IMG/VR virus record: IMGVR_UViG_3300044546_001769 | Span: 1-55,052 of that record | Length of the DNA stretch: 55,052 nt | From: a virus | Lineage: Duplodnaviria > Caudoviricetes | Reading direction: 5' to 3' (one strand) | The notes under the pieces: generated by a model | Told to the model about the DNA's origin: nothing | Seen by the model: the letters and a program-made list of their open reading frames with translations, nothing else | Database searches by the model: none | Shown here: positions 1 through 55,052 of the stretch, one piece after another | Layout: each line of letters begins with the position of its first letter | Numbering within the stretch: position 1 is the stretch's first letter | Position numbers and translations under genes: made by a program

Positions 1-2
1 CG

Positions 3-1211
3 CATGGACCACAGGGTGATGTTGGACCGCAGGGACCAACCGGCGAAACTGGAGTACAAGGTCCTGCAGGTCCACAAGGAGAAAAAGGTGATATAGGTCC
101 ACAAGGACTTCAGGGACCCGCAGGAGAAACAGGACCAACTGGACTTCAAGGTATTCAAGGCGAACAAGGTCCTCAAGGTATTCAAGGCGAACAAGGTCCA
201 GTAGGAGAAACTGGTGCCCAAGGACCTCAAGGTATTCAAGGTATCGAGGGTCCACGCGGATCTACTGGTGATGTTGGTCCGCAGGGTCCAGTAGGAGAAA
301 CTGGTGCTCAAGGACCTCAAGGACTTCAAGGTCCTGCTGGTGAACGGGGAGAACGTGGAGAAAAGGGAGAACGTGGAAATGACGGCGCCAATATTATATT
401 AAAAGGATTGGTTGCACTAATTGAAAATTTACCGCAGGACGCGAATCCAGGTGACGTGTATATTGTTCAAGAAAACAACGAAGGATATGTGTTAAATGAA
501 AACTCTCAATGGATTAATGTTGGTCCGTTAGTAGGGTCAAAAGGTGATGTTGGACCAGAAGGCGAACAGGGACCAGCCGGAGTAGATGGTTTACAAGGTC
601 CTGCAGGACCACAAGGTGTAATGGGTCCAACCGGTGAAACAGGTCCTGCTGGAGTAGAAGGTCCACAAGGACCACAGGGACCTGCCGGTGACATTGGACC
701 ACAGGGACCTGCCGGTGACATTGGACCACAGGGACCTGCCGGTGAAAAGGGTGAAAAGGGTGAAAAGGGTGATATTGGACCACAGGGACCTGCCGGCGAA
801 AAGGGTGAAAAGGGTGAAGCAGGACAACAAGGTATTCAAGGTATCGAGGGTCCACAAGGACTTCAAGGCGAACGTGGACCCGCTGGTATAGAAGGAGCCG
901 CCGGACCTCAGGGTATCCAAGGTGAACAAGGTCCAGCTGGTGATGTTGGACCAGCCGGTCCTCAAGGTATCCAAGGTGAAACTGGACCACAAGGAGAAAA
1001 AGGTGAACCTGGACCACAAGGTATCCAAGGCGAACAAGGACTAGCTGGAGAAACAGGACCAGCTGGTCCGCAAGGAGATGTTGGACCAGCTGGTCCTCAA
1101 GGATTGCAAGGAGAAAAAGGAGAACCTGGACCCGATACACAGACTGCGCTAAACGAAATACGTCAACAACTTGCTGATATTCAGGCGATTCTTAACACTA
1201 TTGTAGGTTAA
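3..1211 (+). CDS. Collagen-like (Gly-X-Y) tail fibre protein, 5' truncated by the window edge
   Basis: Frame is open from position 3 ([10 protein letters not shown]...). Long GXY runs are interrupted by a globular segment ([13 protein letters not shown]...WINVGPL), with a C-terminal coiled coil. The track start at 408 is internal. Confidence 0.9.
681..816 (+). repeat. DNA-level tandem duplications within the collagen gene
   Basis: 27-bp cctgccggtgacattggaccacaggga occurs twice in tandem (681-734), followed by 9-bp ggtgaaaag tandem units. Confidence 0.8.
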
Positions 1212-1215
1212 ATAT

Positions 1216-1377
1216 ATGACGATATTATACCAAAATCCACAAGAATTTTCTTTAAAACTTAAAGAATTGCTTGAAGGATTTAAAAAAATAAAAGATTCAA
1301 TGCAACAATCTGGTATCGATGTTACAAATAAAACACCATCGCAATATGCAGATTTAATTAGAAATTTTCAAAAATAA
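1216..1377 (+). CDS. Small tail-associated protein (53 aa), not in the ORF track
   Basis: MTILYQNPQEFSLKLKELLEGFKKIKDSMQQSGIDVTNKTPSQYADLIRNFQK fills the gap between two genes and resembles the C-terminus of 4497..4769. Confidence 0.7.
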   Translation: MTILYQNPQEFSLKLKELLEGFKKIKDSMQQSGIDVTNKTPSQYADLIRNFQK

Positions 1378-1386
1378 AGGTAAAAA

Positions 1387-2661
1387 ATGACCTCTGTAAA
1401 ATATTTCACCAATGTTATGGAAGGCGCACCCCAACTAACAAACTCTTGGGGTTGTATGGTAGACTTGTTAGATGCTTGTTTAGTCAATGGCTTTAACCAA
1501 CTCCCCGTTACTTCCATAACACGTACAGGATCTGTTGCAACTGTTACAATTGATGGTACGCACAAATATCAAGTCGGACAAGTCATATTAATAGATGGTG
1601 CAAATGAAACAGAATATAATGGTGAAGTAAGAGTAGTGTATACAACGACAAATACATTCACTTTTAATATTGCTGAATCCGCACCGAACGAGGCAACAGG
1701 TTTAATTTCTGCTAAAGTTGCTCCATTAGGATTTGAAAAGGTGTATGGTGAAACTCACAAAGGCGTGTACCGTAGCAAGAACGTGCTCAGTAACCGCCCA
1801 TATCTACGTGTAGATAACTCTTGCGCTCCTGCTTACAATACAACATATGCCAAAAAGGCTAAAGTTGGTTTGGCTCAAGGTATGAGTGATATCAATACTG
1901 TAATAGGTGCTCAAGCTCCATTTGATCCGTCTAATCCAGATAAAAACTGGTCAACGACTGGTGAAGGTGGTGATGTTGTAGATGGTTGGTATAAATGGTA
2001 CTATGCTAAATCTGCTTATATGTATCAATGGAGTGGTGATTTGGGTAATAACATACAAAACTATAACCGCCCATGGGTTTTGGTTGGCGATGACCGTGGA
2101 TTTTATTTGTTTAATGAATACGGCAGTGATGGAGGCGGCAATGGACGCGGTGGTTATTGCTTTACGGACTTTGAAAGTTATCGACAAGGCGATCCATTTA
2201 ATACAATGTTGGCTGCTTCTGATTTTTATACGACTGCAAATAGCGCAAGTTCTTGGGGTGATACTAACAACCAATTTAATCGCTCACTGGACTTTACTGG
2301 CAAGATTTTGATGCGTGACCACACATTACTTGGCGGAAATCAACGAGTTGGAATAACATCACTTAATACCAACAACGGGCAAACAATCAGCGGCAGGACT
2401 ACGGGAATCCCGTTTCCTAATCCGGTGGACTACTCCTTAATTCTGCATCCAACTTATTTGATGCAAGAAGGCAACAAGGGACTGCGCGGTAAGTTACCAG
2501 GTCTCATGTGGGTGCATAACGACAATCCATTACAAGATTTGACAATCGTAGAAAACGTTGTAGGATATGCAGGTCGCAAATTCATCATGGTCAAAATGAA
2601 CTATGATAGCACAGGCGCATCAGCAACAATGGCTGTGGATATTACTGGTCCTTGGTGGTAA
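1387..2661 (+). CDS. Tail fibre/tail-associated structural protein
   Basis: N-terminal GAPQLTNSWGCMVDLLDACLVNGF motif recalled from proteobacterial prophage tail cassettes; beta-rich; SD aagg. Confidence 0.7.
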   Translation: MTSVKYFTNVMEGAPQLTNSWGCMVDLLDACLVNGFNQLPVTSITRTGSVATVTIDGTHKYQVGQVILIDGANETEYNGEVRVVYTTTNTFTFNIAESAPNEATGLISAKVAPLGFEKVYGETHKGVYRSKNVLSNRPYLRVDNSCAPAYNTTYAKKAKVGLAQGMSDINTVIGAQAPFDPSNPDKNWSTTGEGGDVVDGWYKWYYAKSAYMYQWSGDLGNNIQNYNRPWVLVGDDRGFYLFNEYGSDGGGNGRGGYCFTDFESYRQGDPFNTMLAASDFYTTANSASSWGDTNNQFNRSLDFTGKILMRDHTLLGGNQRVGITSLNTNNGQTISGRTTGIPFPNPVDYSLILHPTYLMQEGNKGLRGKLPGLMWVHNDNPLQDLTIVENVVGYAGRKFIMVKMNYDSTGASATMAVDITGPWW

Positions 2662-2682
2662 AATTACACGGCGATATCTAAA

Positions 2683-4500
2683 ATGATTTTAACCAATGTA
2701 CAACCATCGCCAAAAGACCCGCGGGATTACAAATATCCAACGGCTACACCAGCAACAACTTCTTCGCTGCCATTTTCAGTTGATCTACGTGAATTTGCGG
2801 GTGATATAGAACAACAAGGACAAACTGGTTCGTGTGTCGCAAATGCTGCAGTAAGTGCATTGGAAATATTATTAACACGACAAGGTCAATTTGAAAACTT
2901 GTCGCGACTATTTCATTATTGGAATCTACGTCAAGGTTATCCTGATCTTGCTGGTGTAGACAGTGGTTCTTATCCACGTGATGCATTTAAACTTGCAAAT
3001 CAAATTGGTATCTGCGATGAAATAACATGGCCTTTTGATGAATCAAAAGTAAATGTACAACCATCACAAGCTGCATTTGATGATGCGTCATCAGTTAAGG
3101 CTTTTGGATATTATTCTATTGCAATGGGATGGACACAAGAACACAGGGCAACATCGCTTCTTACAATTAAACAAGCAGTATCAAGCGGTTATCCTGTTTT
3201 GATTGCTGCTCATATAAACGCAGAATTTCAACAGATTTATTCAACTAATCTTGAAGGAACTCAATCACAGTTTGTTAATGCACAATTTCCAATTGGAGCA
3301 CACGCTGTCTTGGTTGTAGGTTATGCTGGAAATTCATTATTGATTGAAAACTCATGGGGTACAAGCTGGGGATGCAACGGCTATGCATTAATACCAGGTC
3401 TTGCATTAATGTTGGATACATTTGAAGCTTGGGTATGTACTGGCGTAAACGGAAATCAAATACCAAAACTTGCCAGCGCAACTCCGCTTGGCAATCCCCC
3501 AAAGTGGTGGCAAGTTGCACCTAATTTAACACCAGTTGCAGCTTGGGATGCCAAACGTGTTAATGGAGCTCAACTAATTGACGGTGTAGGTAATAACAAC
3601 ATAACAGCAACAAGTGAATTGATTAAAACAGACTTCCTATTTTTAGGTGTTGCTGGAAACAGTGACCCAATGACGTTATCGACACCTGTACCAATTCCTA
3701 GTGTAGGCGTTGTTGCTGGATTCTGGAGTCCAAAACGGCGAAACGTTCTGTTGTCAAAAGAATATGGTAACACCAGCAGTTATGCATTACATCTTTCAAG
3801 TGACGGCAATGGTTGGTATTCTAATAATGAAAGTTCTTATGAATATTACGGTCAATATGGTGAACTTGGAGAGCGTTATTTTGTTGCAATGGTAACACGT
3901 GGAGACGACTCAATTTTGTACGTTGACGGAAATTTAGTTGGCAACCCAATTAGCAGTAGCAGAACAATGAGTCATGTCGGGCTAATTGGTTATGCAACAA
4001 ATGGCAACGAGTTCAACCTTGACTCGGATGAATTTCTCCATGCTGTGGGCATTTGGTCTGGAGCGGCAACTCAAGATGATATTAAAGTAATTGAAGCAGC
4101 AGCTCGACTTGAATTAAAAGGTGCTAACATGACAAGTCGGGGCTTTGCAGCCCGAACAGGTCGAATGGAGTTCCCCATTCCTCAGCACCTTCTGCTTACG
4201 CCCGCACAACCACGATTCGTAGGTTCAACACTTACACGCCGTGATTACCAATTTGGTGGAAACGGACGAATCACGGGTACTGTAAAAGAAAAGGGCACGA
4301 CTGACCAACCGATACAACGGCGGGTGCAGCTGTATGACGAAACCAGCAAGGTAATGACCCGCGAGGCGTGGAGCAACCCTGTTACGGGCGCTTACCTTTT
4401 CGAAAACATCGACCCGTTGCTGACCTACACCATTATAAGTTATGACTACACAGGCGCGTACAAGGCTGTTGTAGCAAATGGTATAAAAGCGACAATATGA
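2683..4500 (+). CDS. Chimeric protein: papain-like C1A cysteine peptidase + LamG/ConA-like domain + C-terminal tail-cassette domain
   Basis: QQGQTGSCVANA (catalytic Cys), GAHAVLVVGY (His), ENSWGTSWG (Asn); LamG-like ILYVDG; C-terminal GNGRITGTVKEKG...RRVQLYDE...GAYLFENID. Confidence 0.85.
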   Translation: MILTNVQPSPKDPRDYKYPTATPATTSSLPFSVDLREFAGDIEQQGQTGSCVANAAVSALEILLTRQGQFENLSRLFHYWNLRQGYPDLAGVDSGSYPRDAFKLANQIGICDEITWPFDESKVNVQPSQAAFDDASSVKAFGYYSIAMGWTQEHRATSLLTIKQAVSSGYPVLIAAHINAEFQQIYSTNLEGTQSQFVNAQFPIGAHAVLVVGYAGNSLLIENSWGTSWGCNGYALIPGLALMLDTFEAWVCTGVNGNQIPKLASATPLGNPPKWWQVAPNLTPVAAWDAKRVNGAQLIDGVGNNNITATSELIKTDFLFLGVAGNSDPMTLSTPVPIPSVGVVAGFWSPKRRNVLLSKEYGNTSSYALHLSSDGNGWYSNNESSYEYYGQYGELGERYFVAMVTRGDDSILYVDGNLVGNPISSSRTMSHVGLIGYATNGNEFNLDSDEFLHAVGIWSGAATQDDIKVIEAAARLELKGANMTSRGFAARTGRMEFPIPQHLLLTPAQPRFVGSTLTRRDYQFGGNGRITGTVKEKGTTDQPIQRRVQLYDETSKVMTREAWSNPVTGAYLFENIDPLLTYTIISYDYTGAYKAVVANGIKATI

Positions 4501-4769
4501 CAGATTTAATTTTTTCTTCTGTTCCAAATAGCAATCATTCACCGGTCGATATTGTATTTTCTTCTGGTGAAATGTTGCAGCCAGTTGACTGGAAATTGAC
4601 TTATAATACTATTATTGATTCAACAAATGAAATAAAAACGACGTTATATAATATTGAAACAATAAAAAATAATATCAAATCAGCAATCGAATCACGCGGC
4701 GGAAATTTGACTGGAATTGATTTTAAAAACTGGTCATTGGTAATTTCAACAATAGATTTTAGCAGTTAA
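4497..4769 (+). CDS. Small tail-associated protein
   Basis: ATGA overlap with upstream gene; KNNIKSAIESRGGNL motif seen in phage tail-fibre N-termini. Confidence 0.65.
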   Translation: MTDLIFSSVPNSNHSPVDIVFSSGEMLQPVDWKLTYNTIIDSTNEIKTTLYNIETIKNNIKSAIESRGGNLTGIDFKNWSLVISTIDFSS

Positions 4770-4776
4770 ACACAAT

Positions 4777-7700
4777 ATGGCAATAATAACACCAAACGAG
4801 CCAACCGCAAACGAGTACCAATTCACTATCGACGGACAGTCTCCAGATGTTATGACAGGTATTGGCACATTTAATGAAGTTGAAGGTACTTTCACTGGGA
4901 ACTTATGGAACAGCCTCCTCCACGTTGCCGCCGAGAGTGCTCCCGTGCAATGGTGCGGGTCTGACGCTTCTCAGGCGTGGAACTTCGCCAACGCCACCTT
5001 CTACAATGGTGCCCACTACTCCTACGTAGTGGGCGTAGAGAATATTCCCGTCACTCTTTACTCCACAGTTGTGCCTATACCGGAGCCTCCAGCATTAGTG
5101 GATAATCTTGTCTACGAAGAAATACGAGCAGGCGATGATATTAGTTTTGATCTAACACAAGACTCGCCAGTCAACCCTTACTATGACGCAACGTATGCTG
5201 CAGGGTTTGTTTTGGTTTGGAATCCCGCTACTGATGGTGATCTTGTTGAGATACGCTTGGTGAGCGAGACCAAAACATATGTGCATATAGTTGATAGTAA
5301 TGGAGAAGTTGATGATTTAAGTAATGGACCAGAAGGTAGTAATACTTTCACGATTATTAGATTCAACCCTGCAGATTATGCTGCGCCAGTAAAAATTGTT
5401 GCAAGTACATGGGATGACCGAGCAGTTGGTTCGTTCCAGTTAAATTTGACAGCACCTAACGCAGTAGTGATCACTGAGCCAGAAATATTACCAACCAATA
5501 ATAACAATTCATCTAGACAGTTTTTAGCATCTGGCGGATTTTTACAAAGAAATTTTCTCGGTAATACACAAGAAGAATCGCTGTTAAAATTAATAGATCA
5601 GTCACAAAAATGGTGTGAATGGAATAAGTTTCCACTTTATTTTGAACGTGACGATTTTTCTTTAGTTGGAAAAAACGATCAACTTCCTTATTCGAATCAG
5701 AAATTAAGAGATTTGCAGAGTACGTTGCTGCAAAATGACAGACTTGCTGTACTAAAATCAGGTTATTATTTTGAAAAAACTACTGAGCCATTTGTTATAG
5801 GAATTAGAACATGGCATGGATCATCTTCTGGCGATAATGGTGGAGGTGGTAATAACACAGGTTTTGTTTTCGACGAAGATTACGATGTACGTTTCACCGA
5901 AATGTATAAAGAAATGCAAATTGAAAACATTCCAAGTGAAATGTTTGTTGCTGCTCTGTGGCGTACAACTGAAAAAACTGTAATAGAAAGGCCAGGAATA
6001 GGGATTGCATGGATTGGAAAAAGCGATGATGACGCACAACGTCCAGGATTTGATTTAGAAAGTTATGGCGAAATACCAAACAGACAAGGCAGCGTTAGAG
6101 TAGTTAGAGCTGGCAGATCGGACATAGATCCAATTAGTCTTTTTGTTTCTCCAGAAGTATTATATGAAGATTCATTTAAGTTTTGTACTTGGCCCGTTAT
6201 TGAAATCACGTTTGGAGAAACTTGGAAATTTCCAATAAACAAACGACTTAGTCTTATAATACATAATGTTCCAGTTGGAGACAATATTGATTTGTTGACT
6301 ACAGATTTTACAACAGGAATTGTTCCAATTTTTGCGACAAACATGGATGGAGATTCTGGGTATTCTAGTCCACAACTTGAATTAACTAGAACAATAAGCG
6401 ATGATCTGTCAAGAATAGTGTTCTCGTCGTATATTCCATTTGGTGGTAGTGCAAACGCTGTATCAATATTTTTAATTTTAGAAAGAATTGATGTTAGATC
6501 GTCTGTTGACATAGTTAAGTATGTTCCTCCGCCTGGTCTTTCGATTGACGGTCTTATACCCATTGCAATAGGGTTTCTTCCTAGTGTTCTACAGTTTGAC
6601 TTTACTGGTGAGGAAAGTAATGAGTGGTCACCATACACAGGTCCGCTGTTTACTGATCCACCTCCGCATACTGAGGCTAAACGTATGGCATGGATGGATG
6701 CTGTTGATAATAATCCAGAAGGTGTATGGGTAAGTTGGATTTTATGGAGTTATTCAGGAACAGGGAATCCTCCTTACACACCGACAGTAGGTATCTATAC
6801 TGACGAAGCTAGAGAAAATCAGATTACCCATGCTGTTTATTCAGATGGAAAATTTTATACGCTGGTAGATGTTTCAACTTACACAATCCAAGGTGGTAAT
6901 ACAGGATCTGTAGGACTTATTAAGTCGTCAGGCATATGCGCTCCAATTGCAGATTTATCTGCGCACTGGAATAACGTTATATCACCAAATTGGAATGCAT
7001 ATCCAGTGTATTGCTATGGGGATATTTTTGTAATGTGGGATGGTGAGCGTCTAAATATTGATTCTGCAGACAGATGCTCAATAGTTTCTCCAGATGAAAC
7101 TGATCCGCCTCCGTCCGGCGTGAATACACTTACATTAAACGACCCAATATTAAATCTTGCAGAAGGAACAATTGGTGGTAATAACGTAATAGTTATAAAC
7201 CGAGTTCTTACTCCAAATTCTACAAACTCTGAACTTGTTATATGGGTCGTTGAAAACGAAGGTTTTGGTTGGATGAATTATGATTTTGAACTAAATGCAT
7301 ATTATGATCAAGAGATGACACGTCCAATAGATCAAAATGGGGATGGCGGTTGGTATTATAATGGCGGAAGTGAATTTTATTTGGTTTTGACCTTTACAGG
7401 AGGAGGAAATGCATTCCTTGCTAGAGTTGTAGACGATAGTTATTATGATCAAGCAGATCCTCAACAACCAGCTGATGAAAACCAAATACTTAGAGCTGGA
7501 TCAAATTTCAATTTTGATTTAACAACTGCATCTACGCTAAATCCATATCGCGAAGGCCGCTTCTCAAAAGAATTTGAACTAGTTTGGAATCCCGCGTCAG
7601 ATGGCGACATTGCACTAATTCGTCTGCTGAGTCCAACTGATGCATATTTGCAATTAGTGGATGCATCTGGTCAAATAGTAATGTCCGATGATGACAGTGA

Positions 7701-8184
7701 TGGAAGTGGTAATTCTCGATTGCAATTTTTTATTGCTTCATACGCTGCTCCGCTAAAAGTAGTTGCAACTACATATTCTGCGAATGCAACCGGCAATTTC
7801 AATATAGTTGTTGATGCTCCTAATAAAATAACAACGACTTATCACTGGTCTGTTGGAATTCCAGATTCAGATATACCAGTAAAGTCATTAGACAATGCTG
7901 TGTGTGAAGCTGCATTGATGCAATGGGTGTTTCGTACTCATGGCATCGGTGCACCAAATATTGACGGCGCGCCAAACCACCTTGACAGGGTTAGAAATAT
8001 AACACGTACACCCGATTCGCTAGTTTCATCATATACACTTCGTTTAGAAGTATGGACTGACCCTGCAGATCCAACATACGATTCTGTATATCAACGTCCT
8101 CAATATAATGGCTTTAATTATCAGTACCAACTTAGCTATTCGTTTAGCGTAAATCGTGTTGAAGGGATGATACCAGCAGTATGA
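4777..8184 (+). CDS. Large virion/tail-associated protein with two PPC-like domains
   Basis: 1135 aa ORF with an internal ~110-aa duplication (LVWNPAxDGD...YAAPxKxVA); DAYLQLVDASGQIVMSDDDSDGSGNSRL is PPC-like. Confidence 0.7.
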   Translation: MAIITPNEPTANEYQFTIDGQSPDVMTGIGTFNEVEGTFTGNLWNSLLHVAAESAPVQWCGSDASQAWNFANATFYNGAHYSYVVGVENIPVTLYSTVVPIPEPPALVDNLVYEEIRAGDDISFDLTQDSPVNPYYDATYAAGFVLVWNPATDGDLVEIRLVSETKTYVHIVDSNGEVDDLSNGPEGSNTFTIIRFNPADYAAPVKIVASTWDDRAVGSFQLNLTAPNAVVITEPEILPTNNNNSSRQFLASGGFLQRNFLGNTQEESLLKLIDQSQKWCEWNKFPLYFERDDFSLVGKNDQLPYSNQKLRDLQSTLLQNDRLAVLKSGYYFEKTTEPFVIGIRTWHGSSSGDNGGGGNNTGFVFDEDYDVRFTEMYKEMQIENIPSEMFVAALWRTTEKTVIERPGIGIAWIGKSDDDAQRPGFDLESYGEIPNRQGSVRVVRAGRSDIDPISLFVSPEVLYEDSFKFCTWPVIEITFGETWKFPINKRLSLIIHNVPVGDNIDLLTTDFTTGIVPIFATNMDGDSGYSSPQLELTRTISDDLSRIVFSSYIPFGGSANAVSIFLILERIDVRSSVDIVKYVPPPGLSIDGLIPIAIGFLPSVLQFDFTGEESNEWSPYTGPLFTDPPPHTEAKRMAWMDAVDNNPEGVWVSWILWSYSGTGNPPYTPTVGIYTDEARENQITHAVYSDGKFYTLVDVSTYTIQGGNTGSVGLIKSSGICAPIADLSAHWNNVISPNWNAYPVYCYGDIFVMWDGERLNIDSADRCSIVSPDETDPPPSGVNTLTLNDPILNLAEGTIGGNNVIVINRVLTPNSTNSELVIWVVENEGFGWMNYDFELNAYYDQEMTRPIDQNGDGGWYYNGGSEFYLVLTFTGGGNAFLARVVDDSYYDQADPQQPADENQILRAGSNFNFDLTTASTLNPYREGRFSKEFELVWNPASDGDIALIRLLSPTDAYLQLVDASGQIVMSDDDSDGSGNSRLQFFIASYAAPLKVVATTYSANATGNFNIVVDAPNKITTTYHWSVGIPDSDIPVKSLDNAVCEAALMQWVFRTHGIGAPNIDGAPNHLDRVRNITRTPDSLVSSYTLRLEVWTDPADPTYDSVYQRPQYNGFNYQYQLSYSFSVNRVEGMIPAV

Positions 8185-8206
8185 TTAGAATTAAAAAGGA
8201 GTCAAC

Positions 8207-9214
8207 ATGACTTATATGGTTGCAGCTATTCTCGATAATGACGCAAGCATCAATACAATAACTACACCAAGGGGAGAAATGGGAGCATTCATTGGTGAAG
8301 GGTTGTTAAATACTGGATCATTGTCAACGACTAATTTTGACAAAACGCAAACGTATAATCTTCAACCAGACGGCTATGCTGCAATACCGGTTGGCAGCAC
8401 TATCGATGATTTTTTTCAAATTTCTAGATCGTCTAATGTTGCAATTATAAACTCTGTGTCAATAGCGGTCAACCTTGAAACGTGCGTATCTTTACTGACT
8501 GGTTGGAGATTTGGTTTTGATAGTACTACAAACAGACAACGACAGGGAATGTTTGGAACTGTACGTGTAACTAATCAAACATCAACTACTAGTTATGACC
8601 TTGCAAGCGGTTGGGAATATCCAGCGTACAATTCTAACAGCTGGGATAGAATATTTTGTCCTATTAGTGTATTTTCTGGAAATGGAAAATTTTATATTTT
8701 TTATGTTGTACTTGGAAATACTACAGTAGTTCAAGATGCGTTTAGAAGACGCGTTTGGATAGGTTTAAAGGAGTCAGATGATGGTATCGATTGGCAGAAT
8801 GTCACTGAACAAGAAATAACTCAAGATCAAGTCATTTCTCCTTTTTTACACTTTGCGATCAGTGGGACTGAAAAGTTCGCGTTTCAGTCAACAAAAAGTT
8901 GGGTTGGAGACAAATACTTTATTGGTGATATAATTTTAGGTAAGTTGATATATTCAAACAACGGTCTTAGTGAATGGACAGATCATCCAATAGGTCGTTT
9001 TAACGGTCTACATTGGTATACTGAAAATGGAGCTCCCGTGTTATGCGCAGTTCGTATTGGCGATGACGGATGCTTTGGAACAAAAATTTGCGATGTCTAT
9101 GGCAATATGCTGCCAATTAGCTGGAAAAGATCTGCAACACCATGGGATTGGTCAATTAACAGGCTAGATGCCGGATATATAGCTCCTTCAAACAAACACG
9201 GCGGACTAAAATGA
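8207..9214 (+). CDS. Hypothetical structural protein (beta-rich, Asp-box-like SDDGIDW)
   Basis: SD aaggag; 335 aa ORF in tail module. Confidence 0.7.
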   Translation: MTYMVAAILDNDASINTITTPRGEMGAFIGEGLLNTGSLSTTNFDKTQTYNLQPDGYAAIPVGSTIDDFFQISRSSNVAIINSVSIAVNLETCVSLLTGWRFGFDSTTNRQRQGMFGTVRVTNQTSTTSYDLASGWEYPAYNSNSWDRIFCPISVFSGNGKFYIFYVVLGNTTVVQDAFRRRVWIGLKESDDGIDWQNVTEQEITQDQVISPFLHFAISGTEKFAFQSTKSWVGDKYFIGDIILGKLIYSNNGLSEWTDHPIGRFNGLHWYTENGAPVLCAVRIGDDGCFGTKICDVYGNMLPISWKRSATPWDWSINRLDAGYIAPSNKHGGLK

Positions 9215-12051
9215 CAACATTTACATTTTCATCTTACATTTCTGGTTCTGCTCCATCTACCAACGTTTTTGATTACGGATTTTTTAAAAATCATAAAATT
9301 TTACGATGGACCGAACTTGTTTATGGTTTAGAAATGACTGCTGCAGAAATAGCAAACTCTACAGAACTAAAATTTGTTATTCCTTCGATAGCGCCTGCAC
9401 AAAAAATGTTAAATCAGTTAATTCAAAATGAGAGTATTAGAGCAGCAGATGATGATTTAGATTTTTATTGCATGGGCGTTATAACAAAATCAAATAACAC
9501 TGTTGAATACTTTGACGTTGTTTCTAGCACAAAGGTTTATGGTATTAATGATCTTAATCTTTCAGTGTCATCAGAAACGCCACCGGCTGAATACGCGTTG
9601 ACGTATTTGTTACGAATGATCAACTATTCAAACAGCGACAATTATGATTATAAGTTTGAACGTCTAGCGAATCAAACCACATTTACGGTTAATATTCCTC
9701 CTAGTAAACTTTTGAATGCTGTACGCATAGGTATAGCTGTATATCCTAAATTCTGTCTTGATATTATTGCGCAAACGATTGGCGGCGGCGGAAATAATAA
9801 CGGAGGCGGTGGTGGCGAATCAATTGGAAACATGATTTGGGATTCTAATTCCAGCGCATATATTTCTCAAGAACCGGTTCAGACAAACGGAAAAAGTCAA
9901 TTCACATACACGTTTGACGTATCTCGACTCAAGAATGAAGTAGATCAATTAGTCATCGCGAATGAAACAGATCCAGAACTTCCAGAAAATCTTTTACAAA
10001 TTTTAACTGGGCCGCGTGCTTATGATTGTTGTGTTATTGCACTAGCAATAGAAGACATGGAAGCATTCAGTGGAATGTTTGGAGTTGCAACACATCAGTC
10101 AAGCGGTGCAGTTAATGATCCAAGAAATCTTAGTTTTGATCAAAATATCATTAAAATATTTGCGCAGCAAGTTCTCGCTGGAAATATACAACCAATGCCA
10201 ACCAATGATGGAATAAACACAATAAATGTTGTTTACGAAAGTGACGTGAATCAAGGCTCATTGTTATGTTGTTTCGTGTTCTCGTATGCTATGATGGCTG
10301 CGATGGAAGCCGAAGGCGGGTTTAATAATGATGGTGAGGATGAAACTCCTATTGAGTATGCTCCGTACAGATTTTTCGGGTATGAATCGAGTTTATATAT
10401 AAACATTAATCCAGAATATTGGAGAAATGCAAATGGATGGAGCAGTAATGTAGGCCAAACTAGCATAGCATTTATTGTTACTAATGTTTGGTTGCCAGGT
10501 CAAATAAAACCGGAACTGTTAAACTTCAGTTTAACGCCTGACTCGCAGTATGAACATGGTCCGTACAGACTTGAATTTTATTCGTACTGGGAAAATACAT
10601 TCCCTGACATGTCAGACAAAACAGAACAACAATGGAATGAGCTGCTGTCAGTTCCACTTGGCGAGCTTGATGGTTTTGGAAATATTGATATTAATATTCC
10701 AAGCGACTATGGAAATATTGTTATTGTGAAAGTTATAGCTTATAATTCTGGACCAGTAGAACACGTTCCTATGTTGACGGTTACTGCTAAAGAAATTCAA
10801 AACAACGTACCGTCGATGTTAGCTGGATATACTATAACAGATTTAGATTTTGCAAGTAATTGGTATGGATTTGCTTTGGATTCAAATTCTGAAACTACTG
10901 GCATAACTAACAGAACGACATACTGCAAAGTATTCAGAATAAACAATATAGACAATATGTCTGGAGCAGGATGGGTTCGCGTTACCACTCCAGATTCAAA
11001 TGCATGGATTTACAAATTCAATGCAGATTCACATGAGTTTGGTGATTTTGATCGTGATGGCGGTCGCAAGTTTTTATTGATCTCTGAAGAAGAATTACAA
11101 AAACCAGTTTATATAATGGTAACAACACCCAATGAATATCAAACTGGCTGGTTTAATATTTTATCTGGAAGTGAAGATTTTGCTGGTGATAGACGATACC
11201 AAATTTTTGACTCCTCATTTAATGAATTAATAACGCTAAATGATACATCTCCGACTTCTGCGTTTAACAGATATGATGGAAGAATAGTAGAAGAAAATAA
11301 TTGGTGCGACATTAATGATATTCAGCCAACAAAGCGTGCTACCGACGGCAATACATACAATAAAGAATTAATAGACGACCCTCGAGGAAACGGAAAAATC
11401 TGGAAAATAACTCCAATAATGAATCCTGGATCGTATTATGAAATGAATAGTACGATGCTCGGCGAAACTTTTTATGCGAATAGACCAACAGATTTGGGCC
11501 ATTATTATGTGTATTATAAAGGAACTTGGAACAATAATCATAAACCACTAACACCTAGCACTGTTCACGAGTTTATTGCTGATGCAGGACTTTCATCTGA
11601 CGATTACGATGATTTTATTATAACATATAATTCCTCTATTGGTGGCATTGTTACTAGAAAATATATCGGAGAAACCGCCGATATCTGGAGCAATCCCATT
11701 CCACAATATAGAACGAATTTTATTGATTTGTCGGGTTGGACTATTGTACTCATTGCTGAAATATATTTCAACGGCGTTCCAAATGGTTTGTTACAGGAAG
11801 TTGGCTATAATGGTACATACACAACAGCACTTGACAAATTATTTAGAGAAAGCTCACATTTTGAATATAGCGATTTAAAACAATATTTTACAGATCCATC
11901 AATCGCCGGAATAATAGGTTATTATAATCGAACGTATAATAACCAAACAGATCAAAACGATGAGTCATATACAATTGATTATATAAGAGAAGTACGAATT
12001 GGAGAAGATTATACCGGCACGTTCTATATCAAACCTCTTGAATATTTGTAA
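9211..12051 (+). CDS. Large hypothetical structural protein with Gly-rich linker and a degenerate PPC-like segment
   Basis: 946 aa ORF with ATGA overlap; GGGGNNNGGGGG; VYIMVTTPNEYQTGWFNI resembles a PPC C-terminal strand. Confidence 0.65.
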   Translation: MTTFTFSSYISGSAPSTNVFDYGFFKNHKILRWTELVYGLEMTAAEIANSTELKFVIPSIAPAQKMLNQLIQNESIRAADDDLDFYCMGVITKSNNTVEYFDVVSSTKVYGINDLNLSVSSETPPAEYALTYLLRMINYSNSDNYDYKFERLANQTTFTVNIPPSKLLNAVRIGIAVYPKFCLDIIAQTIGGGGNNNGGGGGESIGNMIWDSNSSAYISQEPVQTNGKSQFTYTFDVSRLKNEVDQLVIANETDPELPENLLQILTGPRAYDCCVIALAIEDMEAFSGMFGVATHQSSGAVNDPRNLSFDQNIIKIFAQQVLAGNIQPMPTNDGINTINVVYESDVNQGSLLCCFVFSYAMMAAMEAEGGFNNDGEDETPIEYAPYRFFGYESSLYININPEYWRNANGWSSNVGQTSIAFIVTNVWLPGQIKPELLNFSLTPDSQYEHGPYRLEFYSYWENTFPDMSDKTEQQWNELLSVPLGELDGFGNIDINIPSDYGNIVIVKVIAYNSGPVEHVPMLTVTAKEIQNNVPSMLAGYTITDLDFASNWYGFALDSNSETTGITNRTTYCKVFRINNIDNMSGAGWVRVTTPDSNAWIYKFNADSHEFGDFDRDGGRKFLLISEEELQKPVYIMVTTPNEYQTGWFNILSGSEDFAGDRRYQIFDSSFNELITLNDTSPTSAFNRYDGRIVEENNWCDINDIQPTKRATDGNTYNKELIDDPRGNGKIWKITPIMNPGSYYEMNSTMLGETFYANRPTDLGHYYVYYKGTWNNNHKPLTPSTVHEFIADAGLSSDDYDDFIITYNSSIGGIVTRKYIGETADIWSNPIPQYRTNFIDLSGWTIVLIAEIYFNGVPNGLLQEVGYNGTYTTALDKLFRESSHFEYSDLKQYFTDPSIAGIIGYYNRTYNNQTDQNDESYTIDYIREVRIGEDYTGTFYIKPLEYL

Positions 12052-12062
12052 AACATTATTTT

Positions 12063-12070
12063 TATAAATA
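12063..12070 (+). promoter_or_regulatory. T4-type late promoter TATAAATA
   Basis: Exact T4 gp55 consensus in the intergenic gap, 28 nt before ATG 12099; gp55 is encoded in the window. Confidence 0.8.
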
Positions 12071-12098
12071 TGGTGTATCTTGAAACAACAACAAAAAA

Positions 12099-12542
12099 AT
12101 GAATCAACAAGTACAACCTCAAAAAGAAGAATTTCCACCCGAGTTTGACCGGCGTGGAGCTAATCGCGCCGCCAGTCAATGGATTCGTAATGCACTACAT
12201 GAGCAGGGCGAAAAAATAGACGGCATAAAGGCTGAAGTGCATGAAATAAAGGGAATTCTTGAAAAAACAATTCCAGAATCAGACTGGGACGGTCATCGCA
12301 AGAGTCATTTAATTTTTCTTCAACGTGAAGAAGAATTGAGAAAGCACGAAGCTGAGCACAAAAAACTACAAGAAGAACAACGACTTTTTTGGTCGGGTAT
12401 AAAACAAGATATAATAAAATATTCACTGAGAGCAGCAGGAATATTTTTAATTGGTATTTTTATACTAGGTGGTCAAGCAAAATTTAAAGAATGGATTCGT
12501 TTAGCAATGGCAGAACAACCTGCTATAGAGGTTAAAAAATGA
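12099..12542 (+). CDS. Membrane protein, putative holin-like (coiled coil + C-terminal TM)
   Basis: DWDGHRKSH motif, coiled coil and TM AAGIFLIGIFILGG; pattern recalled from betaproteobacterial phage lysis-region proteins. Confidence 0.55.
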   Translation: MNQQVQPQKEEFPPEFDRRGANRAASQWIRNALHEQGEKIDGIKAEVHEIKGILEKTIPESDWDGHRKSHLIFLQREEELRKHEAEHKKLQEEQRLFWSGIKQDIIKYSLRAAGIFLIGIFILGGQAKFKEWIRLAMAEQPAIEVKK

Positions 12543-12976
12543 AAGACGAACATATTCTAACACTGGTTGGATGGGTGGCATTTGTTATGACGTTGTTTTT
12601 TGGAACAATTGTATTTTATACATTTGACGGAACACCACCTTTTGAAATAAGCGACTCAGTTAGTAGCGTAACTAGAGAAGAAAATGGTAATTATGTACTA
12701 ACTGAAAGTCGCGGCTTTGTTGGGCATGATAGTCAAGTTCTTACGATATTTAGAACGTTGTATAAAAAGGAGGACGACAAGCACGTAAACAGCATTGAAG
12801 GCGGTTCTGTCATGAATCAAAATGATGATTATGTTGTTTTAAGAGCTATTCAAATTCCTCCACACTTGAATGGTTGGTGGTGTTCACGCGCTATTGTTTT
12901 TTGGAGACCGTCACTTTCACTTAAACAACACAGTTTAAATTTACCTGACCTTTGTTTTGAAATACCAAGAAAATGA
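12539..12976 (+). CDS. Membrane-anchored periplasmic protein
   Basis: N-terminal TM (LTLVGWVAFVMTLFFGTIVFY), beta-rich domain with two Cys; ATGA overlaps on both sides. Confidence 0.7.
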   Translation: MKDEHILTLVGWVAFVMTLFFGTIVFYTFDGTPPFEISDSVSSVTREENGNYVLTESRGFVGHDSQVLTIFRTLYKKEDDKHVNSIEGGSVMNQNDDYVVLRAIQIPPHLNGWWCSRAIVFWRPSLSLKQHSLNLPDLCFEIPRK

Positions 12977-13758
12977 AAAAAATATTTTTTGTATTAGTAT
13001 CATTGTTTATTTCTGTTTCTGTATTTGCACAATCTGCTAAAAAAATAAGAATAGTCACTGAAGACTTTCCTCCATTTCAAACATTACAAAATGGCGAAAT
13101 TGTTGGTCCAATGTACAGTGTAATGCAAGCAATTTGTAAAGAGGCAAAACTCTCGTGTAACATTGAATTGCTGGAATGGAAAGACGCATATAGACAAGCA
13201 CTAGATGGAAGTGCTGACGTTGTTTTCTCTATTTTATTGGAAGTGCCGGAGAGAGCTCAATTCTTTTACATGTCGCCGTCAATAGTAGATACAAGTTATT
13301 CATTGTTTGTTACAAGCCGAAACAAATGGAAATATACTGGATATGAATCACTTGAGGGCATGAAAATTGGAGCGTACGGTCCAAGTGGAACAAGTATTGT
13401 TGCTCAAGAATTAGTAAAAGGACGAGAAATTGCAGGCTTTTCTGTTGTTCCACTTACTATAGAACCAAGTATAGTCGAAAGTTTCCAGCAGCTGATTACT
13501 GGAAAGTATGGCGACAATGGAGCAGTCGTTGTCAATAAAGATGTTGGGCTAGCACTGTTGAAGAAACATTCTATTTTTGGACCCAAACCTGCCGGTGATA
13601 TTAAAAGCATAACGTACGGATTTGGTTTTTCTAAAAAGAGTCCAAATGCCGCAGAATTTCAAAAAATGGTAGACGCTCTTAGGCGTTTGCAAGATAATAA
13701 AACCATTGTTGAAACACTTCGCTGGCACGGCTTAAAAGCATCTCAACACAAAAGATAA
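12973..13758 (+). CDS. Periplasmic solute-binding protein, family 3 (amino-acid ABC type)
   Basis: Signal peptide ending VFA; IRIVTEDFPPF...G.ADVVFSI...ERAQFFYMSPSI...LEGMKIGAYGPSGT...YGFGFSKKS. Confidence 0.9.
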   Translation: MKKIFFVLVSLFISVSVFAQSAKKIRIVTEDFPPFQTLQNGEIVGPMYSVMQAICKEAKLSCNIELLEWKDAYRQALDGSADVVFSILLEVPERAQFFYMSPSIVDTSYSLFVTSRNKWKYTGYESLEGMKIGAYGPSGTSIVAQELVKGREIAGFSVVPLTIEPSIVESFQQLITGKYGDNGAVVVNKDVGLALLKKHSIFGPKPAGDIKSITYGFGFSKKSPNAAEFQKMVDALRRLQDNKTIVETLRWHGLKASQHKR

Positions 13759-13846
13759 TTTATTTTCGTAAAACTGTTATTACTATGATTTGTTGTTATC
13801 AAATGAAATTGATTCTAAACTTAAATTTCGATAAACTAAGGAAATC

Positions 13847-14305
13847 ATGGAATTTTATAACTACACAAATGCGCGTCAAATACGTGATCTGACAAAAGAA
13901 CGTGAGGCAAATTTTTGTTTAAACCAAATCGCAGAAAAATTTAATGGTAAAATTGAAGCAATTCATTATGACTATATATATGAAGTAGGAAATTCATTAA
14001 GTGATTTTAAAACTGTATGCAGATATCAATATGCAGAGATTCTTAAAAAACAATGTGATGTTCCTGAATTAGTTATAAAAGAACTTATGGACATAATTAA
14101 AAAAGAAGATACATTATTTTTCTTCTTAGTCGATTTTCCAAAAGGACAGTTTAGAAAATGTTCAGCCGAAATTTTCTCTTGTGTGAAAAGTTTGGGTTAT
14201 GTTTCTATTACGTTAGATGATTATAATCGTTCTGGAAGAGACGTTTGGGGAAGTTATGGTTTTTCTGGAGATTATTTGACGGATGGCAGAATAAAAATTT
14301 TATGA
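13847..14305 (+). CDS. Hypothetical protein
   Basis: SD aagga; 152 aa ORF. Confidence 0.7.
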   Translation: MEFYNYTNARQIRDLTKEREANFCLNQIAEKFNGKIEAIHYDYIYEVGNSLSDFKTVCRYQYAEILKKQCDVPELVIKELMDIIKKEDTLFFFLVDFPKGQFRKCSAEIFSCVKSLGYVSITLDDYNRSGRDVWGSYGFSGDYLTDGRIKIL

Positions 14306-14315
14306 AAGGTTTGGT

Positions 14316-14759
14316 ATGGATAAAATTGAAGAACAAATTAAGCAGCTAATTTCCGAAAAATTAAATGTTGATTTAGAAACAGCAAATGTAATTATCGTTG
14401 CAGTAAAATCTGGCAACGGCACTGCTGAACAAATTGAAGCATTCAACAAAATTGAACAAGAAATTAAATCTAAAATGGTCGATGTTTTTGGAAATGCTGC
14501 GCATGTAGAAAATCAAATTTCAGCAAGAAATTTAGCTATTACAAATAAAAGCAAAATTCCAGAATTCTTATCTGTTGTTATAACGATTGGTTTTTTTGGA
14601 ATCTTGGGTTATATGCTGACTATGGAATCTAAACCAAACGACACTATTTTAGTTATGCTTGGTTCGCTTGGTACAGCATGGATTGCTATTGTAAATTATT
14701 GGTTTGGATCTTCGAGCGGAAGTGCATACAAATCTGAAATAATGGCAAGACAAAAATGA
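14316..14759 (+). CDS. Putative holin (two C-terminal TM helices)
   Basis: LSVVITIGFFGIL...LVMLGSLGTAWIAIVNYWFGSSSGS motif typical of a widespread phage holin-like family. Confidence 0.7.
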   Translation: MDKIEEQIKQLISEKLNVDLETANVIIVAVKSGNGTAEQIEAFNKIEQEIKSKMVDVFGNAAHVENQISARNLAITNKSKIPEFLSVVITIGFFGILGYMLTMESKPNDTILVMLGSLGTAWIAIVNYWFGSSSGSAYKSEIMARQK

Positions 14760-15559
14760 AAATAAAAAAAATAACAGTTGATTTATATAAATGCGTAAAA
14801 AATGTTTTTTACATAAAAAATGTTTTTACAGCTTCTAATTCAAGCGATCCAGTGTGGCGTAAAAACTTTGGCGAGTTTGAAACACTGGCTAATACTGTTC
14901 CAAAGTTTACTAAAACTGTTTTTAATTTGTTAACTGGCGAACTCTCAAAAAATAATGAATTAATTTTAAAAGATGTTGACGGAGATGAGCATTGGTTTTA
15001 CATCAATGGTATAATGACATCAAAAGAAGTTGCTGCATATAATGAATTGGCATTAGAAAATATTTTTGGAAAAGAGTTTCATACACTCTACAATCCTACA
15101 AATGGTTTCGCAGCAGATATGTTGGAAGTATTCTATGAAAGAACATTAGACAACATTGCACCAATCACACGACAGCTTTTTGACATTATAGACGAGCTGA
15201 TTTATAACGATAAAAAAGTTAGAATCATTTCATATTCTCAAGGCGGAATAATCACGAATAACTTCTTAAAAATGATAGCAAAACATTCGAAATGCGGAAA
15301 AAAGTATTCGAATTTGGAAATATATACTTTTGGTGGAGCTGCAGACGAAGAAGTATTAGTTAAAGGCGTATATCAAGAACATTTTGGAAACGAAAAAGAT
15401 TTTGTTGCACGAATTGGATTGATGTTTGAAAATACTCAAAGTAAATATTATACTTTAAATAATGCGGTTGGACATTTGTTAAATCAAGATTACCTTGAAC
15501 ATTTTAAAGCCGGCAGATATTGTAACGGAAAATCAAAATTATTTAGCTATACACAATGA
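14756..15559 (+). CDS. Alpha/beta-hydrolase-fold protein
   Basis: WFYINGIMT, nucleophile elbow ISYSQGG, YTFGGAA, NEKDFVARIG, GHLLN. Confidence 0.7.
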   Translation: MKIKKITVDLYKCVKNVFYIKNVFTASNSSDPVWRKNFGEFETLANTVPKFTKTVFNLLTGELSKNNELILKDVDGDEHWFYINGIMTSKEVAAYNELALENIFGKEFHTLYNPTNGFAADMLEVFYERTLDNIAPITRQLFDIIDELIYNDKKVRIISYSQGGIITNNFLKMIAKHSKCGKKYSNLEIYTFGGAADEEVLVKGVYQEHFGNEKDFVARIGLMFENTQSKYYTLNNAVGHLLNQDYLEHFKAGRYCNGKSKLFSYTQ

Positions 15560-18150
15560 CCGCATTAACGATTACATCGAGTACTAATAAAGATAGCACA
15601 GTAGGGCGACTCGATGGTGAATCAGTAACAATTAATGAAGGAACTTTTTTAATTGACTCTGATACTCGATGGGCTCAAGATTCGACGGTTTTTGGAAATT
15701 TTAATTTTTCTTCTACGCAGAATGGCTCATTAGCAATTGATGCGTCAAAAACGTGGCAGATTAATTTTGCAAAAGTTTCTGGTACTGTGCCCGGTCTTGC
15801 TGCACTTGGTTCGAATACTGTAGTAGGACAAACTTCTGGCGCTACTGGAGAATTAATTCGAGTATGGGCAAACAATAACAAAGTTCCGCTGAGTGCAAAC
15901 GGTGATCTTCCTTCTGTCGGTTGGATAAAACTTCGTTATAAAAATGGAGATTTTATAACTGGTGAAAATTTAATTTTGCCAAATGGTGCAATCATTCGAG
16001 CGGAAGACTCTGGAAGACGCAGCTGGATTAATTTTGTCGTACAAGATACTGCAACTATAAGACCTACAAGGACGTGTAATTTAATTTCTAATGGTGATTG
16101 GTACGATTTGGGATTAACGTCCGGCAGTTTAAATCAACAAATTGAATATCCCATAGCCGATCAATGTCCAGCACTTCAGATTGAAACCGCTCCTGGTTCT
16201 GGACAGTTTCAATGGTGGCTAAATGCTGGCAGTCGTTGGGGTAGTCTAATAAAATTTGTTAGTACTGATGAACGTGGTCGCTACTTTGGATGTTCCGCAA
16301 CAGGAACAATTACACTTGCTCAAGGTGGAGTAAACGCATGCGGAAAACTTCCAGCTGCTAATTGCAGAATACGAATTCCCAATATACTTGTTTCTAATGC
16401 CACATTGATAAATTGGTCCCAGAATAGTCTAACAGCAGCAAAACCTACAATTTCTACTGCATCGCAGGGACGTGCATTTTTAAATTTTTTGTCTGGATCA
16501 TTTAATTTAGACTGTTCAAATTTTGATACTGTGGAAATTAAAAATACATCATTGCTTGGTTCAATTATTTGTTCAAATTTAAACTATCCAGTACTTTTAG
16601 AAAATATTGCCGTAGGTGTTCAAAATACTATTGACACAATACCTATTAAAATAACAAATCTTTTTGCTGGTGGAAAATTCAAAAAAATATTTTGTTCAAA
16701 ATTTTCGTCGCGATCTACTGATGCAACTCTTGTAATCACTGATTCTGAAAATTTAGAGTTCTCTGATGATTGTGAATTTCATATTTTTCCAAGTTTAACG
16801 TCTCTTTCACGCGGAAATTTACTGTGCAGTACAATCGATGTAAAACAATTGTACAAGTCTACATTCGATAATATTAAAATTGTTGGAGCCAGATTTGTAA
16901 ATTTCTATTGCGAAGATTTGGTTATTAGGAATACGCAGTATGCCGATGCAACGTCTGGTACAACTGGTCTGAATATTCAGCACAGCGCCTTAGACTTATC
17001 ATATTGTACTAATTGCAAAATAGACGGTGTTTCTTCTTACTATTCACTGAGTAATGTTCATCCGTATATATCAGTTGTTAATTTTGTAAATTCAAGAAAT
17101 ATTGATATTAGAAATATTGGAACACCGGTTCAGCCGTATAACTGTGGAACAGCTAATTCATGTGGATATGTTGTTAGTGGTTCTGCAACTAAAGGTATTA
17201 ATCTAATAAGAATTTATTCTATTAATACGCGTCTAAGCGTAACACAACTTGGAATACAATGTTCTGATGTCAATTTTATAAATGTTCAAGGCGATTATTC
17301 TGACTCTGGAACAGTAGATGCAAAAAACGCGGTCATTCGCGGAAGTAAGTGGATCTCTACTAATTTGACACGAGTTGGCAATACTGGAAAAATGTGGGAA
17401 GATGGATTTAATTCTGATATAACAGGATTTGTAACCATTGCATGTAATGAGCCGTATTCTTATCAAAATACCGAATTCGAAATTTTCGGAAAAGCTCGAT
17501 TTGACGCGGTTGGAAATATATTCTTGTCTGAAATCGGCGATAGCGTAGTATATACGCAACAATATTTCTGTTTAGGTCATGAATCGCTTGACTCATTTTT
17601 GTTTTTTGGAACTAACTCATCATATATTAAAAGACACTTTCAAATTGACACAGGTTCTGGATTTAACGGCACTTGGTTAGAAGTAACTACCGCAAATTTA
17701 CGTTCATTTATCATAAATCCTGTGGTTGGATTTAAATTAAAAATTAAATTTGCATGTGTTACTGCATCACCGAATAATCGTGTTTCTTTTTTAAGAATAA
17801 ATACAAAAACAAGTTTAGTATCCCAAAGAATACAATATACTGATTTACCGTCGTTTAACAATGGAAATACAGTTATAATTAAACCAGTAAACTTTGTATT
17901 GCGAATTTCAAATATTGTTGCTGGTTCTAAAATTGTTATTTTTAAATCAGCTGATGGAACAGATATCAATAAATCTGATTCTATTGATTCTGATTTTTAT
18001 GATTATAACTATACATATGAAAGTGACATTCCTGTAACAGTTGTAATCCATCATCAAGATTATAAAGAAGTGCGATTTAATGTGGTTTTATCAGAATCAA
18101 ACAATAACATTCCAATATTGCAACAGCTAGAACCGACGAGTTTAGAATAA
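15556..18150 (+). CDS. Large structural protein with probable beta-helix (tailspike-like)
   Basis: 864 aa ORF; repetitive N/I/C-rich beta-helix-like centre; late region. Confidence 0.65.
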   Translation: MTALTITSSTNKDSTVGRLDGESVTINEGTFLIDSDTRWAQDSTVFGNFNFSSTQNGSLAIDASKTWQINFAKVSGTVPGLAALGSNTVVGQTSGATGELIRVWANNNKVPLSANGDLPSVGWIKLRYKNGDFITGENLILPNGAIIRAEDSGRRSWINFVVQDTATIRPTRTCNLISNGDWYDLGLTSGSLNQQIEYPIADQCPALQIETAPGSGQFQWWLNAGSRWGSLIKFVSTDERGRYFGCSATGTITLAQGGVNACGKLPAANCRIRIPNILVSNATLINWSQNSLTAAKPTISTASQGRAFLNFLSGSFNLDCSNFDTVEIKNTSLLGSIICSNLNYPVLLENIAVGVQNTIDTIPIKITNLFAGGKFKKIFCSKFSSRSTDATLVITDSENLEFSDDCEFHIFPSLTSLSRGNLLCSTIDVKQLYKSTFDNIKIVGARFVNFYCEDLVIRNTQYADATSGTTGLNIQHSALDLSYCTNCKIDGVSSYYSLSNVHPYISVVNFVNSRNIDIRNIGTPVQPYNCGTANSCGYVVSGSATKGINLIRIYSINTRLSVTQLGIQCSDVNFINVQGDYSDSGTVDAKNAVIRGSKWISTNLTRVGNTGKMWEDGFNSDITGFVTIACNEPYSYQNTEFEIFGKARFDAVGNIFLSEIGDSVVYTQQYFCLGHESLDSFLFFGTNSSYIKRHFQIDTGSGFNGTWLEVTTANLRSFIINPVVGFKLKIKFACVTASPNNRVSFLRINTKTSLVSQRIQYTDLPSFNNGNTVIIKPVNFVLRISNIVAGSKIVIFKSADGTDINKSDSIDSDFYDYNYTYESDIPVTVVIHHQDYKEVRFNVVLSESNNNIPILQQLEPTSLE

Positions 18151-18164
18151 AAGAAAGTCAACAA

Positions 18165-18587
18165 ATGAAAACATATGAACAATTCATAGCGTTATTAGAA
18201 TCATCCTTCGTATCAGACAGTCCTAGTACAGGTGCTTCAGTCGGTGTTAAATTTGATGTAAAGAAAAACGCAGAAAAATCTGTTGGGACTCATGCAAATG
18301 ACGCGCCAAAAGAACATCATGATGTTTATCACGAAGGTAAGCATGTTGGACATGTTAGTTCTTATTCTGGGTATAAGGATAAGAAAGCAACAGGATCTCG
18401 TGTAGTTTCATCAAGAAAAGATGTAAAACTTTGGTCCGCTACTGTATATGGCAATGAGCACAACCGTCACGGTTCACATTGGAATGCAACACCAGCTGAA
18501 AGTCAATATACTAGCATGGAGTTTACGAACAAGAAAGAAGCATTACAGCATCTAGCAAACTCTCATAAATCAAATACTAACAGGTAA
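18165..18587 (+). CDS. Putative internal head protein with T4-type capsid-targeting sequence
   Basis: N-terminus MKTYEQFIALLE resembles the T4 IP CTS MKTYQEFIAE; basic and His-rich. Confidence 0.7.
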   Translation: MKTYEQFIALLESSFVSDSPSTGASVGVKFDVKKNAEKSVGTHANDAPKEHHDVYHEGKHVGHVSSYSGYKDKKATGSRVVSSRKDVKLWSATVYGNEHNRHGSHWNATPAESQYTSMEFTNKKEALQHLANSHKSNTNR

Positions 18588-18624
18588 TTAGAACGCATCA
18601 GCGAACTTATAAAAGGTAAAATAA

Positions 18625-20001
18625 ATGATAATAACAGATGCAGCTAGTTTAATTGATGGTGGTATAATTGGTCAACAATTCTTTGCACCTATTGTCATTA
18701 ACACTACACAGCGAACTATTACTATTACTCCAGGTTCTGGAATTTTACCAAAAACGTCAGATGGGGTAACTGGACAAGCGCTGTATTCTGCGCTAAAGTT
18801 GTTGTGGAAAAACAGTCCAAATCTAATCAAATTCAAATTTCCGATGGAATCTATTACTCCAGAACAATTTGAATTTATTAATGGCTGGTCACCGGCGGAT
18901 ATAACTACACGTAAAGCTCTTCGTAGTTGTGGCTGGGCAGAACGCAATGTTAATGGAAAAATTACATCTGCTTGGGCTGGTATTATTTCTCTTGGTGAAA
19001 TTTTACAAAGCGAACAGGCTTACTATCAACTAGTTAACGAAAATTCTCCGTCAGAAAATTTTGTTTTTGCTGGTCCGATTAATGAAGCTATTCAAATTTT
19101 GTCAGACCCAAATGGTGATGGAAACTATACAGATGGTTTTGACAGGCGACAACATTTAAAATTATTTGTTAGAACACAACAACGCACTTATGCAAGTTCA
19201 AGTATTGTTGAAATTGGCGTAAGTAAAATGACATATATTGCATACAGATTCTCGCTTACTACAAGCGTTGATTCAAATGTAATAGTCGCTGATTCAGTTA
19301 TTGAAAATGATGCTCAATATTCATCTGTTGCAGTAACATATTTTAGCCAAACTCAACAACGTTCCTTTAATGGAATTAATAGAAATTTCAACGTAATTAT
19401 CAATGGCGCTGGCTGTGGTATAAAGCAAATCTATACTAAATTGCAATATCTTTTGCGACAAAGTGGTGATATTGATCAAAGCACATCAACAAAATCTGGA
19501 AAAGTAGCAGATAGTCTGTGTCGTTTTGTTGGTGATAAGTTGTTTACATCACGTGGTGTGTTTATTGAAAATTTCAATCAAGCAGATATAAATCAGCTTG
19601 TTTTTACTGACACATCCGGAACAGAAGTTTCATATCCATTTGTTTCTACTTGCAGCATCAACTTCAATTCAAATCTTGTAAACGACACTGATGCAATATA
19701 CGGTGTATATTTTACAAGCACCCCAGCTGGAAACTATGGAAGCAGCTCTGCAGTATTATTAGAAGATATTACTGGAAGTGCAGTTTCCGGAAAAGTAAGT
19801 GGTAAATCTAACATAGTGTTCTCTTTTAATTACGATGCAAATACTCAGGGCGGAAGAACACCGTCAACGGATGCAGATATAACTCTTGTTGCTATTGGAT
19901 TAAATACAGGTCAATTCGTTTGTTCTACTGGAACAATTACTCGAGCAACAGGTCAGACTTTCTCGCTTGTAGCTGCTCTTGATCGTGTTTATACAGTTTG
20001 A
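18625..20001 (+). CDS. Structural protein (tail-associated, environmental-phage family)
   Basis: DGVTGQALYSALKLLWK...FPMESITPEQFEFINGW motif; SD aagg. Confidence 0.7.
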   Translation: MIITDAASLIDGGIIGQQFFAPIVINTTQRTITITPGSGILPKTSDGVTGQALYSALKLLWKNSPNLIKFKFPMESITPEQFEFINGWSPADITTRKALRSCGWAERNVNGKITSAWAGIISLGEILQSEQAYYQLVNENSPSENFVFAGPINEAIQILSDPNGDGNYTDGFDRRQHLKLFVRTQQRTYASSSIVEIGVSKMTYIAYRFSLTTSVDSNVIVADSVIENDAQYSSVAVTYFSQTQQRSFNGINRNFNVIINGAGCGIKQIYTKLQYLLRQSGDIDQSTSTKSGKVADSLCRFVGDKLFTSRGVFIENFNQADINQLVFTDTSGTEVSYPFVSTCSINFNSNLVNDTDAIYGVYFTSTPAGNYGSSSAVLLEDITGSAVSGKVSGKSNIVFSFNYDANTQGGRTPSTDADITLVAIGLNTGQFVCSTGTITRATGQTFSLVAALDRVYTV

Positions 20002-20035
20002 AACTGATGTGTAATGCATCAAATAGAGGATTATA

Positions 20036-20656
20036 GTGGCAAAAGTTGTGTTCAGCGGTGTAGATAAAACTATCTCAGTACTTCCAGCGTATTCTGAGTT
20101 GAACACTCGTGCGGATGTATATTCAGAATGGAAACGCTGGGTCGCATCTGGAAATTTACAATTTTTGCCCGCATTTCGTTATTCTGGTGGCGATACTATT
20201 GTTGATAATCAAAAGTCAATTGAAATATTTGTACTGCTGAACGGCTGGAAAATTCAAATCAATCATGACTGTACAATTGACGGAACAATATTAAGCGATA
20301 ACAGTACTACACCATTTATATCGAGTAAAAATCTTGTTCTTATTGCAAATAGAACGTCAGATCACGCAACAGGCAATAATGTGGGTTCAGCTCCTTCAAC
20401 AGCTCAAATCGCAAGTGCAATTAGATCTGAATTGTCTCCTGAACTGTCTCGTATAGATGCTCCTATAAGTTCTCTACAAAGCGGCGCGAACGGTGGACTG
20501 ACGTCGGCTCAATCCCAAATGTTATTGGAAATGTATGAACTGCTAGGTCTAGATCCAACAAAGCCGCTCGTTGTAACGTCAACATCACGAACAGCTGGTT
20601 CAATTCATCAGACTATTAATTCTTCTTCAACTGAAACACTTGTAATGAGAACATAA
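20036..20656 (+). CDS. Structural protein
   Basis: GTG start with SD gagg; DVYSEWKRW...PAFRYSGGD...LLNGWKI motif. Confidence 0.7.
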   Translation: MAKVVFSGVDKTISVLPAYSELNTRADVYSEWKRWVASGNLQFLPAFRYSGGDTIVDNQKSIEIFVLLNGWKIQINHDCTIDGTILSDNSTTPFISSKNLVLIANRTSDHATGNNVGSAPSTAQIASAIRSELSPELSRIDAPISSLQSGANGGLTSAQSQMLLEMYELLGLDPTKPLVVTSTSRTAGSIHQTINSSSTETLVMRT

Positions 20657-20657
20657 A

Positions 20658-21035
20658 ATGTTCAATTTTACGAATTTTGCAGTTGACGGTCTAATGCCAG
20701 GACTTTTTTCAAAATTGTCTGCTGGAACTCTTGGTGCGTTCGATGTAGAAGTTATAATAGAACCAGTTGTTCAGACTGGCGGTGGTGGATACGCTGTCTG
20801 GACTCCAAAATCTGGTGGAAAACCCGATCGCTATAGAGTAACGGTTCGTATTAAATTCAACGGAAAAACATACACTGATTCGAAAATAGTAGATGATATA
20901 GAAGCACGCGTTATTGCAAAATTTAATGGGATAACTTGTTTTGATGAAAACTCTACTATGGTTTCAGTAAAAGGAATGCAAATTTTTGACGCGGCGGAAA
21001 TCAAAATCCGTGCTACATTAAATATTACAATATAA
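20658..21035 (+). CDS. Hypothetical protein
   Basis: 125 aa ORF, tightly packed. Confidence 0.7.
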   Translation: MFNFTNFAVDGLMPGLFSKLSAGTLGAFDVEVIIEPVVQTGGGGYAVWTPKSGGKPDRYRVTVRIKFNGKTYTDSKIVDDIEARVIAKFNGITCFDENSTMVSVKGMQIFDAAEIKIRATLNITI

Positions 21036-21051
21036 AATTAACGGGTCTATT

Positions 21052-22191
21052 ATGAGTATAGCAAAATTAAAACTCGACGAGTCTAATAAACTTAGCTTTA
21101 ATGTTGAAATCACTGGAGCAGTGGGACAGCCAGAAACACGATTTATTATTGAGGGAAAGAATTTTAATATTGCATTTCCATGTACACAGCATCAAAACGA
21201 AGCGGTTGTTGAAATTGCCGGTCTAAAGAATGTTCTGCAGGCAGGAGAATACCGAGCACGCCTTGAAGTGGTATTAGAGAATAAGATTTATACTCCTCTT
21301 GAAGACAGTATTGTATTTGAGCCAAGTATTGAAGTACATTCCGCAAAAACTGTTAAAAAACCAGTTTTGCGTGAAGCCGTAAAGGTCAATAAAGTTATTA
21401 TTCACAAGACTGAAATTAGCGAAAGCGAACTAGAAAAAACACGAATGAAAGCTGCACTCATTATAGCAGCAGGTGTTGGTTATATTCCAGAAAGTTTTGA
21501 ATCGCCAGAAAAAATAGTAAAATCCGCTCTTGGCAGTGTAACTGAGCTTTCTATTTCAGCTCATGACAAGCTAATCGAAATGCTGGAATTAGCTGAAGAG
21601 GTAGGAATTTCTATAGGCAATACTGCATTGCCCAAACGCAGTTTGGTTATTGAAGATCAAACTGCAGACGATGAAGAATTAGAAAAAATGTCTGATGAAT
21701 TGTCTGATGAAGAACTAGAAAAACTGGTCGATGAATTGTCTGATGAAGAACTAATTGCCCATGCATATGATGATGAAGAGCTCCGCGTAATTGATGCTGA
21801 TACAGGCGATGAAATCGATGATGATGAAATTGATGATATAAAAGAATTAGACGAGTCGTATCTTACTGAAATTTTATCGCGCGGTGCACGTCTTAGGATT
21901 GCTAAAAAAGCAAAAATTGCAATGAGTCATGGTAAATTACGCAGAAACATTCAAGTTTCTTTACACCGACACAGCAATAACGAAACATTTATGAAAAGAA
22001 GTCGTCGAGCCGCCGTTCAGACTATGAAGAATAAATTATCTCGAGGAGTTCCTTATAATAGTTTATCTGTTGCGCAAAAAGAACGAATTGAAAAAATCAT
22101 TTCAAAACGAAAATCCGCTATTGGTCGCATGGCAAATAAACTTTTAACTCGAGTAAGAAGTATTGAACAACATCGTTTAGCTAGAAAATGA
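21052..22191 (+). CDS. T4-like head-associated protein (acidic repeats, basic C-terminal domain)
   Basis: DELSDEEL repeats, LDE/LTE candidate gp21 sites, very basic C-terminus. Confidence 0.7.
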   Translation: MSIAKLKLDESNKLSFNVEITGAVGQPETRFIIEGKNFNIAFPCTQHQNEAVVEIAGLKNVLQAGEYRARLEVVLENKIYTPLEDSIVFEPSIEVHSAKTVKKPVLREAVKVNKVIIHKTEISESELEKTRMKAALIIAAGVGYIPESFESPEKIVKSALGSVTELSISAHDKLIEMLELAEEVGISIGNTALPKRSLVIEDQTADDEELEKMSDELSDEELEKLVDELSDEELIAHAYDDEELRVIDADTGDEIDDDEIDDIKELDESYLTEILSRGARLRIAKKAKIAMSHGKLRRNIQVSLHRHSNNETFMKRSRRAAVQTMKNKLSRGVPYNSLSVAQKERIEKIISKRKSAIGRMANKLLTRVRSIEQHRLARK

Positions 22192-22222
22192 TTAACCTTT
22201 TAAAGAATTATACGGAGCAAAA

Positions 22223-23608
22223 ATGAAATTGCAAAACAACGAAGCACTTAGCGATAAACAAAAACAACTTGATCATAATAATGATGGCAAGATCGATTCA
22301 AAAGATCTTCATAAAGTTAGAAAACACGGTGCTAAAACAGTCGAAGAAGACGCTGAGAATTTAGATGAATTTGCTATTGGCACTAAGGTTCATCATCCAT
22401 TCCTTGGTTTAAAAGGTGGAGAAGTAGTAAAGCCAGAAGAAAATGGTTTTAATCATGATAAAGGTGTTAAATCACATGACAGTAATATTCATGTAAAAGC
22501 TTCTAACGGTAAAATTTATAAATTTGCTGCACACTCCGTCAAGCCTGTTCCAGATGATAAAGAAGTAGAAAAAATGAAACCGCTGTCTAGAAACGCATTA
22601 CGTAAAGAATCTATCGAAGCAGTATTGTCAGCTTGTATTGAAAACCACAAGCATGTTGAAGAGTCTTCAAAGGAAATCAAACTTGTTTCATTTTCTGATT
22701 ATTCAAAATTGTTTGAGGCAGTTACAGAATCAACAGAACAAATTGATGAACTTTCTAAAACTACCCTGGGTTCTTATATCAAAAAAGCAAGTGATAGCGG
22801 TATGAAGGATTCCGGGAATGCCGGAGCGTATGCGAGTAAATCAAGTCTTGCTGCCAGAGACGGTGATTTTAAAAAATCAGACGACGCAGCTAAACGTTTT
22901 TTCAAATACGACAACAGTATGAATAAACGTAAAGAAGGTATTGTTAAAGCTGTTAATCGTTTAACACGCGAGAGCAGCGATATTGAATTTGATGATGAAG
23001 GTTCTGACAAACTAGACGAAATCAGCAAAGATACAATTCGTGCATACAAGCATAAAGCTGAAATGTCAGTTCCAGAAGATGATCGTGAGTATAAGAACAG
23101 ATCAGCTGGTATTGAGCGTGCAGATAAAAGATTGAAAAATGAATCATCCGTTAACGAAAATATTTTCGGTGGAGCAGCTCAAAATTGGCTAACAAAGGGT
23201 GACTCGTCAATGAAATCTGCAACAGGTGAAAAACGTGGTCGTGGTAATCCTGGCACCGAACGCGGTGAGTATAAAATTGATGCAAAAAAACGCCAAGACC
23301 CATCGTATAAGGATGAACTGAGTAAAAAAGTTATGGCTGCAAAGGCAGATGGTTTTGCAGCACGCGATAATTTTAAAACTGCCATGAACAATGCAATTAA
23401 AGCACATCAAATTGCTTCAGCTGGAAACTCAGGAACCATTATCTACAAACGCGGTGATCAACATCATATAAGTGATATTGCCGACGTTTCCGGAAATGCG
23501 CATGAAACTGTTTATAAAACCATGAACGGACACTCTGTTCCAGTTAGTGATGTGGTTTCAACAGATTCGGCTGATTGGAAAAAATATCGCGATAAAAAAT
23601 CAAGTTAA
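22223..23608 (+). CDS. Putative internal head polyprotein
   Basis: Repeated IDELSKTTLGSYIKKA / LDEISKDTIRAYKHKA modules, EF-hand-like DHNNDGKIDSKD, many [LI]xE sites. Confidence 0.7.
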   Translation: MKLQNNEALSDKQKQLDHNNDGKIDSKDLHKVRKHGAKTVEEDAENLDEFAIGTKVHHPFLGLKGGEVVKPEENGFNHDKGVKSHDSNIHVKASNGKIYKFAAHSVKPVPDDKEVEKMKPLSRNALRKESIEAVLSACIENHKHVEESSKEIKLVSFSDYSKLFEAVTESTEQIDELSKTTLGSYIKKASDSGMKDSGNAGAYASKSSLAARDGDFKKSDDAAKRFFKYDNSMNKRKEGIVKAVNRLTRESSDIEFDDEGSDKLDEISKDTIRAYKHKAEMSVPEDDREYKNRSAGIERADKRLKNESSVNENIFGGAAQNWLTKGDSSMKSATGEKRGRGNPGTERGEYKIDAKKRQDPSYKDELSKKVMAAKADGFAARDNFKTAMNNAIKAHQIASAGNSGTIIYKRGDQHHISDIADVSGNAHETVYKTMNGHSVPVSDVVSTDSADWKKYRDKKSS

Positions 23609-23622
23609 TAAGGAAAATCAAT

Positions 23623-23970
23623 ATGAAAACAAAAACTCTTTTTTATACTCCAGCAGATTTAAAACTTCCAGAAAACCGGGCTGCTGGAATTAGAACGCCT
23701 GGCTGGAACATTGTTCAAGAATGGACTGATTCTAATGGAAATGTACGTCGACGTGTAGAACCAGTTGTTGTTAATTCTGTTGTTGAAACTCCTGTAGAGC
23801 CAAAACCAGTAGAAGAGATTAAACAAGAACCAGTTGTTGTTAATTCTGTTGTTGAAACTCCTGTAGAAGAGATTAAACAAGAACCAGTTGTTGTTAATTC
23901 TGTTGTTGAAACTCCTGTAGAAGAGATTAAACAAGAACCAGTCAATAAAACAAAAGCAAAATCTAAATGA
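23623..23970 (+). CDS. Small protein with tandem repeats
   Basis: SD aagga; EPVVVNSVVETPVEEIKQ repeats. Confidence 0.75.
   Translation: MKTKTLFYTPADLKLPENRAAGIRTPGWNIVQEWTDSNGNVRRRVEPVVVNSVVETPVEPKPVEEIKQEPVVVNSVVETPVEEIKQEPVVVNSVVETPVEEIKQEPVNKTKAKSK
23758..23942 (+). repeat. 54-bp coding tandem repeat (3 copies)
   Basis: Identical copies at 23827-23880 and 23881-23934; the first copy (23758-23826) carries a 15-bp insertion. Confidence 0.95.
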
Positions 23971-24326
23971 TAAAAAGCGATTCAGAATTTCTTCAACGTG
24001 CAATGAAAGCATATGATAATATCCAGTGCTCGTCTATGGATGAACTAAAAGAGGATCTGAATCGCTTTAATACAATAAAAAAGATGTTAAAACGCCATGA
24101 ACAAACTGGCGAAGTTAGCACACGTTTGTTATTGAATCATTTAGTTATAATTTTTAACGTATTTGGAAATTCTGCTTTTGATATGTTGTTGTTTAAAATA
24201 CCAAAGACGCTGTATCGCGATCTTATGCCATTTTTGGTATTGCTGAATAGAATAACAACTGAGCAGTTAAATTCTTTGTGTGTAATTCCAAATGAAAAAT
24301 TATTAAAAGAATTAAAGGAATTTTAA
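23967..24326 (+). CDS. Conserved T4-like hypothetical protein
   Basis: AMKAYDN.QC...EDLNRF..IKK.L...RLLLNHLVIIFNVFG motif common in aquatic T4-like phages. Confidence 0.8.
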   Translation: MIKSDSEFLQRAMKAYDNIQCSSMDELKEDLNRFNTIKKMLKRHEQTGEVSTRLLLNHLVIIFNVFGNSAFDMLLFKIPKTLYRDLMPFLVLLNRITTEQLNSLCVIPNEKLLKELKEF

Positions 24327-24327
24327 A

Positions 24328-24861
24328 GTGGCAAACATTATTGATACAGTTATTGCTTTACGCGTATTGTGGATTCTTATTACGCCAATTGAAAACACTG
24401 ATGCATTTAAATTGGGTTTAATTGATGCAGATGGTAAAACAATTAAAAAAGCAAAAACTCCAGAAGAAAAAAATTCAACATCAGCACTGCATAGAATGGT
24501 GTGGAATCTTAAACGTCTAATAAGTATTGTTCCAGGAGGCAGCACTCGTATTGGAAGTCTGGCCGCAGGTTATTTGCTGATGAAGGAAGCAATTCAGAAT
24601 AATTGGACAGAAGAACAGCTCGCAGAACAAGTAGACATACAATTTAATGCATTGTGCGAACAAAACGAAACTAATGATGAAATAAAATCTCTTTTGCATG
24701 GTTTGCTTCAAATTAATGAGGATGCACCTGTTAATAGTTCGCAGACTGCATCTGGAGATTCAAATGTTTGCACGGACGTTCCAAAAAAGAGCTTAGGACT
24801 TGCTCGCCGACAATCTAAGAAAAATATTGTTGAAAAAATATTCAGCAATACAATTAATTAG
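24328..24861 (+). CDS. Conserved T4-like hypothetical protein
   Basis: GTG start; TPIENTDAFKLGLIDADGK...HRMVWNLKRLI; INEDAPVN candidate gp21 site. Confidence 0.8.
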   Translation: MANIIDTVIALRVLWILITPIENTDAFKLGLIDADGKTIKKAKTPEEKNSTSALHRMVWNLKRLISIVPGGSTRIGSLAAGYLLMKEAIQNNWTEEQLAEQVDIQFNALCEQNETNDEIKSLLHGLLQINEDAPVNSSQTASGDSNVCTDVPKKSLGLARRQSKKNIVEKIFSNTIN

Positions 24862-24862
24862 A

Positions 24863-25021
24863 ATGGAAATAATAGTATTGATTATTGCGTGTAGTTTTGT
24901 TTTATTATGTTTTTTCTATATTGTATCTTTTTTAAATAAAGAAAAAGAAAAAAAGAATAGTGTTTTAAGAACTCTCGATGAAAAGTTTGAAATAATGGAG
25001 AATAATAATGACGTTCGGTAA
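24863..25021 (+). CDS. Small single-TM membrane protein
   Basis: MEIIVLIIACSFVLLCFFYIVSFL then basic residues; start re-called from 24800. Confidence 0.6.
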   Translation: MEIIVLIIACSFVLLCFFYIVSFLNKEKEKKNSVLRTLDEKFEIMENNNDVR

Positions 25022-25169
25022 TATAATTATAACTATTATTATTTTAACGATCGTTTTAACCGTTATTGTATTTTTTTTAGAAGATGACGGCTACCCAGAT
25101 AACTTCGAAGAAGAAGAAGAAGATTTGAAGAAAATGTATGACGAAATTTCTAACAAACGGAATTATTGA
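25008..25169 (+). CDS. Small single-TM membrane protein (53 aa), not in the ORF track
   Basis: SD ggag; MTFGNIIITIIILTIVLTVIVFFLEDDGYPDNFEEEEED... Confidence 0.65.
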   Translation: MTFGNIIITIIILTIVLTVIVFFLEDDGYPDNFEEEEEDLKKMYDEISNKRNY

Positions 25170-25518
25170 TTATATTGTATACGCAGTAATAATTGCATGG
25201 TCTTCGCTTATTACATGGTTTGTAACAAAACGAAAAATAAAGCAAGAACAGCTTGAGATGACAAAAATAGATAATGAGCATGATTTTTTAAAACGCCAAA
25301 ATTCTTTGATTGATCATGCTCTAAATCAAAACGAAAAAATTACACATCTTATTAGGCATTTTCAAGATGAAATAGGTAAACTACATCAGGATGTAATTGA
25401 ACTGCGTGTAGAAAATAATTGTCTTAAATATGAAATAAGTCAACTCAATGACACTATAAAGTTACTTGTTCAGGTAAATGACGCAGAAAAAACATTCATA
25501 GGTGAAAAACATGTTTGA
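25138..25518 (+). CDS. N-terminal TM + coiled-coil protein (holin-like, lysis cassette)
   Basis: TM IVYAVIIAWSSLITWFV followed by heptads; adjacent to spanins. Confidence 0.65.
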   Translation: MTKFLTNGIIDYIVYAVIIAWSSLITWFVTKRKIKQEQLEMTKIDNEHDFLKRQNSLIDHALNQNEKITHLIRHFQDEIGKLHQDVIELRVENNCLKYEISQLNDTIKLLVQVNDAEKTFIGEKHV

Positions 25519-26110
25519 CTTTTTATTAATTTTATTTTCTATTGATTGGAATACGCTTATAGTACCAATTATAGTAGCTGGAATAGTACTGTACTGTATT
25601 TCACACGTAAAAATTCTGCCTTTACCTTATAGGTTTATATCTGGAGTGGTTGGAGCAATTTTAGCAGTCGGCGGAATTTTTATGAGCGGAATGAATCATC
25701 AAGCTCAAAAAGAACTTGCAGCAGCTGAACAGTTTAAACTTCGTATTGCACAGCTTGAACTTGACGTTCGAGAAAAAAAGATTGAAATCGTAAATAAGTA
25801 TGTAGACAAAATCAAAACAATTGAAGTCGAGAAAAAAGTATATGTTGAGGCAGTCAATGAAATCTTTACACCTGAAATTATTAATCGTTTCCCTATCTCT
25901 AACGGGTTTGTTAGGTTGCACGACTCAAGTGCGTCGGGAAGTCTTTTGCCCAGCTCCGCCGAAAGAATTGATGGAGAAGCCTCATCAATTACAATTGCTA
26001 GAGCAACAGAAGTAATCGTTGAAAATTACACAAATTGTAGAGCCAATGTTGTTCAACTAGAAGCTTTACAAGAATGGATTAAGTCTGTTCAAGAATTAAC
26101 CAATAAGTAA
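25511..26110 (+). CDS. i-spanin (Rz-like)
   Basis: N-terminal TMs, coiled coil, GFVRLHDSSA...ENYTNCRANVVQLEALQEW motif; contains an embedded lipoprotein gene. Confidence 0.8.
   Translation: MFDFLLILFSIDWNTLIVPIIVAGIVLYCISHVKILPLPYRFISGVVGAILAVGGIFMSGMNHQAQKELAAAEQFKLRIAQLELDVREKKIEIVNKYVDKIKTIEVEKKVYVEAVNEIFTPEIINRFPISNGFVRLHDSSASGSLLPSSAERIDGEASSITIARATEVIVENYTNCRANVVQLEALQEWIKSVQELTNK
25857..26015 (+). CDS. o-spanin (Rz1-like lipoprotein) embedded in the +1 frame of the i-spanin
   Basis: SD gagg at 25847; MKSLHLKLLIVSLSLTGLLGC lipobox; Pro-rich CPAPPKELMEKP. Confidence 0.85.
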   Translation: MKSLHLKLLIVSLSLTGLLGCTTQVRREVFCPAPPKELMEKPHQLQLLEQQK

Positions 26111-26117
26111 TCTTGAA

Positions 26118-26199
26118 CAGATGCTTCGCATCTGGTTTGCAAGCAAACAGTACAATTTGTAATACAGTATTGATAACTAGAATAACTTAACGTTGTTAA
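26118..26199. repeat. Cluster of five short inverted repeats
   Basis: cagatgc-ttc-gcatctg, gtttgc-aa-gcaaac, tacaa-t-ttgta, aatac-a-gtatt, ttaac-gtt-gttaa. Confidence 0.85.
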
Positions 26200-26203
26200 T
26201 ACC

Positions 26204-26238
26204 ATTATACCATCTTTTTTACTAAAGAAAAATAAACT
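26204..26238 (-). promoter_or_regulatory. Leftward promoter, mirror of the gp55 promoter
   Basis: Minus strand reads agtttatttttcttt-N14-TATAAT with an extended -10 TG. Confidence 0.6.
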
Positions 26239-26292
26239 GTCAAAAAATTTTGTTATGCATGACTTTTTGATCAAACAGTTGAAAAATTCATA

Positions 26293-26328
26293 AGTTTATT
26301 TTTCTTTTAACACTCTTTGTTGTATAAT
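26293..26328 (+). promoter_or_regulatory. Pre-replicative promoter upstream of gp55
   Basis: agtttatttttcttt...tgttgTATAAT; variant of the repeated TTTACTTTTA motif. Confidence 0.7.
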
Positions 26329-26362
26329 AGTTCTATCATTAATACAAATAAGAGTTTTCATT

Positions 26363-26959
26363 ATGACATCTCAGCTTAAAGTCGTTGATCCTGTAGATCC
26401 AGCCAACCCTCGATATTACTTAGACAAAGCAGCAATGCACGCAGCTTTGGCTCAATATAAAGAGGATTGTGAAAAAGCAACAGCTGAAGGAAAACCACAG
26501 CCTAATATCCCAAATTACATTGGTGAATGTTTTATGGGAATCGCCAAAGGCTATGCAATGAAGTACAATTTTCGATCGTATTCATTTGTAAATGATATGA
26601 TTGGTGATGCTGTAATGACTTGTATTAAGTATATTCGTTCATACGATCCAGACCGTCGAAATGAAAGTGGAACTGCAACATCACCTCTTGCGTATTTTAC
26701 TCAGTGTTGTCACTATGCGTTTTTAGGACGTATTGCTCTTGAGGCAAAGCAGAGTAAGATCAAACGATCGCTAATCATGAATGCGGATTTTGATACTTTC
26801 TCATTACAGGGTGATGATGATGCAAAAGATTTTCATATGCATCTTGTTGAGTTTACACAGTCGTTGGGTCCAGATACAGATGCTTCGCCAACAGAGTCAA
26901 AGAAAAAACGTGAAACAAAACAAAAAACCGTTGGACCACTTGATAACTTTTTAGAATGA
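26363..26959 (+). CDS. gp55: Late transcription sigma factor
   Basis: IPNYIGECFMGIA...NFRSYSFVNDMIGDA...PLAYFTQCCHYAFLGRI; upstream of gp47/gp46. Confidence 0.93.
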   Translation: MTSQLKVVDPVDPANPRYYLDKAAMHAALAQYKEDCEKATAEGKPQPNIPNYIGECFMGIAKGYAMKYNFRSYSFVNDMIGDAVMTCIKYIRSYDPDRRNESGTATSPLAYFTQCCHYAFLGRIALEAKQSKIKRSLIMNADFDTFSLQGDDDAKDFHMHLVEFTQSLGPDTDASPTESKKKRETKQKTVGPLDNFLE

Positions 26960-28011
26960 AAATAATATTTCTTGGCGACCTTCATCTTGGAGCCCGAAGC
27001 GGTAGTACTCATTTCTGTAACTACTTTAATAAATTCTTTTCTGATGTTCTCTATCCGTATATGGACGAGCATGGAATCAAACACATTGTTCAATTAGGTG
27101 ACTTTTTTGATTCACGAACAAATTTAAGTCTTAAGGCATTTCATTTTTGTAAACCGCAGTGGCTAGATCCACTTGTACAAAATGATTACAAAATGCACGT
27201 ATTAATTGGCAATCATGATATTTCACTGCGCGAATCGCTAGAGATCAATTCTCCTCAAAGTCTTCTTCAAGAATATGTTAAATCTGGTAATTTAATTATT
27301 CATGACAAACCTACTCAAATTGAATTTTCAAATACTACTATTGATGTGATTCCGTGGATTTGTCGTGATAATCACTCTGAGATAGAGGAATTTCTTAAAC
27401 GACCAAAAGTCGGTGATTTGTGTGTTGGTCATTTTGAAATTGCTGGTTTTGAAATGTATCGTGGTGTTGAGGGTCATGGTGGTCTAGACCCGGAAACATT
27501 TGAACGATATGAACGTACACTTTCTGGACACTATCATACGCGTAGCTATTCTGAACGATATAGCATAGAGTATATTGGAACACCGTACGAGATTACATGG
27601 AGTGATTGTAGTGATCCGCGAGGATTCACTGTGTTTGATACAGATACACGTGAATTCAGCTTTGTACAGAATCCAAATACAATGTTTAAACGGATCTACT
27701 ATAGAGATGGTAATCAAGATAATCTTGCAGAACTGCGTGGAAAATTCGTTAAATTAATAGTCGAAAGTAAGACGAGCTTATATCAATTTGATACATTCTT
27801 GACGCGGCTACGCGAAATTGAAATGTACGATTTGTCTATTGTAGAGAATATTGACAATCTAATTATTGCAGAAGAACTAGATGAAAATCTAAAAATTGAA
27901 GATACTCTAAGCATAATTGGTTCATACGTTGATAAACTTGAAACACAAACAGACAAAAATAAAATTAAGCAATATTTGCAATCTCTATACACTGAAGCTA
28001 TTTCATTATGA
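26956..28011 (+). CDS. gp47: Recombination nuclease subunit (Mre11/SbcD-like)
   Basis: GDLHLG, GDFFD, GNHD, GHFE, SGHYH, YIGTPYEITWSD. Confidence 0.96.
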   Translation: MKIIFLGDLHLGARSGSTHFCNYFNKFFSDVLYPYMDEHGIKHIVQLGDFFDSRTNLSLKAFHFCKPQWLDPLVQNDYKMHVLIGNHDISLRESLEINSPQSLLQEYVKSGNLIIHDKPTQIEFSNTTIDVIPWICRDNHSEIEEFLKRPKVGDLCVGHFEIAGFEMYRGVEGHGGLDPETFERYERTLSGHYHTRSYSERYSIEYIGTPYEITWSDCSDPRGFTVFDTDTREFSFVQNPNTMFKRIYYRDGNQDNLAELRGKFVKLIVESKTSLYQFDTFLTRLREIEMYDLSIVENIDNLIIAEELDENLKIEDTLSIIGSYVDKLETQTDKNKIKQYLQSLYTEAISL

Positions 28012-29717
28012 TCGTTTTTAATAAAATTACAGCAAAAAACTTTTTGAGTTTGGGTAATGTTCCAACAAGCATTCCTCTTAATAGACACAAAAATACACTT
28101 ATAGTTGGCACCAACGGGAGTGGCAAGTCAAGTCTGTGTACAGATTCTATTTGTTTTGCACTGTATGGAAAACCTTATCGAAATATTGTAAAGAATCAAC
28201 TTGTTAATTCTATCAACCAAAAAGGTCTTGAAGTTGAAATTGACTTCTCAGTTGGTCCTGTTGAATATAGAGTTAAACGTGGAATAAAACCAAATATTTT
28301 TGAGATCTATCAAGATGGAAAGTTGATTGATCAAGAGGCTGCAACAAAAGACTATCAACAGTATCTTGAGCGTCAGATCTTAAAGATTAATTTCAAAACA
28401 TTTTGCCAAGTCGTTATTCTTGGAACCGCATCCTTCGTACCTTTTATGAATCTTTCAGCGTCACAACGACGTGATGTTATTGAGGATGTTCTTGACATTG
28501 CTGTTTTTAGTGATATGAATACGGTATTGAAGAATCGTATGTCTGAACTACAAGAGGAAATAAAAGATACCAATCATCAGATTGATACAGCTAAAAAAGA
28601 AACGCTAACACAAAAGAAACTTATTCAAGTTTTAGAGGATGCTAAGAGTAGTCGCATTCAAGAGGAAGAGGTGAATATTGATACACTGATGTCTGTTATA
28701 GAACGACATCGTGAAAATATAAACGAATATAAATCCAAAATCGATCTATTGGAAAAGCCTGAGAGCGTTGACATTAAAATAATTCAACAGATTGAACGAT
28801 TAGCTGATTTGGCTGAAACTGAAATTCAATCAAATACACGAAAGTTAAATTCAATTGGCGCACTCAGCGACTGTCCAACATGCTTGCAGAGCGTTGGTAA
28901 ACAGCACAAAGCACTTCTTAAAAAGCAGTTTACGCAAATTGAAACTGAATTGACTACTCAACTATGTGATCACAAACATCAAATAAACGAACTAGATAAA
29001 AAATTATCTGCGCAAAGGGAATATGAAACAACAGTCAAATCTTATAATGATCAGATTATTCGCGAGTATGACAAGATAGCAATTCACGAAAATGAAGTTA
29101 ATAAAAAACAAAAATTAATTAATTCAATTCGCGCAGACGTTACCGATATTTCAAACGAAAAGAATAAATTAAGAACCATTGCTGATACAGCACTATCACT
29201 GCTGCAACAAAAGAATGATTTAATGGATATTCGCAATATTCAAGAACTCAGTCAAATGTTGCTAAAAGATACTGGAATTAAAGCAGCTATTATTAAAGAG
29301 TATGTGCCAATTCTAAATAAAATGATTAATAAATATCTGGCAATGTTTGGTTTTCATATTAATTTTATATTGGATGAAAATTTCAATGAGACCATTAGAT
29401 CACGCGGTCGCGATGAATTTTCATACAGCAGTTTCTCTGAAGGCGAGAAACGAAAAATCGACACTGCAATTCTTTTTGCTTTCCGTCAAATCAGCGAATT
29501 AAAGAATAGCGCTAACTGTAATTTGCTTGTACTAGATGAAGTTGGTAGCGAAAACTTTGACTTGAATGCAAAGGAATGTTTTCTTGAGATTCTTTCATCG
29601 ATAGAAGGCGGAAACAATTTTATTATTAGTCATTCATCTCCAAGTCATGAAGCATATGATTGCGTGTACAAGGTTGAAAAGCGTGGAGATTTTAGCAATA
29701 TGGAATTAATGAATTAA
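28008..29717 (+). CDS. gp46: Recombination ATPase subunit (Rad50/SbcC-like)
   Basis: Walker A GTNGSGKS, zinc hook CPTC, signature FSEGE, Walker B LVLDE. Confidence 0.96.
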   Translation: MIVFNKITAKNFLSLGNVPTSIPLNRHKNTLIVGTNGSGKSSLCTDSICFALYGKPYRNIVKNQLVNSINQKGLEVEIDFSVGPVEYRVKRGIKPNIFEIYQDGKLIDQEAATKDYQQYLERQILKINFKTFCQVVILGTASFVPFMNLSASQRRDVIEDVLDIAVFSDMNTVLKNRMSELQEEIKDTNHQIDTAKKETLTQKKLIQVLEDAKSSRIQEEEVNIDTLMSVIERHRENINEYKSKIDLLEKPESVDIKIIQQIERLADLAETEIQSNTRKLNSIGALSDCPTCLQSVGKQHKALLKKQFTQIETELTTQLCDHKHQINELDKKLSAQREYETTVKSYNDQIIREYDKIAIHENEVNKKQKLINSIRADVTDISNEKNKLRTIADTALSLLQQKNDLMDIRNIQELSQMLLKDTGIKAAIIKEYVPILNKMINKYLAMFGFHINFILDENFNETIRSRGRDEFSYSSFSEGEKRKIDTAILFAFRQISELKNSANCNLLVLDEVGSENFDLNAKECFLEILSSIEGGNNFIISHSSPSHEAYDCVYKVEKRGDFSNMELMN

Positions 29718-29730
29718 ACAAGAGGAAATT

Positions 29731-30126
29731 ATGCAGATAGAAGATTTGAAGTTTTTGCTGTCAGTAATAGATGGTTGTTATAAACTATCGTCTTCTGATA
29801 AAGAACAAATTGGCTCAGCAAGAAAATTGATTGTTGCTGAGATTGATGCGTTAATAGTAAAAACTACAACAAATAAAAAAACATTCAAAGATATACTTTC
29901 TGAACTAGAATCAAATTATCCAAAAGTCGCTGAAAAGATCAGCACGTTGTGGGGAACGTTACAATGTAGACAGTATCTTGATGACTTGTGCATTGATGAT
30001 AGATGTGATGCAAAACCACGTCTAGGTTTTCCTTTTGCAGTGCTAATGTCAATTGAAGATTTGCTAGATGCGCATGATAATGCATATCCAAATTTTGCTA
30101 TTCCAAAAAAACCATGGGATGAATGA
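29731..30126 (+). CDS. Hypothetical protein with host-like C-terminal domain
   Basis: LESNYPKVAEKISTLWGT.QCRQYLDDL.IDDR...GFPFAV motif recalled from betaproteobacterial proteins. Confidence 0.7.
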   Translation: MQIEDLKFLLSVIDGCYKLSSSDKEQIGSARKLIVAEIDALIVKTTTNKKTFKDILSELESNYPKVAEKISTLWGTLQCRQYLDDLCIDDRCDAKPRLGFPFAVLMSIEDLLDAHDNAYPNFAIPKKPWDE

Positions 30127-30145
30127 TTAACTGGTTCTACATGCA

Positions 30146-30469
30146 ATGGAAACGTTTAAACATACACCCATCATTGAACACAATTTTCATTATACGCCGT
30201 CTGATTCTGAAATCGTTTTGAATGCAATAGATATTTTAGAAGAAGTTGCTTTTAAAAAAGAATTTCTAACAGATAAACATCAAAGCCAGTGTATTAAAAC
30301 ATTGCCTAGACTGTACGAACTTGTACAAGAAATTTCTGCATTGTACGAAATGACACCTCATGACTGCAAGATTAGCGAATACTTGCAGCAATTGATCGAG
30401 TTCAAGAATGAATCCTTAGAGATGTTACGTGATGTAAACTCTTCACAGAACCTAAAAAAGTTCGCTTGA
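30146..30469 (+). CDS. Hypothetical protein
   Basis: 107 aa ORF filling the gap. Confidence 0.65.
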   Translation: METFKHTPIIEHNFHYTPSDSEIVLNAIDILEEVAFKKEFLTDKHQSQCIKTLPRLYELVQEISALYEMTPHDCKISEYLQQLIEFKNESLEMLRDVNSSQNLKKFA

Positions 30470-30471
30470 GT

Positions 30472-30501
30472 TTTACTTTTAATCCAATTTCGTGTTATAA
30501 T
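30472..30501 (+). promoter_or_regulatory. Pre-replicative promoter (repeated motif)
   Basis: TTTACT-N18-TATAAT with TGn extension. Confidence 0.8.
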
Positions 30502-30522
30502 ATCATTATTGGAGGATATGAC

Positions 30523-30702
30523 ATGTATAGTTTATTGTTTGTTTTTGCTGTTGCACTAATACTCGCAAAAGTTCTTGGACTAGTTCAAATAACTTGGACG
30601 GTTGCAGCGTTTCCGATGATTTTGTTCGTGACGCTTGTAGTTGTCATTTTTAGTGTGTTTTTCTTGATCTTCTTTATTAAATCTTTGAAAAATAAAAAAT
30701 AA
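30523..30702 (+). CDS. Small two-TM membrane protein
   Basis: SD ggagg; LILAKVLGLVQITWTVAAFPM; start re-called from 30466. Confidence 0.7.
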   Translation: MYSLLFVFAVALILAKVLGLVQITWTVAAFPMILFVTLVVVIFSVFFLIFFIKSLKNKK

Positions 30703-31493
30703 TGAAAATTGATTATTGTTCTGATTTGCATTTAGGCTTAGACGGAACATCGTCGCGAGTTCTTGAATGCTTTCCTGAACCACTTGGTGACGTATTAATT
30801 CTCGCAGGTGATATTGCAGAAGTCAGTGTATTAAAAAACAAGAACAAAGGAAAGAAAAAACAATTTTTGAATTTCTTTGAGTGGGTTAATAATAACTACA
30901 AACACGTACTGTATGTTTTTGGCAATCATGAGTTCTATGATGAATCGCTGTATCATTCTGTTAAAAATATGCGTGATATTTTTAGTAAAAAAGGATTCAA
31001 CAATGTCTATATTCTAGATAACGAATCGATTACTATTGATGGAAAGCAATTTTTTGGCGGAACAATGTGGACCAGTTGTCGAGATGGCAATCCACTTGTT
31101 TTGAATGAAGTTCAATCAAAGATGTCTGATTATCTGTATATTAAGGACAGTAATGGCGATAAAATATTGCCTGAACATACAGTTGCTCAGCACAGAACTT
31201 TTAGAAATGCTGTAGAAAAGTATCGAAGAGCAGACGTTGTTATTACACATCATGCTCCGCATAATCTTTCCATTTCTCCATTCTATAGATCGTGTAGTGG
31301 TATTAATGACGCATATTATGAAGAGCTGTTTGACTTTATTTTTGATTCAGAAATAAAAGTATGGCATCATGGTCATGTACACGACCCATGTGATTATATG
31401 ATTAAAAACACTCGTGTACTGTGCAATCCTCGTGGATACTATGGAATAGAACATGATGCATATTCATTCAAAGTAAAATCATATGAACTCTAA
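30702..31493 (+). CDS. Metallophosphoesterase (calcineurin-like)
   Basis: SDLH, AGDI, GNHEFY, THHAP, HGHVH, NPRGY. Confidence 0.92.
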   Translation: MKIDYCSDLHLGLDGTSSRVLECFPEPLGDVLILAGDIAEVSVLKNKNKGKKKQFLNFFEWVNNNYKHVLYVFGNHEFYDESLYHSVKNMRDIFSKKGFNNVYILDNESITIDGKQFFGGTMWTSCRDGNPLVLNEVQSKMSDYLYIKDSNGDKILPEHTVAQHRTFRNAVEKYRRADVVITHHAPHNLSISPFYRSCSGINDAYYEELFDFIFDSEIKVWHHGHVHDPCDYMIKNTRVLCNPRGYYGIEHDAYSFKVKSYEL

Positions 31494-31698
31494 AATCTAT
31501 TGCATTGTTTGTGATAAAGAATTAGATCATTTTGCCGAAGAAAAATGGCATCCAATAAATGCTGTTCATTTTCATTCTCATGGTCATTATGGTTCTGCTC
31601 ATTTTGATCCGATGGACGGTTCAACATTAAACATAGCAGTGTGTGACGAATGTCTTGATAAAAAGACAGAAAAAACCGAAGTAATAAAAATCATATAA
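31483..31698 (+). CDS. Small zinc-binding protein
   Basis: CIVC...GHYGSAHFD...CDEC. Confidence 0.7.
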   Translation: MNSKIYCIVCDKELDHFAEEKWHPINAVHFHSHGHYGSAHFDPMDGSTLNIAVCDECLDKKTEKTEVIKII

Positions 31699-31776
31699 GT
31701 TATTTCACGTTTCTTCTCTTTTTAATTGTTATTACTTTTTTATAATTGTTTTCTTATTATTTGGAGCATTTTCGTT

Positions 31777-31971
31777 ATGACATCAGAAGCAACTCTTGAT
31801 TTAACACCGTCTGAACCAGCAGCTTTTCAGTTTCGCGTTTGCCACAAACAGCAAGACATTGAACTTTGGTCAGATTGGGTAGTGTGTTCAGAAATTCTTT
31901 ACAATCAGTTTAAAGCACATCAAAATAATGGAGAATTCATTTATCAAGTTCGTCGACTTTTTTCAGAATGA
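31777..31971 (+). CDS. Hypothetical protein
   Basis: SD ggag; start re-called from 31726. Confidence 0.6.
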   Translation: MTSEATLDLTPSEPAAFQFRVCHKQQDIELWSDWVVCSEILYNQFKAHQNNGEFIYQVRRLFSE

Positions 31972-31973
31972 TT

Positions 31974-32003
31974 TTTACTTTTATTCAAAAGTTGTTGTAT
32001 AAT
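31974..32003 (+). promoter_or_regulatory. Pre-replicative promoter (repeated motif)
   Basis: TTTACT-N18-TATAAT. Confidence 0.8.
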
Positions 32004-32027
32004 AACTTTATTGATAGAGGATTTATT

Positions 32028-32198
32028 ATGAGAGTAGTAGAATTCAAGCAACTTGCTAGAGGATTGGATTTTGATTTTTACTATGATCGTGGACTACGTC
32101 TGTGGACTCTGCGAAAACATGAACGTACAGAGTATTTTACTCGACAAGTTCTACTTTCAATGACTGTAGAAAAATTTAAACAATCTTATTTGTACTGA
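32028..32198 (+). CDS. Hypothetical protein
   Basis: SD gagg; follows promoter; start re-called from 31968. Confidence 0.65.
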   Translation: MRVVEFKQLARGLDFDFYYDRGLRLWTLRKHERTEYFTRQVLLSMTVEKFKQSYLY

Positions 32199-32229
32199 TT
32201 TTTAATTTGTTAAAACGAGTTTGCTGTGT

Positions 32230-32304
32230 ACGGGTGAAGCTTAATTGGATAAGCAGCTGGCTTCTACCCAGTCGATAGTGCAAGTTCGAATCTTGTCACC
32301 CGTA
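32230..32304 (+). tRNA. tRNA-Arg(UCU), no encoded CCA
   Basis: Acceptor ACGGGTG/CACCCGT, D-stem GCTT/AAGC, anticodon stem GCTGG/CCAGT with loop CT-TCT-AC, T arm GCAAG-TTCGAAT-CTTGT. Confidence 0.85.
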
Positions 32305-32336
32305 CACAGCAAATTCAAACACTTCTGTAAAATATC

Positions 32337-32648
32337 ATGAAATGTTACTCTGATCTTTCTCCTGCTCAACGTAAATGGGTAGATTTGGTTGAAATTCATT
32401 TTCCTGAAATTAATGATACAATAACTTATAAGAAATTATTGGAAATGTATAATTATTTTCTTGAGCTGCGCAAACAGAATAAAAATTACAAAGTATCAAA
32501 ACCACTATGGCTTATTACTAATAATGCAATCGAACGTGGGTTGTATAAATTTCCTGGAAGAAAAATAAAAATCAAAAAAGATTTTTCAGAAATGGAAATT
32601 TTATATCATAGTGAACTGGCAGAATTTGGTATAGAACCAATAATTTAA
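32337..32648 (+). CDS. Conserved T4-like hypothetical protein
   Basis: LSPAQRKWV...PLWLITNNAIERGLYKFP. Confidence 0.7.
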   Translation: MKCYSDLSPAQRKWVDLVEIHFPEINDTITYKKLLEMYNYFLELRKQNKNYKVSKPLWLITNNAIERGLYKFPGRKIKIKKDFSEMEILYHSELAEFGIEPII

Positions 32649-32675
32649 TTTTATTTTTAATATAATGGAGTTATA

Positions 32676-32972
32676 ATGACTGTAGGTGTGAAATTTGATT
32701 CAGAAAAACCGATGATGAGTTTGTTGCCGCCTTTTGCAACTCTTGCCGTCGGTCGTGTTCTTACGATGGGTGCTAAAAAATACTCAGCTGGAAATTGGCG
32801 TCACGTTGAAAACGGACAACAACGGTATGCTGATGCAGCACTACGACATTTTTATGCATATATGTCCGGCGAAGAACGAGACCCAGAGTCTGGTGAAAAC
32901 CATATGGCACACGTAATATGTTGTGCTATGTTTATACTTGACGCCGCCGAAAGCGGCAATCCCTTGAAATGA
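32676..32972 (+). CDS. dATP/dGTP diphosphohydrolase-domain protein (DUF5664-like)
   Basis: GVKFDSEKP..SLLP...VLTMGAKKY...NW...RYADAALRH...DPESGENHMAH. Confidence 0.88.
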   Translation: MTVGVKFDSEKPMMSLLPPFATLAVGRVLTMGAKKYSAGNWRHVENGQQRYADAALRHFYAYMSGEERDPESGENHMAHVICCAMFILDAAESGNPLK

Positions 32973-33002
32973 TTCTCTTTAACTTAACTATGAAAGACGA
33001 CT

Positions 33003-33662
33003 ATGAAAATCTCTAAAGAAACTACATCCATCCTGAAAACTTTGGCTGGTATTAATACTAACCTGCTATTAAAAGCTGGCTCTAAGCTTTCAACAATTTC
33101 GCCGCTAAAAACCGTCGTTGCAGAGGTATCTGTACAAGAAACATTTTCTACAGAATTTGGCATTTACGATCTCAACGAATTTCTTGGTGTTCTTAGTCTG
33201 TTCAGCGAACCAGAACTAACGTTTAGTGATAAACAAGTCAAGATCTCAGAGAACGGCGTTAGCATTAAATATTTTGGTGCAGATCCTGGAATTCTGACTG
33301 TTCCTCAAAAAGAACTTAAATTTCCAACACCTGACGTTGAATTTGATATTCCTACATCAGTTCTTGCAATGGCAATCAAAACAGCTAGTGTATTGCGCAG
33401 TCCTGACATCAGCTTTATTGGTGATGGTACGGCTGTTACACTGCAAATTCAAGATTTAAAGAATCCTTCAAGTAATAGTTTTGATTTGAAAGTCGGTGAA
33501 ACTGATCGCACTTTTTCATCAAACTTAAAGGTCGAAAATCTCAAGATGATGAGCGGAGATTATTCTGTTGCAATTTCGGGTAAACGCATTTCACGATTCA
33601 CCAATAAAACAAATGGCGCAGTTTTTTATATTGCGCTTGAATCAACATCTTCGATTGAATAA
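33003..33662 (+). CDS. gp45: Sliding clamp
   Basis: MKISKET..ILK...IN...EFGIYDLNEFLGVLSLF...FYIALE. Confidence 0.96.
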   Translation: MKISKETTSILKTLAGINTNLLLKAGSKLSTISPLKTVVAEVSVQETFSTEFGIYDLNEFLGVLSLFSEPELTFSDKQVKISENGVSIKYFGADPGILTVPQKELKFPTPDVEFDIPTSVLAMAIKTASVLRSPDISFIGDGTAVTLQIQDLKNPSSNSFDLKVGETDRTFSSNLKVENLKMMSGDYSVAISGKRISRFTNKTNGAVFYIALESTSSIE

Positions 33663-33735
33663 GTTTGTTTTTTGTGTTATAATAGACAGTAGACTAAATT
33701 TTTAGTCAATTAATTTTTGTTATGAAAGAGCGCCT

Positions 33736-34677
33736 ATGTCCGAAGACTTAAATGCGATGGTATTCGCTGAGCATTATCGTCCTAAAACTATTGATGATTG
33801 TATTCTACCGTCTGCTACAAAGCAGATGATAAAGGATGCAGTAAGCAGCGGTTCTGTTCCACATTTTCTTTTTGCTGGAACCGCGGGCATAGGCAAGACC
33901 AGTTTGGCTAGAGCAATTTGTAATGAATTAAATGCTGATTTGCTCTACGTCAATGCTTCACTTGAGACAAGTATTGATGTAATTAGAACTAAAATTATTG
34001 GATTTTCTTCATCAGTTTCTTTGTCCGACAGCTTTAAAATTATTCTACTCGATGAGGCAGAGGGGCTGAGTCCACAAGCGTCAAATTCTCTTAAAGCTAT
34101 CTTTGAGGAATTTCCAAACGTCCGATACATTCTGACGACAAACAATCTTGCAAAGGTCATTGATCCAATAAAGAGCAGATGTGTTGTAATTGATTTTAAG
34201 ATTGATGCATCAGAAAAACCAGCTCTGGCTCTGCAAATGTTTAAACGAGTAAGCCTTATTTTAAAAGAGCGCGATATTGAATTTGATAAAAAAGTTGTTG
34301 CTGATGTAGTCAATAGGTTTTTTCCAGATTTTCGTAGAACACTTAATGAGATTCAGCGTTATTCGACTGGTGGTAAAATTGACAGCGGAATTCTATTAAG
34401 TCATAGCAAGACAAGTTATCGCGACTTGATTAAAATTCTAGCTGAAAAAGATTTTAAAGGTATGCGTCAGTGGGTTGGTGAAAATGCCGATTCTGATCCA
34501 GCAGTTCTTTTTAAAGATTTTTATGATAATGCATATGAATATTTTGAACCACAAACTATTCCAAATGTAATCTTATTGCTGTCCGATTATCAGTTTAAAG
34601 CAATTCATGCAGTTGATCCAAGTATTAATTTGGCAGCTTTTCTTGTTGAAATAATGATGCAGGTGAAATTTAAATGA
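33736..34677 (+). CDS. gp44: Clamp loader large subunit
   Basis: EHYRPKTIDDCILP, GTAGIGKT, LLDEAE, SRC, FPDFRR. Confidence 0.96.
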   Translation: MSEDLNAMVFAEHYRPKTIDDCILPSATKQMIKDAVSSGSVPHFLFAGTAGIGKTSLARAICNELNADLLYVNASLETSIDVIRTKIIGFSSSVSLSDSFKIILLDEAEGLSPQASNSLKAIFEEFPNVRYILTTNNLAKVIDPIKSRCVVIDFKIDASEKPALALQMFKRVSLILKERDIEFDKKVVADVVNRFFPDFRRTLNEIQRYSTGGKIDSGILLSHSKTSYRDLIKILAEKDFKGMRQWVGENADSDPAVLFKDFYDNAYEYFEPQTIPNVILLLSDYQFKAIHAVDPSINLAAFLVEIMMQVKFK

Positions 34678-34961
34678 ACGAAATATTTTTATTATTGGTA
34701 ACCGCATTTGCTTCTTTTATTGGTGGTTGTTTTTATGGACTGAATATCAACGTCTGTAGTCAAGTGCGAGAAATTGCAAAATCTTTGCCTGTGAATATTG
34801 TTGCTGAAGAAATAAATTCAACGACCTGGGTTGGTCGACTTATGTCAACACATGAGTTTATATGCCAAGCAGGAGATTATGACACGCTTATTCAGATGTT
34901 GTATGAAAAGTTTCCTAACCGACAAATCGTTGTTACTGCTGTAGAGGTTGTGCAAGAATGA
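34674..34961 (+). CDS. Hypothetical N-terminal TM protein between gp44 and gp62
   Basis: ATGA overlaps on both sides; hydrophobic N-terminus. Confidence 0.7.
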   Translation: MNEIFLLLVTAFASFIGGCFYGLNINVCSQVREIAKSLPVNIVAEEINSTTWVGRLMSTHEFICQAGDYDTLIQMLYEKFPNRQIVVTAVEVVQE

Positions 34962-35341
34962 GTTTTTTTGACATTCAAAACAATCTAACAAGCAGCAATG
35001 AATATATTTTCAACGATGAAACATCAAAGGATTATTTGCCTTTTATGATCAATCGCGGAATGAGTAATTTTATTGATTGTGTTATGCACGCGAATGAAAT
35101 GAATCTTCGTTCAAACTTGACGACTAAACAGCAATATGATTATTATCACCATGCTATAACGCCAAAGAAGAAGCGTTTTGCAAAATGGCACAAGCCAGCA
35201 AAGGACGAAACAACCTCACTGATAAGTGAGTACTATAAGTGCAGCATTTCCCTAGCTGAGCAGTATGCCGCACTGTTAAACACTGAGCAACTTGCGCTGA
35301 TTAAATCAAAGCTTGATAAAGGTGGAAAACGCAGTCAATAA
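34958..35341 (+). CDS. gp62: Clamp loader small subunit
   Basis: YLPFMINRGMS.F.DCVMHANEMN...QYDYY...KKRFAKW...KGG. Confidence 0.93.
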   Translation: MSFFDIQNNLTSSNEYIFNDETSKDYLPFMINRGMSNFIDCVMHANEMNLRSNLTTKQQYDYYHHAITPKKKRFAKWHKPAKDETTSLISEYYKCSISLAEQYAALLNTEQLALIKSKLDKGGKRSQ

Positions 35342-35378
35342 ATAAATCCGTCAAAACAAATTTAAAATAATAAAAATT

Positions 35379-35825
35379 ATGAACGGAAATATTGCTCTTC
35401 CAACTGATACATATAATTGGACAATTGATTCTATTCTTGAAATCAAATTGCCAAATCCTGATGCGTTTTTAAAAATACGTGAAACATTAACACGTATTGG
35501 AGTTGCTTCAAAACAAGAAAAAACTCTTTGGCAGTCCGTACATATTTTACACAAGCGTGGAAATTATTATCTACTCCATTTTAAAGAATTTTTTGGTATT
35601 GATAATAGGGATGCTTATATTACTGTAGAAGATATATGCAGACGTAATACTATTGCAAAATTACTAGAGCAATGGGGTCTTTGTACAATTGTTACAAAAG
35701 AAACATTAATGACAACAAACATGAACAATATTAAGATTGTTCCGTACAAAGAAAAAGGTGATTGGCAGCTAAAGGCAAAATATACTATGAGAAGCCAGCG
35801 TCAATCAGAACAGCATAGCAATTAA
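35379..35825 (+). CDS. regA: Translational repressor RegA
   Basis: PDAFLKIRETLTRIGVAS...LWQSVHILHKRG.YYLLHFKEFF...RRNTIAKLLEQWGL. Confidence 0.96.
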   Translation: MNGNIALPTDTYNWTIDSILEIKLPNPDAFLKIRETLTRIGVASKQEKTLWQSVHILHKRGNYYLLHFKEFFGIDNRDAYITVEDICRRNTIAKLLEQWGLCTIVTKETLMTTNMNNIKIVPYKEKGDWQLKAKYTMRSQRQSEQHSN

Positions 35826-35843
35826 ACAGAAAGTTAAATACAG

Positions 35844-35945
35844 ATGAAAAAATTATTATCATTTTATGGTGATTTAAAAATGCTTGTAGAAGTTTTACGT
35901 AAACTTCCAAAAGCAATTTTTCTTCCAAATAAAGACGTAAAGTAA
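35844..35945 (+). CDS. Possible 33-aa peptide
   Basis: MKKLLSFYGDLKMLVEVLRKLPKAIFLPNKDVK; weak SD. Confidence 0.3.
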   Translation: MKKLLSFYGDLKMLVEVLRKLPKAIFLPNKDVK

Positions 35946-35953
35946 AATTTTTA

Positions 35954-36065
35954 GACTGCAGCATTTGCTGGGTCAAACTGAATTTCCAGGCGGTCTGGAA
36001 ATAACAAGGTGCTTTTTGGCCTTGTTTTAATTTTGTGTCGAAAGAGCAAATAGGAGCTTTAAATG
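35954..36065 (+). ncRNA. Structured 5' leader of hsp20 (candidate RNA thermometer)
   Basis: Four consecutive hairpins, including atttccag/ctggaaat and aacaagg/ccttgtt, ending at SD aggag. Confidence 0.55.
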
Positions 36066-36467
36066 AGTTATATTCTTGATCAAATCTATCGCGATTTTTT
36101 TAATGTTGGCGGTAATATAAAGGATGGGTTTCCATTCTACAATCTTGTAAAAAAAGACGAAAAAACATTTGAAATTCGTCTTGCATTGGCTGGTTACAAT
36201 ATGTCTAACATCGAGGTATTGGTTGATGGAGAGCATCTTGTTATTTCTAGTGCAGGTATTGACGAACGTTCAGAAACATTTGTTCATAAAGGCTATACAG
36301 GAAAACCGTTTGTAAAAAAATTCATTTTGAATTCTGAAGCTGAAGTAAAAGGCGCAGATTTTCAAGACGGTGTTTTGACTGTTTTTGTAGAACGTATTGT
36401 ACCAGAAAAAAACAAAGTACGACAAATTAAAATTAACGGTTTAAAACCTGAAATTCTTAACGGATAA
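36063..36467 (+). CDS. hsp20: Small heat shock protein (Hsp20/IbpA family)
   Basis: FPFYNLVK...EIRLALAGY...FVHKG...F..KFIL...VKGADFQDGVLTVFVERIVPE. Confidence 0.93.
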   Translation: MSYILDQIYRDFFNVGGNIKDGFPFYNLVKKDEKTFEIRLALAGYNMSNIEVLVDGEHLVISSAGIDERSETFVHKGYTGKPFVKKFILNSEAEVKGADFQDGVLTVFVERIVPEKNKVRQIKINGLKPEILNG

Positions 36468-36470
36468 ATT

Positions 36471-36686
36471 ATGACAACAATCGAACGCCTGGCAGTATTT
36501 CCTTTTATCGATTTGGGCGACTGGATATTCAGGTGTTCGATATCCAACAAAACAAATATTATGATATTAGCATTCTGCAAAGATACAAGTATCAAGAACA
36601 GAATGCTCTTGCGATTTTTTTCAGATGCCGAAATAGCAAATGCATGGGTTGAAGAATGCAATGCTGGCAAACACATCGAAGATTAA
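36471..36686 (+). CDS. Hypothetical protein
   Basis: 71 aa ORF directly after hsp20. Confidence 0.65.
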   Translation: MTTIERLAVFPFIDLGDWIFRCSISNKTNIMILAFCKDTSIKNRMLLRFFSDAEIANAWVEECNAGKHIED

Positions 36687-36687
36687 T

Positions 36688-36716
36688 TTTACTTTTATTG
36701 TTTCTTGTGTTATAAT
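36688..36716 (+). promoter_or_regulatory. Pre-replicative promoter (repeated motif)
   Basis: TTTACT-N17-TATAAT with TGTGT. Confidence 0.8.
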
Positions 36717-36747
36717 TACTCTATCGTAATTAATAACGGAATTGCAA

Positions 36748-37032
36748 ATGAACTTCCAAAAAATCGAGTGGACCTTAGAAAAAATCGTATCTAACAACGG
36801 ACATGTTTGGATGTACGAGCTTTCGAAAGAAGTACAGTCGTTGGTTGGTAGAAATGTGGCGACTGTTAGTGGTCCACCACCCGAATATGGGAATACTGTA
36901 CCAACAGAGAATAATTCCAAAACTGGTATAATAGAGTTGGTAGAATACAGGAATTCGGAAACATATTTCCTTGTACGTCGCTCAAATGGACAAGCTGATT
37001 GGCGTGCTTCTTACAACACATATTTGGTTTAA
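36748..37032 (+). CDS. Hypothetical protein
   Basis: ATG start after promoter. Confidence 0.65.
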   Translation: MNFQKIEWTLEKIVSNNGHVWMYELSKEVQSLVGRNVATVSGPPPEYGNTVPTENNSKTGIIELVEYRNSETYFLVRRSNGQADWRASYNTYLV

Positions 37033-37062
37033 TAACCAAACGTCAAAAGTTAGAGAACAATT

Positions 37063-37150
37063 GCGGCGTTAACTCAGCTGGCCGAGAGTAGCAGACTCAT
37101 AATCTGCCGGAGTAATCCCACCGTTGGTTCAAATCCAACACGCCGCACCA
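37063..37150 (+). tRNA. tRNA with CAU anticodon (Met or Ile2) and long variable arm
   Basis: Acceptor GCGGCGT/ACGCCGC-A-CCA, D-stem ACTC/GAGT, GCAGA-CTCATAA-TCTGC, 15-nt variable region with GGA-GTAA-TCC, GTTGG-TTCAAAT-CCAAC. Confidence 0.9.
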
Positions 37151-37158
37151 AAAATTAA

Positions 37159-37187
37159 TTTACTTTTATTCCATTCTAGTGTATAAT
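37159..37187 (+). promoter_or_regulatory. Pre-replicative promoter (repeated motif) followed by ttatcg-caa-cgataa hairpin and SD
   Basis: TTTACT-N17-TATAAT. Confidence 0.8.
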
Positions 37188-37214
37188 AGTTTATCGCAAC
37201 GATAAGGATTTGTT

Positions 37215-37799
37215 ATGTTTTGTTTGGACATCGAAACAGTCGGATTAGAATCAAATTCGGCTGTGCTAAGTTTAGCTATGGCTTATTATGATCCATCAAC
37301 TAAAATCGATTATAAAAAGATTCTTTCTGAAACATTTTTTGTAAAATTTGATCTGAATATTCAATTAAAAGAGTTTGGTCGTACATACACTCAAAGCTCA
37401 TTAGATTGGTGGCGTAAACAATCTGAAGCAGCAAAAATATGTAGTCTGATTCCGTCTGATGAAGATGTTCATCCAAAGCAAGGAATTGCCGATTTGCGAA
37501 AATGGTTTAATGGTTTTCCAGATGCAAAAAAGCAGCTTGTTTGGGTTCGTGGATCTCTTGATCAGCCTGTTGTTGAATCTCTTTTTCGTTCACTTGACGA
37601 AGAACCGCTAGTAATGTACAATGCATGGCGCGATGTTCGAACAGCACTAGATTGCTTTTATCCAAATTCAACGAATGGATATGTCGAAGTAGATCCAGCA
37701 AAATGTTTGAATTATGATCATTATGCTGTTGTAAAACACGATCCACGTCATGATGTTGTTTTTGACTTGTGCCAACTATTTGCAGGAAAAAGTGAATGA
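37215..37799 (+). CDS. dexA: 3'-5' exonuclease DexA-like
   Basis: LDIETVG, DWWRKQS, WVRGSLD, WRDVRTA, KHDPRHDVVFD. Confidence 0.88.
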   Translation: MFCLDIETVGLESNSAVLSLAMAYYDPSTKIDYKKILSETFFVKFDLNIQLKEFGRTYTQSSLDWWRKQSEAAKICSLIPSDEDVHPKQGIADLRKWFNGFPDAKKQLVWVRGSLDQPVVESLFRSLDEEPLVMYNAWRDVRTALDCFYPNSTNGYVEVDPAKCLNYDHYAVVKHDPRHDVVFDLCQLFAGKSE

Positions 37800-40306
37800 A
37801 ATTTTATACAAACGTAGCAATAATGGGATCTGACGTTCTCGTCAGAGAAATAGTTGACGGAATTCCATCCTTGCGTAAAGACCGTTGGTTCCCAGCAATC
37901 TACGTCAAGGGTCAACCTAAAGATCCGCAAGCATTGTCTGTAAAAACACTGTACGGTGATGATGCATATGAGATGCTTCCTGGTTCTATTCGCGAAACAA
38001 AAGATTTTGTAGAGCAGTACAAAGGTGTTTCTGGTTTTGACATTTACGGACAGTTGAATTATTCATTGCAGTATATGAATCGATATCAGTGTACTGGTTG
38101 GGATTATAAAAAAATCTCAGCATGGTCAATTGACATTGAAACCGCTGTACCAGTAGATGAATCAGGCAAGACATATTTTCCAGATCCAGAAAATGCAGAT
38201 GGAGAGATCCTGCTTATTACACTGTGCAATATGCACAGTGGTCAGTGCTTTACTTGGGGCACAAAGGAATATTCTGGTAAAGATACACATTATACGCTCT
38301 GCGCATCAGAATCACAACTAATACGACTCTTTCTAGAATTTTGGCAGCAGCGACGTCCTGATATTATTACTGGCTGGAACATTTGTGGGTTTGACTTGCC
38401 GTACATTATTAACCGTGCAACACGTATAATTGGAGCTGAATCGATTCAAAAGCTGTCTCCATGGGGCAAAGCTGGTACAAAATCAAAACAGTTTAACGGT
38501 CAAACTGAATGGGATACTCAAATTCTTGGTGTATCTATTCTTGATTATATTGATCTCTACAAAAAATACATTTTCACAAAGCAGGAAAGCTATTCACTAG
38601 GTCATATTGCTCAAGAGGAATTAGGTCATTCTAAAGTTGATCATTCTGAATATGGATCGTTTACGGACTTTTATTCAAAAGCCTGGCCAAAGTTCGTTTT
38701 CTACAACATAATTGATACACTGCTGGTAAAACAGCTAGACGATAAGTTAAAGTTAATTGAATTGGTTTTGACAATTGCATATGAGGCAAAAATCAATTAT
38801 GAGGACGTTGCTTCTCCAGTAAAAACATGGGATGCTATTATAAGCAACTATTGTCTGCAGCAAGGAATTGTTTTACCGCAGCAACGTCGTGAACTTCAAT
38901 CACCACTTGATGGCGCGTATGTTAAAGAACCTAAACCTGGATGGTATAAGAATGTTGTAAGTTTGGACGCTACGTCACTTTATCCAAGTATTATTATGAC
39001 TAACAACATTTCTCCAGAAACATATGTTGGTAAAATTGAAGATTTGGACATTGAAAGTTTTCTAAAGAAACCACAATTAGACGCGTCTGATTCAGTTTGC
39101 ATTACACCTGTTGGTGCAATGTACAGCAAATCTCAACGTGGAATTCTTCCTGTTTTAGTAGAGCATTTTATGACTTCTCGTAAACAGGCAAAAACTGAAA
39201 TGCTACGATTAGAGCAAGAAATAGAAAATACGTCTGATGAAGCATTAAAGAATCAACTCGATCAACGTCGTTCTGCATTTGATAATAAGCAGATGGCAAT
39301 AAAAACGTTGTTAAATTCGCTCTACGGAGCCACGGCAAATCAATATTTTCGATTCTTTAAATGGGAACATGCAGCATCTATTACCCTAACTGGTCAGTTC
39401 GTATTGAGAACTATTGAAAAATTAATTGACGCTGAACTAAATCAGCTGTTTAAAACTGGTTCAGAAAAGTACTTGGTTTATATTGACACGGACTCCCTTT
39501 ATTTTTCGCTTGAACCAGTTATTAAAAAATTCAATATAGATGACAGCAATGCCATTAAAACAATGGAAAGACTTGCAAAGGATAAAATTACTCCAATCGT
39601 TAATAAAATCTGTACAGAATGTTGTGATTACATGCAGTCGTATCAGAATAAGCTCAGCTTTAAACTTGAAGTTGCAGCAAGCAAAGCAGTGTTTTTGGCA
39701 AAAAAGAAGTATGTTCTCAAGGTATTTTCGTCAGAAGGCGTTTCATATACAAAACCAAAATTCAAGGCAAAAGGTCTTGAAATGGTTCGGTCATCAACTC
39801 CACGATATGTACGTGATAAGTTGAAACTTGCATTGGACGTTATATTTGACACAGATGAAAAAGGTGTTCAACAATTTATTAAATCCGTAAAGGATGAATT
39901 CCTTGTGCTGCCTCATGAACAGGTTGCTTTTCCACGTGGCGCTAATAATCTTGCAGAATACTCACACAGTCAGACAATTTATGACAAATCCAAAAGTGTA
40001 CCAATTCAAGTTCGCGCCGCACTTCTTTATAATCACTATCTGAAAAAACACGACGTTGATGGGCAGTATCCGTCTATTGGTGAAGGCGATAAGTTAAAAT
40101 TCATGTACCTAAAGGTGCCTAATAAAATTCGTGAGAATGTTATTGCATTTCCTGCTGATGGCAAGTTGCCCCAAGAATTTGGACTAGAACAGTACATTGA
40201 TTATGAACTGCAATTTGAAAAAACTTTTCTTTCAGCTATGCAATTAATTCTTACATCTATTGGTTGGAAGGCAGAAGAAATTTCAGATCTTTCTGAATTC
40301 TTTTAA
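37796..40306 (+). CDS. gp43: Family B DNA polymerase
   Basis: Exonuclease DIET and GWN..GFD; polymerase DATSLYPS, KTLLNSLYG, YIDTDS; C-terminal clamp-binding LSEFF. Confidence 0.97.
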   Translation: MKFYTNVAIMGSDVLVREIVDGIPSLRKDRWFPAIYVKGQPKDPQALSVKTLYGDDAYEMLPGSIRETKDFVEQYKGVSGFDIYGQLNYSLQYMNRYQCTGWDYKKISAWSIDIETAVPVDESGKTYFPDPENADGEILLITLCNMHSGQCFTWGTKEYSGKDTHYTLCASESQLIRLFLEFWQQRRPDIITGWNICGFDLPYIINRATRIIGAESIQKLSPWGKAGTKSKQFNGQTEWDTQILGVSILDYIDLYKKYIFTKQESYSLGHIAQEELGHSKVDHSEYGSFTDFYSKAWPKFVFYNIIDTLLVKQLDDKLKLIELVLTIAYEAKINYEDVASPVKTWDAIISNYCLQQGIVLPQQRRELQSPLDGAYVKEPKPGWYKNVVSLDATSLYPSIIMTNNISPETYVGKIEDLDIESFLKKPQLDASDSVCITPVGAMYSKSQRGILPVLVEHFMTSRKQAKTEMLRLEQEIENTSDEALKNQLDQRRSAFDNKQMAIKTLLNSLYGATANQYFRFFKWEHAASITLTGQFVLRTIEKLIDAELNQLFKTGSEKYLVYIDTDSLYFSLEPVIKKFNIDDSNAIKTMERLAKDKITPIVNKICTECCDYMQSYQNKLSFKLEVAASKAVFLAKKKYVLKVFSSEGVSYTKPKFKAKGLEMVRSSTPRYVRDKLKLALDVIFDTDEKGVQQFIKSVKDEFLVLPHEQVAFPRGANNLAEYSHSQTIYDKSKSVPIQVRAALLYNHYLKKHDVDGQYPSIGEGDKLKFMYLKVPNKIRENVIAFPADGKLPQEFGLEQYIDYELQFEKTFLSAMQLILTSIGWKAEEISDLSEFF

Positions 40307-40341
40307 GTTTATTTTTAGTTTTAATGTGCATAGTGTATAAT
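40306..40341 (+). promoter_or_regulatory. Promoter upstream of uvsX
   Basis: agtttatttttagttttaat...gtgTATAAT shares its upstream element with the gp55 promoter. Confidence 0.65.
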
Positions 40342-40366
40342 TAATTTTTTAACGTGAGGTATTAAT

Positions 40367-41440
40367 ATGAGTTTAATGGACAAATTAAAACAGAATTCTA
40401 CTATTAAGGAGACTGCTGTTCTTCAAGAAAGTAAGTTATTTTCAGAAAAGGATTTTTATACTACAGAAATTCCAGCGCTGAACATTGCTTTTTCTGGCCG
40501 TATTGATGGTGGATTTACTTCAGGTCTTACAACAATCAGCGGGCCCAGTAAGCATTTTAAAACGTCCTTTGCACTAATGATGATTAAAACATATCTTAGC
40601 AAATATAAAGACGCGATCTGCTTATTTTATGATAGCGAATTTGGTGCACCCGCAAGTTATTTTTCATCGTTTGGAATTGACAGTTCGCGAATTCTTCATA
40701 CACCTATTACTGACATTGAACAGTTAAAATTTGACTGCATGAAACAGCTTGAAGCAATCAAGCGGTCTGACAGAGTTATTGTTGCAATTGACTCAATCGG
40801 CAATCTTGCTAGTAAAAAAGAAGTTGATGATGCTATGGATGGACGATCTGTTGCAGATATGAGCCGTGCAAAGCAATTAAAATCATTTTTTCGCATGGTG
40901 ACACCACACTTGAATTTAAAAGATATTCCGATGGTGACTGTAAACCATACATATCAGACTCAGGAAATTTATTCCAAAGCAGTTGTAAGTGGCGGAACCG
41001 GAATTTACTATTCAAGTGATACCATCTTCATTATCGGTCGTCAGCAAGAAAAAGACGGAACAGACGTTATTGGATACAACTTTGTTATCAACGTCGAAAA
41101 ATCACGCTTTTCTCGTGAAAAATCCAAAATTCCAGTTACAGTTTATCACAAAGGTGGTATTTCTAAGTGGAGTGGATTAATGGACATTGCTCTCGAAAGC
41201 AAACATGTAATTAAACCGTCAAACGGCTGGTATTCACGTGTTGATGAAAATACTGGCGAAGTTGAAGGTAAAAAATGGCGGCTGGCTGATACAGATACAG
41301 CAGATTTTTGGATGCCAGTACTAAAGAATGTAACATTTCAACAATTCGTAAAAGACCGTTATCAGGTTGCTTCGGGCAGCATTACTAATTTTGAAGATAT
41401 TGACAAAGAAATGGCTGAACTGGAAACTGAGGAAGAATAA
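40367..41440 (+). CDS. uvsX: RecA-like recombinase
   Basis: GPSKHFKT, FYDSEFG, DSIGNLASKKE, DMSRAKQLKS, SGGTGIYYS. Confidence 0.97.
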   Translation: MSLMDKLKQNSTIKETAVLQESKLFSEKDFYTTEIPALNIAFSGRIDGGFTSGLTTISGPSKHFKTSFALMMIKTYLSKYKDAICLFYDSEFGAPASYFSSFGIDSSRILHTPITDIEQLKFDCMKQLEAIKRSDRVIVAIDSIGNLASKKEVDDAMDGRSVADMSRAKQLKSFFRMVTPHLNLKDIPMVTVNHTYQTQEIYSKAVVSGGTGIYYSSDTIFIIGRQQEKDGTDVIGYNFVINVEKSRFSREKSKIPVTVYHKGGISKWSGLMDIALESKHVIKPSNGWYSRVDENTGEVEGKKWRLADTDTADFWMPVLKNVTFQQFVKDRYQVASGSITNFEDIDKEMAELETEEE

Positions 41441-41441
41441 A

Positions 41442-41729
41442 ATGATTACATTAAACGACATTAAAGTAGAGCCATATGAAGATAATGAGTATTCTATTAC
41501 GCTGCTGTCAACTGACGACGTTGGTATAAAATACAAATATGGCAAAGTTTCATTTGACGATGCAGAAGACGGCAGTGGTGAAGCCATCATGAATTTTGAT
41601 TATGATATTATTTCTGGAACACCTCGTGATCTTGAAGTTTTCCATAACACAATTGGCAGTGTTTTACAATTAATGATTGAAAATATGATCAAAGACAACT
41701 CAGTTGTATTCGCAGGTGGAACAGATTAA
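41442..41729 (+). CDS. gp40-position protein (head vertex assembly chaperone-like)
   Basis: Lies between uvsX and gp41; YKYGKVSF...NFDYDI; start re-called from 41367. Confidence 0.6.
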   Translation: MITLNDIKVEPYEDNEYSITLLSTDDVGIKYKYGKVSFDDAEDGSGEAIMNFDYDIISGTPRDLEVFHNTIGSVLQLMIENMIKDNSVVFAGGTD

Positions 41730-43132
41730 TGAGTCGTATTGAAACTACAATTCTTGGTAATTTGCTGGTTTCAGAAAAGTTTAGTCGAGCAGCACTGCCT
41801 TTCTTAAAGCCTGAATTTTTTCAGGACAAAAGCGATGCAGTGCTGTTTGAAGAAATCACACGATTTTTTCAACGACATAATAAACCAGCAACACGTGAAA
41901 TTCTAAATATTGAAGTATCCAACAGAACAGATCTCTCTGATAAGGAACTTGAAAATACCGAAGCATCTATAAGAGATCTGCCAGACGAGCAAACAAACTT
42001 TGATTGGCTTATTGAGCAAACAGAAGCATTTTGTAAAAAACGAAGTCTCTATCTTGCTATTCTTGACAGCATTAAAATTATCGAAGGTGATAAAAAATCT
42101 TCTTTAACTGAGGAAGCAATTCCTAAACTGTTGCAGGATGCATTGGCTGTTAGTTTCAATAGTGAGGTAGGACATAATTATCTTGAAGATGCTGATGCTC
42201 GTTTTGATGCATATTCACTAGCTGAAGATAAAATACCGTTTGATCTTGATGAACTAAATGAAACTACAAAAGGTGGTATGAGTCGTAAAGCGCTCTATTG
42301 TGTAGCTGCTCAAAGCGGTGGAGGCAAATCTATTTTCATGACTCATACTGCTGCAAGTACTCTACGTCTTGGTAAAAATGTTCTCTACATTACTATGGAA
42401 ATGAGCGAGAATAAAATTGCTGAACGTATTGATGCAAATTTAATGAATATCAAAGTCGATGAAATTAAGAATTTGACAAAAAATGAGTTTGTAAGTCGTG
42501 TTGATCGTATTGCTAAGAAGACTCATGGCAAACTCTACATCAAGGAATATCCAACAGGTGGAGCTCATTCCGGTCATTTTCGCGGTTTGCTTGAAGAGTT
42601 AAAAACAAAACAAAATTTTATTCCTGATCTTGTTATTGTTGACTATCTTGGTATCTGTGCTAGTGCTCGTGTTCGTATGGGCGGAACAGTGAATACATAT
42701 TCATATCTGAAAGCGGTTGCTGAAGAACTTCGCGCGCTAGCCGTTGAGCATAATGTGGCAATTTTAACTGGAGCTCAGTTAAATCGCGGTGGTTATTCTA
42801 ATAGTGATGCTGATATGAGTAGCGTTGCAGATTCAATGGGTATTGTAATGACGTTGGATTTTTTCTTTGCGCTTATAGCAACAGATGAACTTTCAGAAAT
42901 GGATCAAGTACTTGTAAAGGTATTGAAAAATCGTGGTGGAGACTTGCCTAAATTTTTATTGGGTCTAAATAAGTCAAAAATGACTTTCTTCAATCTTGAA
43001 TCTTCAGCTCAAAAAGGACTGTTGCCAATCGCTAACAGTGGAAGTAAGAAACAAAAGCCTGAACCAGACGTTCCTCTATTCGATAAAACACGAACCGGAC
43101 GAGCAGTTTCTGCAGAAGGCTTTAAATTTTAA
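41729..43132 (+). CDS. gp41: Replicative helicase
   Basis: AQSGGGKS, YITMEMSE..IAERIDAN, IKEYPT, VDYLGICAS, AEELRALAVE. Confidence 0.96.
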   Translation: MSRIETTILGNLLVSEKFSRAALPFLKPEFFQDKSDAVLFEEITRFFQRHNKPATREILNIEVSNRTDLSDKELENTEASIRDLPDEQTNFDWLIEQTEAFCKKRSLYLAILDSIKIIEGDKKSSLTEEAIPKLLQDALAVSFNSEVGHNYLEDADARFDAYSLAEDKIPFDLDELNETTKGGMSRKALYCVAAQSGGGKSIFMTHTAASTLRLGKNVLYITMEMSENKIAERIDANLMNIKVDEIKNLTKNEFVSRVDRIAKKTHGKLYIKEYPTGGAHSGHFRGLLEELKTKQNFIPDLVIVDYLGICASARVRMGGTVNTYSYLKAVAEELRALAVEHNVAILTGAQLNRGGYSNSDADMSSVADSMGIVMTLDFFFALIATDELSEMDQVLVKVLKNRGGDLPKFLLGLNKSKMTFFNLESSAQKGLLPIANSGSKKQKPEPDVPLFDKTRTGRAVSAEGFKF

Positions 43133-43237
43133 AGGAAATTAACAATGATCAGACATTTTTTACGAAAATATATTTTTGGTTGTTTTGATACTACACACTG
43201 TTGATTTTGTTAAATAGTAAAAACTAAGGAGAAGAAA

Positions 43238-44113
43238 ATGATAAAGAAAATTGTCACATTTATTTGTTTTTCATTATTGACAACCGCGGTTTTTGCTGCA
43301 AACTACACTTTGTGGGTCAACGGTCGTGGAGGTGGTGGTCAGGACGGCAACTACGCAGACTTCAAATATTGGGGTCCTGCAACTACAGATGCCGGCGTAA
43401 ACAAAAAGGCCGTTAACTGGAATGGTTACGACCGTGTTGCCACCAAAAACTACCAAATTCGTGATGCCCTCGACTGCTTCTGCACTGGCACCAACTGGTG
43501 CTACATTGGAGCACACAGTGCAGGCAATCTGCAAACAGGTTACGCGCTTTCTTTGTTTGGCGGAACAACCCGTCAAGTTAAAAATGCCACACCCAATGCT
43601 TCAGGCGTGTGCGGCAACGTAGCAGGCAACACCACCCAAACCGGCTGGAATATCAAGTGGGTAAACGTAGCTTCTGGCGCCGCAGGTGGCAGCGAGTTGT
43701 CTGACTTAGGCAGCTGGGCTATGTCAGAACCTTTAGTTTCTGACCTGAAAACCACCACCTCACGCGCTATGTACGACCACAACCAAACCCGTGGTAAATG
43801 GTTCAACATGTATGCAGGCGCTAAAGGCACAGTCTATGCAGCTGTATTGTCCGGACAAGATGACCAAGCTGTGTCTTACCACTCCACTGGTGGAGTATCC
43901 GGTAGCGGCGGCACAGCACTGTGCAACCCATCCGACTGGTGGTGCAATGACCTGACTATGGGCACAGCATCCAACGAAGGCGGTAGCCGTAAATGGAGCT
44001 TCCATACCGTTAAACTGCGCGACGACAAAGAGCAATTTGACCACTATGCCCGCAGCAACTGGCAAGGCATTATTGATCCGGTTCGTAAAGATGTTGTTCT
44101 AATGGCACGATAA
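43238..44113 (+). CDS. Secreted alpha/beta-hydrolase (lipase-like) protein
   Basis: SD aaggag; signal peptide ending VFA; LWVNGR, GAHSAG nucleophile elbow, AAGGSEL, GQDDQAV, DHY; Cys pairs. Confidence 0.75.
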   Translation: MIKKIVTFICFSLLTTAVFAANYTLWVNGRGGGGQDGNYADFKYWGPATTDAGVNKKAVNWNGYDRVATKNYQIRDALDCFCTGTNWCYIGAHSAGNLQTGYALSLFGGTTRQVKNATPNASGVCGNVAGNTTQTGWNIKWVNVASGAAGGSELSDLGSWAMSEPLVSDLKTTTSRAMYDHNQTRGKWFNMYAGAKGTVYAAVLSGQDDQAVSYHSTGGVSGSGGTALCNPSDWWCNDLTMGTASNEGGSRKWSFHTVKLRDDKEQFDHYARSNWQGIIDPVRKDVVLMAR

Positions 44114-44201
44114 ATATTGCTTGTTATAATATTAGAAAAATTAAAATGTTAAAAAAATCAGTATTGTTTTGGAGTTACCGACACAATTTTAGGCATTAAA
44201 A

Positions 44202-46460
44202 ATGTTAAGAGCCTTTATTTTAGCACTAATGTTGTGCGGCTCTGCTCACGCTTTACCGATATCGGTAAACAACAACTTTACTTCCAAGTCAATTGGCGGC
44301 GTTGTAGAGGTCTTTGAAGACAAATCGGGTGAAATTGAGATAGCTGACGTTTTAAGCAGTTCTCACATTCAAAACCAATTTGCTAGCATGCATAGTGAAA
44401 CGCCTAACTTTGGCTATACAGACAGCAGTTTTTGGGCACGTATCAACCTGAACGATTCTCGCAAGAGCGCGTTCTCAGCTTATGCAGAACCACTATACTT
44501 AAAGTACGGGTATGCACAGACTGACTACGTTGCTATCTGGTGCTATAACGACTTTAAATCAGAAGTCATGCACCAAAAAGCGGGAGATCATGTGCCTCGT
44601 GCTGAGTGGTCTAGTAGCTATAGAGAGCCGGTATTTGTTATTCCTAGCGATGCCAGAGTTTGTTACCTCAACGTCAAGACGACTTCTGCAGTTCAGCTCT
44701 CCCTCGTACTCTATTCAGAAAAAGAGTTCAATAAGTTCTTTGTTTTAGATAGTGCGCTGCAAGCAATGTACTTTGGCGCACTGCTAATCTCTGCCGCATA
44801 CAACCTGCTGATAGCTTTCTCATTACGCTCTAAAGCATACTTTGCCTACACCGTATTTTTACTGACGTACGGTACTTTTCAGATTTCCTACAACGGCTAT
44901 GGCTATGCCTTATTTTGGACTGACATGATTGGTTTTGCGGACAAGATTCTACCTTTTATGATTCTGACGATTGGCGTAACTTCATGTACTTTCACTTCGC
45001 TGCTCTTGAATCTGAAAAAAGAGTCACCACGATTTCATAGGCTAGGCTTTGCCTTGATGATAATAATTGGAACTCTTGCAGTAATAACACTGTTTGCCGA
45101 TTACAAGATAGCTCTAATGTCCACTTTTATATACAGTCCGGTTTGGGCTTTCTTCCTGCTGGGTTCTGGCTGTTACTTGGCTTACAAAGGTATGCGCGTA
45201 GCTAAGATTTACCTAATGGGTTGGTGGATGTTTGTCATCGGGACTATGGTTATTATTTGTAGTCGAATAGGCTACCTACCAGTAAATGACATAACCACTA
45301 ATGCAACGCAGATAGCTACAGTGCTTGAGTTTTTGCTATTTTCCTTTGCGCTTTCAGATCGTATCAATACAACTCAAAGTGACCTAATCAAAGCTCAAAA
45401 GAAGATTGCAGAAAATCTTAAAGCGTCAGAGCAAGAGCTTGAAACCAAGGTTGAGCAACGCACCAAAGAGCTATCAGATACCCTTGAAGAATTGCAGTCC
45501 ACGCAAACACAACTCGTCCAAGCTGAGAAGTTGGCGTCGCTAGGCTTGCTGGTGAGTAACGTAGCCCATGAACTTAATTCACCTATTGCTTCTATCATGT
45601 CAAGCGGAGATTCTATTGCATCGTCGGTCAATGAGATGGTAGATAACTTGCCTGAGATTATTCGACAGTTAGAAGGTGGTGACAGGGAATTGTTCTTTGA
45701 CTTGATAATGCACCCTAAAGTGCAACGTGACTTTGTGCCAAAAGAGGAACGACAACAAACACGCGAGGTTACTGCAAAGCTCAACGAACGCGGTATTGAT
45801 GGTGCAATGCGCAAAGCCCGTCTGCTAGTGCGACTAGGTGTGTACAAGGAGGTTGATAAGTTTATGCCATTACTCCAATCCAAGGACAGCGATTTTGCTC
45901 TGAACGTAGCAGCGGGGATTGGAGATGTTTTAAGTGGTACACACAACATCAACTCCGCGGTTGAACGTGTAAACCGCATCATCTTTGCGCTCAAAGAACT
46001 TGCAGGCACGGAGCGTGTCATGGCAATGGAAACAACCTACCTTCACGTAACGATAGAAAAGGCGCTGAACTCGTACCGACACCTGATGAAAGACGTTAAG
46101 GTAGTTTTCAATCACGCGCCAATAGAAGCTATACAGTGCGACCCCGAAGCCATGCAGCAAGTGTGGACACATTTAATCATCAATGCACTTCATGCCATGA
46201 AGTACAAAGGTACGTTAGCAATTGACCTATCATGTATAGACAACCAAGCAAGAGTGTCTGTAAAGGACGAAGGTACCGGCATAGGACTTGACGTGCAAGC
46301 AAAGATGTTTGATGCTTTCTACACAACGAAAACATCAGGCGAAGGTGGTGGAATGGGACTGGCGATTGTTAAGAAAGTTGTAGAGCAGCACCGAGGACGC
46401 ATACAGGTGACTTCTGAAATTGGCGTTGGTACAACCTTTGTTGTCTTTTTACCTTTATGA
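44202..46460 (+). CDS. Sensor histidine kinase with 7TMR-DISM extracellular and 7TM domains
   Basis: PNFGYTDSSFW (DISMED2), ~7 TM helices, H-box VAHELNSP, N-box QVWTHLIINA, G1 DEGTGI, F-box FDAFYTTK, G2 GGGMGLAIV. Confidence 0.92.
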   Translation: MLRAFILALMLCGSAHALPISVNNNFTSKSIGGVVEVFEDKSGEIEIADVLSSSHIQNQFASMHSETPNFGYTDSSFWARINLNDSRKSAFSAYAEPLYLKYGYAQTDYVAIWCYNDFKSEVMHQKAGDHVPRAEWSSSYREPVFVIPSDARVCYLNVKTTSAVQLSLVLYSEKEFNKFFVLDSALQAMYFGALLISAAYNLLIAFSLRSKAYFAYTVFLLTYGTFQISYNGYGYALFWTDMIGFADKILPFMILTIGVTSCTFTSLLLNLKKESPRFHRLGFALMIIIGTLAVITLFADYKIALMSTFIYSPVWAFFLLGSGCYLAYKGMRVAKIYLMGWWMFVIGTMVIICSRIGYLPVNDITTNATQIATVLEFLLFSFALSDRINTTQSDLIKAQKKIAENLKASEQELETKVEQRTKELSDTLEELQSTQTQLVQAEKLASLGLLVSNVAHELNSPIASIMSSGDSIASSVNEMVDNLPEIIRQLEGGDRELFFDLIMHPKVQRDFVPKEERQQTREVTAKLNERGIDGAMRKARLLVRLGVYKEVDKFMPLLQSKDSDFALNVAAGIGDVLSGTHNINSAVERVNRIIFALKELAGTERVMAMETTYLHVTIEKALNSYRHLMKDVKVVFNHAPIEAIQCDPEAMQQVWTHLIINALHAMKYKGTLAIDLSCIDNQARVSVKDEGTGIGLDVQAKMFDAFYTTKTSGEGGGMGLAIVKKVVEQHRGRIQVTSEIGVGTTFVVFLPL

Positions 46461-46473
46461 GTTAGTGATTAAA

Positions 46474-47064
46474 ATGAATACAAATAAAATCGATTGTCAT
46501 GTAATAAATTCAAACGAGCCAGACGAATGGAAGCGACAATGTCTAGACAGCATAGAAACTGCACCAATTATTCTACACGAGGTCTCTGGAATTCCTGGAA
46601 AAGTTGGTGCAGCACGACATGCTGGATTTTCTAAAGGCAACAAACCGTTTGTATCTTTTGTTGATTTTGACGATTTTTATAATTCATTTGCATTTAATGC
46701 TCTGCAGAACTGTTTAGAAAATAATCCTTCAGTAGTTCTTGCATATACTAATGAGGTATATGTTAATGAGCAAGGTCACGTCATGTGCGAACGAAACCTT
46801 TCATACAGCAGAAAAAAACACATCTCTTATGGCGATCATGTTCATGGTTTAATGCTTATTAGACGCTCTGCATTGTCAACAGTTCTTGATTCAATCGTTG
46901 ACGTTGAAAATTATTCAGAATGGTTCTTAACACTTCAACTCTCAAAGCTTGGAGAAATACGACACTTGCCGATCATAGGTCGATTCTGGCGACAGCACTC
47001 GCGGCAATCGCATTTGAAAGCTGATCCTGTTACTGTTAAAAAAATAAAAAATCTTTTCACGTAG
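46474..47064 (+). CDS. Glycosyltransferase family 2-like protein
   Basis: QCLDSI, GAARHAGF, FVSFVDFDD (DxD), WRQH; start re-called from 46420. Confidence 0.8.
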   Translation: MNTNKIDCHVINSNEPDEWKRQCLDSIETAPIILHEVSGIPGKVGAARHAGFSKGNKPFVSFVDFDDFYNSFAFNALQNCLENNPSVVLAYTNEVYVNEQGHVMCERNLSYSRKKHISYGDHVHGLMLIRRSALSTVLDSIVDVENYSEWFLTLQLSKLGEIRHLPIIGRFWRQHSRQSHLKADPVTVKKIKNLFT

Positions 47065-47066
47065 TT

Positions 47067-47095
47067 TTTACTTTTAATGGTTTTTATTGTATAAT
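47067..47095 (+). promoter_or_regulatory. Pre-replicative promoter (repeated motif)
   Basis: TTTACT-N17-TATAAT. Confidence 0.8.
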
Positions 47096-47115
47096 TATTC
47101 TTTTGAAGGAATATT

Positions 47116-47346
47116 ATGAGCATCGATTTGCCAAATATGAGTACTAAAGAGATCATTTTATTAAATAAAATATGGTCGTGCGATTCACTAGATGAATTTA
47201 AAACTTGGAAAGAGAGTTTATGTGAATCTGACCAGCTTCTTGCAAATGATCTGCTTTTTGCACTCTCTGCAGAAATAGAACTTCAAGAAGAACAATCGTA
47301 CAGTGAAGCTCAACAACTAATAGAAAAAATAAAAAGGAAGATATGA
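47116..47346 (+). CDS. Hypothetical protein
   Basis: SD aagga; LLNKIWSCDS..EF..WK.SL. Confidence 0.7.
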   Translation: MSIDLPNMSTKEIILLNKIWSCDSLDEFKTWKESLCESDQLLANDLLFALSAEIELQEEQSYSEAQQLIEKIKRKI

Positions 47347-47999
47347 AAAATCAAAAAGGTTTTACACTAGTAGAAATAGCCATCGTAATGGTCATTATTG
47401 GCTTGCTCTTGGGCGGTGTTCTAAAGGGTCAGGAAATGATTGAAAATGCGCGGGTAAAAGATACAGTGAATGTTATGAAAGGTGTTCAGACTGCGTATAA
47501 TGCATATCAAGACCGATTTAAAGCAATTCCCGGTGATGAAACTGCTACTGTCATGACAAATCGTGGTTGGGCTGGTAACACTGGTCCGGGTGTTTCAAAC
47601 GGTTCGTTGGCAATTCCACTCGCACAAACATTTACTAATGGCGGTGATCAAGCGGGTTTTTGGCGCGCTCTGCGTGCTAGTGGCTTTATGACTGGCGATC
47701 CAGCTGCTCCAGCAACAGCTGCAGGTTTGCCTACTTTGAGCACCGGTGGCTTGGTTGGAATCAATTCTGGTCCATCATATGGATTGCCTGGTCCTGTTGT
47801 ATGTGCTAGTGGTCTTTCGACAAAGCAAGTTGCTGCTATGGATCTAATGATTGACGGAACAGGTGCTGCAAACAATACTGGTTCATTTAGAGCAGCTACA
47901 GGCGCAGCAACTCCGCTTGTTCCTGTTGCAGTAGCACCAGCTGCAACATTCTATTCTGACAACGTTCTCACTAAATGGACTGCTTGTATTACTATCTAA
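47343..47999 (+). CDS. Type IV pilin/pseudopilin-like protein with prepilin N-terminal methylation site
   Basis: MKNQKG|FTLVEIAIVMVIIGLLLGGVLKGQEMIENAR; AYQDRFKAIPGD; D.MIDG; C-terminal Cys pair. Confidence 0.92.
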   Translation: MKNQKGFTLVEIAIVMVIIGLLLGGVLKGQEMIENARVKDTVNVMKGVQTAYNAYQDRFKAIPGDETATVMTNRGWAGNTGPGVSNGSLAIPLAQTFTNGGDQAGFWRALRASGFMTGDPAAPATAAGLPTLSTGGLVGINSGPSYGLPGPVVCASGLSTKQVAAMDLMIDGTGAANNTGSFRAATGAATPLVPVAVAPAATFYSDNVLTKWTACITI

Positions 48000-48054
48000 A
48001 TCTAAAAGGTTTGACTGGAGAAAACAACGTGCGGTAATGATCGATTATCAAGAC

Positions 48055-48062
48055 CATAAATA
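48055..48062 (+). promoter_or_regulatory. Candidate late promoter CATAAATA inside an 11-bp inverted repeat arm
   Basis: 7/8 match to TATAAATA, 20 nt before ATG 48083. Confidence 0.55.
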
Positions 48063-48082
48063 ATACATTTTAGGGAAATTAA

Positions 48083-48187
48083 ATGCATAAAATGGTCTTG
48101 ATTTGTGTATTGATGTGCGTTGTTTCTGGCTTTGCACTACCATCTTTGTACTATAAAACGAATGAGTCTGATATGGAGATCGCTTAA
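48083..48187 (+). CDS. Small hydrophobic peptide (34 aa), not in the ORF track
   Basis: SD aggga; MHKMVLICVLMCVVSGFALPSLYYKTNESDMEIA; TAATG coupling to the next gene. Confidence 0.55.
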   Translation: MHKMVLICVLMCVVSGFALPSLYYKTNESDMEIA

Positions 48188-48561
48188 TGAGCACTTCTAG
48201 ACACACCGTTTATTCTTGGAAATACGACTCCCCTGGAATTTTTTTAAAAGCAGGACAGTCTGTTAGTATTATAGCTGATCCACATGATCGTTGGAAAGAT
48301 TTAAACATTGAATGCGACGCCGATGGTTGGTGGAGTTACAATCCTCTTTATAATCTTAATTTTATAAAGAAGAGCATGGATTTTCCATATGAAAATTTCA
48401 TGAAGCTGTGTGCAAGAGTCGGTAATGAAAAATTTGTAATAGGAAAATTTTCAAACTTTACTCCAAAGACATCTGGATATCTTGAACTTTTTGCAAATGA
48501 TGTTTCGTGGTTGAGATGGAATAATACCGGTTCAATTACAGTTACAATTGCAAAAGAATAA
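48187..48561 (+). CDS. LecA/PA-IL-like lectin-domain protein
   Basis: SPGIFLKAGQSVSIIA...W...CDADG...LCARVG..KFVIG...SGYLELFAND....NNTGSITVTI. Confidence 0.7.
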   Translation: MSTSRHTVYSWKYDSPGIFLKAGQSVSIIADPHDRWKDLNIECDADGWWSYNPLYNLNFIKKSMDFPYENFMKLCARVGNEKFVIGKFSNFTPKTSGYLELFANDVSWLRWNNTGSITVTIAKE

Positions 48562-48574
48562 AACTGGTTTAAAC

Positions 48575-48769
48575 ATGACTGAAACTAAAGCATCTTCTTT
48601 TGGTAATGGATTTTCTGATGCACTCAGCGGAAGATTGCCAAATAAAAACATTCAACTTCCTGAAGCACAGCGTTCGTATCTTCTTGGTTATAACGCCGGA
48701 AAAGTACGAAAGGCTGATTTTTTTAAAACTATTGCTGAAGAAGAAAAAAGATCACAAAACACGCAATAG
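48575..48769 (+). CDS. Small protein resembling ribosome modulation factor (Rmf/CrpP-like)
   Basis: FGNGFSDALSGR...QRSYLLGYNAG vs RMF GYQAGIAGR...QRSQWLGGW; start re-called from 48548. Confidence 0.5.
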   Translation: MTETKASSFGNGFSDALSGRLPNKNIQLPEAQRSYLLGYNAGKVRKADFFKTIAEEEKRSQNTQ

Positions 48770-48770
48770 T

Positions 48771-48801
48771 TTTACTTTTATTGATCGTTGTATAGTATAA
48801 T
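48771..48801 (+). promoter_or_regulatory. Pre-replicative promoter (repeated motif)
   Basis: TTTACT-N19-TATAAT. Confidence 0.75.
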
Positions 48802-48828
48802 TACATATATCAATCAAATTGAGTAAAA

Positions 48829-48927
48829 ATGAAAACTGTATTTGAATTCATTCTAGCATTTATTATATCAGCTATTTTAGCTGTTCCTTTTGTAATCTAT
48901 TTTTGTAGAATGGTACCGTCGCCATGA
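48829..48927 (+). CDS. Small membrane peptide (32 aa)
   Basis: MKTVFEFILAFIISAILAVPFVIYFCRMVPSP directly after the promoter. Confidence 0.6.
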   Translation: MKTVFEFILAFIISAILAVPFVIYFCRMVPSP

Positions 48928-49037
48928 AAATAAAAATTCCAAAAATTCGAAATAAGTTAGTAGTTCCTTGTTTGTTTAAACGAGCAGGCAAACACCGCGA
49001 TAAAAAACGCGAATCTAAAAATTCTCATCAACCTTAA
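48924..49037 (+). CDS. Small basic peptide (37 aa)
   Basis: MKIKIPKIRNKLVVPCLFKRAGKHRDKKRESKNSHQP; ATGA overlap. Confidence 0.6.
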   Translation: MKIKIPKIRNKLVVPCLFKRAGKHRDKKRESKNSHQP

Positions 49038-49060
49038 ATTTTTACTACTGGAGTTTTATT

Positions 49061-49333
49061 ATGGATAGCAGAGCATTGTACAGCAATGAGGCGGCACGTG
49101 AAAAAGTTAACAATATTTTTGATATTGTATTGATTGCCAGTTGCAGATATAGAGAACTTAAACGCGGTTATATCCCGATGGTCAGCGTAAAAGGCGGTCC
49201 AGTTCAAACGGTACTTGAAGAAATTGAACGTGGAATTGTTGGACAAGACTATGTAGTAAAAAACGTTGAAAATAATCGTAAACAGCGTTATGAAAATTTT
49301 AAACGGGATCAGCGCCGAAATGGAAACAATTAA
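49061..49333 (+). CDS. rpoZ: RNA polymerase omega subunit-like protein
   Basis: EAAREKVNNIFDIVLIASCRYREL.RG..PMV....GPVQTVLEEIERG.VG matches omega (EKIGNRFDLVLVAARRARQ...KTTVIALREIEEGLI); SD ggag. Confidence 0.8.
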   Translation: MDSRALYSNEAAREKVNNIFDIVLIASCRYRELKRGYIPMVSVKGGPVQTVLEEIERGIVGQDYVVKNVENNRKQRYENFKRDQRRNGNN

Positions 49334-49736
49334 AATTACTGATTGTATTGGCGATCAAACGCCAAATCAACAGCAGATTCAAGATCCAAACTACTCAATA
49401 CATTTTATTGAACCAATAATTTCTGGTAGTGGACTGTTGATTAATATGGCGCTGCGACGTGTTATTTGTAGAAATGTTAAAGCTTATTATTCTATTGATG
49501 AAATTTTAGAAGATTCATTTCTGCTACCAGCAAATCCTGGTTTTTCTGCTGAACAACTCAATAGATATATTTCTGCTGATACCCGTCGTGGTTTTGGTAA
49601 AGCAGTAGAAGGTTATGGCATTATTGCTTACACTGGCAAAAGTAATCACGACAGACCTATTGCAAGTGTTACTTATAATGATACAGTTAGGTATTATGCC
49701 AATCCAAATTTTTCAAAAATGGTGAAACGAATATGA
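49320..49736 (+). CDS. Hypothetical protein
   Basis: ATG at 49320 overlapping the rpoZ-like stop. Confidence 0.65.
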   Translation: METIKITDCIGDQTPNQQQIQDPNYSIHFIEPIISGSGLLINMALRRVICRNVKAYYSIDEILEDSFLLPANPGFSAEQLNRYISADTRRGFGKAVEGYGIIAYTGKSNHDRPIASVTYNDTVRYYANPNFSKMVKRI

Positions 49737-49852
49737 GTGATGGCGGTAAGGGTAGTGCTCCCCGAAAGCAGCAAGATCAAGACGCATACAGCAAGAACTG
49801 GGATGCTATCTTTGGCAAGAAAGAACAGAACAAAGATTCTGGCAAAAAATAG
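49733..49852 (+). CDS. Small conserved phage peptide (39 aa)
   Basis: MSDGGKGSAPRK...NWDAIFGKK motif. Confidence 0.7.
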   Translation: MSDGGKGSAPRKQQDQDAYSKNWDAIFGKKEQNKDSGKK

Positions 49853-49863
49853 ATCCACATAAA

Positions 49864-49894
49864 TTTACTTTTATTCTTGGTTCTGTGTTATAAT
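49864..49894 (+). promoter_or_regulatory. Pre-replicative promoter (repeated motif)
   Basis: TTTACT-N19-TATAAT with TGTGT. Confidence 0.75.
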
Positions 49895-49924
49895 AACTCT
49901 ATACTGAAATTGAATAGAGTTATT

Positions 49925-50116
49925 ATGAAAAATACAAAGTACGTTGCATGGTGTTATTATGGAGATCCACGTGAAGAGGTTGATTGCTGGATTGTTAGCG
50001 AAGTATTGTCAGCTAATGCGCGTGCTAAAATAATCAAAAAGTTCTATTATGATTGTGAAGATTCAGAACGATCGGCAAAGGAACTTGCTGATAAATTAAA
50101 CGCGGAAGCAGAATAA
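49925..50116 (+). CDS. Hypothetical protein
   Basis: Follows promoter; start re-called from 49877. Confidence 0.65.
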   Translation: MKNTKYVAWCYYGDPREEVDCWIVSEVLSANARAKIIKKFYYDCEDSERSAKELADKLNAEAE

Positions 50117-50176
50117 TTGTTGCTAATCCAAACAACATTTCTAAAAAGAATTGTCTGCAATTTATGATGGAATTTT

Positions 50177-50698
50177 ATGACTAAGCAATTTATTACAAGC
50201 GATATTCATTTTTCGCACGAACGAATTCTGGAATACAATTCAGAAACTCGCGGCGCGTTTAAAGATACACAAGAGATGAATGAAGAAATCATTCGCCGCT
50301 GGAATACGACGATTGGTACTGACGATCATGTATTTGTTCTTGGTGACATGTTCATGGGTAATGTTCAGCAGCATGCTGTCCCTATTCTCAATAGACTTAA
50401 TGGTTCAAAGACTCTTATTCTTGGAAATCACGACCGCAGTCTAATGAAGATCCCTGGAATCGAATCATTTTTTCATGGCGTGTTTGACTATTTGTGTTAT
50501 GAATATAGTCATAAGCAAGCAGTTATCATGTTTCACTATCCTATTCAAAATTGGGATGGAAAATACCGCGGGTCTATTCATCTTCACGGTCATTGCCATG
50601 GAGCGCCGACTGGAATCCAGGGTAAAATAAAGGATATTGGAATGGATTGCAATAATCTATATCCATTTTGTTTGGACGATCTTGTTAAAACCTTTTAA
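50177..50698 (+). CDS. Metallophosphoesterase (calcineurin-like)
   Basis: SDIHFSH, LGDMF, GNHD, FHYP, HLHGHCH. Confidence 0.92.
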   Translation: MTKQFITSDIHFSHERILEYNSETRGAFKDTQEMNEEIIRRWNTTIGTDDHVFVLGDMFMGNVQQHAVPILNRLNGSKTLILGNHDRSLMKIPGIESFFHGVFDYLCYEYSHKQAVIMFHYPIQNWDGKYRGSIHLHGHCHGAPTGIQGKIKDIGMDCNNLYPFCLDDLVKTF

Positions 50699-50708
50699 GG
50701 AGAAATTT

Positions 50709-50909
50709 ATGGACGAGTATGATTATGAAAGAGAAGCACGCGACTTTAAAACAATTGTGTTTGAAATGCGATCAAATAACGGTGAAAAAGTCAGACTAGA
50801 AAAAACCTTTCCAGAGCATGCAACGTGGATGGAAGTTTCAAACTATTATTATAACTTCTTAGCTGGAATTGGCTATCATTTACAACCAGCCGATGTAGGT
50901 GCAGAATGA
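50709..50909 (+). CDS. Hypothetical protein
   Basis: SD aaggag; TWMEV...YNFLAGIGY; start re-called from 50637. Confidence 0.7.
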   Translation: MDEYDYEREARDFKTIVFEMRSNNGEKVRLEKTFPEHATWMEVSNYYYNFLAGIGYHLQPADVGAE

Positions 50910-51799
50910 TTGGAGCAACTATTGTTGCAGACAGTATTAGTTGCACGGGCAAACGGATTACTACATTTGAGATTGAACTGCCCAAGGTGCTTCTTGCGGA
51001 GTTTAATACTCATCGTATGATCTCAAAGAACTTTTCTAGTTCTCGTGCTATACCAAATGCTTCTGCGGTTCAAGTTGAATCTTTTGAGCCTGTTTTTTGG
51101 GGTAAAAACCAAAGCGGCATGGTAGCTAAAGATGAGGAAATTCAAGAGAAGCAATATGCTCGAGCAATTTGGTTATCTCATATTGATGCATGTAAGCAAA
51201 TTTCAATTAAATTAGCAGATCTTGGTCTCCACAAACAATGGTCAAACCGACCAAACGATTGGCATACAATGGCTCGAGGAGTAGCAACTGCAACTGAGTG
51301 GCAGAACTTCTTCAATTTACGTGCTCATCAGGATGCTCAACCAGAAATTGCAGTTCTAGCAAAATCTATGCATGAAGCAATGATGGTTTCGCAGCCAATG
51401 ACGTTGAACTCAAATGAATGGCATCTGCCTTATATTGAACGCTCGCGTGATTCAAAAGGAGTAATGATCTATTCAACTGAGTCCGATGGAGAAATTGACT
51501 TGGAAACTGCTAAAATTATTAGTGCGTCGTGCTGTGCACAGGTAAGTTATAGAAAAGCAGATACAAGTTTAGAAAAAGCAATGCGTGTATTTTCAATGTT
51601 GAATATAAACAATCCTGACACTATTCCACATTTTAGTCCGCTAGAACATCAGGCAACGCCAATGTCTGAAATTATGGGATTTACGCAGGGTGTTACGCAT
51701 ATGGATAAACACGCTAAATTTTGGTCTGGTAATTTTCAAGGATGGATTCAGCATCGCCAGCTTGTTATGAATTTAAACTCAATAGAATGTATGGGGTAA
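50906..51799 (+). CDS. thyX: FAD-dependent thymidylate synthase-like (Thy1/ThyX) protein
   Basis: AEFNTHRMISKNFSSSRAIP, GLHKQ, NFFNLRAH.DAQPEI, CAQVSY, HFSPLEHQA. Confidence 0.82.
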   Translation: MIGATIVADSISCTGKRITTFEIELPKVLLAEFNTHRMISKNFSSSRAIPNASAVQVESFEPVFWGKNQSGMVAKDEEIQEKQYARAIWLSHIDACKQISIKLADLGLHKQWSNRPNDWHTMARGVATATEWQNFFNLRAHQDAQPEIAVLAKSMHEAMMVSQPMTLNSNEWHLPYIERSRDSKGVMIYSTESDGEIDLETAKIISASCCAQVSYRKADTSLEKAMRVFSMLNINNPDTIPHFSPLEHQATPMSEIMGFTQGVTHMDKHAKFWSGNFQGWIQHRQLVMNLNSIECMG

Positions 51800-51802
51800 A
51801 AA

Positions 51803-51988
51803 ATGACTGAAAATCAAGACAACACAATACACGAAATCGATGACGAAGGTTATCAATTTACGTATATTAAGCATGATGGAATTCTAGTTTTACATAATGA
51901 ATATGGTCCAGCCGTAGTTCATCCTGATGGATATTTTGCATGGTATGAATTTGGACGCCGACTTAGCTTTGGGTTTAAAAATGTTTAG
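51803..51988 (+). CDS. Small protein with LHxxxGPA (MORN-variant-like) motif
   Basis: LHNEYGPAVVHPDGYFAWYEFG. Confidence 0.7.
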   Translation: MTENQDNTIHEIDDEGYQFTYIKHDGILVLHNEYGPAVVHPDGYFAWYEFGRRLSFGFKNV

Positions 51989-52349
51989 ATATGCAATTTC
52001 AGTAAATCAAGATGGAAAATTTTTAACATGTTTTGTTGAAAATGCTGATTATGAAAATGTTAAAAGAATTCTTATTCAGCACTATACAACAACAGAAAAA
52101 GTTGTAGATCTTGTTTCTCAGGGGAATATTTCTGAACTTGGAAAATCGATCGAACTGAGTAAATTCTTTCAAAGAGATATTGGACATCTTAGAAGTAGAT
52201 TTAACATTTCTTCAAACATTGCAACAATGATGAAATATGTAGAAAAAAATAATGCAGCGCGTTATTTTGTATTCTACAAGACGTCTTGGTTTACAAGTGT
52301 CATAGCAGATATGGATAAAAATTACAAAGGTTTTCAACCACTACTGTAA
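51981..52349 (+). CDS. Hypothetical protein
   Basis: IL.QHY.T.EKV.DLVSQGNISELG; start re-called from 51927. Confidence 0.7.
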   Translation: MFRYAISVNQDGKFLTCFVENADYENVKRILIQHYTTTEKVVDLVSQGNISELGKSIELSKFFQRDIGHLRSRFNISSNIATMMKYVEKNNAARYFVFYKTSWFTSVIADMDKNYKGFQPLL

Positions 52350-52351
52350 TT

Positions 52352-52380
52352 TTTACTTTTAATAAAATATGTAGTATAAT
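52352..52380 (+). promoter_or_regulatory. Pre-replicative promoter (repeated motif)
   Basis: TTTACT-N17-TATAAT. Confidence 0.8.
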
Positions 52381-52404
52381 TAAATTTTAACGAAAGGAAA
52401 GATT

Positions 52405-52578
52405 ATGATGATGCCACAATGTGTTCTGCAGAGTATTAAACCACCTTCAGAGCTAGCTGAACGAAATGCTCAGCGTCTTGCTGAAGCTAAAGAAAAATTG
52501 GGTGAAACTTGGCTTCTTCATCCAAACAACAAACGCGTCCGGGTGTCCAATACAAACTTGAATAAGGCATTAAAATGA
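52405..52578 (+). CDS. Small conserved T4-like peptide (57 aa)
   Basis: SD aagga; ERNAQRL...KEKLGETWLLHPNN. Confidence 0.7.
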   Translation: MMMPQCVLQSIKPPSELAERNAQRLAEAKEKLGETWLLHPNNKRVRVSNTNLNKALK

Positions 52579-52748
52579 AATTTGTACTTTTAATTTTATT
52601 TTTGCTGTTGATTGGTTTTGTGTGTTATCAGTGTAGTAAACGAGTTTCATTAGATTGGGTTATTCGTGTAACTCAAACTGGAATACGTATTACATTTATT
52701 GCTGTCTGGATTCTTATTGCAATCGTAGCAACGCTGTTAGTATTATGA
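52575..52748 (+). CDS. Small two-TM membrane protein (57 aa)
   Basis: MKFVLLILFLLLIGFVCY...FIAVWILIAIVATLLVL; ATGA overlaps on both sides. Confidence 0.6.
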   Translation: MKFVLLILFLLLIGFVCYQCSKRVSLDWVIRVTQTGIRITFIAVWILIAIVATLLVL

Positions 52749-53203
52749 AGTGGAAAACACGTTACCTCCTACTAGCAAAGCAAGTTTCGTCGTGGAGCAA
52801 GGATCCTTCACGAAAAATAGGATGTGTTGCAATTGGCGCAAAAGGTCAAGTACTCTCGCAAGGCTTTAATGGTTTTGCACGTGGAGTACACGACCACGCT
52901 GAGCGATTAAATGACAGACAGGAAAAATACAAATTTATCATTCACGCTGAAATGAATGCTATTTTTAATGCCACGCTAAATGGCGTTTCTTTGTGTGATT
53001 CTGATATGTACGTATATGGTTTGCCTGTTTGTAATGAATGCGCTAAAGGTATTATACAAGTTGGAGTTAAACGTGTTTTTATTTCCACTGATGGTGAGAC
53101 TGTTCCCGAAAATTGGTTAGAATCTTGGGAATTTAGTCGAAGGATGATGCAAGAGGCTGGTGTAGAAATTGAATTGTTAACTGAAAAATTAAAGGAAATT
53201 TAA
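52745..53203 (+). CDS. cd: dCMP deaminase
   Basis: WSKDPSRKIGCV, GFNGF.RG, HAEMNA, PVCNECAK; start re-called from 52655. Confidence 0.93.
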   Translation: MKWKTRYLLLAKQVSSWSKDPSRKIGCVAIGAKGQVLSQGFNGFARGVHDHAERLNDRQEKYKFIIHAEMNAIFNATLNGVSLCDSDMYVYGLPVCNECAKGIIQVGVKRVFISTDGETVPENWLESWEFSRRMMQEAGVEIELLTEKLKEI

Positions 53204-53204
53204 A

Positions 53205-53453
53205 ATGGAAATCGCCGATCAAAAGAAAAAAGCTATTGCTGATTTTTGTACTGAAATGTCAGCTTCTATGACTCGTGCAGAAGGCGAACGTGAGTTTCAA
53301 CGTGAAGCTGTTAAGAATATTGCAGAACAGCATCAAATTGATAAAAAGATGCTTAAACGTATTGCACGCATCTATCATACAGGAAAATTTTCTAGTACTC
53401 AAGAAGAGAATACTGAACTTGAGAACACATACACTACTATTTTTGGAGCGTAA
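53205..53453 (+). CDS. dsbA: T4-type dsDNA-binding protein
   Basis: EMSASMTRAEGEREF...IDKKMLKRIARIYH..F...EE..ELE..Y. Confidence 0.8.
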   Translation: MEIADQKKKAIADFCTEMSASMTRAEGEREFQREAVKNIAEQHQIDKKMLKRIARIYHTGKFSSTQEENTELENTYTTIFGA

Positions 53454-53455
53454 AA

Positions 53456-53881
53456 TTGAAAGACAATACACTACAAAATACTGTAGATTGGTTTGCTGAG
53501 GCAGTCCGTACTCCAACTGATAAAAATAAAGTTGTTCAGATCGGCGTACACATTGAAGAATTTTCAGAGATGTTGGCATCTATTGGTTTGGCAGAATGCG
53601 CGGACAGTATGTCTCACGCTGCTGATTTTTTTAAGGCAGGACAGGTCAGTTACTCTGACCTCAAAATAGATCGGCAGGAATTACTAGACAGTCTTGCCGA
53701 TCAGATAGTAACATCATGTGGAATTGCACACCTTTTTGGAATGGACATTATTGGTGCGCTCAATGAAGTTAATCGGTCTAACTGGAGCAAGTTTGAAAAC
53801 GGTCGGGCAATTTTTGATGAAAATGGCAAGATCAAAAAAGGTGTTAACTACTCAAAACCAAAACTAGAGTCATTTATATGA
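53456..53881 (+). CDS. MazG-like / PRA-PH-like nucleotide pyrophosphohydrolase
   Basis: QIGVHIEEFSE, ELLDSLADQIVT, EVNRSNWSKF...DENGKIKKG.NY.KP; TTG start. Confidence 0.85.
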   Translation: MKDNTLQNTVDWFAEAVRTPTDKNKVVQIGVHIEEFSEMLASIGLAECADSMSHAADFFKAGQVSYSDLKIDRQELLDSLADQIVTSCGIAHLFGMDIIGALNEVNRSNWSKFENGRAIFDENGKIKKGVNYSKPKLESFI

Positions 53882-54066
53882 GCGTTGCAAAAATCAAACG
53901 ATCTTACTCAAAATTTTCCGAGCAAATTGATGAGTGTGTGATTAGCACAGCAAGGAAGTTTGCTATTTGTATTTTCATTGTACTTACAAATGTTTCTCCG
54001 CTTGTAAATAATGTTTTTACTCTACGATTACAACATGACAATAAGCGAAATACAGTCTCTTCTTAA
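53878..54066 (+). CDS. Hypothetical protein
   Basis: ATGA overlap with upstream gene. Confidence 0.45.
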   Translation: MSVAKIKRSYSKFSEQIDECVISTARKFAICIFIVLTNVSPLVNNVFTLRLQHDNKRNTVSS

Positions 54067-54208
54067 AAAAGACGATTATTCTGAAGATTTATTTGCAGTA
54101 ATTGCACTAAATCTTCTTTCTGAACAAATCAAAAGAAGATTGGCTGAATTGGAAAATCAACTGATCGGCGTAGAAGACGTTTCTCCAACTTCCACTTGCG
54201 AAAAATAA
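54035..54208 (+). CDS. Hypothetical protein
   Basis: Helical 57 aa ORF. Confidence 0.5.
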   Translation: MTISEIQSLLKKDDYSEDLFAVIALNLLSEQIKRRLAELENQLIGVEDVSPTSTCEK

Positions 54209-54228
54209 ACCCGTAAAAATACACAATT

Positions 54229-54259
54229 TTTACTTTTATTCCTGTTTTTGTTGTATAAT
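54229..54259 (+). promoter_or_regulatory. Pre-replicative promoter (repeated motif) with -10 inside a 13-bp inverted repeat
   Basis: TTTACT-N19-TATAAT. Confidence 0.8.
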
Positions 54260-54287
54260 AACTCTATCAACAAAAACAGGTTTTATT

Positions 54288-54419
54288 ATGTACACACTGA
54301 TCTTAAACAACGGACGAGTAATGGTTTTTTCTGTTAAAGAATGTGCTGAACTGTATCAAACCATCCACACCGGCAGTACTCTTGTTTGTAATGAAATCTT
54401 CGAAAAGGAAGTTGCATAA
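54288..54419 (+). CDS. Small conserved phage peptide (43 aa)
   Basis: MYTLILNNGRVMVFSVKECAELYQ...; TAATG coupling to the next gene. Confidence 0.65.
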   Translation: MYTLILNNGRVMVFSVKECAELYQTIHTGSTLVCNEIFEKEVA

Positions 54420-55052
54420 TGGCTACAATGAAAAAAGAACTCGCAAAGGTTCGTTCTAAAGTAAACTTGGAACCAGTAATAGATCAAGATAATTATACAA
54501 TTAGTCTCATGCATGCAACTAACTGGTACAATACAAATAACCAGTCGTCAGAGTATAGAAGCTGGTTTGTACAGCACTTTAAAAAGCGTATTGATTTTCA
54601 GACTAGTGTACTCAGCGATTTTGAGTACAGAATAGCTGGTGTCATTGCTCGTATTCTTGCAAATGGCAATGAATTACGCCAAGTTCATCATGATCGTCTT
54701 GAATCAGAATTTCAACTTGTTCGTGCAAAAGCTTTAAAAAATACTGAAAAGTTTTTAAAGCAGCAAGAAGAATCAGAAAAGCAACAGAACAAAAAACCAG
54801 TACTGTCTGCTCAAGAGAAAATTGACGAAAAAGTCAAAGACTTTCTTGGTGAATTCAGCGGTCTTGTTGATCAATTCGCAATTGATGGAACAGTTCCAAA
54901 TACAACAGCTCTTGTTAGAACAATGAAAATTGCTGGTCCAGCAATCTCAAAAATATCAGATAAAATCCAGCGTCCAATTGCAGAATTGCAAGAAGCGCTT
55001 GAAGGAAATGACAAGCAGCTGAATGAAGGTTATAGTCAGTACAAGAAAAGCG
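54419..55052 (+). CDS. T4-like hypothetical protein, 3' truncated by the window edge
   Basis: SD aagga; open to the window end; EP...ATNWYN...QLNEGYS. Confidence 0.75.
   Translation, partial: MATMKKELAKVRSKVNLEPVIDQDNYTISLMHATNWYNTNNQSSEYRSWFVQHFKKRIDFQTSVLSDFEYRIAGVIARILANGNELRQVHHDRLESEFQLVRAKALKNTEKFLKQQEESEKQQNKKPVLSAQEKIDEKVKDFLGEFSGLVDQFAIDGTVPNTTALVRTMKIAGPAISKISDKIQRPIAELQEALEGNDKQLNEGYSQYKKS

Follow-up and report, generated by a model that had tools for sequence, protein, structure and literature searches.

A mobile, translationally coupled phage gene trio with a solute-binding protein and its probable part in lysis control

The window, meaning the whole stretch of viral DNA (Duplodnaviria; Caudoviricetes) of 55,052 nucleotides that was analysed, carries three short genes behind a late-promoter motif, three further genes directly downstream, and a gene for a late sigma factor. 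The features are as follows.

12063..12070, + strand: late-promoter motif TATAAATA, T4-type, 29 nt 5' of the ATG of gene A
12099..12542, + strand: gene A, tail-anchored membrane protein of 147 aa (predicted from the ORF, hydropathy and a model)
12539..12976, + strand: gene B, bitopic protein of 145 aa with a predicted N-terminal transmembrane (TM) helix and periplasmic Ig-like beta-sandwich
12973..13758, + strand: gene C, secreted family-3 solute-binding protein (SBP) of 261 aa (Pfam SBP_bac_3)
13847..14305, + strand: gene D, 152 aa, no family match, in the same block as the trio
14316..14759, + strand: gene E, holin-like membrane protein of 147 aa (phrog_1544, unknown function, E 2.4e-6)
14756..15559, + strand: gene F, serine-esterase-like protein of 267 aa, its start overlapping the end of gene E
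26363..26959, + strand: gp55-like late sigma factor (phrog_234, 'late sigma transcription factor', E 3.6e-44)

Genes A, B and C, referred to as the trio, are joined by ATGA overlaps at both junctions, A/B and B/C. The initial annotation described a perfect late promoter ahead of three ATGA-coupled genes, and all of these elements are present where it placed them. Taken alone, the match to TATAAATA is no better than chance, with one exact copy in the 55-kb window and 4.8 expected by chance. The core ATAAATA is depleted in the window (6 copies, 21.3 +/- 4.6 expected), and 6/6 copies lie on the coding (+) strand. The predicted late promoter is credible because a gp55-like sigma factor is encoded, the core is depleted and its copies are confined to the coding strand. 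Both elements that define a T4-type late promoter, a motif 5' of the gene and a gp55-type sigma factor in the genome, are thus found, and the gp55-like protein (26363-26959) would be the factor that reads TATAAATA. Late expression of the trio, as first proposed, is plausible on these sequence features. The window scan found no terminator-like sites between the SBP gene and genes D, E and F, the count of such sites being that expected by chance.

The backbone of the window is T4-like, and the trio is placed between tail-fibre-like genes. Pfam and PHROG scans of the window ORFs recognised no endolysin, either beside the trio or elsewhere in the window. The region 11500-15600 is contained wholly or partly in 17 DNA runs, the labels of which are mostly lake or freshwater, and no RNA run containing it was among those listed. 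GenBank phage records gave no match to the region at the DNA level, to the SBP (tblastn, 1e-5) or to gene B (tblastn, E <= 1), and no cultivated relative was found in these searches.

Gene C scores 47 bits for SBP_bac_3 (PF00497) over residues 28-245, where 26.4 bits is the cut-off (E 2.8e-12). Hydropathy and inspection predict an export signal made up of a hydrophobic stretch at residues 4-22 and, after it, an Ala-x-Ala-like site; a lipobox Cys is missing. The Cys55/Cys62 pair and Arg94 are invariant in 36 sequences. When a profile of 36 homologues is compared with solved structures, Gln/Arg-binding domains are the nearest (6h30, E 3.7e-15; 4zv1, E 1.7e-13), and the 12 matches at E <= 1e-5 are all amino-acid-binding domains, with MltF absent. 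The HMM alignment, on which alone these correspondences rest, places Arg94 at the Arg of the 'T-x-x-R' motif of 4zv1 and Asn188 (conserved in at least 90% of sequences) at the alpha-amino-binding Asp. These residues are taken to have the roles that they have in HisJ/LAO-type proteins, with the Arg as the carboxylate contact and the Asp as the alpha-amino contact. Since Asn188 replaces that Asp, an amino-acid ligand is only a candidate. Gene C has 80 homologues; phage and metagenome copies are 64-90% identical and the nearest named cellular ones just 31-33%, so gene C is unlike a recent host capture.

One role for such a protein is that of an auxiliary metabolic gene product that docks on a host ABC importer and boosts the uptake of an amino-acid-like nutrient, with genes A and B unrelated to this task. 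The genuine SBP_bac_3 signature, the predicted signal peptide and the conserved Arg94 agree with this role, as do the JGI labels of the homologues, which read 'polar amino acid transport system substrate-binding protein'. The initial remark that no permease or ATPase accompanies the SBP holds, as neither BPD_transp nor ABC_tran is matched in the 70 scanned ORFs of the window or in the scanned neighbours in related loci; transport would therefore require host parts. The distance from cellular relatives and the Asn at the alpha-amino-binding position argue against nutrient uptake, an apparent late promoter would suit the feeding of replication poorly, and the SBP gene overlaps gene B in 13/13 loci and adjoins endolysin genes in 14/14, as described below. 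An SBP that feeds a host ABC importer is the less likely case, and the metabolic role as a whole is improbable.

Gene A has a single hydrophobic segment near its C-terminus, at residues 105-123, and contains no Cys. The predicted layout is an N-terminal cytoplasmic coiled coil of ~105 aa, a C-terminal TM segment at about 105-127 and a short conserved periplasmic tail, and the model consists of two long helices, 18-57 and 63-138 (pLDDT 76.5, pTM 0.32). No Pfam family is matched among 19 family members, and neither DUF2730 nor XhlA appears among the best 25 of the 30 Pfam families listed for these members. Matches of gene A in the ESM Atlas, Pfam and BFVD were dismissed as coiled-coil noise, including the lone XhlA-named match in BFVD, which is insignificant (E 3.7). 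The initial annotation took the gene at 12099 for the holin. Holins are recognised as small membrane proteins by at least one TMD, a short charged C-terminus and an adjoining endolysin; gene A has one C-terminal TM segment behind its long coiled coil and is atypical. This layout, the missing family match, and the fact that the holin-type genes beside the endolysins of related loci are other genes all leave the assignment unsupported, and gene A is not a typical holin.

Gene B is modelled with an N-terminal TM helix at residues 3-29 and an Ig-like beta-sandwich at 35-142 (pLDDT 97, pTM 0.85); hydropathy places its one hydrophobic segment at 6-24. Both members of the Cys115/Cys139 pair are at least 90% conserved in a family alignment of 50 sequences. 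The closest folds are GH2 Ig-like domains (Z up to 11.1), and the modelled sandwich is a typical protein-binding scaffold. The family comprises at least 67 representative clusters at 50% identity and has no Pfam name. Its profile matches 1/401 bacterial genomes in the order sample and 1/401 in the phylum sample, and both matches are a MAG-binned phage-like contig itself; on these two samples of 401 genomes, the family appears restricted to phages. The nearest named cluster in the ESM Atlas is P1 LydB (features 0.88, TM 0.71/0.73, 131 aligned residues). LydB identity was rejected on three counts: hhalign of the family alignment against P1 LydB gives a probability of 0.2%, 0/27 and 0/64 family members match the LydB family (PF16084), and no LydB-named protein is present in the BFVD top 50. 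An Ig-like sandwich is a generic fold, and the Atlas match is treated as a lead only. Fold searches with gene B list Ig-like domains and no lysis proteins, although fold lists of this kind cannot exclude kinship.

Related loci were obtained from a single search seeded with the SBP alignment; the lone SBP sequence as query returned none. The set is partly made up of near-duplicates (L010-L013 are mutually 93-98% identical, L007/L009 95-100%), and its 14 contigs perhaps represent about 8 independent lineages. Gene B lies directly upstream of the SBP gene in 13/13 related contigs that have upstream DNA, and gene A lies upstream of gene B in 12 of the contigs, with one additional weak match. In tblastn searches with the window proteins, the order A, B, SBP is the same in L002, L004-L013 and L017. 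The GC-rich L014 carries divergent copies in the same architecture (gene B, E 2e-12; gene A, E 0.001). The ATGA overlap is retained in 13/13 loci between A and B and in 13/13 between B and the SBP gene. The ordering of the trio is far beyond chance, and the question of synteny raised by the initial annotation is thereby answered in favour of co-conservation.

The three proteins diverge in step, with correlations of 0.82-0.92 between their pairwise identities. The trio is ~1.7 kb long and keeps 50-90% identity in phages of several backbones. Of these, the window is T4-like, L008 and L015 bear integrases, and L014 has a backbone with lambda-E capsid, Mu gp36 and tape-measure genes. The surroundings of the trio change markedly from locus to locus, whereas the trio itself is retained. 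The trio is a horizontally mobile, translationally coupled unit that is inherited as one, and its description as a mobile unit is new here.

The A-B pair also occurs in three loci that have no SBP gene, once directly before an endolysin (L021, in the order A-like, B-like, M15_3 endolysin, E-like) and twice before terminase genes (L023 and L024). Genes A and B are accordingly the core and the SBP an add-on; the SBP subfamily of gene C is encountered only together with A-B. The gene A matches in L014, L021, L023 and L024 are weak or architectural. A degenerate back-translated pattern of gene B identified one true locus among viral contigs, L021, and 21 stretches among metagenome contigs, one of which is a gene B relative (L045, 1.2 kb); the other 20/21 are chance matches, as the ambiguity of the Ser codons is too loose. 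Distant gene B representatives as queries gave one locus each for P0152 and P0145 and none for P0191 and P0116.

In 14/14 related contigs the SBP gene is followed, within ~1 kb, by an endolysin that Pfam recognises. The endolysin belongs to GH108 in L002, L006, L008, L005/L015 and L017, to Peptidase_M15_3 in L003, L004, L007 and L009-L013, and to Phage_lysozyme in L014. Six contigs (L007 and L009-L013) have a GTA_holin_3TM gene (E 1e-8 to 3e-9) between the SBP gene and the endolysin, and in six others the holin-type gene near the endolysin is a relative of gene E. In L002, L006, L008 and L017, the SBP stop codon and the start of the gene that follows overlap, and the SBP gene abuts the endolysin gene directly in L008, L015 and L017. 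The initial proposal of a link to lysis is thus sustained by the downstream endolysins and is unsupported in its choice of 12099 as the holin. Because the trio moves jointly between unrelated phages and nearly always precedes lysis genes, it probably has a hand in controlling lysis and may respond to a small molecule in doing so, as far as gene content and order can tell. The linkage of the core pair to lysis is not universal, since A-B precede terminase genes in L023 and L024, where no endolysin is found in the DNA examined.

The direct contact of SBP and endolysin genes in three loci also fits an SBP that is a binder of cell-wall fragments; it would work like the non-catalytic N-terminal module of MltF, bind muropeptides in the periplasm and thereby position or activate the endolysin, with genes A and B as its membrane dock. 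The homologue P0015 carries the NCBI label 'Solute-binding protein family 3/N-terminal domain of MltF'. Gene C covers only positions 39-263 of phrog_10776, a profile of 674 positions, which implies that longer fused forms exist. The SBP remains 64-86% identical even as the neighbouring endolysin switches class (GH108, M15_3, lysozyme), which argues against a specific enzyme partner; none of the 12 structure matches at E <= 1e-5 is MltF, and the window phage retains its SBP with no adjacent endolysin. Such a cell-wall binder is improbable.

The lysis clusters of L008 and L017 encode homologues of D, E and F alike. In these two loci, the homologue of gene D has the endolysin gene on one side and the E-like gene on the other. 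Gene E, which lies beyond the coordinates of the initial annotation, has a soluble N-terminal portion and TM segments towards its C-terminus, with TM at 84-102, and its homologues are present in the lysis clusters of L002, L006, L008, L015, L017 and L021; within the window block it is the strongest candidate for the holin. Membership of gene E in GTA_holin_3TM (PF11351) was considered and not borne out, as six E-like proteins give no match at E <= 10 and hhalign of the two families reaches a probability of 26.8% over 16 columns. The match of gene F to DUF676 is weak in the window protein (E 0.016, below the cut-off), and homologues exceed the 20.3-bit cut-off in L005 (E 2.9e-4, 20.8 bits) and L017 (E 7.6e-5, 22.8 bits). 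Homologues of gene F in L005, L008 and L017 lie just 5' of gene A. The best explanation for this arrangement is that the trio makes up the leading portion of a horizontally mobile block of lysis genes, which spans 12063-15559 in the window (A, B, SBP, D, E and F).

Module junctions beside lysis and tail-fibre genes are classic sites of unrelated cargo. As such junctions also take up genes that have no part in lysis, synteny is no proof of function. The trio could accordingly be superinfection-exclusion or envelope-modifying cargo (a 'moron') that blocks the entry of competing phages by occupying a host permease or by binding ejected proteins; its adjacency to lysis genes would then arise because the junction tolerates insertions. 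The constancy of the trio amid variable flanks, its occurrence both in a T4-like phage and in phages with integrases (L008, L015), and the prediction that all of its products are envelope proteins are in keeping with such cargo. The same holds for the position of the window trio between tail-fibre-like genes with no recognised endolysin, and for A-B in L023 and L024, away from recognised lysis genes. The exclusion proteins of T4 include Imm in the inner membrane and Sp in the periplasm, which is counted in favour of exclusion. Endolysin adjacency in 14/14 contigs, across three backbones and three endolysin classes, is too regular for a permissive insertion site, and the SBP gene is translationally coupled to the next lysis-cluster gene in several loci. 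Exclusion genes are usually expressed early or in lysogeny, whereas the sole promoter-like element here is of the late type. An exclusion function is considered unlikely, although it deserves more weight than the metabolic and cell-wall roles.

A function within lysis itself could also be more direct, with genes A and B as the effectors, in the form of a two-component holin, a releasin-like or XhlA-like pair or a substitute for spanins, and the SBP as a helper. Gene A resembles membrane-tethered cytoplasmic lysis proteins in architecture only. Gene B is predicted to be N-in/C-out with a disulfide-bearing periplasmic domain, the same topology as the class III holin T of T4. A crude lipobox scan found no convincing o-spanin near the lysis genes on the coding strand in 9/11 loci; the same scan left two possible embedded candidates (L008 7926-8057 and L014 7809-7919), which count against a spanin substitute. 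Genes A, B and the SBP gene have no lipobox, the single Ig-like domain modelled for gene B appears too small to bridge the periplasm, and DUF2730 and XhlA are absent from the Pfam matches of gene A within the scope given above. Separate holin-type genes, either GTA_holin_3TM or E-like, are present beside the endolysins. A direct effector role for A and B is rated slightly below exclusion and hence also unlikely.

The reading favoured here, that the trio is an accessory module of the lysis cassette and possibly ligand-gated, is tentative and falls a little short of an even chance on the sequence evidence. In this scheme, gene A on the cytoplasmic side and gene B on the periplasmic side would combine into a membrane complex, and this complex would adjust the membrane step of lysis, which may be the triggering of the holin or the release of the endolysin. 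With or without a small periplasmic ligand bound, the SBP would dock on the Ig-like domain of gene B or on the tail of gene A, and the timing of lysis would thereby come to depend on the ligand. A more far-reaching version, which is doubtful, holds that many uncultured phages of freshwater bacteria time their lysis through a dedicated SBP ligand sensor and a B/A relay that acts on the holin. The SBP would then read a nutrient, a cell-wall fragment or a signal, and the relay would hold back or trigger the holin. This would amount to chemically gated lysis inhibition with no sequence kinship to T4 RI/T/RIII, encoded by a cassette that is swapped between unrelated phages.

The timing of lysis sets the burst size and the epidemic dynamics of a phage. 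To our knowledge, T-even lysis inhibition is the only well-understood environmental control of lysis. Vibriophage ICP1 is described as a second example of lysis inhibition (PMC7182436). Among the papers listed, none connects SBPs with lysis inhibition or with the lysis cassettes of phages, subscription journals being outside the scope of the search. If SBPs prove to be hard-wired into lysis cassettes, they would provide a simple route by which lysis is coupled to chemistry outside the cytoplasm. The module offers convenient handles as a compact three-gene unit with a soluble SBP and a soluble Ig-like domain in gene B. Families A and B are nameless in Pfam, and the assignment of a role would annotate many phage genomes.

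Several known systems share features with the trio. Gene t of T4 is located near tail-fibre genes. T4 lysis inhibition involves the holin T, the periplasmic antiholin RI and the cytoplasmic antiholin RIII (PMC8385771, PMC11413866). By analogy, both systems would combine a bitopic protein that has a periplasmic domain with a secreted partner and a partner that faces the cytoplasm, and both are encoded in T4-type genomes by late genes (predicted for the trio) near tail-fibre genes. The periplasmic partner in the trio is an SBP; RI, by contrast, is a small protein regarded as a sensor of superinfection. In the trio the partner on the cytoplasmic side is membrane-anchored, and a separate holin-like gene E is present. 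Genes A, B and C show no Pfam or PHROG match that indicates homology to T, RI or RIII, and gene B folds Ig-like.

The genes of the P1 holin LydA and its antagonist LydB are likewise an ATGA-joined pair behind a late promoter near tail-fibre genes, and LydB resembles gene B in its ~147 aa and short hydrophobic N-terminus. LydA (109 aa) differs from gene A, which has one C-terminal TM segment and a long coiled coil. The mechanism of LydB is given as unknown, and the protein is said to have no predicted TMDs (PMC9025707).

A two-component spanin of the Rz/Rz1 type was discarded as a counterpart. Such a spanin pairs an i-spanin, which has an N-terminal TMD and a periplasmic coiled coil, with an o-spanin that is an outer-membrane lipoprotein. 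Gene B has the TMD, but its periplasmic part is modelled as a beta-sandwich with no coiled coil, the coiled coil of gene A is cytoplasmic and precedes a C-terminal TM segment, and none of A, B and C has a lipobox. XhlA of PBSX is a membrane-tethered, mostly cytoplasmic helical protein of a lysis cluster that acts on the membrane step and is no classical holin. The releasin gp25 of Mu is described as a membrane-tethered cytoplasmic protein required for the release of a SAR endolysin (PMC9239132). Gene A shares with gp25 and XhlA, in architecture only, a membrane-tethered, mostly cytoplasmic helical form and a place in lysis clusters. Its topology mirrors that of gp25 (DUF2730), in which the TM segment is N-terminal rather than C-terminal.

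Other comparisons concern the SBP. The MltF N-terminal module is an SBP_bac_3-type domain associated with a peptidoglycan-cleaving enzyme; unlike this module, gene C encodes a separate protein and the classes of its neighbouring endolysins vary. Cyanophage PstS is thought to boost phosphate uptake through the host importer. PstS, like gene C, is a secreted phage SBP that lacks a permease or ATPase of its own, whereas gene C is coupled to A-B and lysis genes, is far from cellular SBPs and is apparently late. In the GlnH/GlnX system, a family-3 SBP is reported to signal through a dedicated membrane protein rather than a transporter (PMC9769921), and SBP-activated sensor kinases are described as likewise signaling through dedicated membrane proteins (PMC11113362). 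In such systems the SBP reports its ligand to the membrane partner in place of a transporter or in addition to one. The gene for a family-3-type SBP adjoins that of its membrane partner in GlnH-GlnX-PknG, AgtS and AruS, an arrangement to which the trio may be analogous. In contrast with the GlnH-GlnX type, the putative partners in the trio are two single-pass proteins with no kinase or recognisable output domain, and they are encoded in a phage lysis cluster.

The three genes that begin at position 12099 (A, B and C, here the trio) are a conserved, translationally coupled unit of envelope proteins found in the lysis clusters of unrelated phages. The unit, its upstream motif and the block downstream are as follows.

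12063-12070, late-promoter motif TATAAATA
12099-12542, gene A
12539-12976, gene B
12973-13758, gene C, family-3 solute-binding protein (SBP)
13847-14305, gene D
14316-14759, gene E, holin-like
14756-15559, gene F, esterase-like

The three open reading frames and the ATGA overlaps at both junctions were confirmed. The protein features described in the initial annotation also hold: a single hydrophobic segment at the C-terminal end of A, a single N-terminal hydrophobic segment and two cysteines in B, and a signal-like N-terminus in C, whose SBP_bac_3 match exceeds the Pfam cut-off. At E <= 1e-3 the SBP yields 80 homologues; the ones more than 64% identical carry metagenomic or phage labels, and the closest named cellular proteins share 31-33% identity. 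A search seeded with an alignment of 36 SBP homologues yielded 14 IMG/VR loci, together with L017, a 63-kb contig binned into an Oxalobacteraceae metagenome-assembled genome (MAG). By tblastn of the window proteins, the A-B-C order is kept in loci L002, L004-L013 and L017, the B of GC-rich L014 is divergent (E 2e-12), and the A-like protein there (110 aa, E 0.001) shares the build of coiled coil and C-terminal transmembrane (TM) segment. Upstream genes cannot be scored in L003, which begins inside the SBP gene, or in L015, the other end of the L005 contig. The synteny comparison suggested with the initial annotation finds the trio co-conserved, with B upstream of the SBP in every evaluable contig (13/13), the ATGA overlap of A and B is present in 13 of 13 loci, and in the same 13 C overlaps B. 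Pairwise identities of the three proteins correlate (r 0.82-0.92), and mean conservation rises from A (53%) through B (68%) to C (77%). Flanking genes are mostly without relation to those of the window; L008 and L015 carry integrases, and L014 carries lambda-type capsid, Mu gp36 and tape-measure genes. As judged from these alignments, the trio is a conserved mobile unit in otherwise unrelated phages. The sample is redundant and was seeded with the SBP; because L010-L013 and L007/L009 are near-duplicates, the independent lineages number nearer eight than fourteen. L005 and L015 are the ends of one 46,999-bp IMG/VR contig, and since both hold the 3' part of the SBP gene, this contig probably comprises the whole genome, circular or terminally redundant, of an integrase-bearing phage with the cassette.

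The main new result is the linkage to endolysins. In Pfam scans of the neighbouring genes, each of the 14 related contigs has an endolysin gene within about 1 kb downstream of the SBP, which supports the connection to lysis drawn in the initial annotation.

Endolysin families downstream of the SBP (Pfam)
Glyco_hydro_108 (GH108, with PG_binding_3): L002, L006, L008, L005/L015, L017
Peptidase_M15_3: L003, L004, L007, L009-L013
Phage_lysozyme: L014

In L007 and L009-L013 the SBP and endolysin genes are separated by a GTA_holin_3TM gene (E 1e-8 to 3e-9), and a 201-aa TM-rich protein is encoded directly ahead of the lysozyme in L014. Homologues of gene E occur in the clusters of L002, L006, L008, L015 and L017 (42-46% identity) and L021 (29%), and the SBP stop codon overlaps the start of the following gene in L002, L006, L008 and L017. 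The L008 and L017 clusters contain homologues of every window gene from A to F; the L017 cluster reads F, a 35-aa one-TM ORF, A, B, SBP, GH108, D, a 58-aa ORF, E, a 127-aa ORF and an SNase gene. The window block 12063-15559 is accordingly the same cassette, with no recognisable endolysin. In T4-like phages the endolysin gene is unlinked, and the missing endolysin fits this arrangement. The trio thus probably belongs to lysis clusters.

Other genes recur in these clusters. Genes of lipolytic type, encoding an alpha/beta hydrolase, a patatin-like phospholipase or a DUF676-like esterase, are recurrent in the Gram-negative-type clusters. In L002, L006, L008, L015 and L017 the E-like gene is followed by one for a secreted SNase-like nuclease. 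The outer membrane or released DNA may be the targets of these enzymes at lysis. In five loci A is immediately preceded by a small conserved ORF (about 35-50 aa, one TM segment) that the window lacks and that is possibly a fourth component of the module. The M15-endolysin group has at this position a conserved 135-137-aa protein with Cys/His motifs and a hydrophobic C-terminal tail, of which the L007 copy has no Pfam or PHROG match.

Recurrent genes of the lysis clusters
Lipolytic-type: L002 6744-7682 and 9096-9965; L006 7378-8241; window 14756-15559; L005 4171-5013; L008 4179-4982; L017 4251-5060
One-TM ORF upstream of A: L002 4994-5119; L005 5006-5113; L006 5023-5148; L008 4934-5086; L017 5057-5164
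135-137-aa protein upstream of A: L007 4727-5137; L010 4766-5179; L004 4674-5081; L011 2390-2803

The pair A-B has a wider distribution than the trio. Searched at E <= 1e-3 against 1.84 billion proteins, a profile of B retrieves 67 representative clusters; the 64 representatives scanned have no meaningful Pfam match, and the profile has no match in a further 400 genomes from the order of the MAG or in 400 from its phylum. The context of distant B proteins is readable in three loci. L021 has the order A-like, B-like, M15_3 endolysin (also matching phrog_894 'endolysin', E 7e-33) and E-like, without an SBP. L023 and L024 have A-like and B-like genes, a gene for a 180-191-aa protein and the large terminase, with neither SBP nor endolysin in the DNA examined. 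Since the pair also occurs without the SBP, over large distances, A-B is the core to which the SBP was added later. The pair sometimes, but not always, adjoins lysis genes. The loci L023 and L024, with no lysis neighbours, the window trio, with no adjacent recognised endolysin, and the redundant, SBP-seeded sampling count against a lysis module; that the trio serves exclusion, or is cargo at a permissive junction, is one alternative, unlikely beside the endolysins of the related contigs.

The window, an IMG/VR virus record of 55,052 bp, covers about 31% of a genome (CheckV estimate), and the DNA runs containing it are labelled lake or freshwater metagenome. By its gene content the phage is T4-like: the DNA polymerase is 42% identical to cyanomyophage polymerases, and gp46/47-, UvsX-, gp41-, gp44/62/45- and RegA-like proteins are encoded, as is a gp55-like late sigma factor (phrog_234, E 3.6e-44), which we take to be the factor reading the TATAAATA motif. 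The motif was confirmed at its position ahead of the trio. It occurs once in the whole window against 4.8 copies expected by chance, and taken alone it is no evidence of a promoter. Of the 7-mer core ATAAATA, 21.3 +/- 4.6 copies would be expected and 6 are present, a strong depletion; all of them lie on the coding (+) strand, and four of the six are within about 130 nt upstream of start codons in the ORF list (12099, 35379, 44202 and 48187). Depletion, strand bias, start-codon proximity and the sigma factor together make a late promoter ahead of A plausible. The terminator scan found no terminator-like site between C and the following genes, so one transcription unit probably continues through D, E and F.

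Several further features of the window were recorded.

32230-32305, tRNA-Arg(tct)
37063-37150, tRNA-Met
44202-46460, phage-encoded 752-aa sensor histidine kinase of 7TMR-DISM type (7TMR-DISMED2, 7TMR-DISM_7TM, HATPase_c), ATAAATA 92 nt upstream
46420-47064, next gene, matching phrog_19440 (function unknown)
47343-47999 / 48187-48561, one protein with a type IV pilin-like N-terminal methylation motif (N_methyl, E 3.3e-9) and a neighbour with weak, below-cut-off PA-IL lectin similarity
2683-4500 / 3-1211, a tail-region protein with a papain-like Peptidase_C1 domain (E 1.5e-14) and a tail-fibre protein with collagen repeats, truncated by the window start

Intergenic regions of the replication block share a promoter pattern like TTTACTTTTA ... 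TGTATAAT. A Saccharospirillaceae genome encodes a weak, partial relative of the SBP (L018 8448-9254, minus strand; 37% identity over 114 aa) some 2 kb away from a gene resembling the window histidine kinase; this locus has no A or B relatives.

The B model (pLDDT 97, pTM 0.85) combines a TM helix (3-29) with a beta-sandwich of eight strands, a common Ig/FN3-like fold that is matched best by GH2 Ig-like domains (Z up to 11.1, 99 aligned, rmsd 2.2) and also by LIF-R, the Wzt carbohydrate-binding domain and ApaG. Both cysteines are at least 90% conserved, which would fit a periplasmic disulfide. The A model (pLDDT 76.5, pTM 0.32) has two long helices (18-57, 63-138), the second entering the membrane; a cytoplasmic coiled coil with a single C-terminal TM segment, and separate holin-type genes beside the endolysins, do not favour the holin role proposed for A in the initial annotation. 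That A-B are lysis effectors rather than regulators is quite unlikely, with such holin-type genes present. Conserved elements of A are an N-terminal basic motif, two histidines and a short post-TM tail; among the loci read, those with an SBP conserve the tail, and in L023 and L024 it is short or dissimilar, which hints weakly at a periplasmic contact.

The closest solved relatives of the SBP are Gln/Arg-binding domains. The Cys55/Cys62 pair and Arg94 are invariant, and Asn188 aligns with the Asp that binds the alpha-amino group in classical amino-acid binders. A nutrient-uptake auxiliary gene would suit this ancestry, and the 70 window ORFs scanned contain no match to ABC permease or ATPase families, as first reported; this reading is very improbable. 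Equally so is a muropeptide binder assisting the endolysin, to which the gene's neighbourhood points and its Gln/Arg-binding relatives do not. In the mechanism we favour, A and B would associate as a complex with the membrane step of lysis as its target, and the SBP would dock on it from the periplasm and make that step dependent on a small ligand; the prospects of this mechanism are slightly below even. Ligand-gated timing, a chemically gated lysis, is a bolder claim and somewhat doubtful.

That the trio is an accessory module of lysis control falls just short of an even chance. At the level of abstracts, with most subscription journals outside the search, no literature on an SBP in a phage lysis cassette or in lysis inhibition was found. 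LydB is the P1 holin antagonist, and lydA and lydB of P1 are likewise ATGA-coupled behind a late promoter. The ESM Atlas places a LydB cluster closest to B among named clusters, both in features (0.88) and in structure (TM 0.71/0.73). As the family of B, LydB was rejected: hhalign gives a probability of 0.2%, PF16084 matches none of 27 + 64 proteins, and no LydB-named match is in the BFVD top 50. With all sequence tests negative, LydB is kept as a functional analogy without family assignment; PMC9025707 gives its mode of action as unknown. By sequence, the trio would be a member of neither the RI/T/RIII lysis-inhibition system of T4, which it resembles in layout, nor GlnH-GlnX or the SBP-activated kinases, in which a family-3 SBP serves as sensor input, like the role proposed here for the SBP of the trio.

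What the first reader, a model, noticed from the sequence alone, without database searches (positions are those of the whole stretch)
37063..37150. CAU-anticodon tRNA built on a tRNA-Tyr-like class II body
Seen: 88 nt, CCA encoded, with a 15-nt variable arm. The segment AGCAGACT-CAT-AATCTGCCG equals E. coli tRNA-Tyr (AGCAGACT-GTA-AATCTGCCG, from memory) except at the anticodon, and it has GGCC in the D-loop, G1-C72 and A73. Known: bacterial long V-arms are confined to Leu/Ser/Tyr/Sec, while Met and Ile2 tRNAs are class I. Inference: an anticodon-switched tRNA that could be a nuclease-resistant Met/Ile2 tRNA, a mis-decoding tRNA (another amino acid at AUG/AUA), or a decoy for tRNA-targeting defences.
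Basis: partly seen in the sequence, partly recalled or inferred. Interest (0 to 1): 0.8.

Follow-up and report, generated by a model that had tools for sequence, protein, structure and literature searches.

The report
Phage CAU tRNA with extra arm
A freshwater T4-like phage carries a real 88-base transfer RNA with a methionine-type CAU anticodon and an extra hairpin arm; it belongs to a widespread but little-noticed family of such tRNAs in phages and Burkholderia-type bacteria that most likely read the rare isoleucine codon AUA.

Summary
Window 37063-37150 (+) is an 88-nt tRNA with anticodon CAU, encoded CCA and a 15-nt variable arm. A contig from a run of another study is identical across it.

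The "anticodon-switched tRNA-Tyr" reading does not hold. The stem shared with E. coli tRNA-Tyr also occurs in 63 ordinary 73-77-nt CAU tRNAs and in Trp and Phe tRNAs. Outside that stem the body is closest to class I CAU tRNAs.

The gene belongs to a family of CAU tRNAs with a 3-bp variable stem, usually GNRA-capped. I found 58 in viral contigs and 64 in bacterial genomes, mostly Burkholderiaceae. A family model built without the window scores it 82.1 bits.

In one Ralstonia genome the long-arm tRNA is the only tRNA-Ile2 candidate among 51 tRNAs. Sister genomes hold the same tRNA without the 10-nt hairpin.

Best reading, about 0.6: a phage AUA-decoding tRNA-Ile2 that depends on host TilS and sits beside tRNA-Arg(UCU). 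Elongator Met is the main rival. Ten literature searches found no description of this class.

The parts
37063..37150 (+). 88-nt tRNA(CAU) with a long variable arm and encoded CCA
   Evidence: ARAGORN; Rfam tRNA 58.1 bits; family model R1 82.1 bits over model positions 1-88 without indels
37098..37100 (+). anticodon CAT inside the loop CTCATAA (37096-37102)
   Evidence: identical in the run X2 contig covering 36933-37181 and in L034
37108..37122 (+). 15-nt variable region: stem 37109-37111 with 37116-37118, GUAA loop 37112-37115, then CACC
   Evidence: RNAfold. In the family the three pairs are paired in 45 of 45 unique sequences with 4, 4 and 3 pair types. L034 has GAAA in place of GUAA.
37072..37089 (+). 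D arm: 4-bp stem ACTC/GAGT and 10-nt loop AGCTGGCCGA (class I-like stem)
   Evidence: The same D-loop string occurs in the long-arm tRNA-Lys(CUU) of phage XacN1. Only 3 of 45 family members have C13-G22 and U8-A14.
37063..37069 (+). acceptor stem 5' strand, pairing with 37140-37146; A73 at 37147; CCA at 37148-37150
   Evidence: L034 keeps the helix through G3-C70 to A3-U70 and has G1-U72.
36688..36716 (+). promoter-like site TTTACT-17-TATAAT, upstream of ORF 36748-37032 and the tRNA
   Evidence: 5 such sites in the window against 1.03 expected. A consensus match only.
37159..37187 (+). second promoter-like site just after the tRNA, ahead of the exonuclease gene 37215-37799
32230..32305 (+). 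companion phage tRNA-Arg(UCU), which reads AGA
   Evidence: UCU is the second commonest co-resident anticodon of long-arm CAU tRNAs, in 16 of 44 loci.

Best explanation
The gene encodes a functional, phage-borne member of a family of CAU-anticodon tRNAs. These carry a 10-nt hairpin (a 3-bp stem with a 4-nt, mostly GNRA, loop) inserted in the variable loop of an otherwise Ile2/Met-like tRNA.

Most likely it is a tRNA-Ile2. Host TilS would convert C34 to lysidine, IleRS would charge it, and it would read AUA. AUA is common in this 36%-GC phage. Together with the phage tRNA-Arg(UCU) it would supply A-ending codons that a host may decode poorly.

Shown: the tRNA is real, it belongs to the family, the extra arm is conserved with covariation, and bacterial counterparts exist. 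Inferred: lysidine formation, isoleucine charging, and any special role of the hairpin.
For: (1) Real tRNA.

(2) Family membership. Model R1 was built from 43 unique 88-nt long-arm CAU tRNAs, without the window or L034. It scores the window 82.1 bits and L034 81.9 bits. In 100 viral loci the 41 best hits score 72.5-113.6 bits and the next scores 63.3. Ralstonia Leu(CAA) scores 64.2, Tyr 54.5 and elongator Met 39.4.

(3) Conserved architecture in 45 unique 88-nt members:
- each variable-stem pair is paired in 45 of 45, with 4, 4 and 3 pair types
- the loop is GNRA in 38 of 45
- A73 and CCA are present in 45 of 45
- the 15-48 pair is G-C in 27 and A-U in 18

(4) Isoleucine assignment.
- A Ralstonia genome has 51 tRNAs. 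Its CAU tRNAs are 2 initiators, 1 initiator-like tRNA, 1 class I tRNA with A73, G2:C71 and C3:G70 (the Met set quoted in PMC8629427), and the long-arm tRNA.
- That genome has no UAU tRNA and no group I intron, and it holds a TilS-like gene.
- Five sister genomes have a 77-nt class I CAU tRNA with the same acceptor and T arms, lacking exactly the 10-nt hairpin.
- C3:G70 occurs in 0 of 45 family members, and the window has C2:G71 and G3:C70.
- L175 carries a near-identical paralogue with anticodon AAU.

(5) Company in viral loci. Of 44 loci that hold other tRNAs, Leu(UAA) is present in 21 and Arg(UCU) in 16. L121 has an initiator-like tRNA, a Met-like class I CAU tRNA and Ile(GAU) besides the long-arm CAU tRNA.

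(6) Codon use. The window has AUA at 19.4 per 1000 codons (316 of 16,259; 26% of Ile codons) and AGA at 9.8 per 1000.
Against: No charging or modification data exist for any family member.

The window tRNA is an atypical member. It has U8-A14 and a 4-bp D stem (3 of 45) and G4-C69 where most have C4-G69. It lacks the E. coli minor Ile determinants C4-G69 and C29-G41 listed in PMC9976931.

A CAU anticodon alone suffices for E. coli MetRS, so without TilS action the tRNA would be a Met tRNA.

In 11 of 44 viral loci a long-arm CAU tRNA sits with a UAU tRNA, which would make two AUA readers. In L090 and L124 it sits with a class I CAU tRNA that has the same CUCAUAA loop.

The Ralstonia argument is by elimination, in one draft genome. 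The host of this phage is unknown, and only 31% of the phage is in hand.
Confidence: 0.6

Rival explanations
1. It is an elongator tRNA-Met. C34 stays unmodified by TilS, MetRS charges it through the CAU anticodon, and it reads AUG. The extra arm would be neutral or protective.
For: The CAU anticodon is sufficient for E. coli MetRS (PMC9976931 passages). ARAGORN labels it Met by anticodon. Long-arm CAU tRNAs co-occur with UAU (AUA-reading) tRNAs in 11 of 44 loci, which would fit a Met plus Ile pair. The window tRNA lacks C4-G69 and C29-G41.
Against: The window has C2:G71 and G3:C70 instead of the G2:C71 and C3:G70 Met set. In Ralstonia a separate class I tRNA carries that set, leaving the long-arm tRNA as the only Ile2 candidate. 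L175 has an AAU-anticodon paralogue. The usual company is Arg(UCU) and Leu(UAA). AUG supply is not usually limiting (inference).
Confidence: 0.2
2. It is a mis-decoding tRNA. A class II-type body is charged by LeuRS or TyrRS, which read the anticodon little (Leu) or partly (Tyr), so that Leu or Tyr is inserted at AUG or AUA, as nematode nev-tRNAs do with Leu.
For: It has a long variable arm, A73 and G1-C72. The anticodon stem is identical to that of E. coli tRNA-Tyr. In alphaproteobacterial loci L247 and L269 a long-arm CAU tRNA resembles the neighbouring tRNA-Tyr in its acceptor and T arms. nev-tRNA-Ile(UAU) is leucylated in vitro (PMC3333845 abstract and passages).
Against: Tyr identity needs U35, and this tRNA has A35. 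The D arm is class I-like with G15-C48. Identity is 57 of 88 to Tyr and 54 of 88 to Leu(CAA), against 67 of 77 to a class I CAU tRNA. Model R1 separates the family from Leu, Ser and Tyr tRNAs. A chromosomal single-copy orthologue in Burkholderiaceae that would have to mis-decode is implausible.
Confidence: 0.05
3. The extra arm is a counter-defence feature. The tRNA still decodes AUA or AUG, but the hairpin makes it a poor substrate for host tRNA-targeting nucleases or modifiers, or it serves as a decoy for them.
For: The same hairpin type sits on phage tRNA-Lys(CUU or UUU) in phiCbK and XacN1. tRNA-Lys is a known nuclease target (titles and abstracts in the listing, such as PMC12409363 and PMC1950546). 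Many phage arrays hold long-arm versions of normally class I tRNAs.
Against: The same arm is chromosomal in bacteria, so it is not phage-specific. No defence or anti-defence gene was identified next to the tRNA.
Confidence: 0.1
4. It is not a working tRNA: a pseudogene, an integration-site remnant or a chance fold.
For: 3' halves of the Burkholderiaceae long-arm tRNA occur as isolated copies in viral contigs and bacterial genomes (L099, L139, L156, L169, L185, L193, L196, L266, L267). This shows the gene serves as an integration site elsewhere.
Against: The gene is full length and all helices are intact. It matches the family model over positions 1-88. L034 shows a compensatory change and loop variation from GUAA to GAAA. 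The context is a lytic T4-like replication module.
Confidence: 0.03

Closest known systems
Bacterial tRNA-Ile2 (anticodon CAU, lysidine at position 34 made by TilS), also carried by phages
   Same: CUCAUAA anticodon loop, A73 and a 7/5 cloverleaf. It sits with tRNA-Arg(UCU) in an AT-rich phage that uses AUA often. A bacterial family member is the only Ile2 candidate in a Ralstonia genome.
   Different: It carries a 10-nt hairpin in the variable loop. The window copy lacks the E. coli minor determinants C4-G69 and C29-G41. Lysidine formation is untested.
Bacterial class II tRNA-Tyr
   Same: A variable arm with a 3-bp stem, A73 and G1-C72. The anticodon stem GCAGA/UCUGC is identical to that of E. 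coli tRNA-Tyr.
   Different: The anticodon is CAU, with A35 instead of the identity base U35. The D stem has 4 bp. Only 57 of 88 positions are identical. The family model gives Tyr tRNAs 46.5-54.5 bits against 82.1 for the window.
Nematode nev-tRNAs (PMC3333845): class II tRNAs with Gly or Ile anticodons that are charged with Leu
   Same: A long variable arm on a tRNA whose anticodon belongs to a class I family. Rare codons, including AUA, are involved.
   Different: nev-tRNAs derive from tRNA-Leu and are eukaryotic. Here the body is class I CAU-like and has bacterial chromosomal orthologues with and without the hairpin.
allo-tRNAs (PMC5389517): 8/4 or 9/3 Ser-type tRNAs with diverse anticodons in bacteria and phages
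   Same: Irregular long-arm tRNAs with unexpected anticodons, also found in phages.
   Different: The window tRNA has the canonical 7/5 acceptor/T arrangement and A73.
Long-arm tRNA-Lys of Caulobacter phage phiCbK and Xanthomonas phage XacN1 (GenBank annotation)
   Same: The same hairpin type: CAGCGAAAGCUCAUC, 3 bp plus GAAA. XacN1 shares the D-loop string AGCUGGCCGA. They score 76.2 and 69.1 bits with the CAU-family model.
   Different: Their anticodons are CUU or UUU. They are annotated simply as tRNA-Lys.

Membership tests
tRNA (Rfam RF00005), canonical 7/5 cloverleaf | Score above the gathering threshold; 7-bp acceptor stem, 5-bp T stem, G18G19, U33, T loop TTCRANY | tested here: met
   58.1 bits against a threshold of 29; structure
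   82.1 bits over positions 1-88 with no indel, from a model built without it. The family band is 72.5-114 bits and the next class scores <= 64.2.
   The window has U8-A14 and C13-G22, like only 3 of 45 unique members. It is a subclass, together with L034 and L130/L157.
tRNA-Ile2 (lysidine-dependent AUA decoder) | Genomic anticodon CAU with A37 and A38, plus A73 | tested here: met
tRNA-Ile2 (lysidine-dependent AUA decoder) | E. coli minor Ile determinants C4-G69 and C29-G41 (PMC9976931) | tested here: not met
   The window has G4-C69 and A29-U41. These rules come from E. coli and may not hold in the unknown host.
tRNA-Ile2 (lysidine-dependent AUA decoder) | Substrate of TilS and IleRS | not testable with these tools
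   Indirect support only: elimination in the Ralstonia genome, a TilS-like gene there, and none in the window.
Elongator tRNA-Met | CAU anticodon and A73 | tested here: met
Elongator tRNA-Met | G2:C71 and C3:G70 in the acceptor stem (as quoted in PMC8629427) | tested here: not met
   The window has C2:G71 and G3:C70. C3:G70 occurs in 0 of 45 family members.
Bacterial tRNA-Tyr | Anticodon with U35 (GUA) | tested here: not met
   The anticodon is CAU, so position 35 is A. The identity rule is from the passages.
Bacterial tRNA-Tyr | A73, G1-C72, long variable arm | tested here: met
Bacterial tRNA-Tyr | Overall body likeness to tRNA-Tyr outside the anticodon stem | tested here: not met
   Against E. 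coli Tyr, 16 of 28 (5' part) and 19 of 28 (3' part) are identical. Against class I CAU tRNA L023 the figures are 21 and 24. No blastn match in E. coli genomes.
allo-tRNA | 8/4 or 9/3 acceptor/T-stem arrangement | tested here: not met
   7/5 arrangement
Leu-charged class II mis-decoder (nev-tRNA-like) | Derivation from tRNA-Leu and leucylation | tested here: inconclusive
   54 of 88 identical to Ralstonia Leu(CAA). Leu tRNAs score <= 64.2 bits with R1. Charging is not testable here.

The most novel reading that the evidence does not exclude
A small GNRA-capped hairpin in the variable loop is a transferable add-on module. It has been installed repeatedly on A-starting-codon decoders: Ile2 CAU, Ile UAU/AAU, and Lys CUU/UUU. 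It occurs in phages and in some bacteria.

Its job would be to change who can touch the tRNA. One version: it blocks MetRS from mischarging the not-yet-lysidinylated CAU tRNA, or aids TilS or IleRS. Another version: it shields the tRNA from anticodon nucleases of host defence. Phages would then spread it horizontally.

This would add a fifth and sixth amino-acid family to bacterial class II tRNAs, and a new layer to the phage-host conflict over tRNAs.
Probability: 0.2. Interest if true: 0.8.

Novelty: new variant of a known kind. Interest (0 to 1): 0.55.

Why it matters
Reviews state that in bacteria long variable arms belong only to Leu, Ser and Tyr tRNAs (PMC4033280 and PMC3333845 passages). 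Sec is my addition from memory.

Here a conserved, covarying extra arm sits on CAU tRNAs. One of them is the only Ile2 candidate in a Ralstonia genome. Such tRNAs are also in dozens of phage contigs, and related long-arm tRNA-Lys genes are in two cultured phages.

If the arm affects the choice between TilS, IleRS and MetRS, or affects nuclease attack, it bears on how the AUA/AUG boundary is kept. It would also bear on phage tRNA counter-defence. Natural pairs with and without the hairpin exist, so the question can be tested directly.

For annotation, these genes are labelled Met by anticodon-only tools and should probably read Ile2.

Tried and rejected
- **Close relatives of the locus.** Megablast of 36000-38500 against GenBank phages found nothing. 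blastn of the tRNA there gave only 71-77% hits to class I tRNA-Lys genes and one 29-nt match.
- **Synteny.** Nine viral loci with a homologue of the downstream exonuclease (38-51% identity) hold no tRNA. The gene is therefore not a fixed feature of this phage group.
- **Specific patterns.** Two further patterns in viral contigs found only L034. The anticodon-free pattern found only class I Trp and Phe tRNAs in metagenome contigs and nothing in genome contigs.
- **Flanking similarity.** L034 shares no protein similarity with the window, nor do 14 other tRNA-bearing loci.
- **E. coli ground truth for Ile2 versus Met.** This was uninformative. The 77-nt class I orthologue best matches tRNA-Lys (72.7%), and the Ralstonia Met-like tRNA best matches plasmid tRNA-Thr.
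- **Rfam minus-strand hit.** Plastid-ycf2 scored 22.3 bits against a threshold of 65.7, so I treat it as chance.
- **Terminators.** None was found near the tRNA.
- **Integration-site reading.** Rejected for the window, because the tRNA is full length and sits in a replication module.
- **Host identity.** Not pursued beyond the habitat labels of the runs (lake and freshwater metagenomes). Only runs X2-X5 were laid.
- **Literature.** Ten searches gave no paper describing long-arm CAU, Ile2 or Lys tRNAs in bacteria or phages. I read passages only, of PMC5389517, PMC8629427, PMC8450103, PMC1635315, PMC3333845, PMC4033280 and PMC9976931.
- **Supplements.** The tRNA lists of PMC1635315 and Supplementary File S5 of PMC8450103 may hold the Burkholderia and Ralstonia Ile2 genes.

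Full report
**What is there.** The window is a 55,052-base IMG/VR virus record, judged 31% complete.

Around the finding lies a T4-type replication module on the + strand:
- gp45-like clamp (33003-33662)
- gp44-like clamp loader (33736-34677)
- RegA (35379-35825)
- Hsp20 (36063-36467)
- two small ORFs, then the tRNA
- an Rv2179c-like 3'-5' exonuclease (37215-37799)
- family B DNA polymerase (37796-40306)
- UvsX and a DnaB-like helicase

The polymerase is at most 42% identical to those of Synechococcus phages, so this is a distant T4-like phage. Contigs identical to parts of 36700-37500 occur in lake-water and freshwater metagenome runs of four other studies.

ARAGORN finds two tRNAs: Arg(UCU) at 32230-32305 and a CAU tRNA at 37063-37150. 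Rfam tRNA scores them 55.9 and 58.1 bits.

The CAU tRNA folds as a cloverleaf with an extra 3-bp hairpin (-29.4 kcal/mol; z -3.51; 0 of 200 shuffles as stable). The remembered E. coli tRNA-Tyr segment is confirmed on an annotated E. coli gene.

**Not an artefact.** A contig of run X2 covers 36933-37181 without a difference. An 88-nt copy in an otherwise unrelated viral contig (L034:4500-4587, 92% identical) keeps CAU. It also keeps every helix, through G3-C70 to A3-U70, G1-U72, and GUAA to GAAA in the variable loop.

**Is it a tRNA-Tyr body?** No.

The 17-mer that spans the anticodon stem-loop occurs in 74 viral loci. In 64 of them it lies in a called tRNA: 63 are ordinary 73-77-nt CAU tRNAs and one is L034. 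The anticodon-free version of the stem occurs in class I Trp and Phe tRNAs. The match to tRNA-Tyr is therefore a generic stem.

The D arm has a 4-bp stem with U8-A14 and G15-C48.

| Compared with the window tRNA | Whole length identical | First 28 nt | Last 28 nt |
|---|---|---|---|
| E. coli tRNA-Tyr | 57 | 16 | 19 |
| Ralstonia tRNA-Tyr | 57 | 14 | 23 |
| Class I CAU tRNA L023 (77 nt) | 67 | 21 | 24 |

These figures are. blastn of the tRNA finds nothing in 5,426 E. coli genomes at E <= 10.

**A family.** I scanned with a generic pattern: the CAU loop with its flanking A-U pair, a gap long enough to force a long variable region, then the T loop.

It found 103 viral loci. ARAGORN calls a tRNA over the motif in 64 of them. 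Of these, 58 are CAU tRNAs of 84-93 nt (34 are exactly 88 nt). The other six are 95-97-nt calls with other anticodons.

It gave 64 long-arm CAU tRNAs, 55 of them 88 nt. Nearly all are stand-alone genes in Paraburkholderia, Burkholderia, Cupriavidus, Ralstonia and Trinickia. A few lie in alphaproteobacterial, Bacteroidales and Chamaesiphon assemblies.

Some viral hits are identical to the bacterial gene. Isolated 3' halves also occur. Part of the viral count therefore reflects prophage borders or attachment sites. Many others sit inside phage tRNA arrays.

The 45 unique 88-nt sequences break down as 20 viral only, 20 bacterial only, 4 found in both, and the window. Their shared features:
- the three variable-stem pairs are paired in 45 of 45, with 4, 4 and 3 pair types
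- the loop is GNRA in 38 of 45
- the base after the stem is always C
- A73 and CCA are invariant
- the tertiary pairs covary: 15-48 is G-C in 27 and A-U in 18; 8-14 is A-U in 42 and U-A in 3

On 43 sequences, 99.3% of cells pair against 82.9% in shuffles. Nineteen pairs show double changes, and 0 of 500 shuffles reach any of the five measures.

A covariance model of those 43, built without the window and L034, gave these scores:

| tRNA | Bits |
|---|---|
| Window CAU tRNA | 82.1 |
| L034 | 81.9 |
| Window tRNA-Arg | 35.1 |
| 41 best hits in 100 viral loci | 72.5-113.6 |
| Next hit in those loci | 63.3 |
| Ralstonia Leu(CAA) | 64.2 |
| Ralstonia Ser(CGA) | 56.6 |
| Ralstonia Tyr | 54.5 |
| Ralstonia Ile(GAU) | 46.6 |
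| Ralstonia Met-like class I tRNA | 39.4 |

The window tRNA is a member, but of a minority form. Three of 45 have U8-A14 and a 4-bp D stem: the window, L034 and the L130/L157 sequence.

**Which amino acid?** This step is inferred.

In one Ralstonia genome (G001) the Rfam model and ARAGORN both find 51 tRNAs. Five have CAU:
- two identical initiators
- one initiator-like tRNA
- one class I tRNA with A73, G2:C71 and C3:G70, the methionine set quoted in PMC8629427
- the 88-nt long-arm tRNA

There is one Ile(GAU), no UAU tRNA, no group I intron and a TilS-like gene (181.9 bits). By elimination the long-arm tRNA is the AUA decoder.

In a sample of 101 genomes of the same family, 12 hold the 88-nt gene at 111 bits or more. 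Five hold a 77-nt class I CAU tRNA at 70-73 bits. That shorter tRNA has the same acceptor stem and T arm and lacks exactly the ten hairpin bases. The long-arm form is thus a class I CAU tRNA with a hairpin inserted.

Further points:
- C3:G70 is absent from all 45 family members, and the window has C2:G71 and G3:C70.
- One phage locus (L175) has a near-identical paralogue with the isoleucine anticodon AAU, scoring 80.8 bits.
- In 44 viral loci with other tRNAs, the commonest companions are Leu(UAA) in 21 and Arg(UCU) in 16. In the 25 small clusters the counts are 11 and 9.
- The window itself pairs the CAU tRNA with Arg(UCU). It uses AUA at 19.4 per 1000 codons and AGA at 9.8 per 1000.

**Against this reading.**
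- UAU tRNAs co-occur with the long-arm CAU tRNA in 11 of 44 loci.
- Two loci (L090, L124) have a class I CAU tRNA with the same loop.
- The window copy lacks C4-G69 and C29-G41.
- CAU alone suffices for E. coli MetRS. The outcome therefore hinges on TilS of an unknown host.
- The window encodes no TilS-like protein.

**What the hairpin does** is unknown. Class I synthetases such as IleRS, MetRS and LeuRS are generally described as approaching tRNA with the variable region facing away from them. I recall this and did not test it. If so, the arm need not disturb charging. Its strict conservation suggests a role. I list the ideas of a MetRS anti-determinant, a TilS or IleRS aid, and a nuclease shield as the novel case.

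**Comparison with what is known.** Reviews state that the variable arm is specific to Ser, Leu and bacterial Tyr tRNAs, with nematode nev-tRNAs as the exception. allo-tRNAs differ by their 8/4 or 9/3 stems. The tRNAscan-SE 2 paper mentions group I introns in the Ile2 genes of some Burkholderia and Acidovorax, but no long arm, in the passages I read. Silva et al. 2006 do not mention one in the main text. Ten searches found no description. Subscription journals and supplements were not visible.

**Verdict.** The Tyr-derivation and the assumption that Ile2 and Met tRNAs are confined to class I are refuted. The gene is one member of a widespread, apparently undescribed variant of CAU tRNAs, most likely tRNA-Ile2. 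Interest is moderate. The single gene is ordinary within its family, but the family contradicts a textbook rule and offers natural hairpin-plus and hairpin-minus pairs for experiment.

Noticed in passing
L191:1469-1555 and 1562-1652 (Caulobacter phage phiCbK); L192:1469-1557 (Xanthomonas phage XacN1): Cultured phages carry 87-91-nt tRNA-Lys(CUU or UUU) genes with the same 3-bp plus GAAA variable hairpin as the CAU family. They are annotated simply as tRNA-Lys. In phiCbK no class I tRNA-Lys is annotated in the tRNA cluster region I fetched (record positions 46000-58000).
   Followed up: partly
L116, L125, L126, L144, L154, L160, L180 (viral contigs): tRNAs of 91-95 nt with anticodon UAU and long variable regions sit beside long-arm CAU tRNAs. 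This is a second kind of long-arm putative AUA reader. Their anticodon stems look irregular.
   Followed up: no
L175:3704-3791 and 3810-3897: Tandem near-identical 88-nt long-arm tRNAs, one with CAU and one with AAU. The AAU copy has a T-stem mismatch.
   Followed up: partly
L099, L139, L156, L169, L185 (viral); L193, L196, L266, L267 (bacterial): Isolated 3' halves, from the anticodon loop to CCA, of the Burkholderiaceae long-arm CAU tRNA. They look like attachment-site copies of integrating elements that target this gene.
   Followed up: no
L093, L098, L102, L109, L129, L132, L158, L168, L176, L186: A recurrent tRNA-like element in viral contigs with a CUCAUAA loop, T arm and acceptor-like ends. 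ARAGORN does not call it, and it seems to lack a normal D arm.
   Followed up: no
L236:3949-5532 (Niabella hibiscisoli); also L240, L257, L297: Tandem arrays (8 copies in L236) of a unit with a CAU-type loop, a long perfect hairpin and a T arm with an acceptor 3' end, in Chitinophagaceae and Dyadobacter genomes.
   Followed up: no
L034:1771-1861: The contig that shares the window's tRNA also has a 91-nt long-arm tRNA with anticodon CUA, a possible amber suppressor.
   Followed up: no
window 44202-46460 and 47343-47999: The T4-like phage encodes a 752-aa 7TMR-DISM sensor histidine kinase and a protein with a type IV pilin N-methylation motif. Both lie in a stretch of higher GC, 0.41-0.43.
   Followed up: no
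window 621-1211, 2683-4500, 12973-13758: A collagen-repeat protein, a papain-family protease with a weak lectin-like region, and a family 3 solute-binding protein in the structural half of the fragment.
   Followed up: no
window 36688-36716, 37159-37187, 47067-47095, 52352-52380: Four exact copies of TTTACT-17-TATAAT that share the longer start TTTACTTTTAWT. They are probably this phage's early promoters. A similar 34-43-nt stretch occurs in L034:7239-7279.
   Followed up: partly
L092, L115, L162, L166 (viral tRNA arrays): Other normally class I tRNAs are called at 82-94 nt: Val UAC, Cys GCA, Glu UUC, Trp CCA, Gln UUG, Lys UUU. I did not check whether these are long arms or introns.
   Followed up: no

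Follow-up and report, generated by a model that had tools for sequence, protein, structure and literature searches.

A T4-like freshwater phage carries a complete sensor histidine kinase gene that stems from a large sensor family in the probable bacterial host, and the explanation that we favour as a whole, with a probability of roughly 0.55, is that this intact kinase feeds a signal into the two-component network of the infected host. The window analysed here (55,052 nt) is the entire linear IMG/VR record IMGVR_UViG_3300044546_001769, with a CheckV completeness of 31%, and covers part of the genome of a T4-like freshwater phage, whose gene set suggests a lytic lifestyle. The kinase gene is complete and truly phage-borne, since the junctions of its block are bridged by other contigs, a phage-type promoter motif stands ahead of it and an orthologue is labelled as belonging to an uncultured phage. 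It is an intact accessory ('moron') gene of host origin, with phage genes on both sides, TGTTATAAT at 44122, a third-position GC content (GC3) away from that of the phage core and no counterpart in related phages.

The gene is predicted to encode a complete class I sensor histidine kinase comprising a signal peptide, a DISMED2 domain, seven transmembrane helices, a coiled coil, a DHp domain with an insert and a CA domain (Table 1). The combination of signal peptide, DISMED2 and 7TM had been proposed in an earlier reading made without database searches (the sequence-only reading), and it is upheld by Pfam matches, by the AF2 model, in which a beta-sandwich (residues 20–172) is followed by seven helices (173 to ~390) and then by the kinase part, and by hydropathy with the AXA site. 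The N-terminus, MLRAFILALMLCGSAHA followed by LP, is hydrophobic and ends in this AXA site, as read from the sequence, making it a putative signal peptide. Simple hydropathy gives five strong transmembrane segments, the remaining two helices being amphipathic.

Table 1 Features of the kinase region, with positions in the window.
Feature	Position	Strand	Remarks
gp41-type DnaB-like replicative helicase	41729..43132	+	phrog_19 2e-113; Pfam DnaB_C; GC3 0.23; left flank of kinase block
ORF291, secreted Cys-rich protein, AHSAG motif	43238..44113	+	Host-derived; first gene of foreign-composition block
GATAAATA, likeness to T4 late-promoter core	44109..44116	+	Read from sequence; weak lead
TGTTATAAT, extended -10 promoter-like motif	44122..44130	+	72 nt ahead of kinase start codon
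Sensor histidine kinase gene, 752 aa	44202..46460	+	ATG start; TGA stop 46458-46460
Signal peptide, residues 1-17	44202..44252	+	AHA-LP site; hydropathy and sequence reading
Periplasmic 7TMR-DISMED2 (PF07696) beta-sandwich, residues 34-172	44301..44717	+	Pfam E 2e-22; AF2 strands 20-172
7TMR-DISM_7TM (PF07695) seven-helix membrane module, residues 185-387	44754..45362	+	Pfam E 1.3e-38; profile positions 3-205/205
DHp helix 1, residues 431-489	45492..45668	+	AF2 helix; invariant phospho-acceptor H456 (codon 45567-45569)
Helical insert in DHp hairpin, residues 490-562 (73 residues)	45669..45887	+	AF2 helices 493-503, 513-529, 535-544, 548-559
DHp helix 2, residues 563-600	45888..46001	+	AF2
CA domain, residues 601-752, N/G1/F/G2 boxes	46002..46457	+	HATPase_c residues 647-752, E 2.3e-24; Foldseek HK853, ZraS
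GT2-like phage-family gene	46474..47064	+	phrog_19440 1e-63; GC3 0.28; right flank, 13 nt past kinase stop

The catalytic boxes, likewise described as intact on first reading, are so throughout an alignment of 34 relatives of 32–85% identity. In the H box (VAHELNSP), H456, E457, N459 and P461 are invariant in 34/34 aligned sequences, as are N661 of the N box, D689-x-G691-x-G693 of G1, F706 of the F box and G713, G715, G717 and G719 of G2, and the DHp insert carries an invariant E516 and R517. The HisKA Pfam match stays under the gathering score (16.8 vs 26.9 bits) and covers only residues 447–475, in helix 1, probably because of the 73-residue insert in the hairpin. In the AF2 model, the kinase core takes a canonical HK853/ZraS-type fold (Foldseek matches to HK853 and ZraS, E 4e-12), and the ZraS structure 9jfj matches the profile of the kinase family at 3e-40. 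AtoS and ZraS, kinases with NtrC-family partners, also match the transmitter best by sequence, and it thus appears nearest to this type, although no NCBIfam model reaches its cut-off (AtoS 151 vs 646, T2SS_HK 140 vs 450 and ZraS 127 vs 479 bits) and the AtoS and ZraS matches are confined to the kinase core. The phage kinase differs from both in its sensor, and the DHp insert is missing from the matched solved structures. A PADLOC scan returned just a 21-bit match to the CA domain. The case also documents an uncharacterised kinase family in which the DHp hairpin has a conserved helical insert.

In Pseudomonas aeruginosa, the Gac/Rsm network includes the hybrid kinases RetS and LadS, which have 7TMR-DISM sensors, and RetS blocks GacS through heterodimerisation. 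The phage kinase has the sensor module type of these proteins (DISMED2 and 7TM), and a LadS-annotated JGI protein (P0038) matches at 42% identity across the sensor, a stretch equal to 59% of the query. However, RetS and LadS are hybrids with a C-terminal receiver (REC) domain, whereas the phage kinase ends at residue 752 within the CA domain and differs further in its sub-threshold HisKA, its DHp insert and its AtoS/ZraS-like transmitter. A search for CsrA (PF02599) gave no match in the metagenome-assembled genome (MAG) G001, an incomplete genome of the likely host lineage. The sequence-only interpretation of a complete, phage-borne gene stands, and its analogy with RetS, LadS and Gac/Rsm does not. 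A better frame is to regard the phage kinase as one more member of a host family of ~23 mostly orphan kinases that share a core.

The setting of the gene is that of a phage, with a T4-like replication module on its left and the phrog_19440 gene on its right. The uvsX-gp41 synteny is found in 76/81 related IMG/VR loci. Neither a kinase nor a REC domain occurs in any of these 81 loci, which surround related gp41 genes, or in five related phage records, and the gene is therefore dispensable for such phages. The region after gp41 is variable, with none of nine downstream genes common to any of the 81 loci, and no notable flanking repeats were found around the block formed by ORF291 and the kinase. 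The INPHARED phage collection gave no close DNA match to the window and only kinase matches of <=34% identity or <=59% coverage, and scans of IMG/VR with the kinase as query found no relative.

In composition, the kinase and ORF291 form one host-like block, with GC3 values of 0.44 and 0.50, respectively, vs 0.22–0.30 in phage core genes and 0.43–0.57 in the G001 paralogues. The G001 contig that holds a 95% homologue of ORF291 (G001:C19) is full of housekeeping genes. In this proteobacterial MAG, 50 places match the kinase and ~23 kinase cores were counted manually, at 37–53% identity to the phage kinase; the annotated cores sit among housekeeping genes and only one, the G001:C1 paralogue, has an adjoining stand-alone REC, so that the G001 genes with this core are mostly orphan. 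Paralogues such as P0011 (G001:C106, 782 aa) and P0020 (G001:C117) have the architecture of the phage kinase and share the DHp helical insert with its invariant E516/R517, with 37–47% identity over the full length and up to 53% in the core; unlike them, the phage kinase is embedded in phage DNA, downstream of a promoter motif of phage type, and carries 17 fixed clade differences. Pilin-like, lectin-like and GT-like genes were not found in G001, bar a 42% match to the N-terminus of the pilin. In the phylogeny, the kinase and its close relatives, nine sequences in all, group as a single clade (SH-aLRT 100) with a long stem (0.82 changes per column), nested among bacterial groups. Nesting within the bacterial paralogue radiation and host-like GC3 together argue that the kinase derives from the large sensor family of the probable host.

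The context of a phage is known for two of the nine clade members, namely this record and, by source label, P0122, a protein on a 305,528-nt contig deposited as CAB4129709.1, 'BaeS Signal transduction histidine kinase [uncultured Caudovirales phage]'. P0122 shows the same set of Pfam domains, and at the 90% level it clusters with P0008, a protein with 67% identity to the query over 99% of its length; P0122 may belong to another phage lineage, and the other seven sequences could be bacterial. Identity within the clade ranges from 66 to 94%, whereas full-length identity to any bacterial sequence found is 37–47%, and, among the matches listed in a metagenome scan with the kinase, L081 and L082 lie at 42–43%. 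Mean pairwise identity within the clade is highest in DHp helices 1 and 2 (0.83), compared with 0.64–0.78 for DISMED2, 7TM, the insert and CA and 0.42–0.58 for the signal peptide and linker, a pattern that, with the clade itself, speaks for retention of the gene.

On the favoured reading, kinase synthesis would start after infection from a host sigma-70-type promoter, and the protein would insert in the inner membrane with its sensor facing the periplasm, dimerise and autophosphorylate on H456. It would then act as a kinase, a phosphatase or both towards the response regulator(s) with which the host's paralogous kinases work, and a host network in which many kinases converge on few regulators would gain from the phage one more input line, responsive to a cue in the periplasm or envelope. 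That a phage should supply an input to the two-component signalling of its host is plausible. The case is tractable, with a likely donor lineage identified and the catalytic residues for control mutants known, and since this lineage joins the same core to many sensors, mostly orphan, the search for a target regulator is narrowed (47 REC matches in G001).

A bolder version, which we regard as doubtful, is that a virulent T4-like phage equips the infected cell with a sense organ of its own, so that an environment-dependent decision, taken via two-component phosphotransfer in this host network, alters host behaviour or the timing of infection, with the changes in DHp helix 1 reflecting a retuning of partners. 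Candidate cues would be glycans or lysis products of neighbouring cells, Ca2+ or lipid freed by the upstream secreted lipase-like protein. The usual regulatory genes of phages are small repressors, sigma and anti-sigma factors and quorum-signal receptors. With a membrane sensor kinase of full length in a T4-like phage, the virus would partly set what an infected cell perceives around it.

The same helix bears on an inhibitory role, in which the phage kinase would form mixed dimers with host paralogues, as RetS does with GacS, or serve as a phosphatase sink, and so shut down one of the host's sensing pathways during infection. The identity seen with the host paralogue cores leaves room for mixed DHp dimers, and the fixed clade differences are densest in DHp helix 1 (4/17, or 6.8 per 100 residues vs 0–2.7 elsewhere). 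We nevertheless consider inhibition unlikely, as the whole phage clade keeps H456 and the ATP-binding boxes (N, G1, F and G2) unchanged and a pure dimer-poison would need none of them.

The absence of a response regulator from the window, already noted from the sequence, was confirmed in a six-frame search with PF00072 (0 REC matches, while the positive control matched in 12/14 genomes) and in a Pfam scan of the 56 ORFs of the window, which found neither REC nor an output domain. The window represents only ~31% of the phage genome and the orphan status of the kinase is thus unproven; a partner regulator could lie in the missing ~69% and form with the kinase a private system controlling the phage's own genes. 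The low completeness leaves room for such a partner, the exact kinase protein occurs on two contigs of which the longest reaches 80,728 nt, and the surface of DHp helix 1 departs from the bacterial consensus (A464S and loss of the acidic residue at 474). Still, the bacterial family is mostly orphan too, bacterial partners usually adjoin their kinase and none adjoins here, and the five related T4-like records, of which two have a completeness of 100%, gave no REC match, all of which makes a private system quite improbable.

The kinase might instead be a recently captured passenger in a hyperplastic spot after gp41, with no role in the phage and intact merely for want of time, which would make it an ordinary case of host-gene capture. 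The lack of drift of GC3 toward the phage value means that the capture may be recent and leaves long retention by phages unproven; the variability of the post-gp41 region and a weak ribosome-binding site (AGG, 10–12 nt upstream) point the same way. We give this little credence given the distance from any bacterial sequence found, the diversification of a clade that includes another phage-labelled sequence, the promoter and the state of the neighbouring captured gene, since ORF291 and G001:C19 show a dN/dS of 0.042 (dS 0.757, dN 0.031). The TGnTATAAT that the first reading had placed upstream of the kinase is exactly there, as TGTTATAAT, and identical 9-mers stand at 30493, 33675, 36708 and 49886, each intergenic between + strand genes; TGNTATAAT has 14 copies in the window vs 3.9 expected, a count that 0/100 shuffles reach. 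A promoter of the TGTTATAAT type is missing from the bacterial flank of the ORF291 homologue. As for the late-promoter-like GATAAATA, the motif ATAAATA is rarer than expected (6 copies vs 21.3 +/- 4.6), with 6/6 copies on the + strand. Contigs of an RNA run (X15) cover 43338–43587, 43958–44182 and 47246–47454 without the kinase body, and may reflect DNA carry-over.

Continuity of the region was assessed with contigs from sequencing runs, of which those with a small share (X3–X19) indicate a habitat no more closely than their 'lake/freshwater metagenome' labels. A 23,685-nt contig of run X1, which may be the source sample, spans 41500–48700 with 0 differences, and identical contigs of run X2, from another study, bridge both 43080–43258 (gp41 stop to ORF291) and 44076–44404 (ORF291 end to kinase start). 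A contig of run X3 covers 44096–44429 with five differences, and the five X3 variants listed for the kinase comprise three synonymous and two conservative changes. Chimeric assembly is unlikely because contigs of an independent study bridge gp41-ORF291 and ORF291-kinase, and although the 43.2–46.5 kb block is unlike its flanks in composition, bacterial DNA joined onto a phage contig is scarcely credible when the X1 contig covers the whole region, the kinase stop lies just 13 nt from a phage-family gene and the intergenic DNA is phage-like.

Precedent for phage-borne kinases exists in metagenomic surveys, which describe phoR in soil viral contigs (vOTUs; PMC10987575), histidine kinases encoded before the curli (T8SS) clusters of pelagiphages (PMC9599517) and, in phages that infect ammonia oxidisers, two-component proteins (bioRxiv 10.64898/2026.05.02.722434). 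In the passages concerned, these kinases are host-type and are proposed to steer host regulation, without biochemical proof; those passages mention neither a 7TMR-DISM sensor nor a T4-like phage.

The upstream gene ORF291 is 95% identical in amino acids to G001:C19 over residues 15–291 and 73% identical to a paralogue, and belongs to a family of 64–91% identity with named matches in Betaproteobacteria. A freshwater betaproteobacterium is the probable host. Searches of Pfam and PHROG, of INPHARED and, by profile, of PDB sequences gave no match, and the IMG/VR scan gave no relative. Adjacency of ORF291 and the kinase was not seen in bacteria, with 0 ORF291 matches in 188 loci retrieved around other genes; matches occur in 3/191 loci searched, all three being G001:C19, retrieved for ORF291 itself. 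The AF2 model of ORF291 has a mean pLDDT of 42.9, and the nearest named Atlas clusters are PGAP1/DUF676 lipase-like (0.91–0.92), which we take as a lead only.

An intact sensor histidine kinase of host type is encoded in the phage DNA of the window, with a phage-type promoter motif upstream, and in the probable donor lineage the same kinase forms a large family whose members are mostly orphans. The sequence-only reading had described a complete kinase with all its boxes and a DISMED2 and 7TM sensor, and this description holds for the 752-residue protein: Pfam matches both sensor modules, which follow in the same order in the AF2 model (mean pLDDT 78.9), and the H box (H456, E457, N459, P461), N box (N661), G1 box (D689, G691, G693), F box (F706) and G2 box (G713, G715, G717, G719) are intact and invariant in an alignment of 34 relatives (32–85% identity). 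The model comprises a beta-sandwich (residues 20–172), seven membrane helices and a long helix up to residue 420, followed by DHp helix 1, four short helices, DHp helix 2 and the catalytic ATP-binding (CA) domain. The kinase core groups with HK853 and ZraS, both in Foldseek and in a profile search of PDB sequences. The four short helices form an insert in the DHp hairpin (which carries the phospho-acceptor His) that is common to the whole kinase family, with E516 and R517 invariant in 34/34 members, and is not present in the solved kinases matched. This insert likely explains the low HisKA score, as the Pfam match covers helix 1 only (16.8 bits, under the 26.9-bit cut-off).

Table. Location, third-position GC (GC3) and mean pairwise identity within the close kinase clade for features of the window.
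Feature	Position	Strand	GC3	Clade identity	Basis
Collagen-like tail fibre genes	left end of window	+			PHROG
Papain-family cysteine protease domain	2683-4500	+			
Family-3 periplasmic solute-binding domain	12973-13758	+			
tRNA-Arg(tct)	32230-32305				
dATP/dGTP diphosphohydrolase N-terminal domain	32676-32972				1.7e-32
tRNA-Met(cat)	37063-37150				
gp41 helicase	41729-43132	+			PHROG match
ORF291	43238-44113	+	0.50		
Kinase	44202-46460	+	0.44		
7TMR-DISMED2	residues 34-172			0.69	Pfam, E 2e-22
7TMR-DISM_7TM	residues 185-387			0.78	Pfam, E 1.3e-38
DHp helix 1	residues 431-489			0.83	AF2
DHp-hairpin insert	45669-45887 (residues 490-562)			0.64	AF2
DHp helix 2	residues 563-600			0.83	AF2
CA				0.77	AF2
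HATPase_c	residues 647-752				Pfam, E 2.3e-24
GT2-like gene	46474-47064				phrog_19440
Prepilin-type protein gene	47343-47999		0.27		
Lectin-like ORF	48187-48561				
GT-like, orf76, pilin-like and lectin-like genes			0.26-0.28		
Phage core genes			0.22-0.30		
Omega/Rpb6-like ORF	49061-49333				PF01192
MazG-like pyrophosphohydrolase	53456-53881				

The window is linear (55,052 bases, CheckV completeness 31%), and all its sizeable genes lie on the + strand. It can reasonably be taken as part of a lytic T4-like phage, with two thirds of the genome outside the record, because PHROG matches include gp55 late sigma factor, gp47/gp46, gp45 sliding clamp, gp44/gp62 clamp loader, RegA, gp43 polymerase and UvsX, and no integrase or repressor family was found among the 54 ORFs scanned. 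The closest cultured polymerases to its gp43, at only 42% identity, are those of T4-like cyanophages, and no DNA-level match was found in INPHARED. The papain-family and solute-binding domains each occur within a large ORF of the presumed structural region, and both tRNA genes lie inside the replication module. The diphosphohydrolase domain and the MazG-like gene hint at nucleotide-pool editing, and the PF01192 match (32.4 bits, above the 26-bit cut-off) marks a possible phage-encoded RNAP omega subunit.

The TGnTATAAT seen ahead of the kinase from sequence alone is present as TGTTATAAT at exactly 44122–44130, with only a weak −35 (ATGGCA). The same 9-mer lies in intergenic spacers at 30493, 33675 (before gp44), 36708 and 49886, with TTTACTTTTA at −35 distance upstream of three of these four copies, and TGNTATAAT occurs 14 times in the window against 3.9 expected, a count reached by 0/100 shuffles. 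By sequence, the spacer motifs look like early or middle promoters of the phage. The T4 late-promoter core, ATAAATA, is strongly under-represented: where 21.3 ± 4.6 copies would be expected, the window has 6, all on the + strand (12064, 17797, 29329, 35338, 44110 and 48056); one of them, GATAAATA, lies 86–93 nt 5′ of the kinase start codon, and others precede regA and the lectin-like gene.

We propose that host RNA polymerase would transcribe the kinase early and that the protein, having one signal peptide and seven helices, would be inserted via Sec so that the sensor faces outward and the kinase part lies within the cell. It would then dimerise, autophosphorylate on H456 and act as kinase and/or phosphatase on the regulator or regulators serving host paralogues. 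The earlier proposal that the phage places its own sensor in a host network has partial support, and its RetS/LadS, Gac/Rsm model is not retained. The kinase shares its 7TMR-DISM sensor type with RetS and LadS, but is not related to them in the transmitter: it has no receiver domain, HisKA falls under the cut-off, and among named kinases it comes nearest to AtoS, ZraS and 'T2SS_HK', with scores far under curated cut-offs. For these reasons, and as CsrA was not found in the incomplete genome of G001, a MAG of the likely host lineage, we do not assign the kinase to the RetS/LadS, Gac/Rsm class. A RetS-like inhibitory mixed dimer, or a phosphate sink, is a rather unlikely role.

No response regulator had been noticed in the window, and a search of six frames and of 56 Pfam-scanned ORFs likewise found no receiver (REC) domain in this 31% complete record. 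The partner regulator could sit in the unsequenced part of the phage genome, which we consider distinctly unlikely; neither HATPase_c nor REC was found in five related records, of which two are complete (165–171 kb). The preferred reading is action on host regulators. In G001, 50 places match the kinase, corresponding by manual count to ~23 separate kinase cores (37–53% identity) and ~13 DISMED2-7TM sensors. On the 15 contigs annotated, 7TMR-DISM, HAMP, Tll0287-like or REC modules accompany the core in the same protein, the kinase genes are frequently tandem and surrounded by housekeeping genes, and a single kinase, on contig C1, has an adjacent stand-alone receiver. Among 30 relatives of G001, core matches were confined to G011 (40–43%), and 78 of the best 80 loci in a GTDB species scan were at ≤30% identity, the remaining two being G001. 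The G001 lineage is the probable donor; the candidate host family is well defined, and the case has a clear route to testing. The one-core kinases of G001, with varied sensors and mostly without a neighbouring regulator, constitute an undescribed many-kinase system. The record name of G001, Akkermansia muciniphila, looks like a wrong label; the housekeeping genes (pilZ-holB-tmk-mltG) and chemotaxis genes (cheZ, MCP, cheB) on loci L168 and L177–L191 are proteobacterial.

GC rises at 43–48 kb and resolves into two gene kinds by GC3, high in ORF291 and the kinase and phage-like in the genes beyond, so the foreign block is 43238–46460 only. ORF291 encodes a secreted, Cys-rich protein of 291 residues (AF2 model poor, pLDDT 42.9) with no Pfam or PHROG family and an AHSAG motif presumably resembling that of lipases. 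Its residues 15–291 are 95% identical to the product of a gene on contig C19 of G001 (L177 11753–13716), which is adjoined by a 73% paralogue. The housekeeping genes on C19 (GC 0.50), namely nadB-like, panD, tatD, pilZ, holB, tmk, mltG, cheZ, an HDOD protein gene and tex, place this contig on the chromosome of a motile proteobacterium. The two copies share 86.9% of 831 nt (dS 0.757, dN 0.031, dN/dS 0.042) and are 100% identical over the final ~110 nt, with unrelated signal peptides and flanks. The protein identity, dN/dS and identical end point to host-to-phage capture, possibly with later recombination. Identity is 64–91% among the best 120 of 1713 ORF291 matches, in which the four named rows are all Betaproteobacteria (Caenimonas, Methylibium, Rubrivivax and Chitinimonas). 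The kinase, too, is on sequence grounds a host-derived regulatory gene carried by the phage.

Seven database proteins (P0002–P0008) share 67–94% identity with the kinase, and P0122, in one 90% cluster with P0008, is CAB4129709.1, labelled by its source 'BaeS Signal transduction histidine kinase [uncultured Caudovirales phage]' (305,528-nt contig). In a 51-row tree, nine rows including the window kinase form one clade (SH-aLRT 100, stem 0.82) nested among bacterial groups with G001 copies; phage context is known for only two of the nine. Seventeen columns are fixed in the clade unlike the bacterial consensus, four of them in DHp helix 1. The H+4 position, important for phosphatase activity in EnvZ-type kinases, is S in the phage clade and T in most bacterial members, a conservative change. 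Related T4-like phages are without the kinase gene: uvsX-gp41 synteny is kept in 76 of 81 IMG/VR loci around gp41 homologues (42–59% identity), and the kinase, ORF291 and seven other downstream genes are absent from all 81. Kinase GC3 shows no drift towards the phage value, and its history may be one of recent capture, repeated host exchange, or transfer among unrelated phages of one host group. That the gene is a recent passenger without function has, in our view, a low probability.

A literature search matched no paper on a phage-borne 7TMR-DISM gene, and none to 'phage/viral histidine kinase' as a phrase or to 'Uncultured Caudovirales phage' with 'histidine kinase'. Published surveys do describe phage-borne kinases: in the passages covered, phoR is reported on soil viral contigs (PMC10987575), pelagiphages have kinases ahead of their curli clusters (PMC9599517), and phages of ammonia oxidisers encode two-component proteins (bioRxiv 10.64898/2026.05.02.722434). 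A survey of jumbo phages (PMC7824862) mentions, in the passages covered, no more than a divergent Rec domain that is not part of a kinase system.

The kinase region is not an assembly artefact, and a chimeric block, the refuter named earlier, has a negligible probability: run X1, perhaps the source sample itself, has a 23,685-nt contig across 41500–48700 with zero differences, and run X2 (other sample and study) has identical contigs over 43080–43258 and 44076–44404, which span the gp41–ORF291 and ORF291–kinase junctions. A contig of a third run, X3, covers 44096–44429 with 5 differences, and the exact kinase protein is recorded in NCBI, JGI and Logan, on one contig of 80,728 nt and on a shorter one.

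The phrog_19440 gene, GT2-like and of a phage family, starts 13 nt past the kinase stop, and its sole INPHARED match is in the 309-kb Xanthomonas phage Xoo-sp13 (30.5% identity). The small lectin-like ORF matches PA-IL weakly (20.3 bits, below the 22.5-bit cut-off), with no counterpart found in G001. The prepilin-type gene, phage-like in GC3, encodes KGFTLVE as its N-methylation motif, and its match to a GspG-like family is weak.
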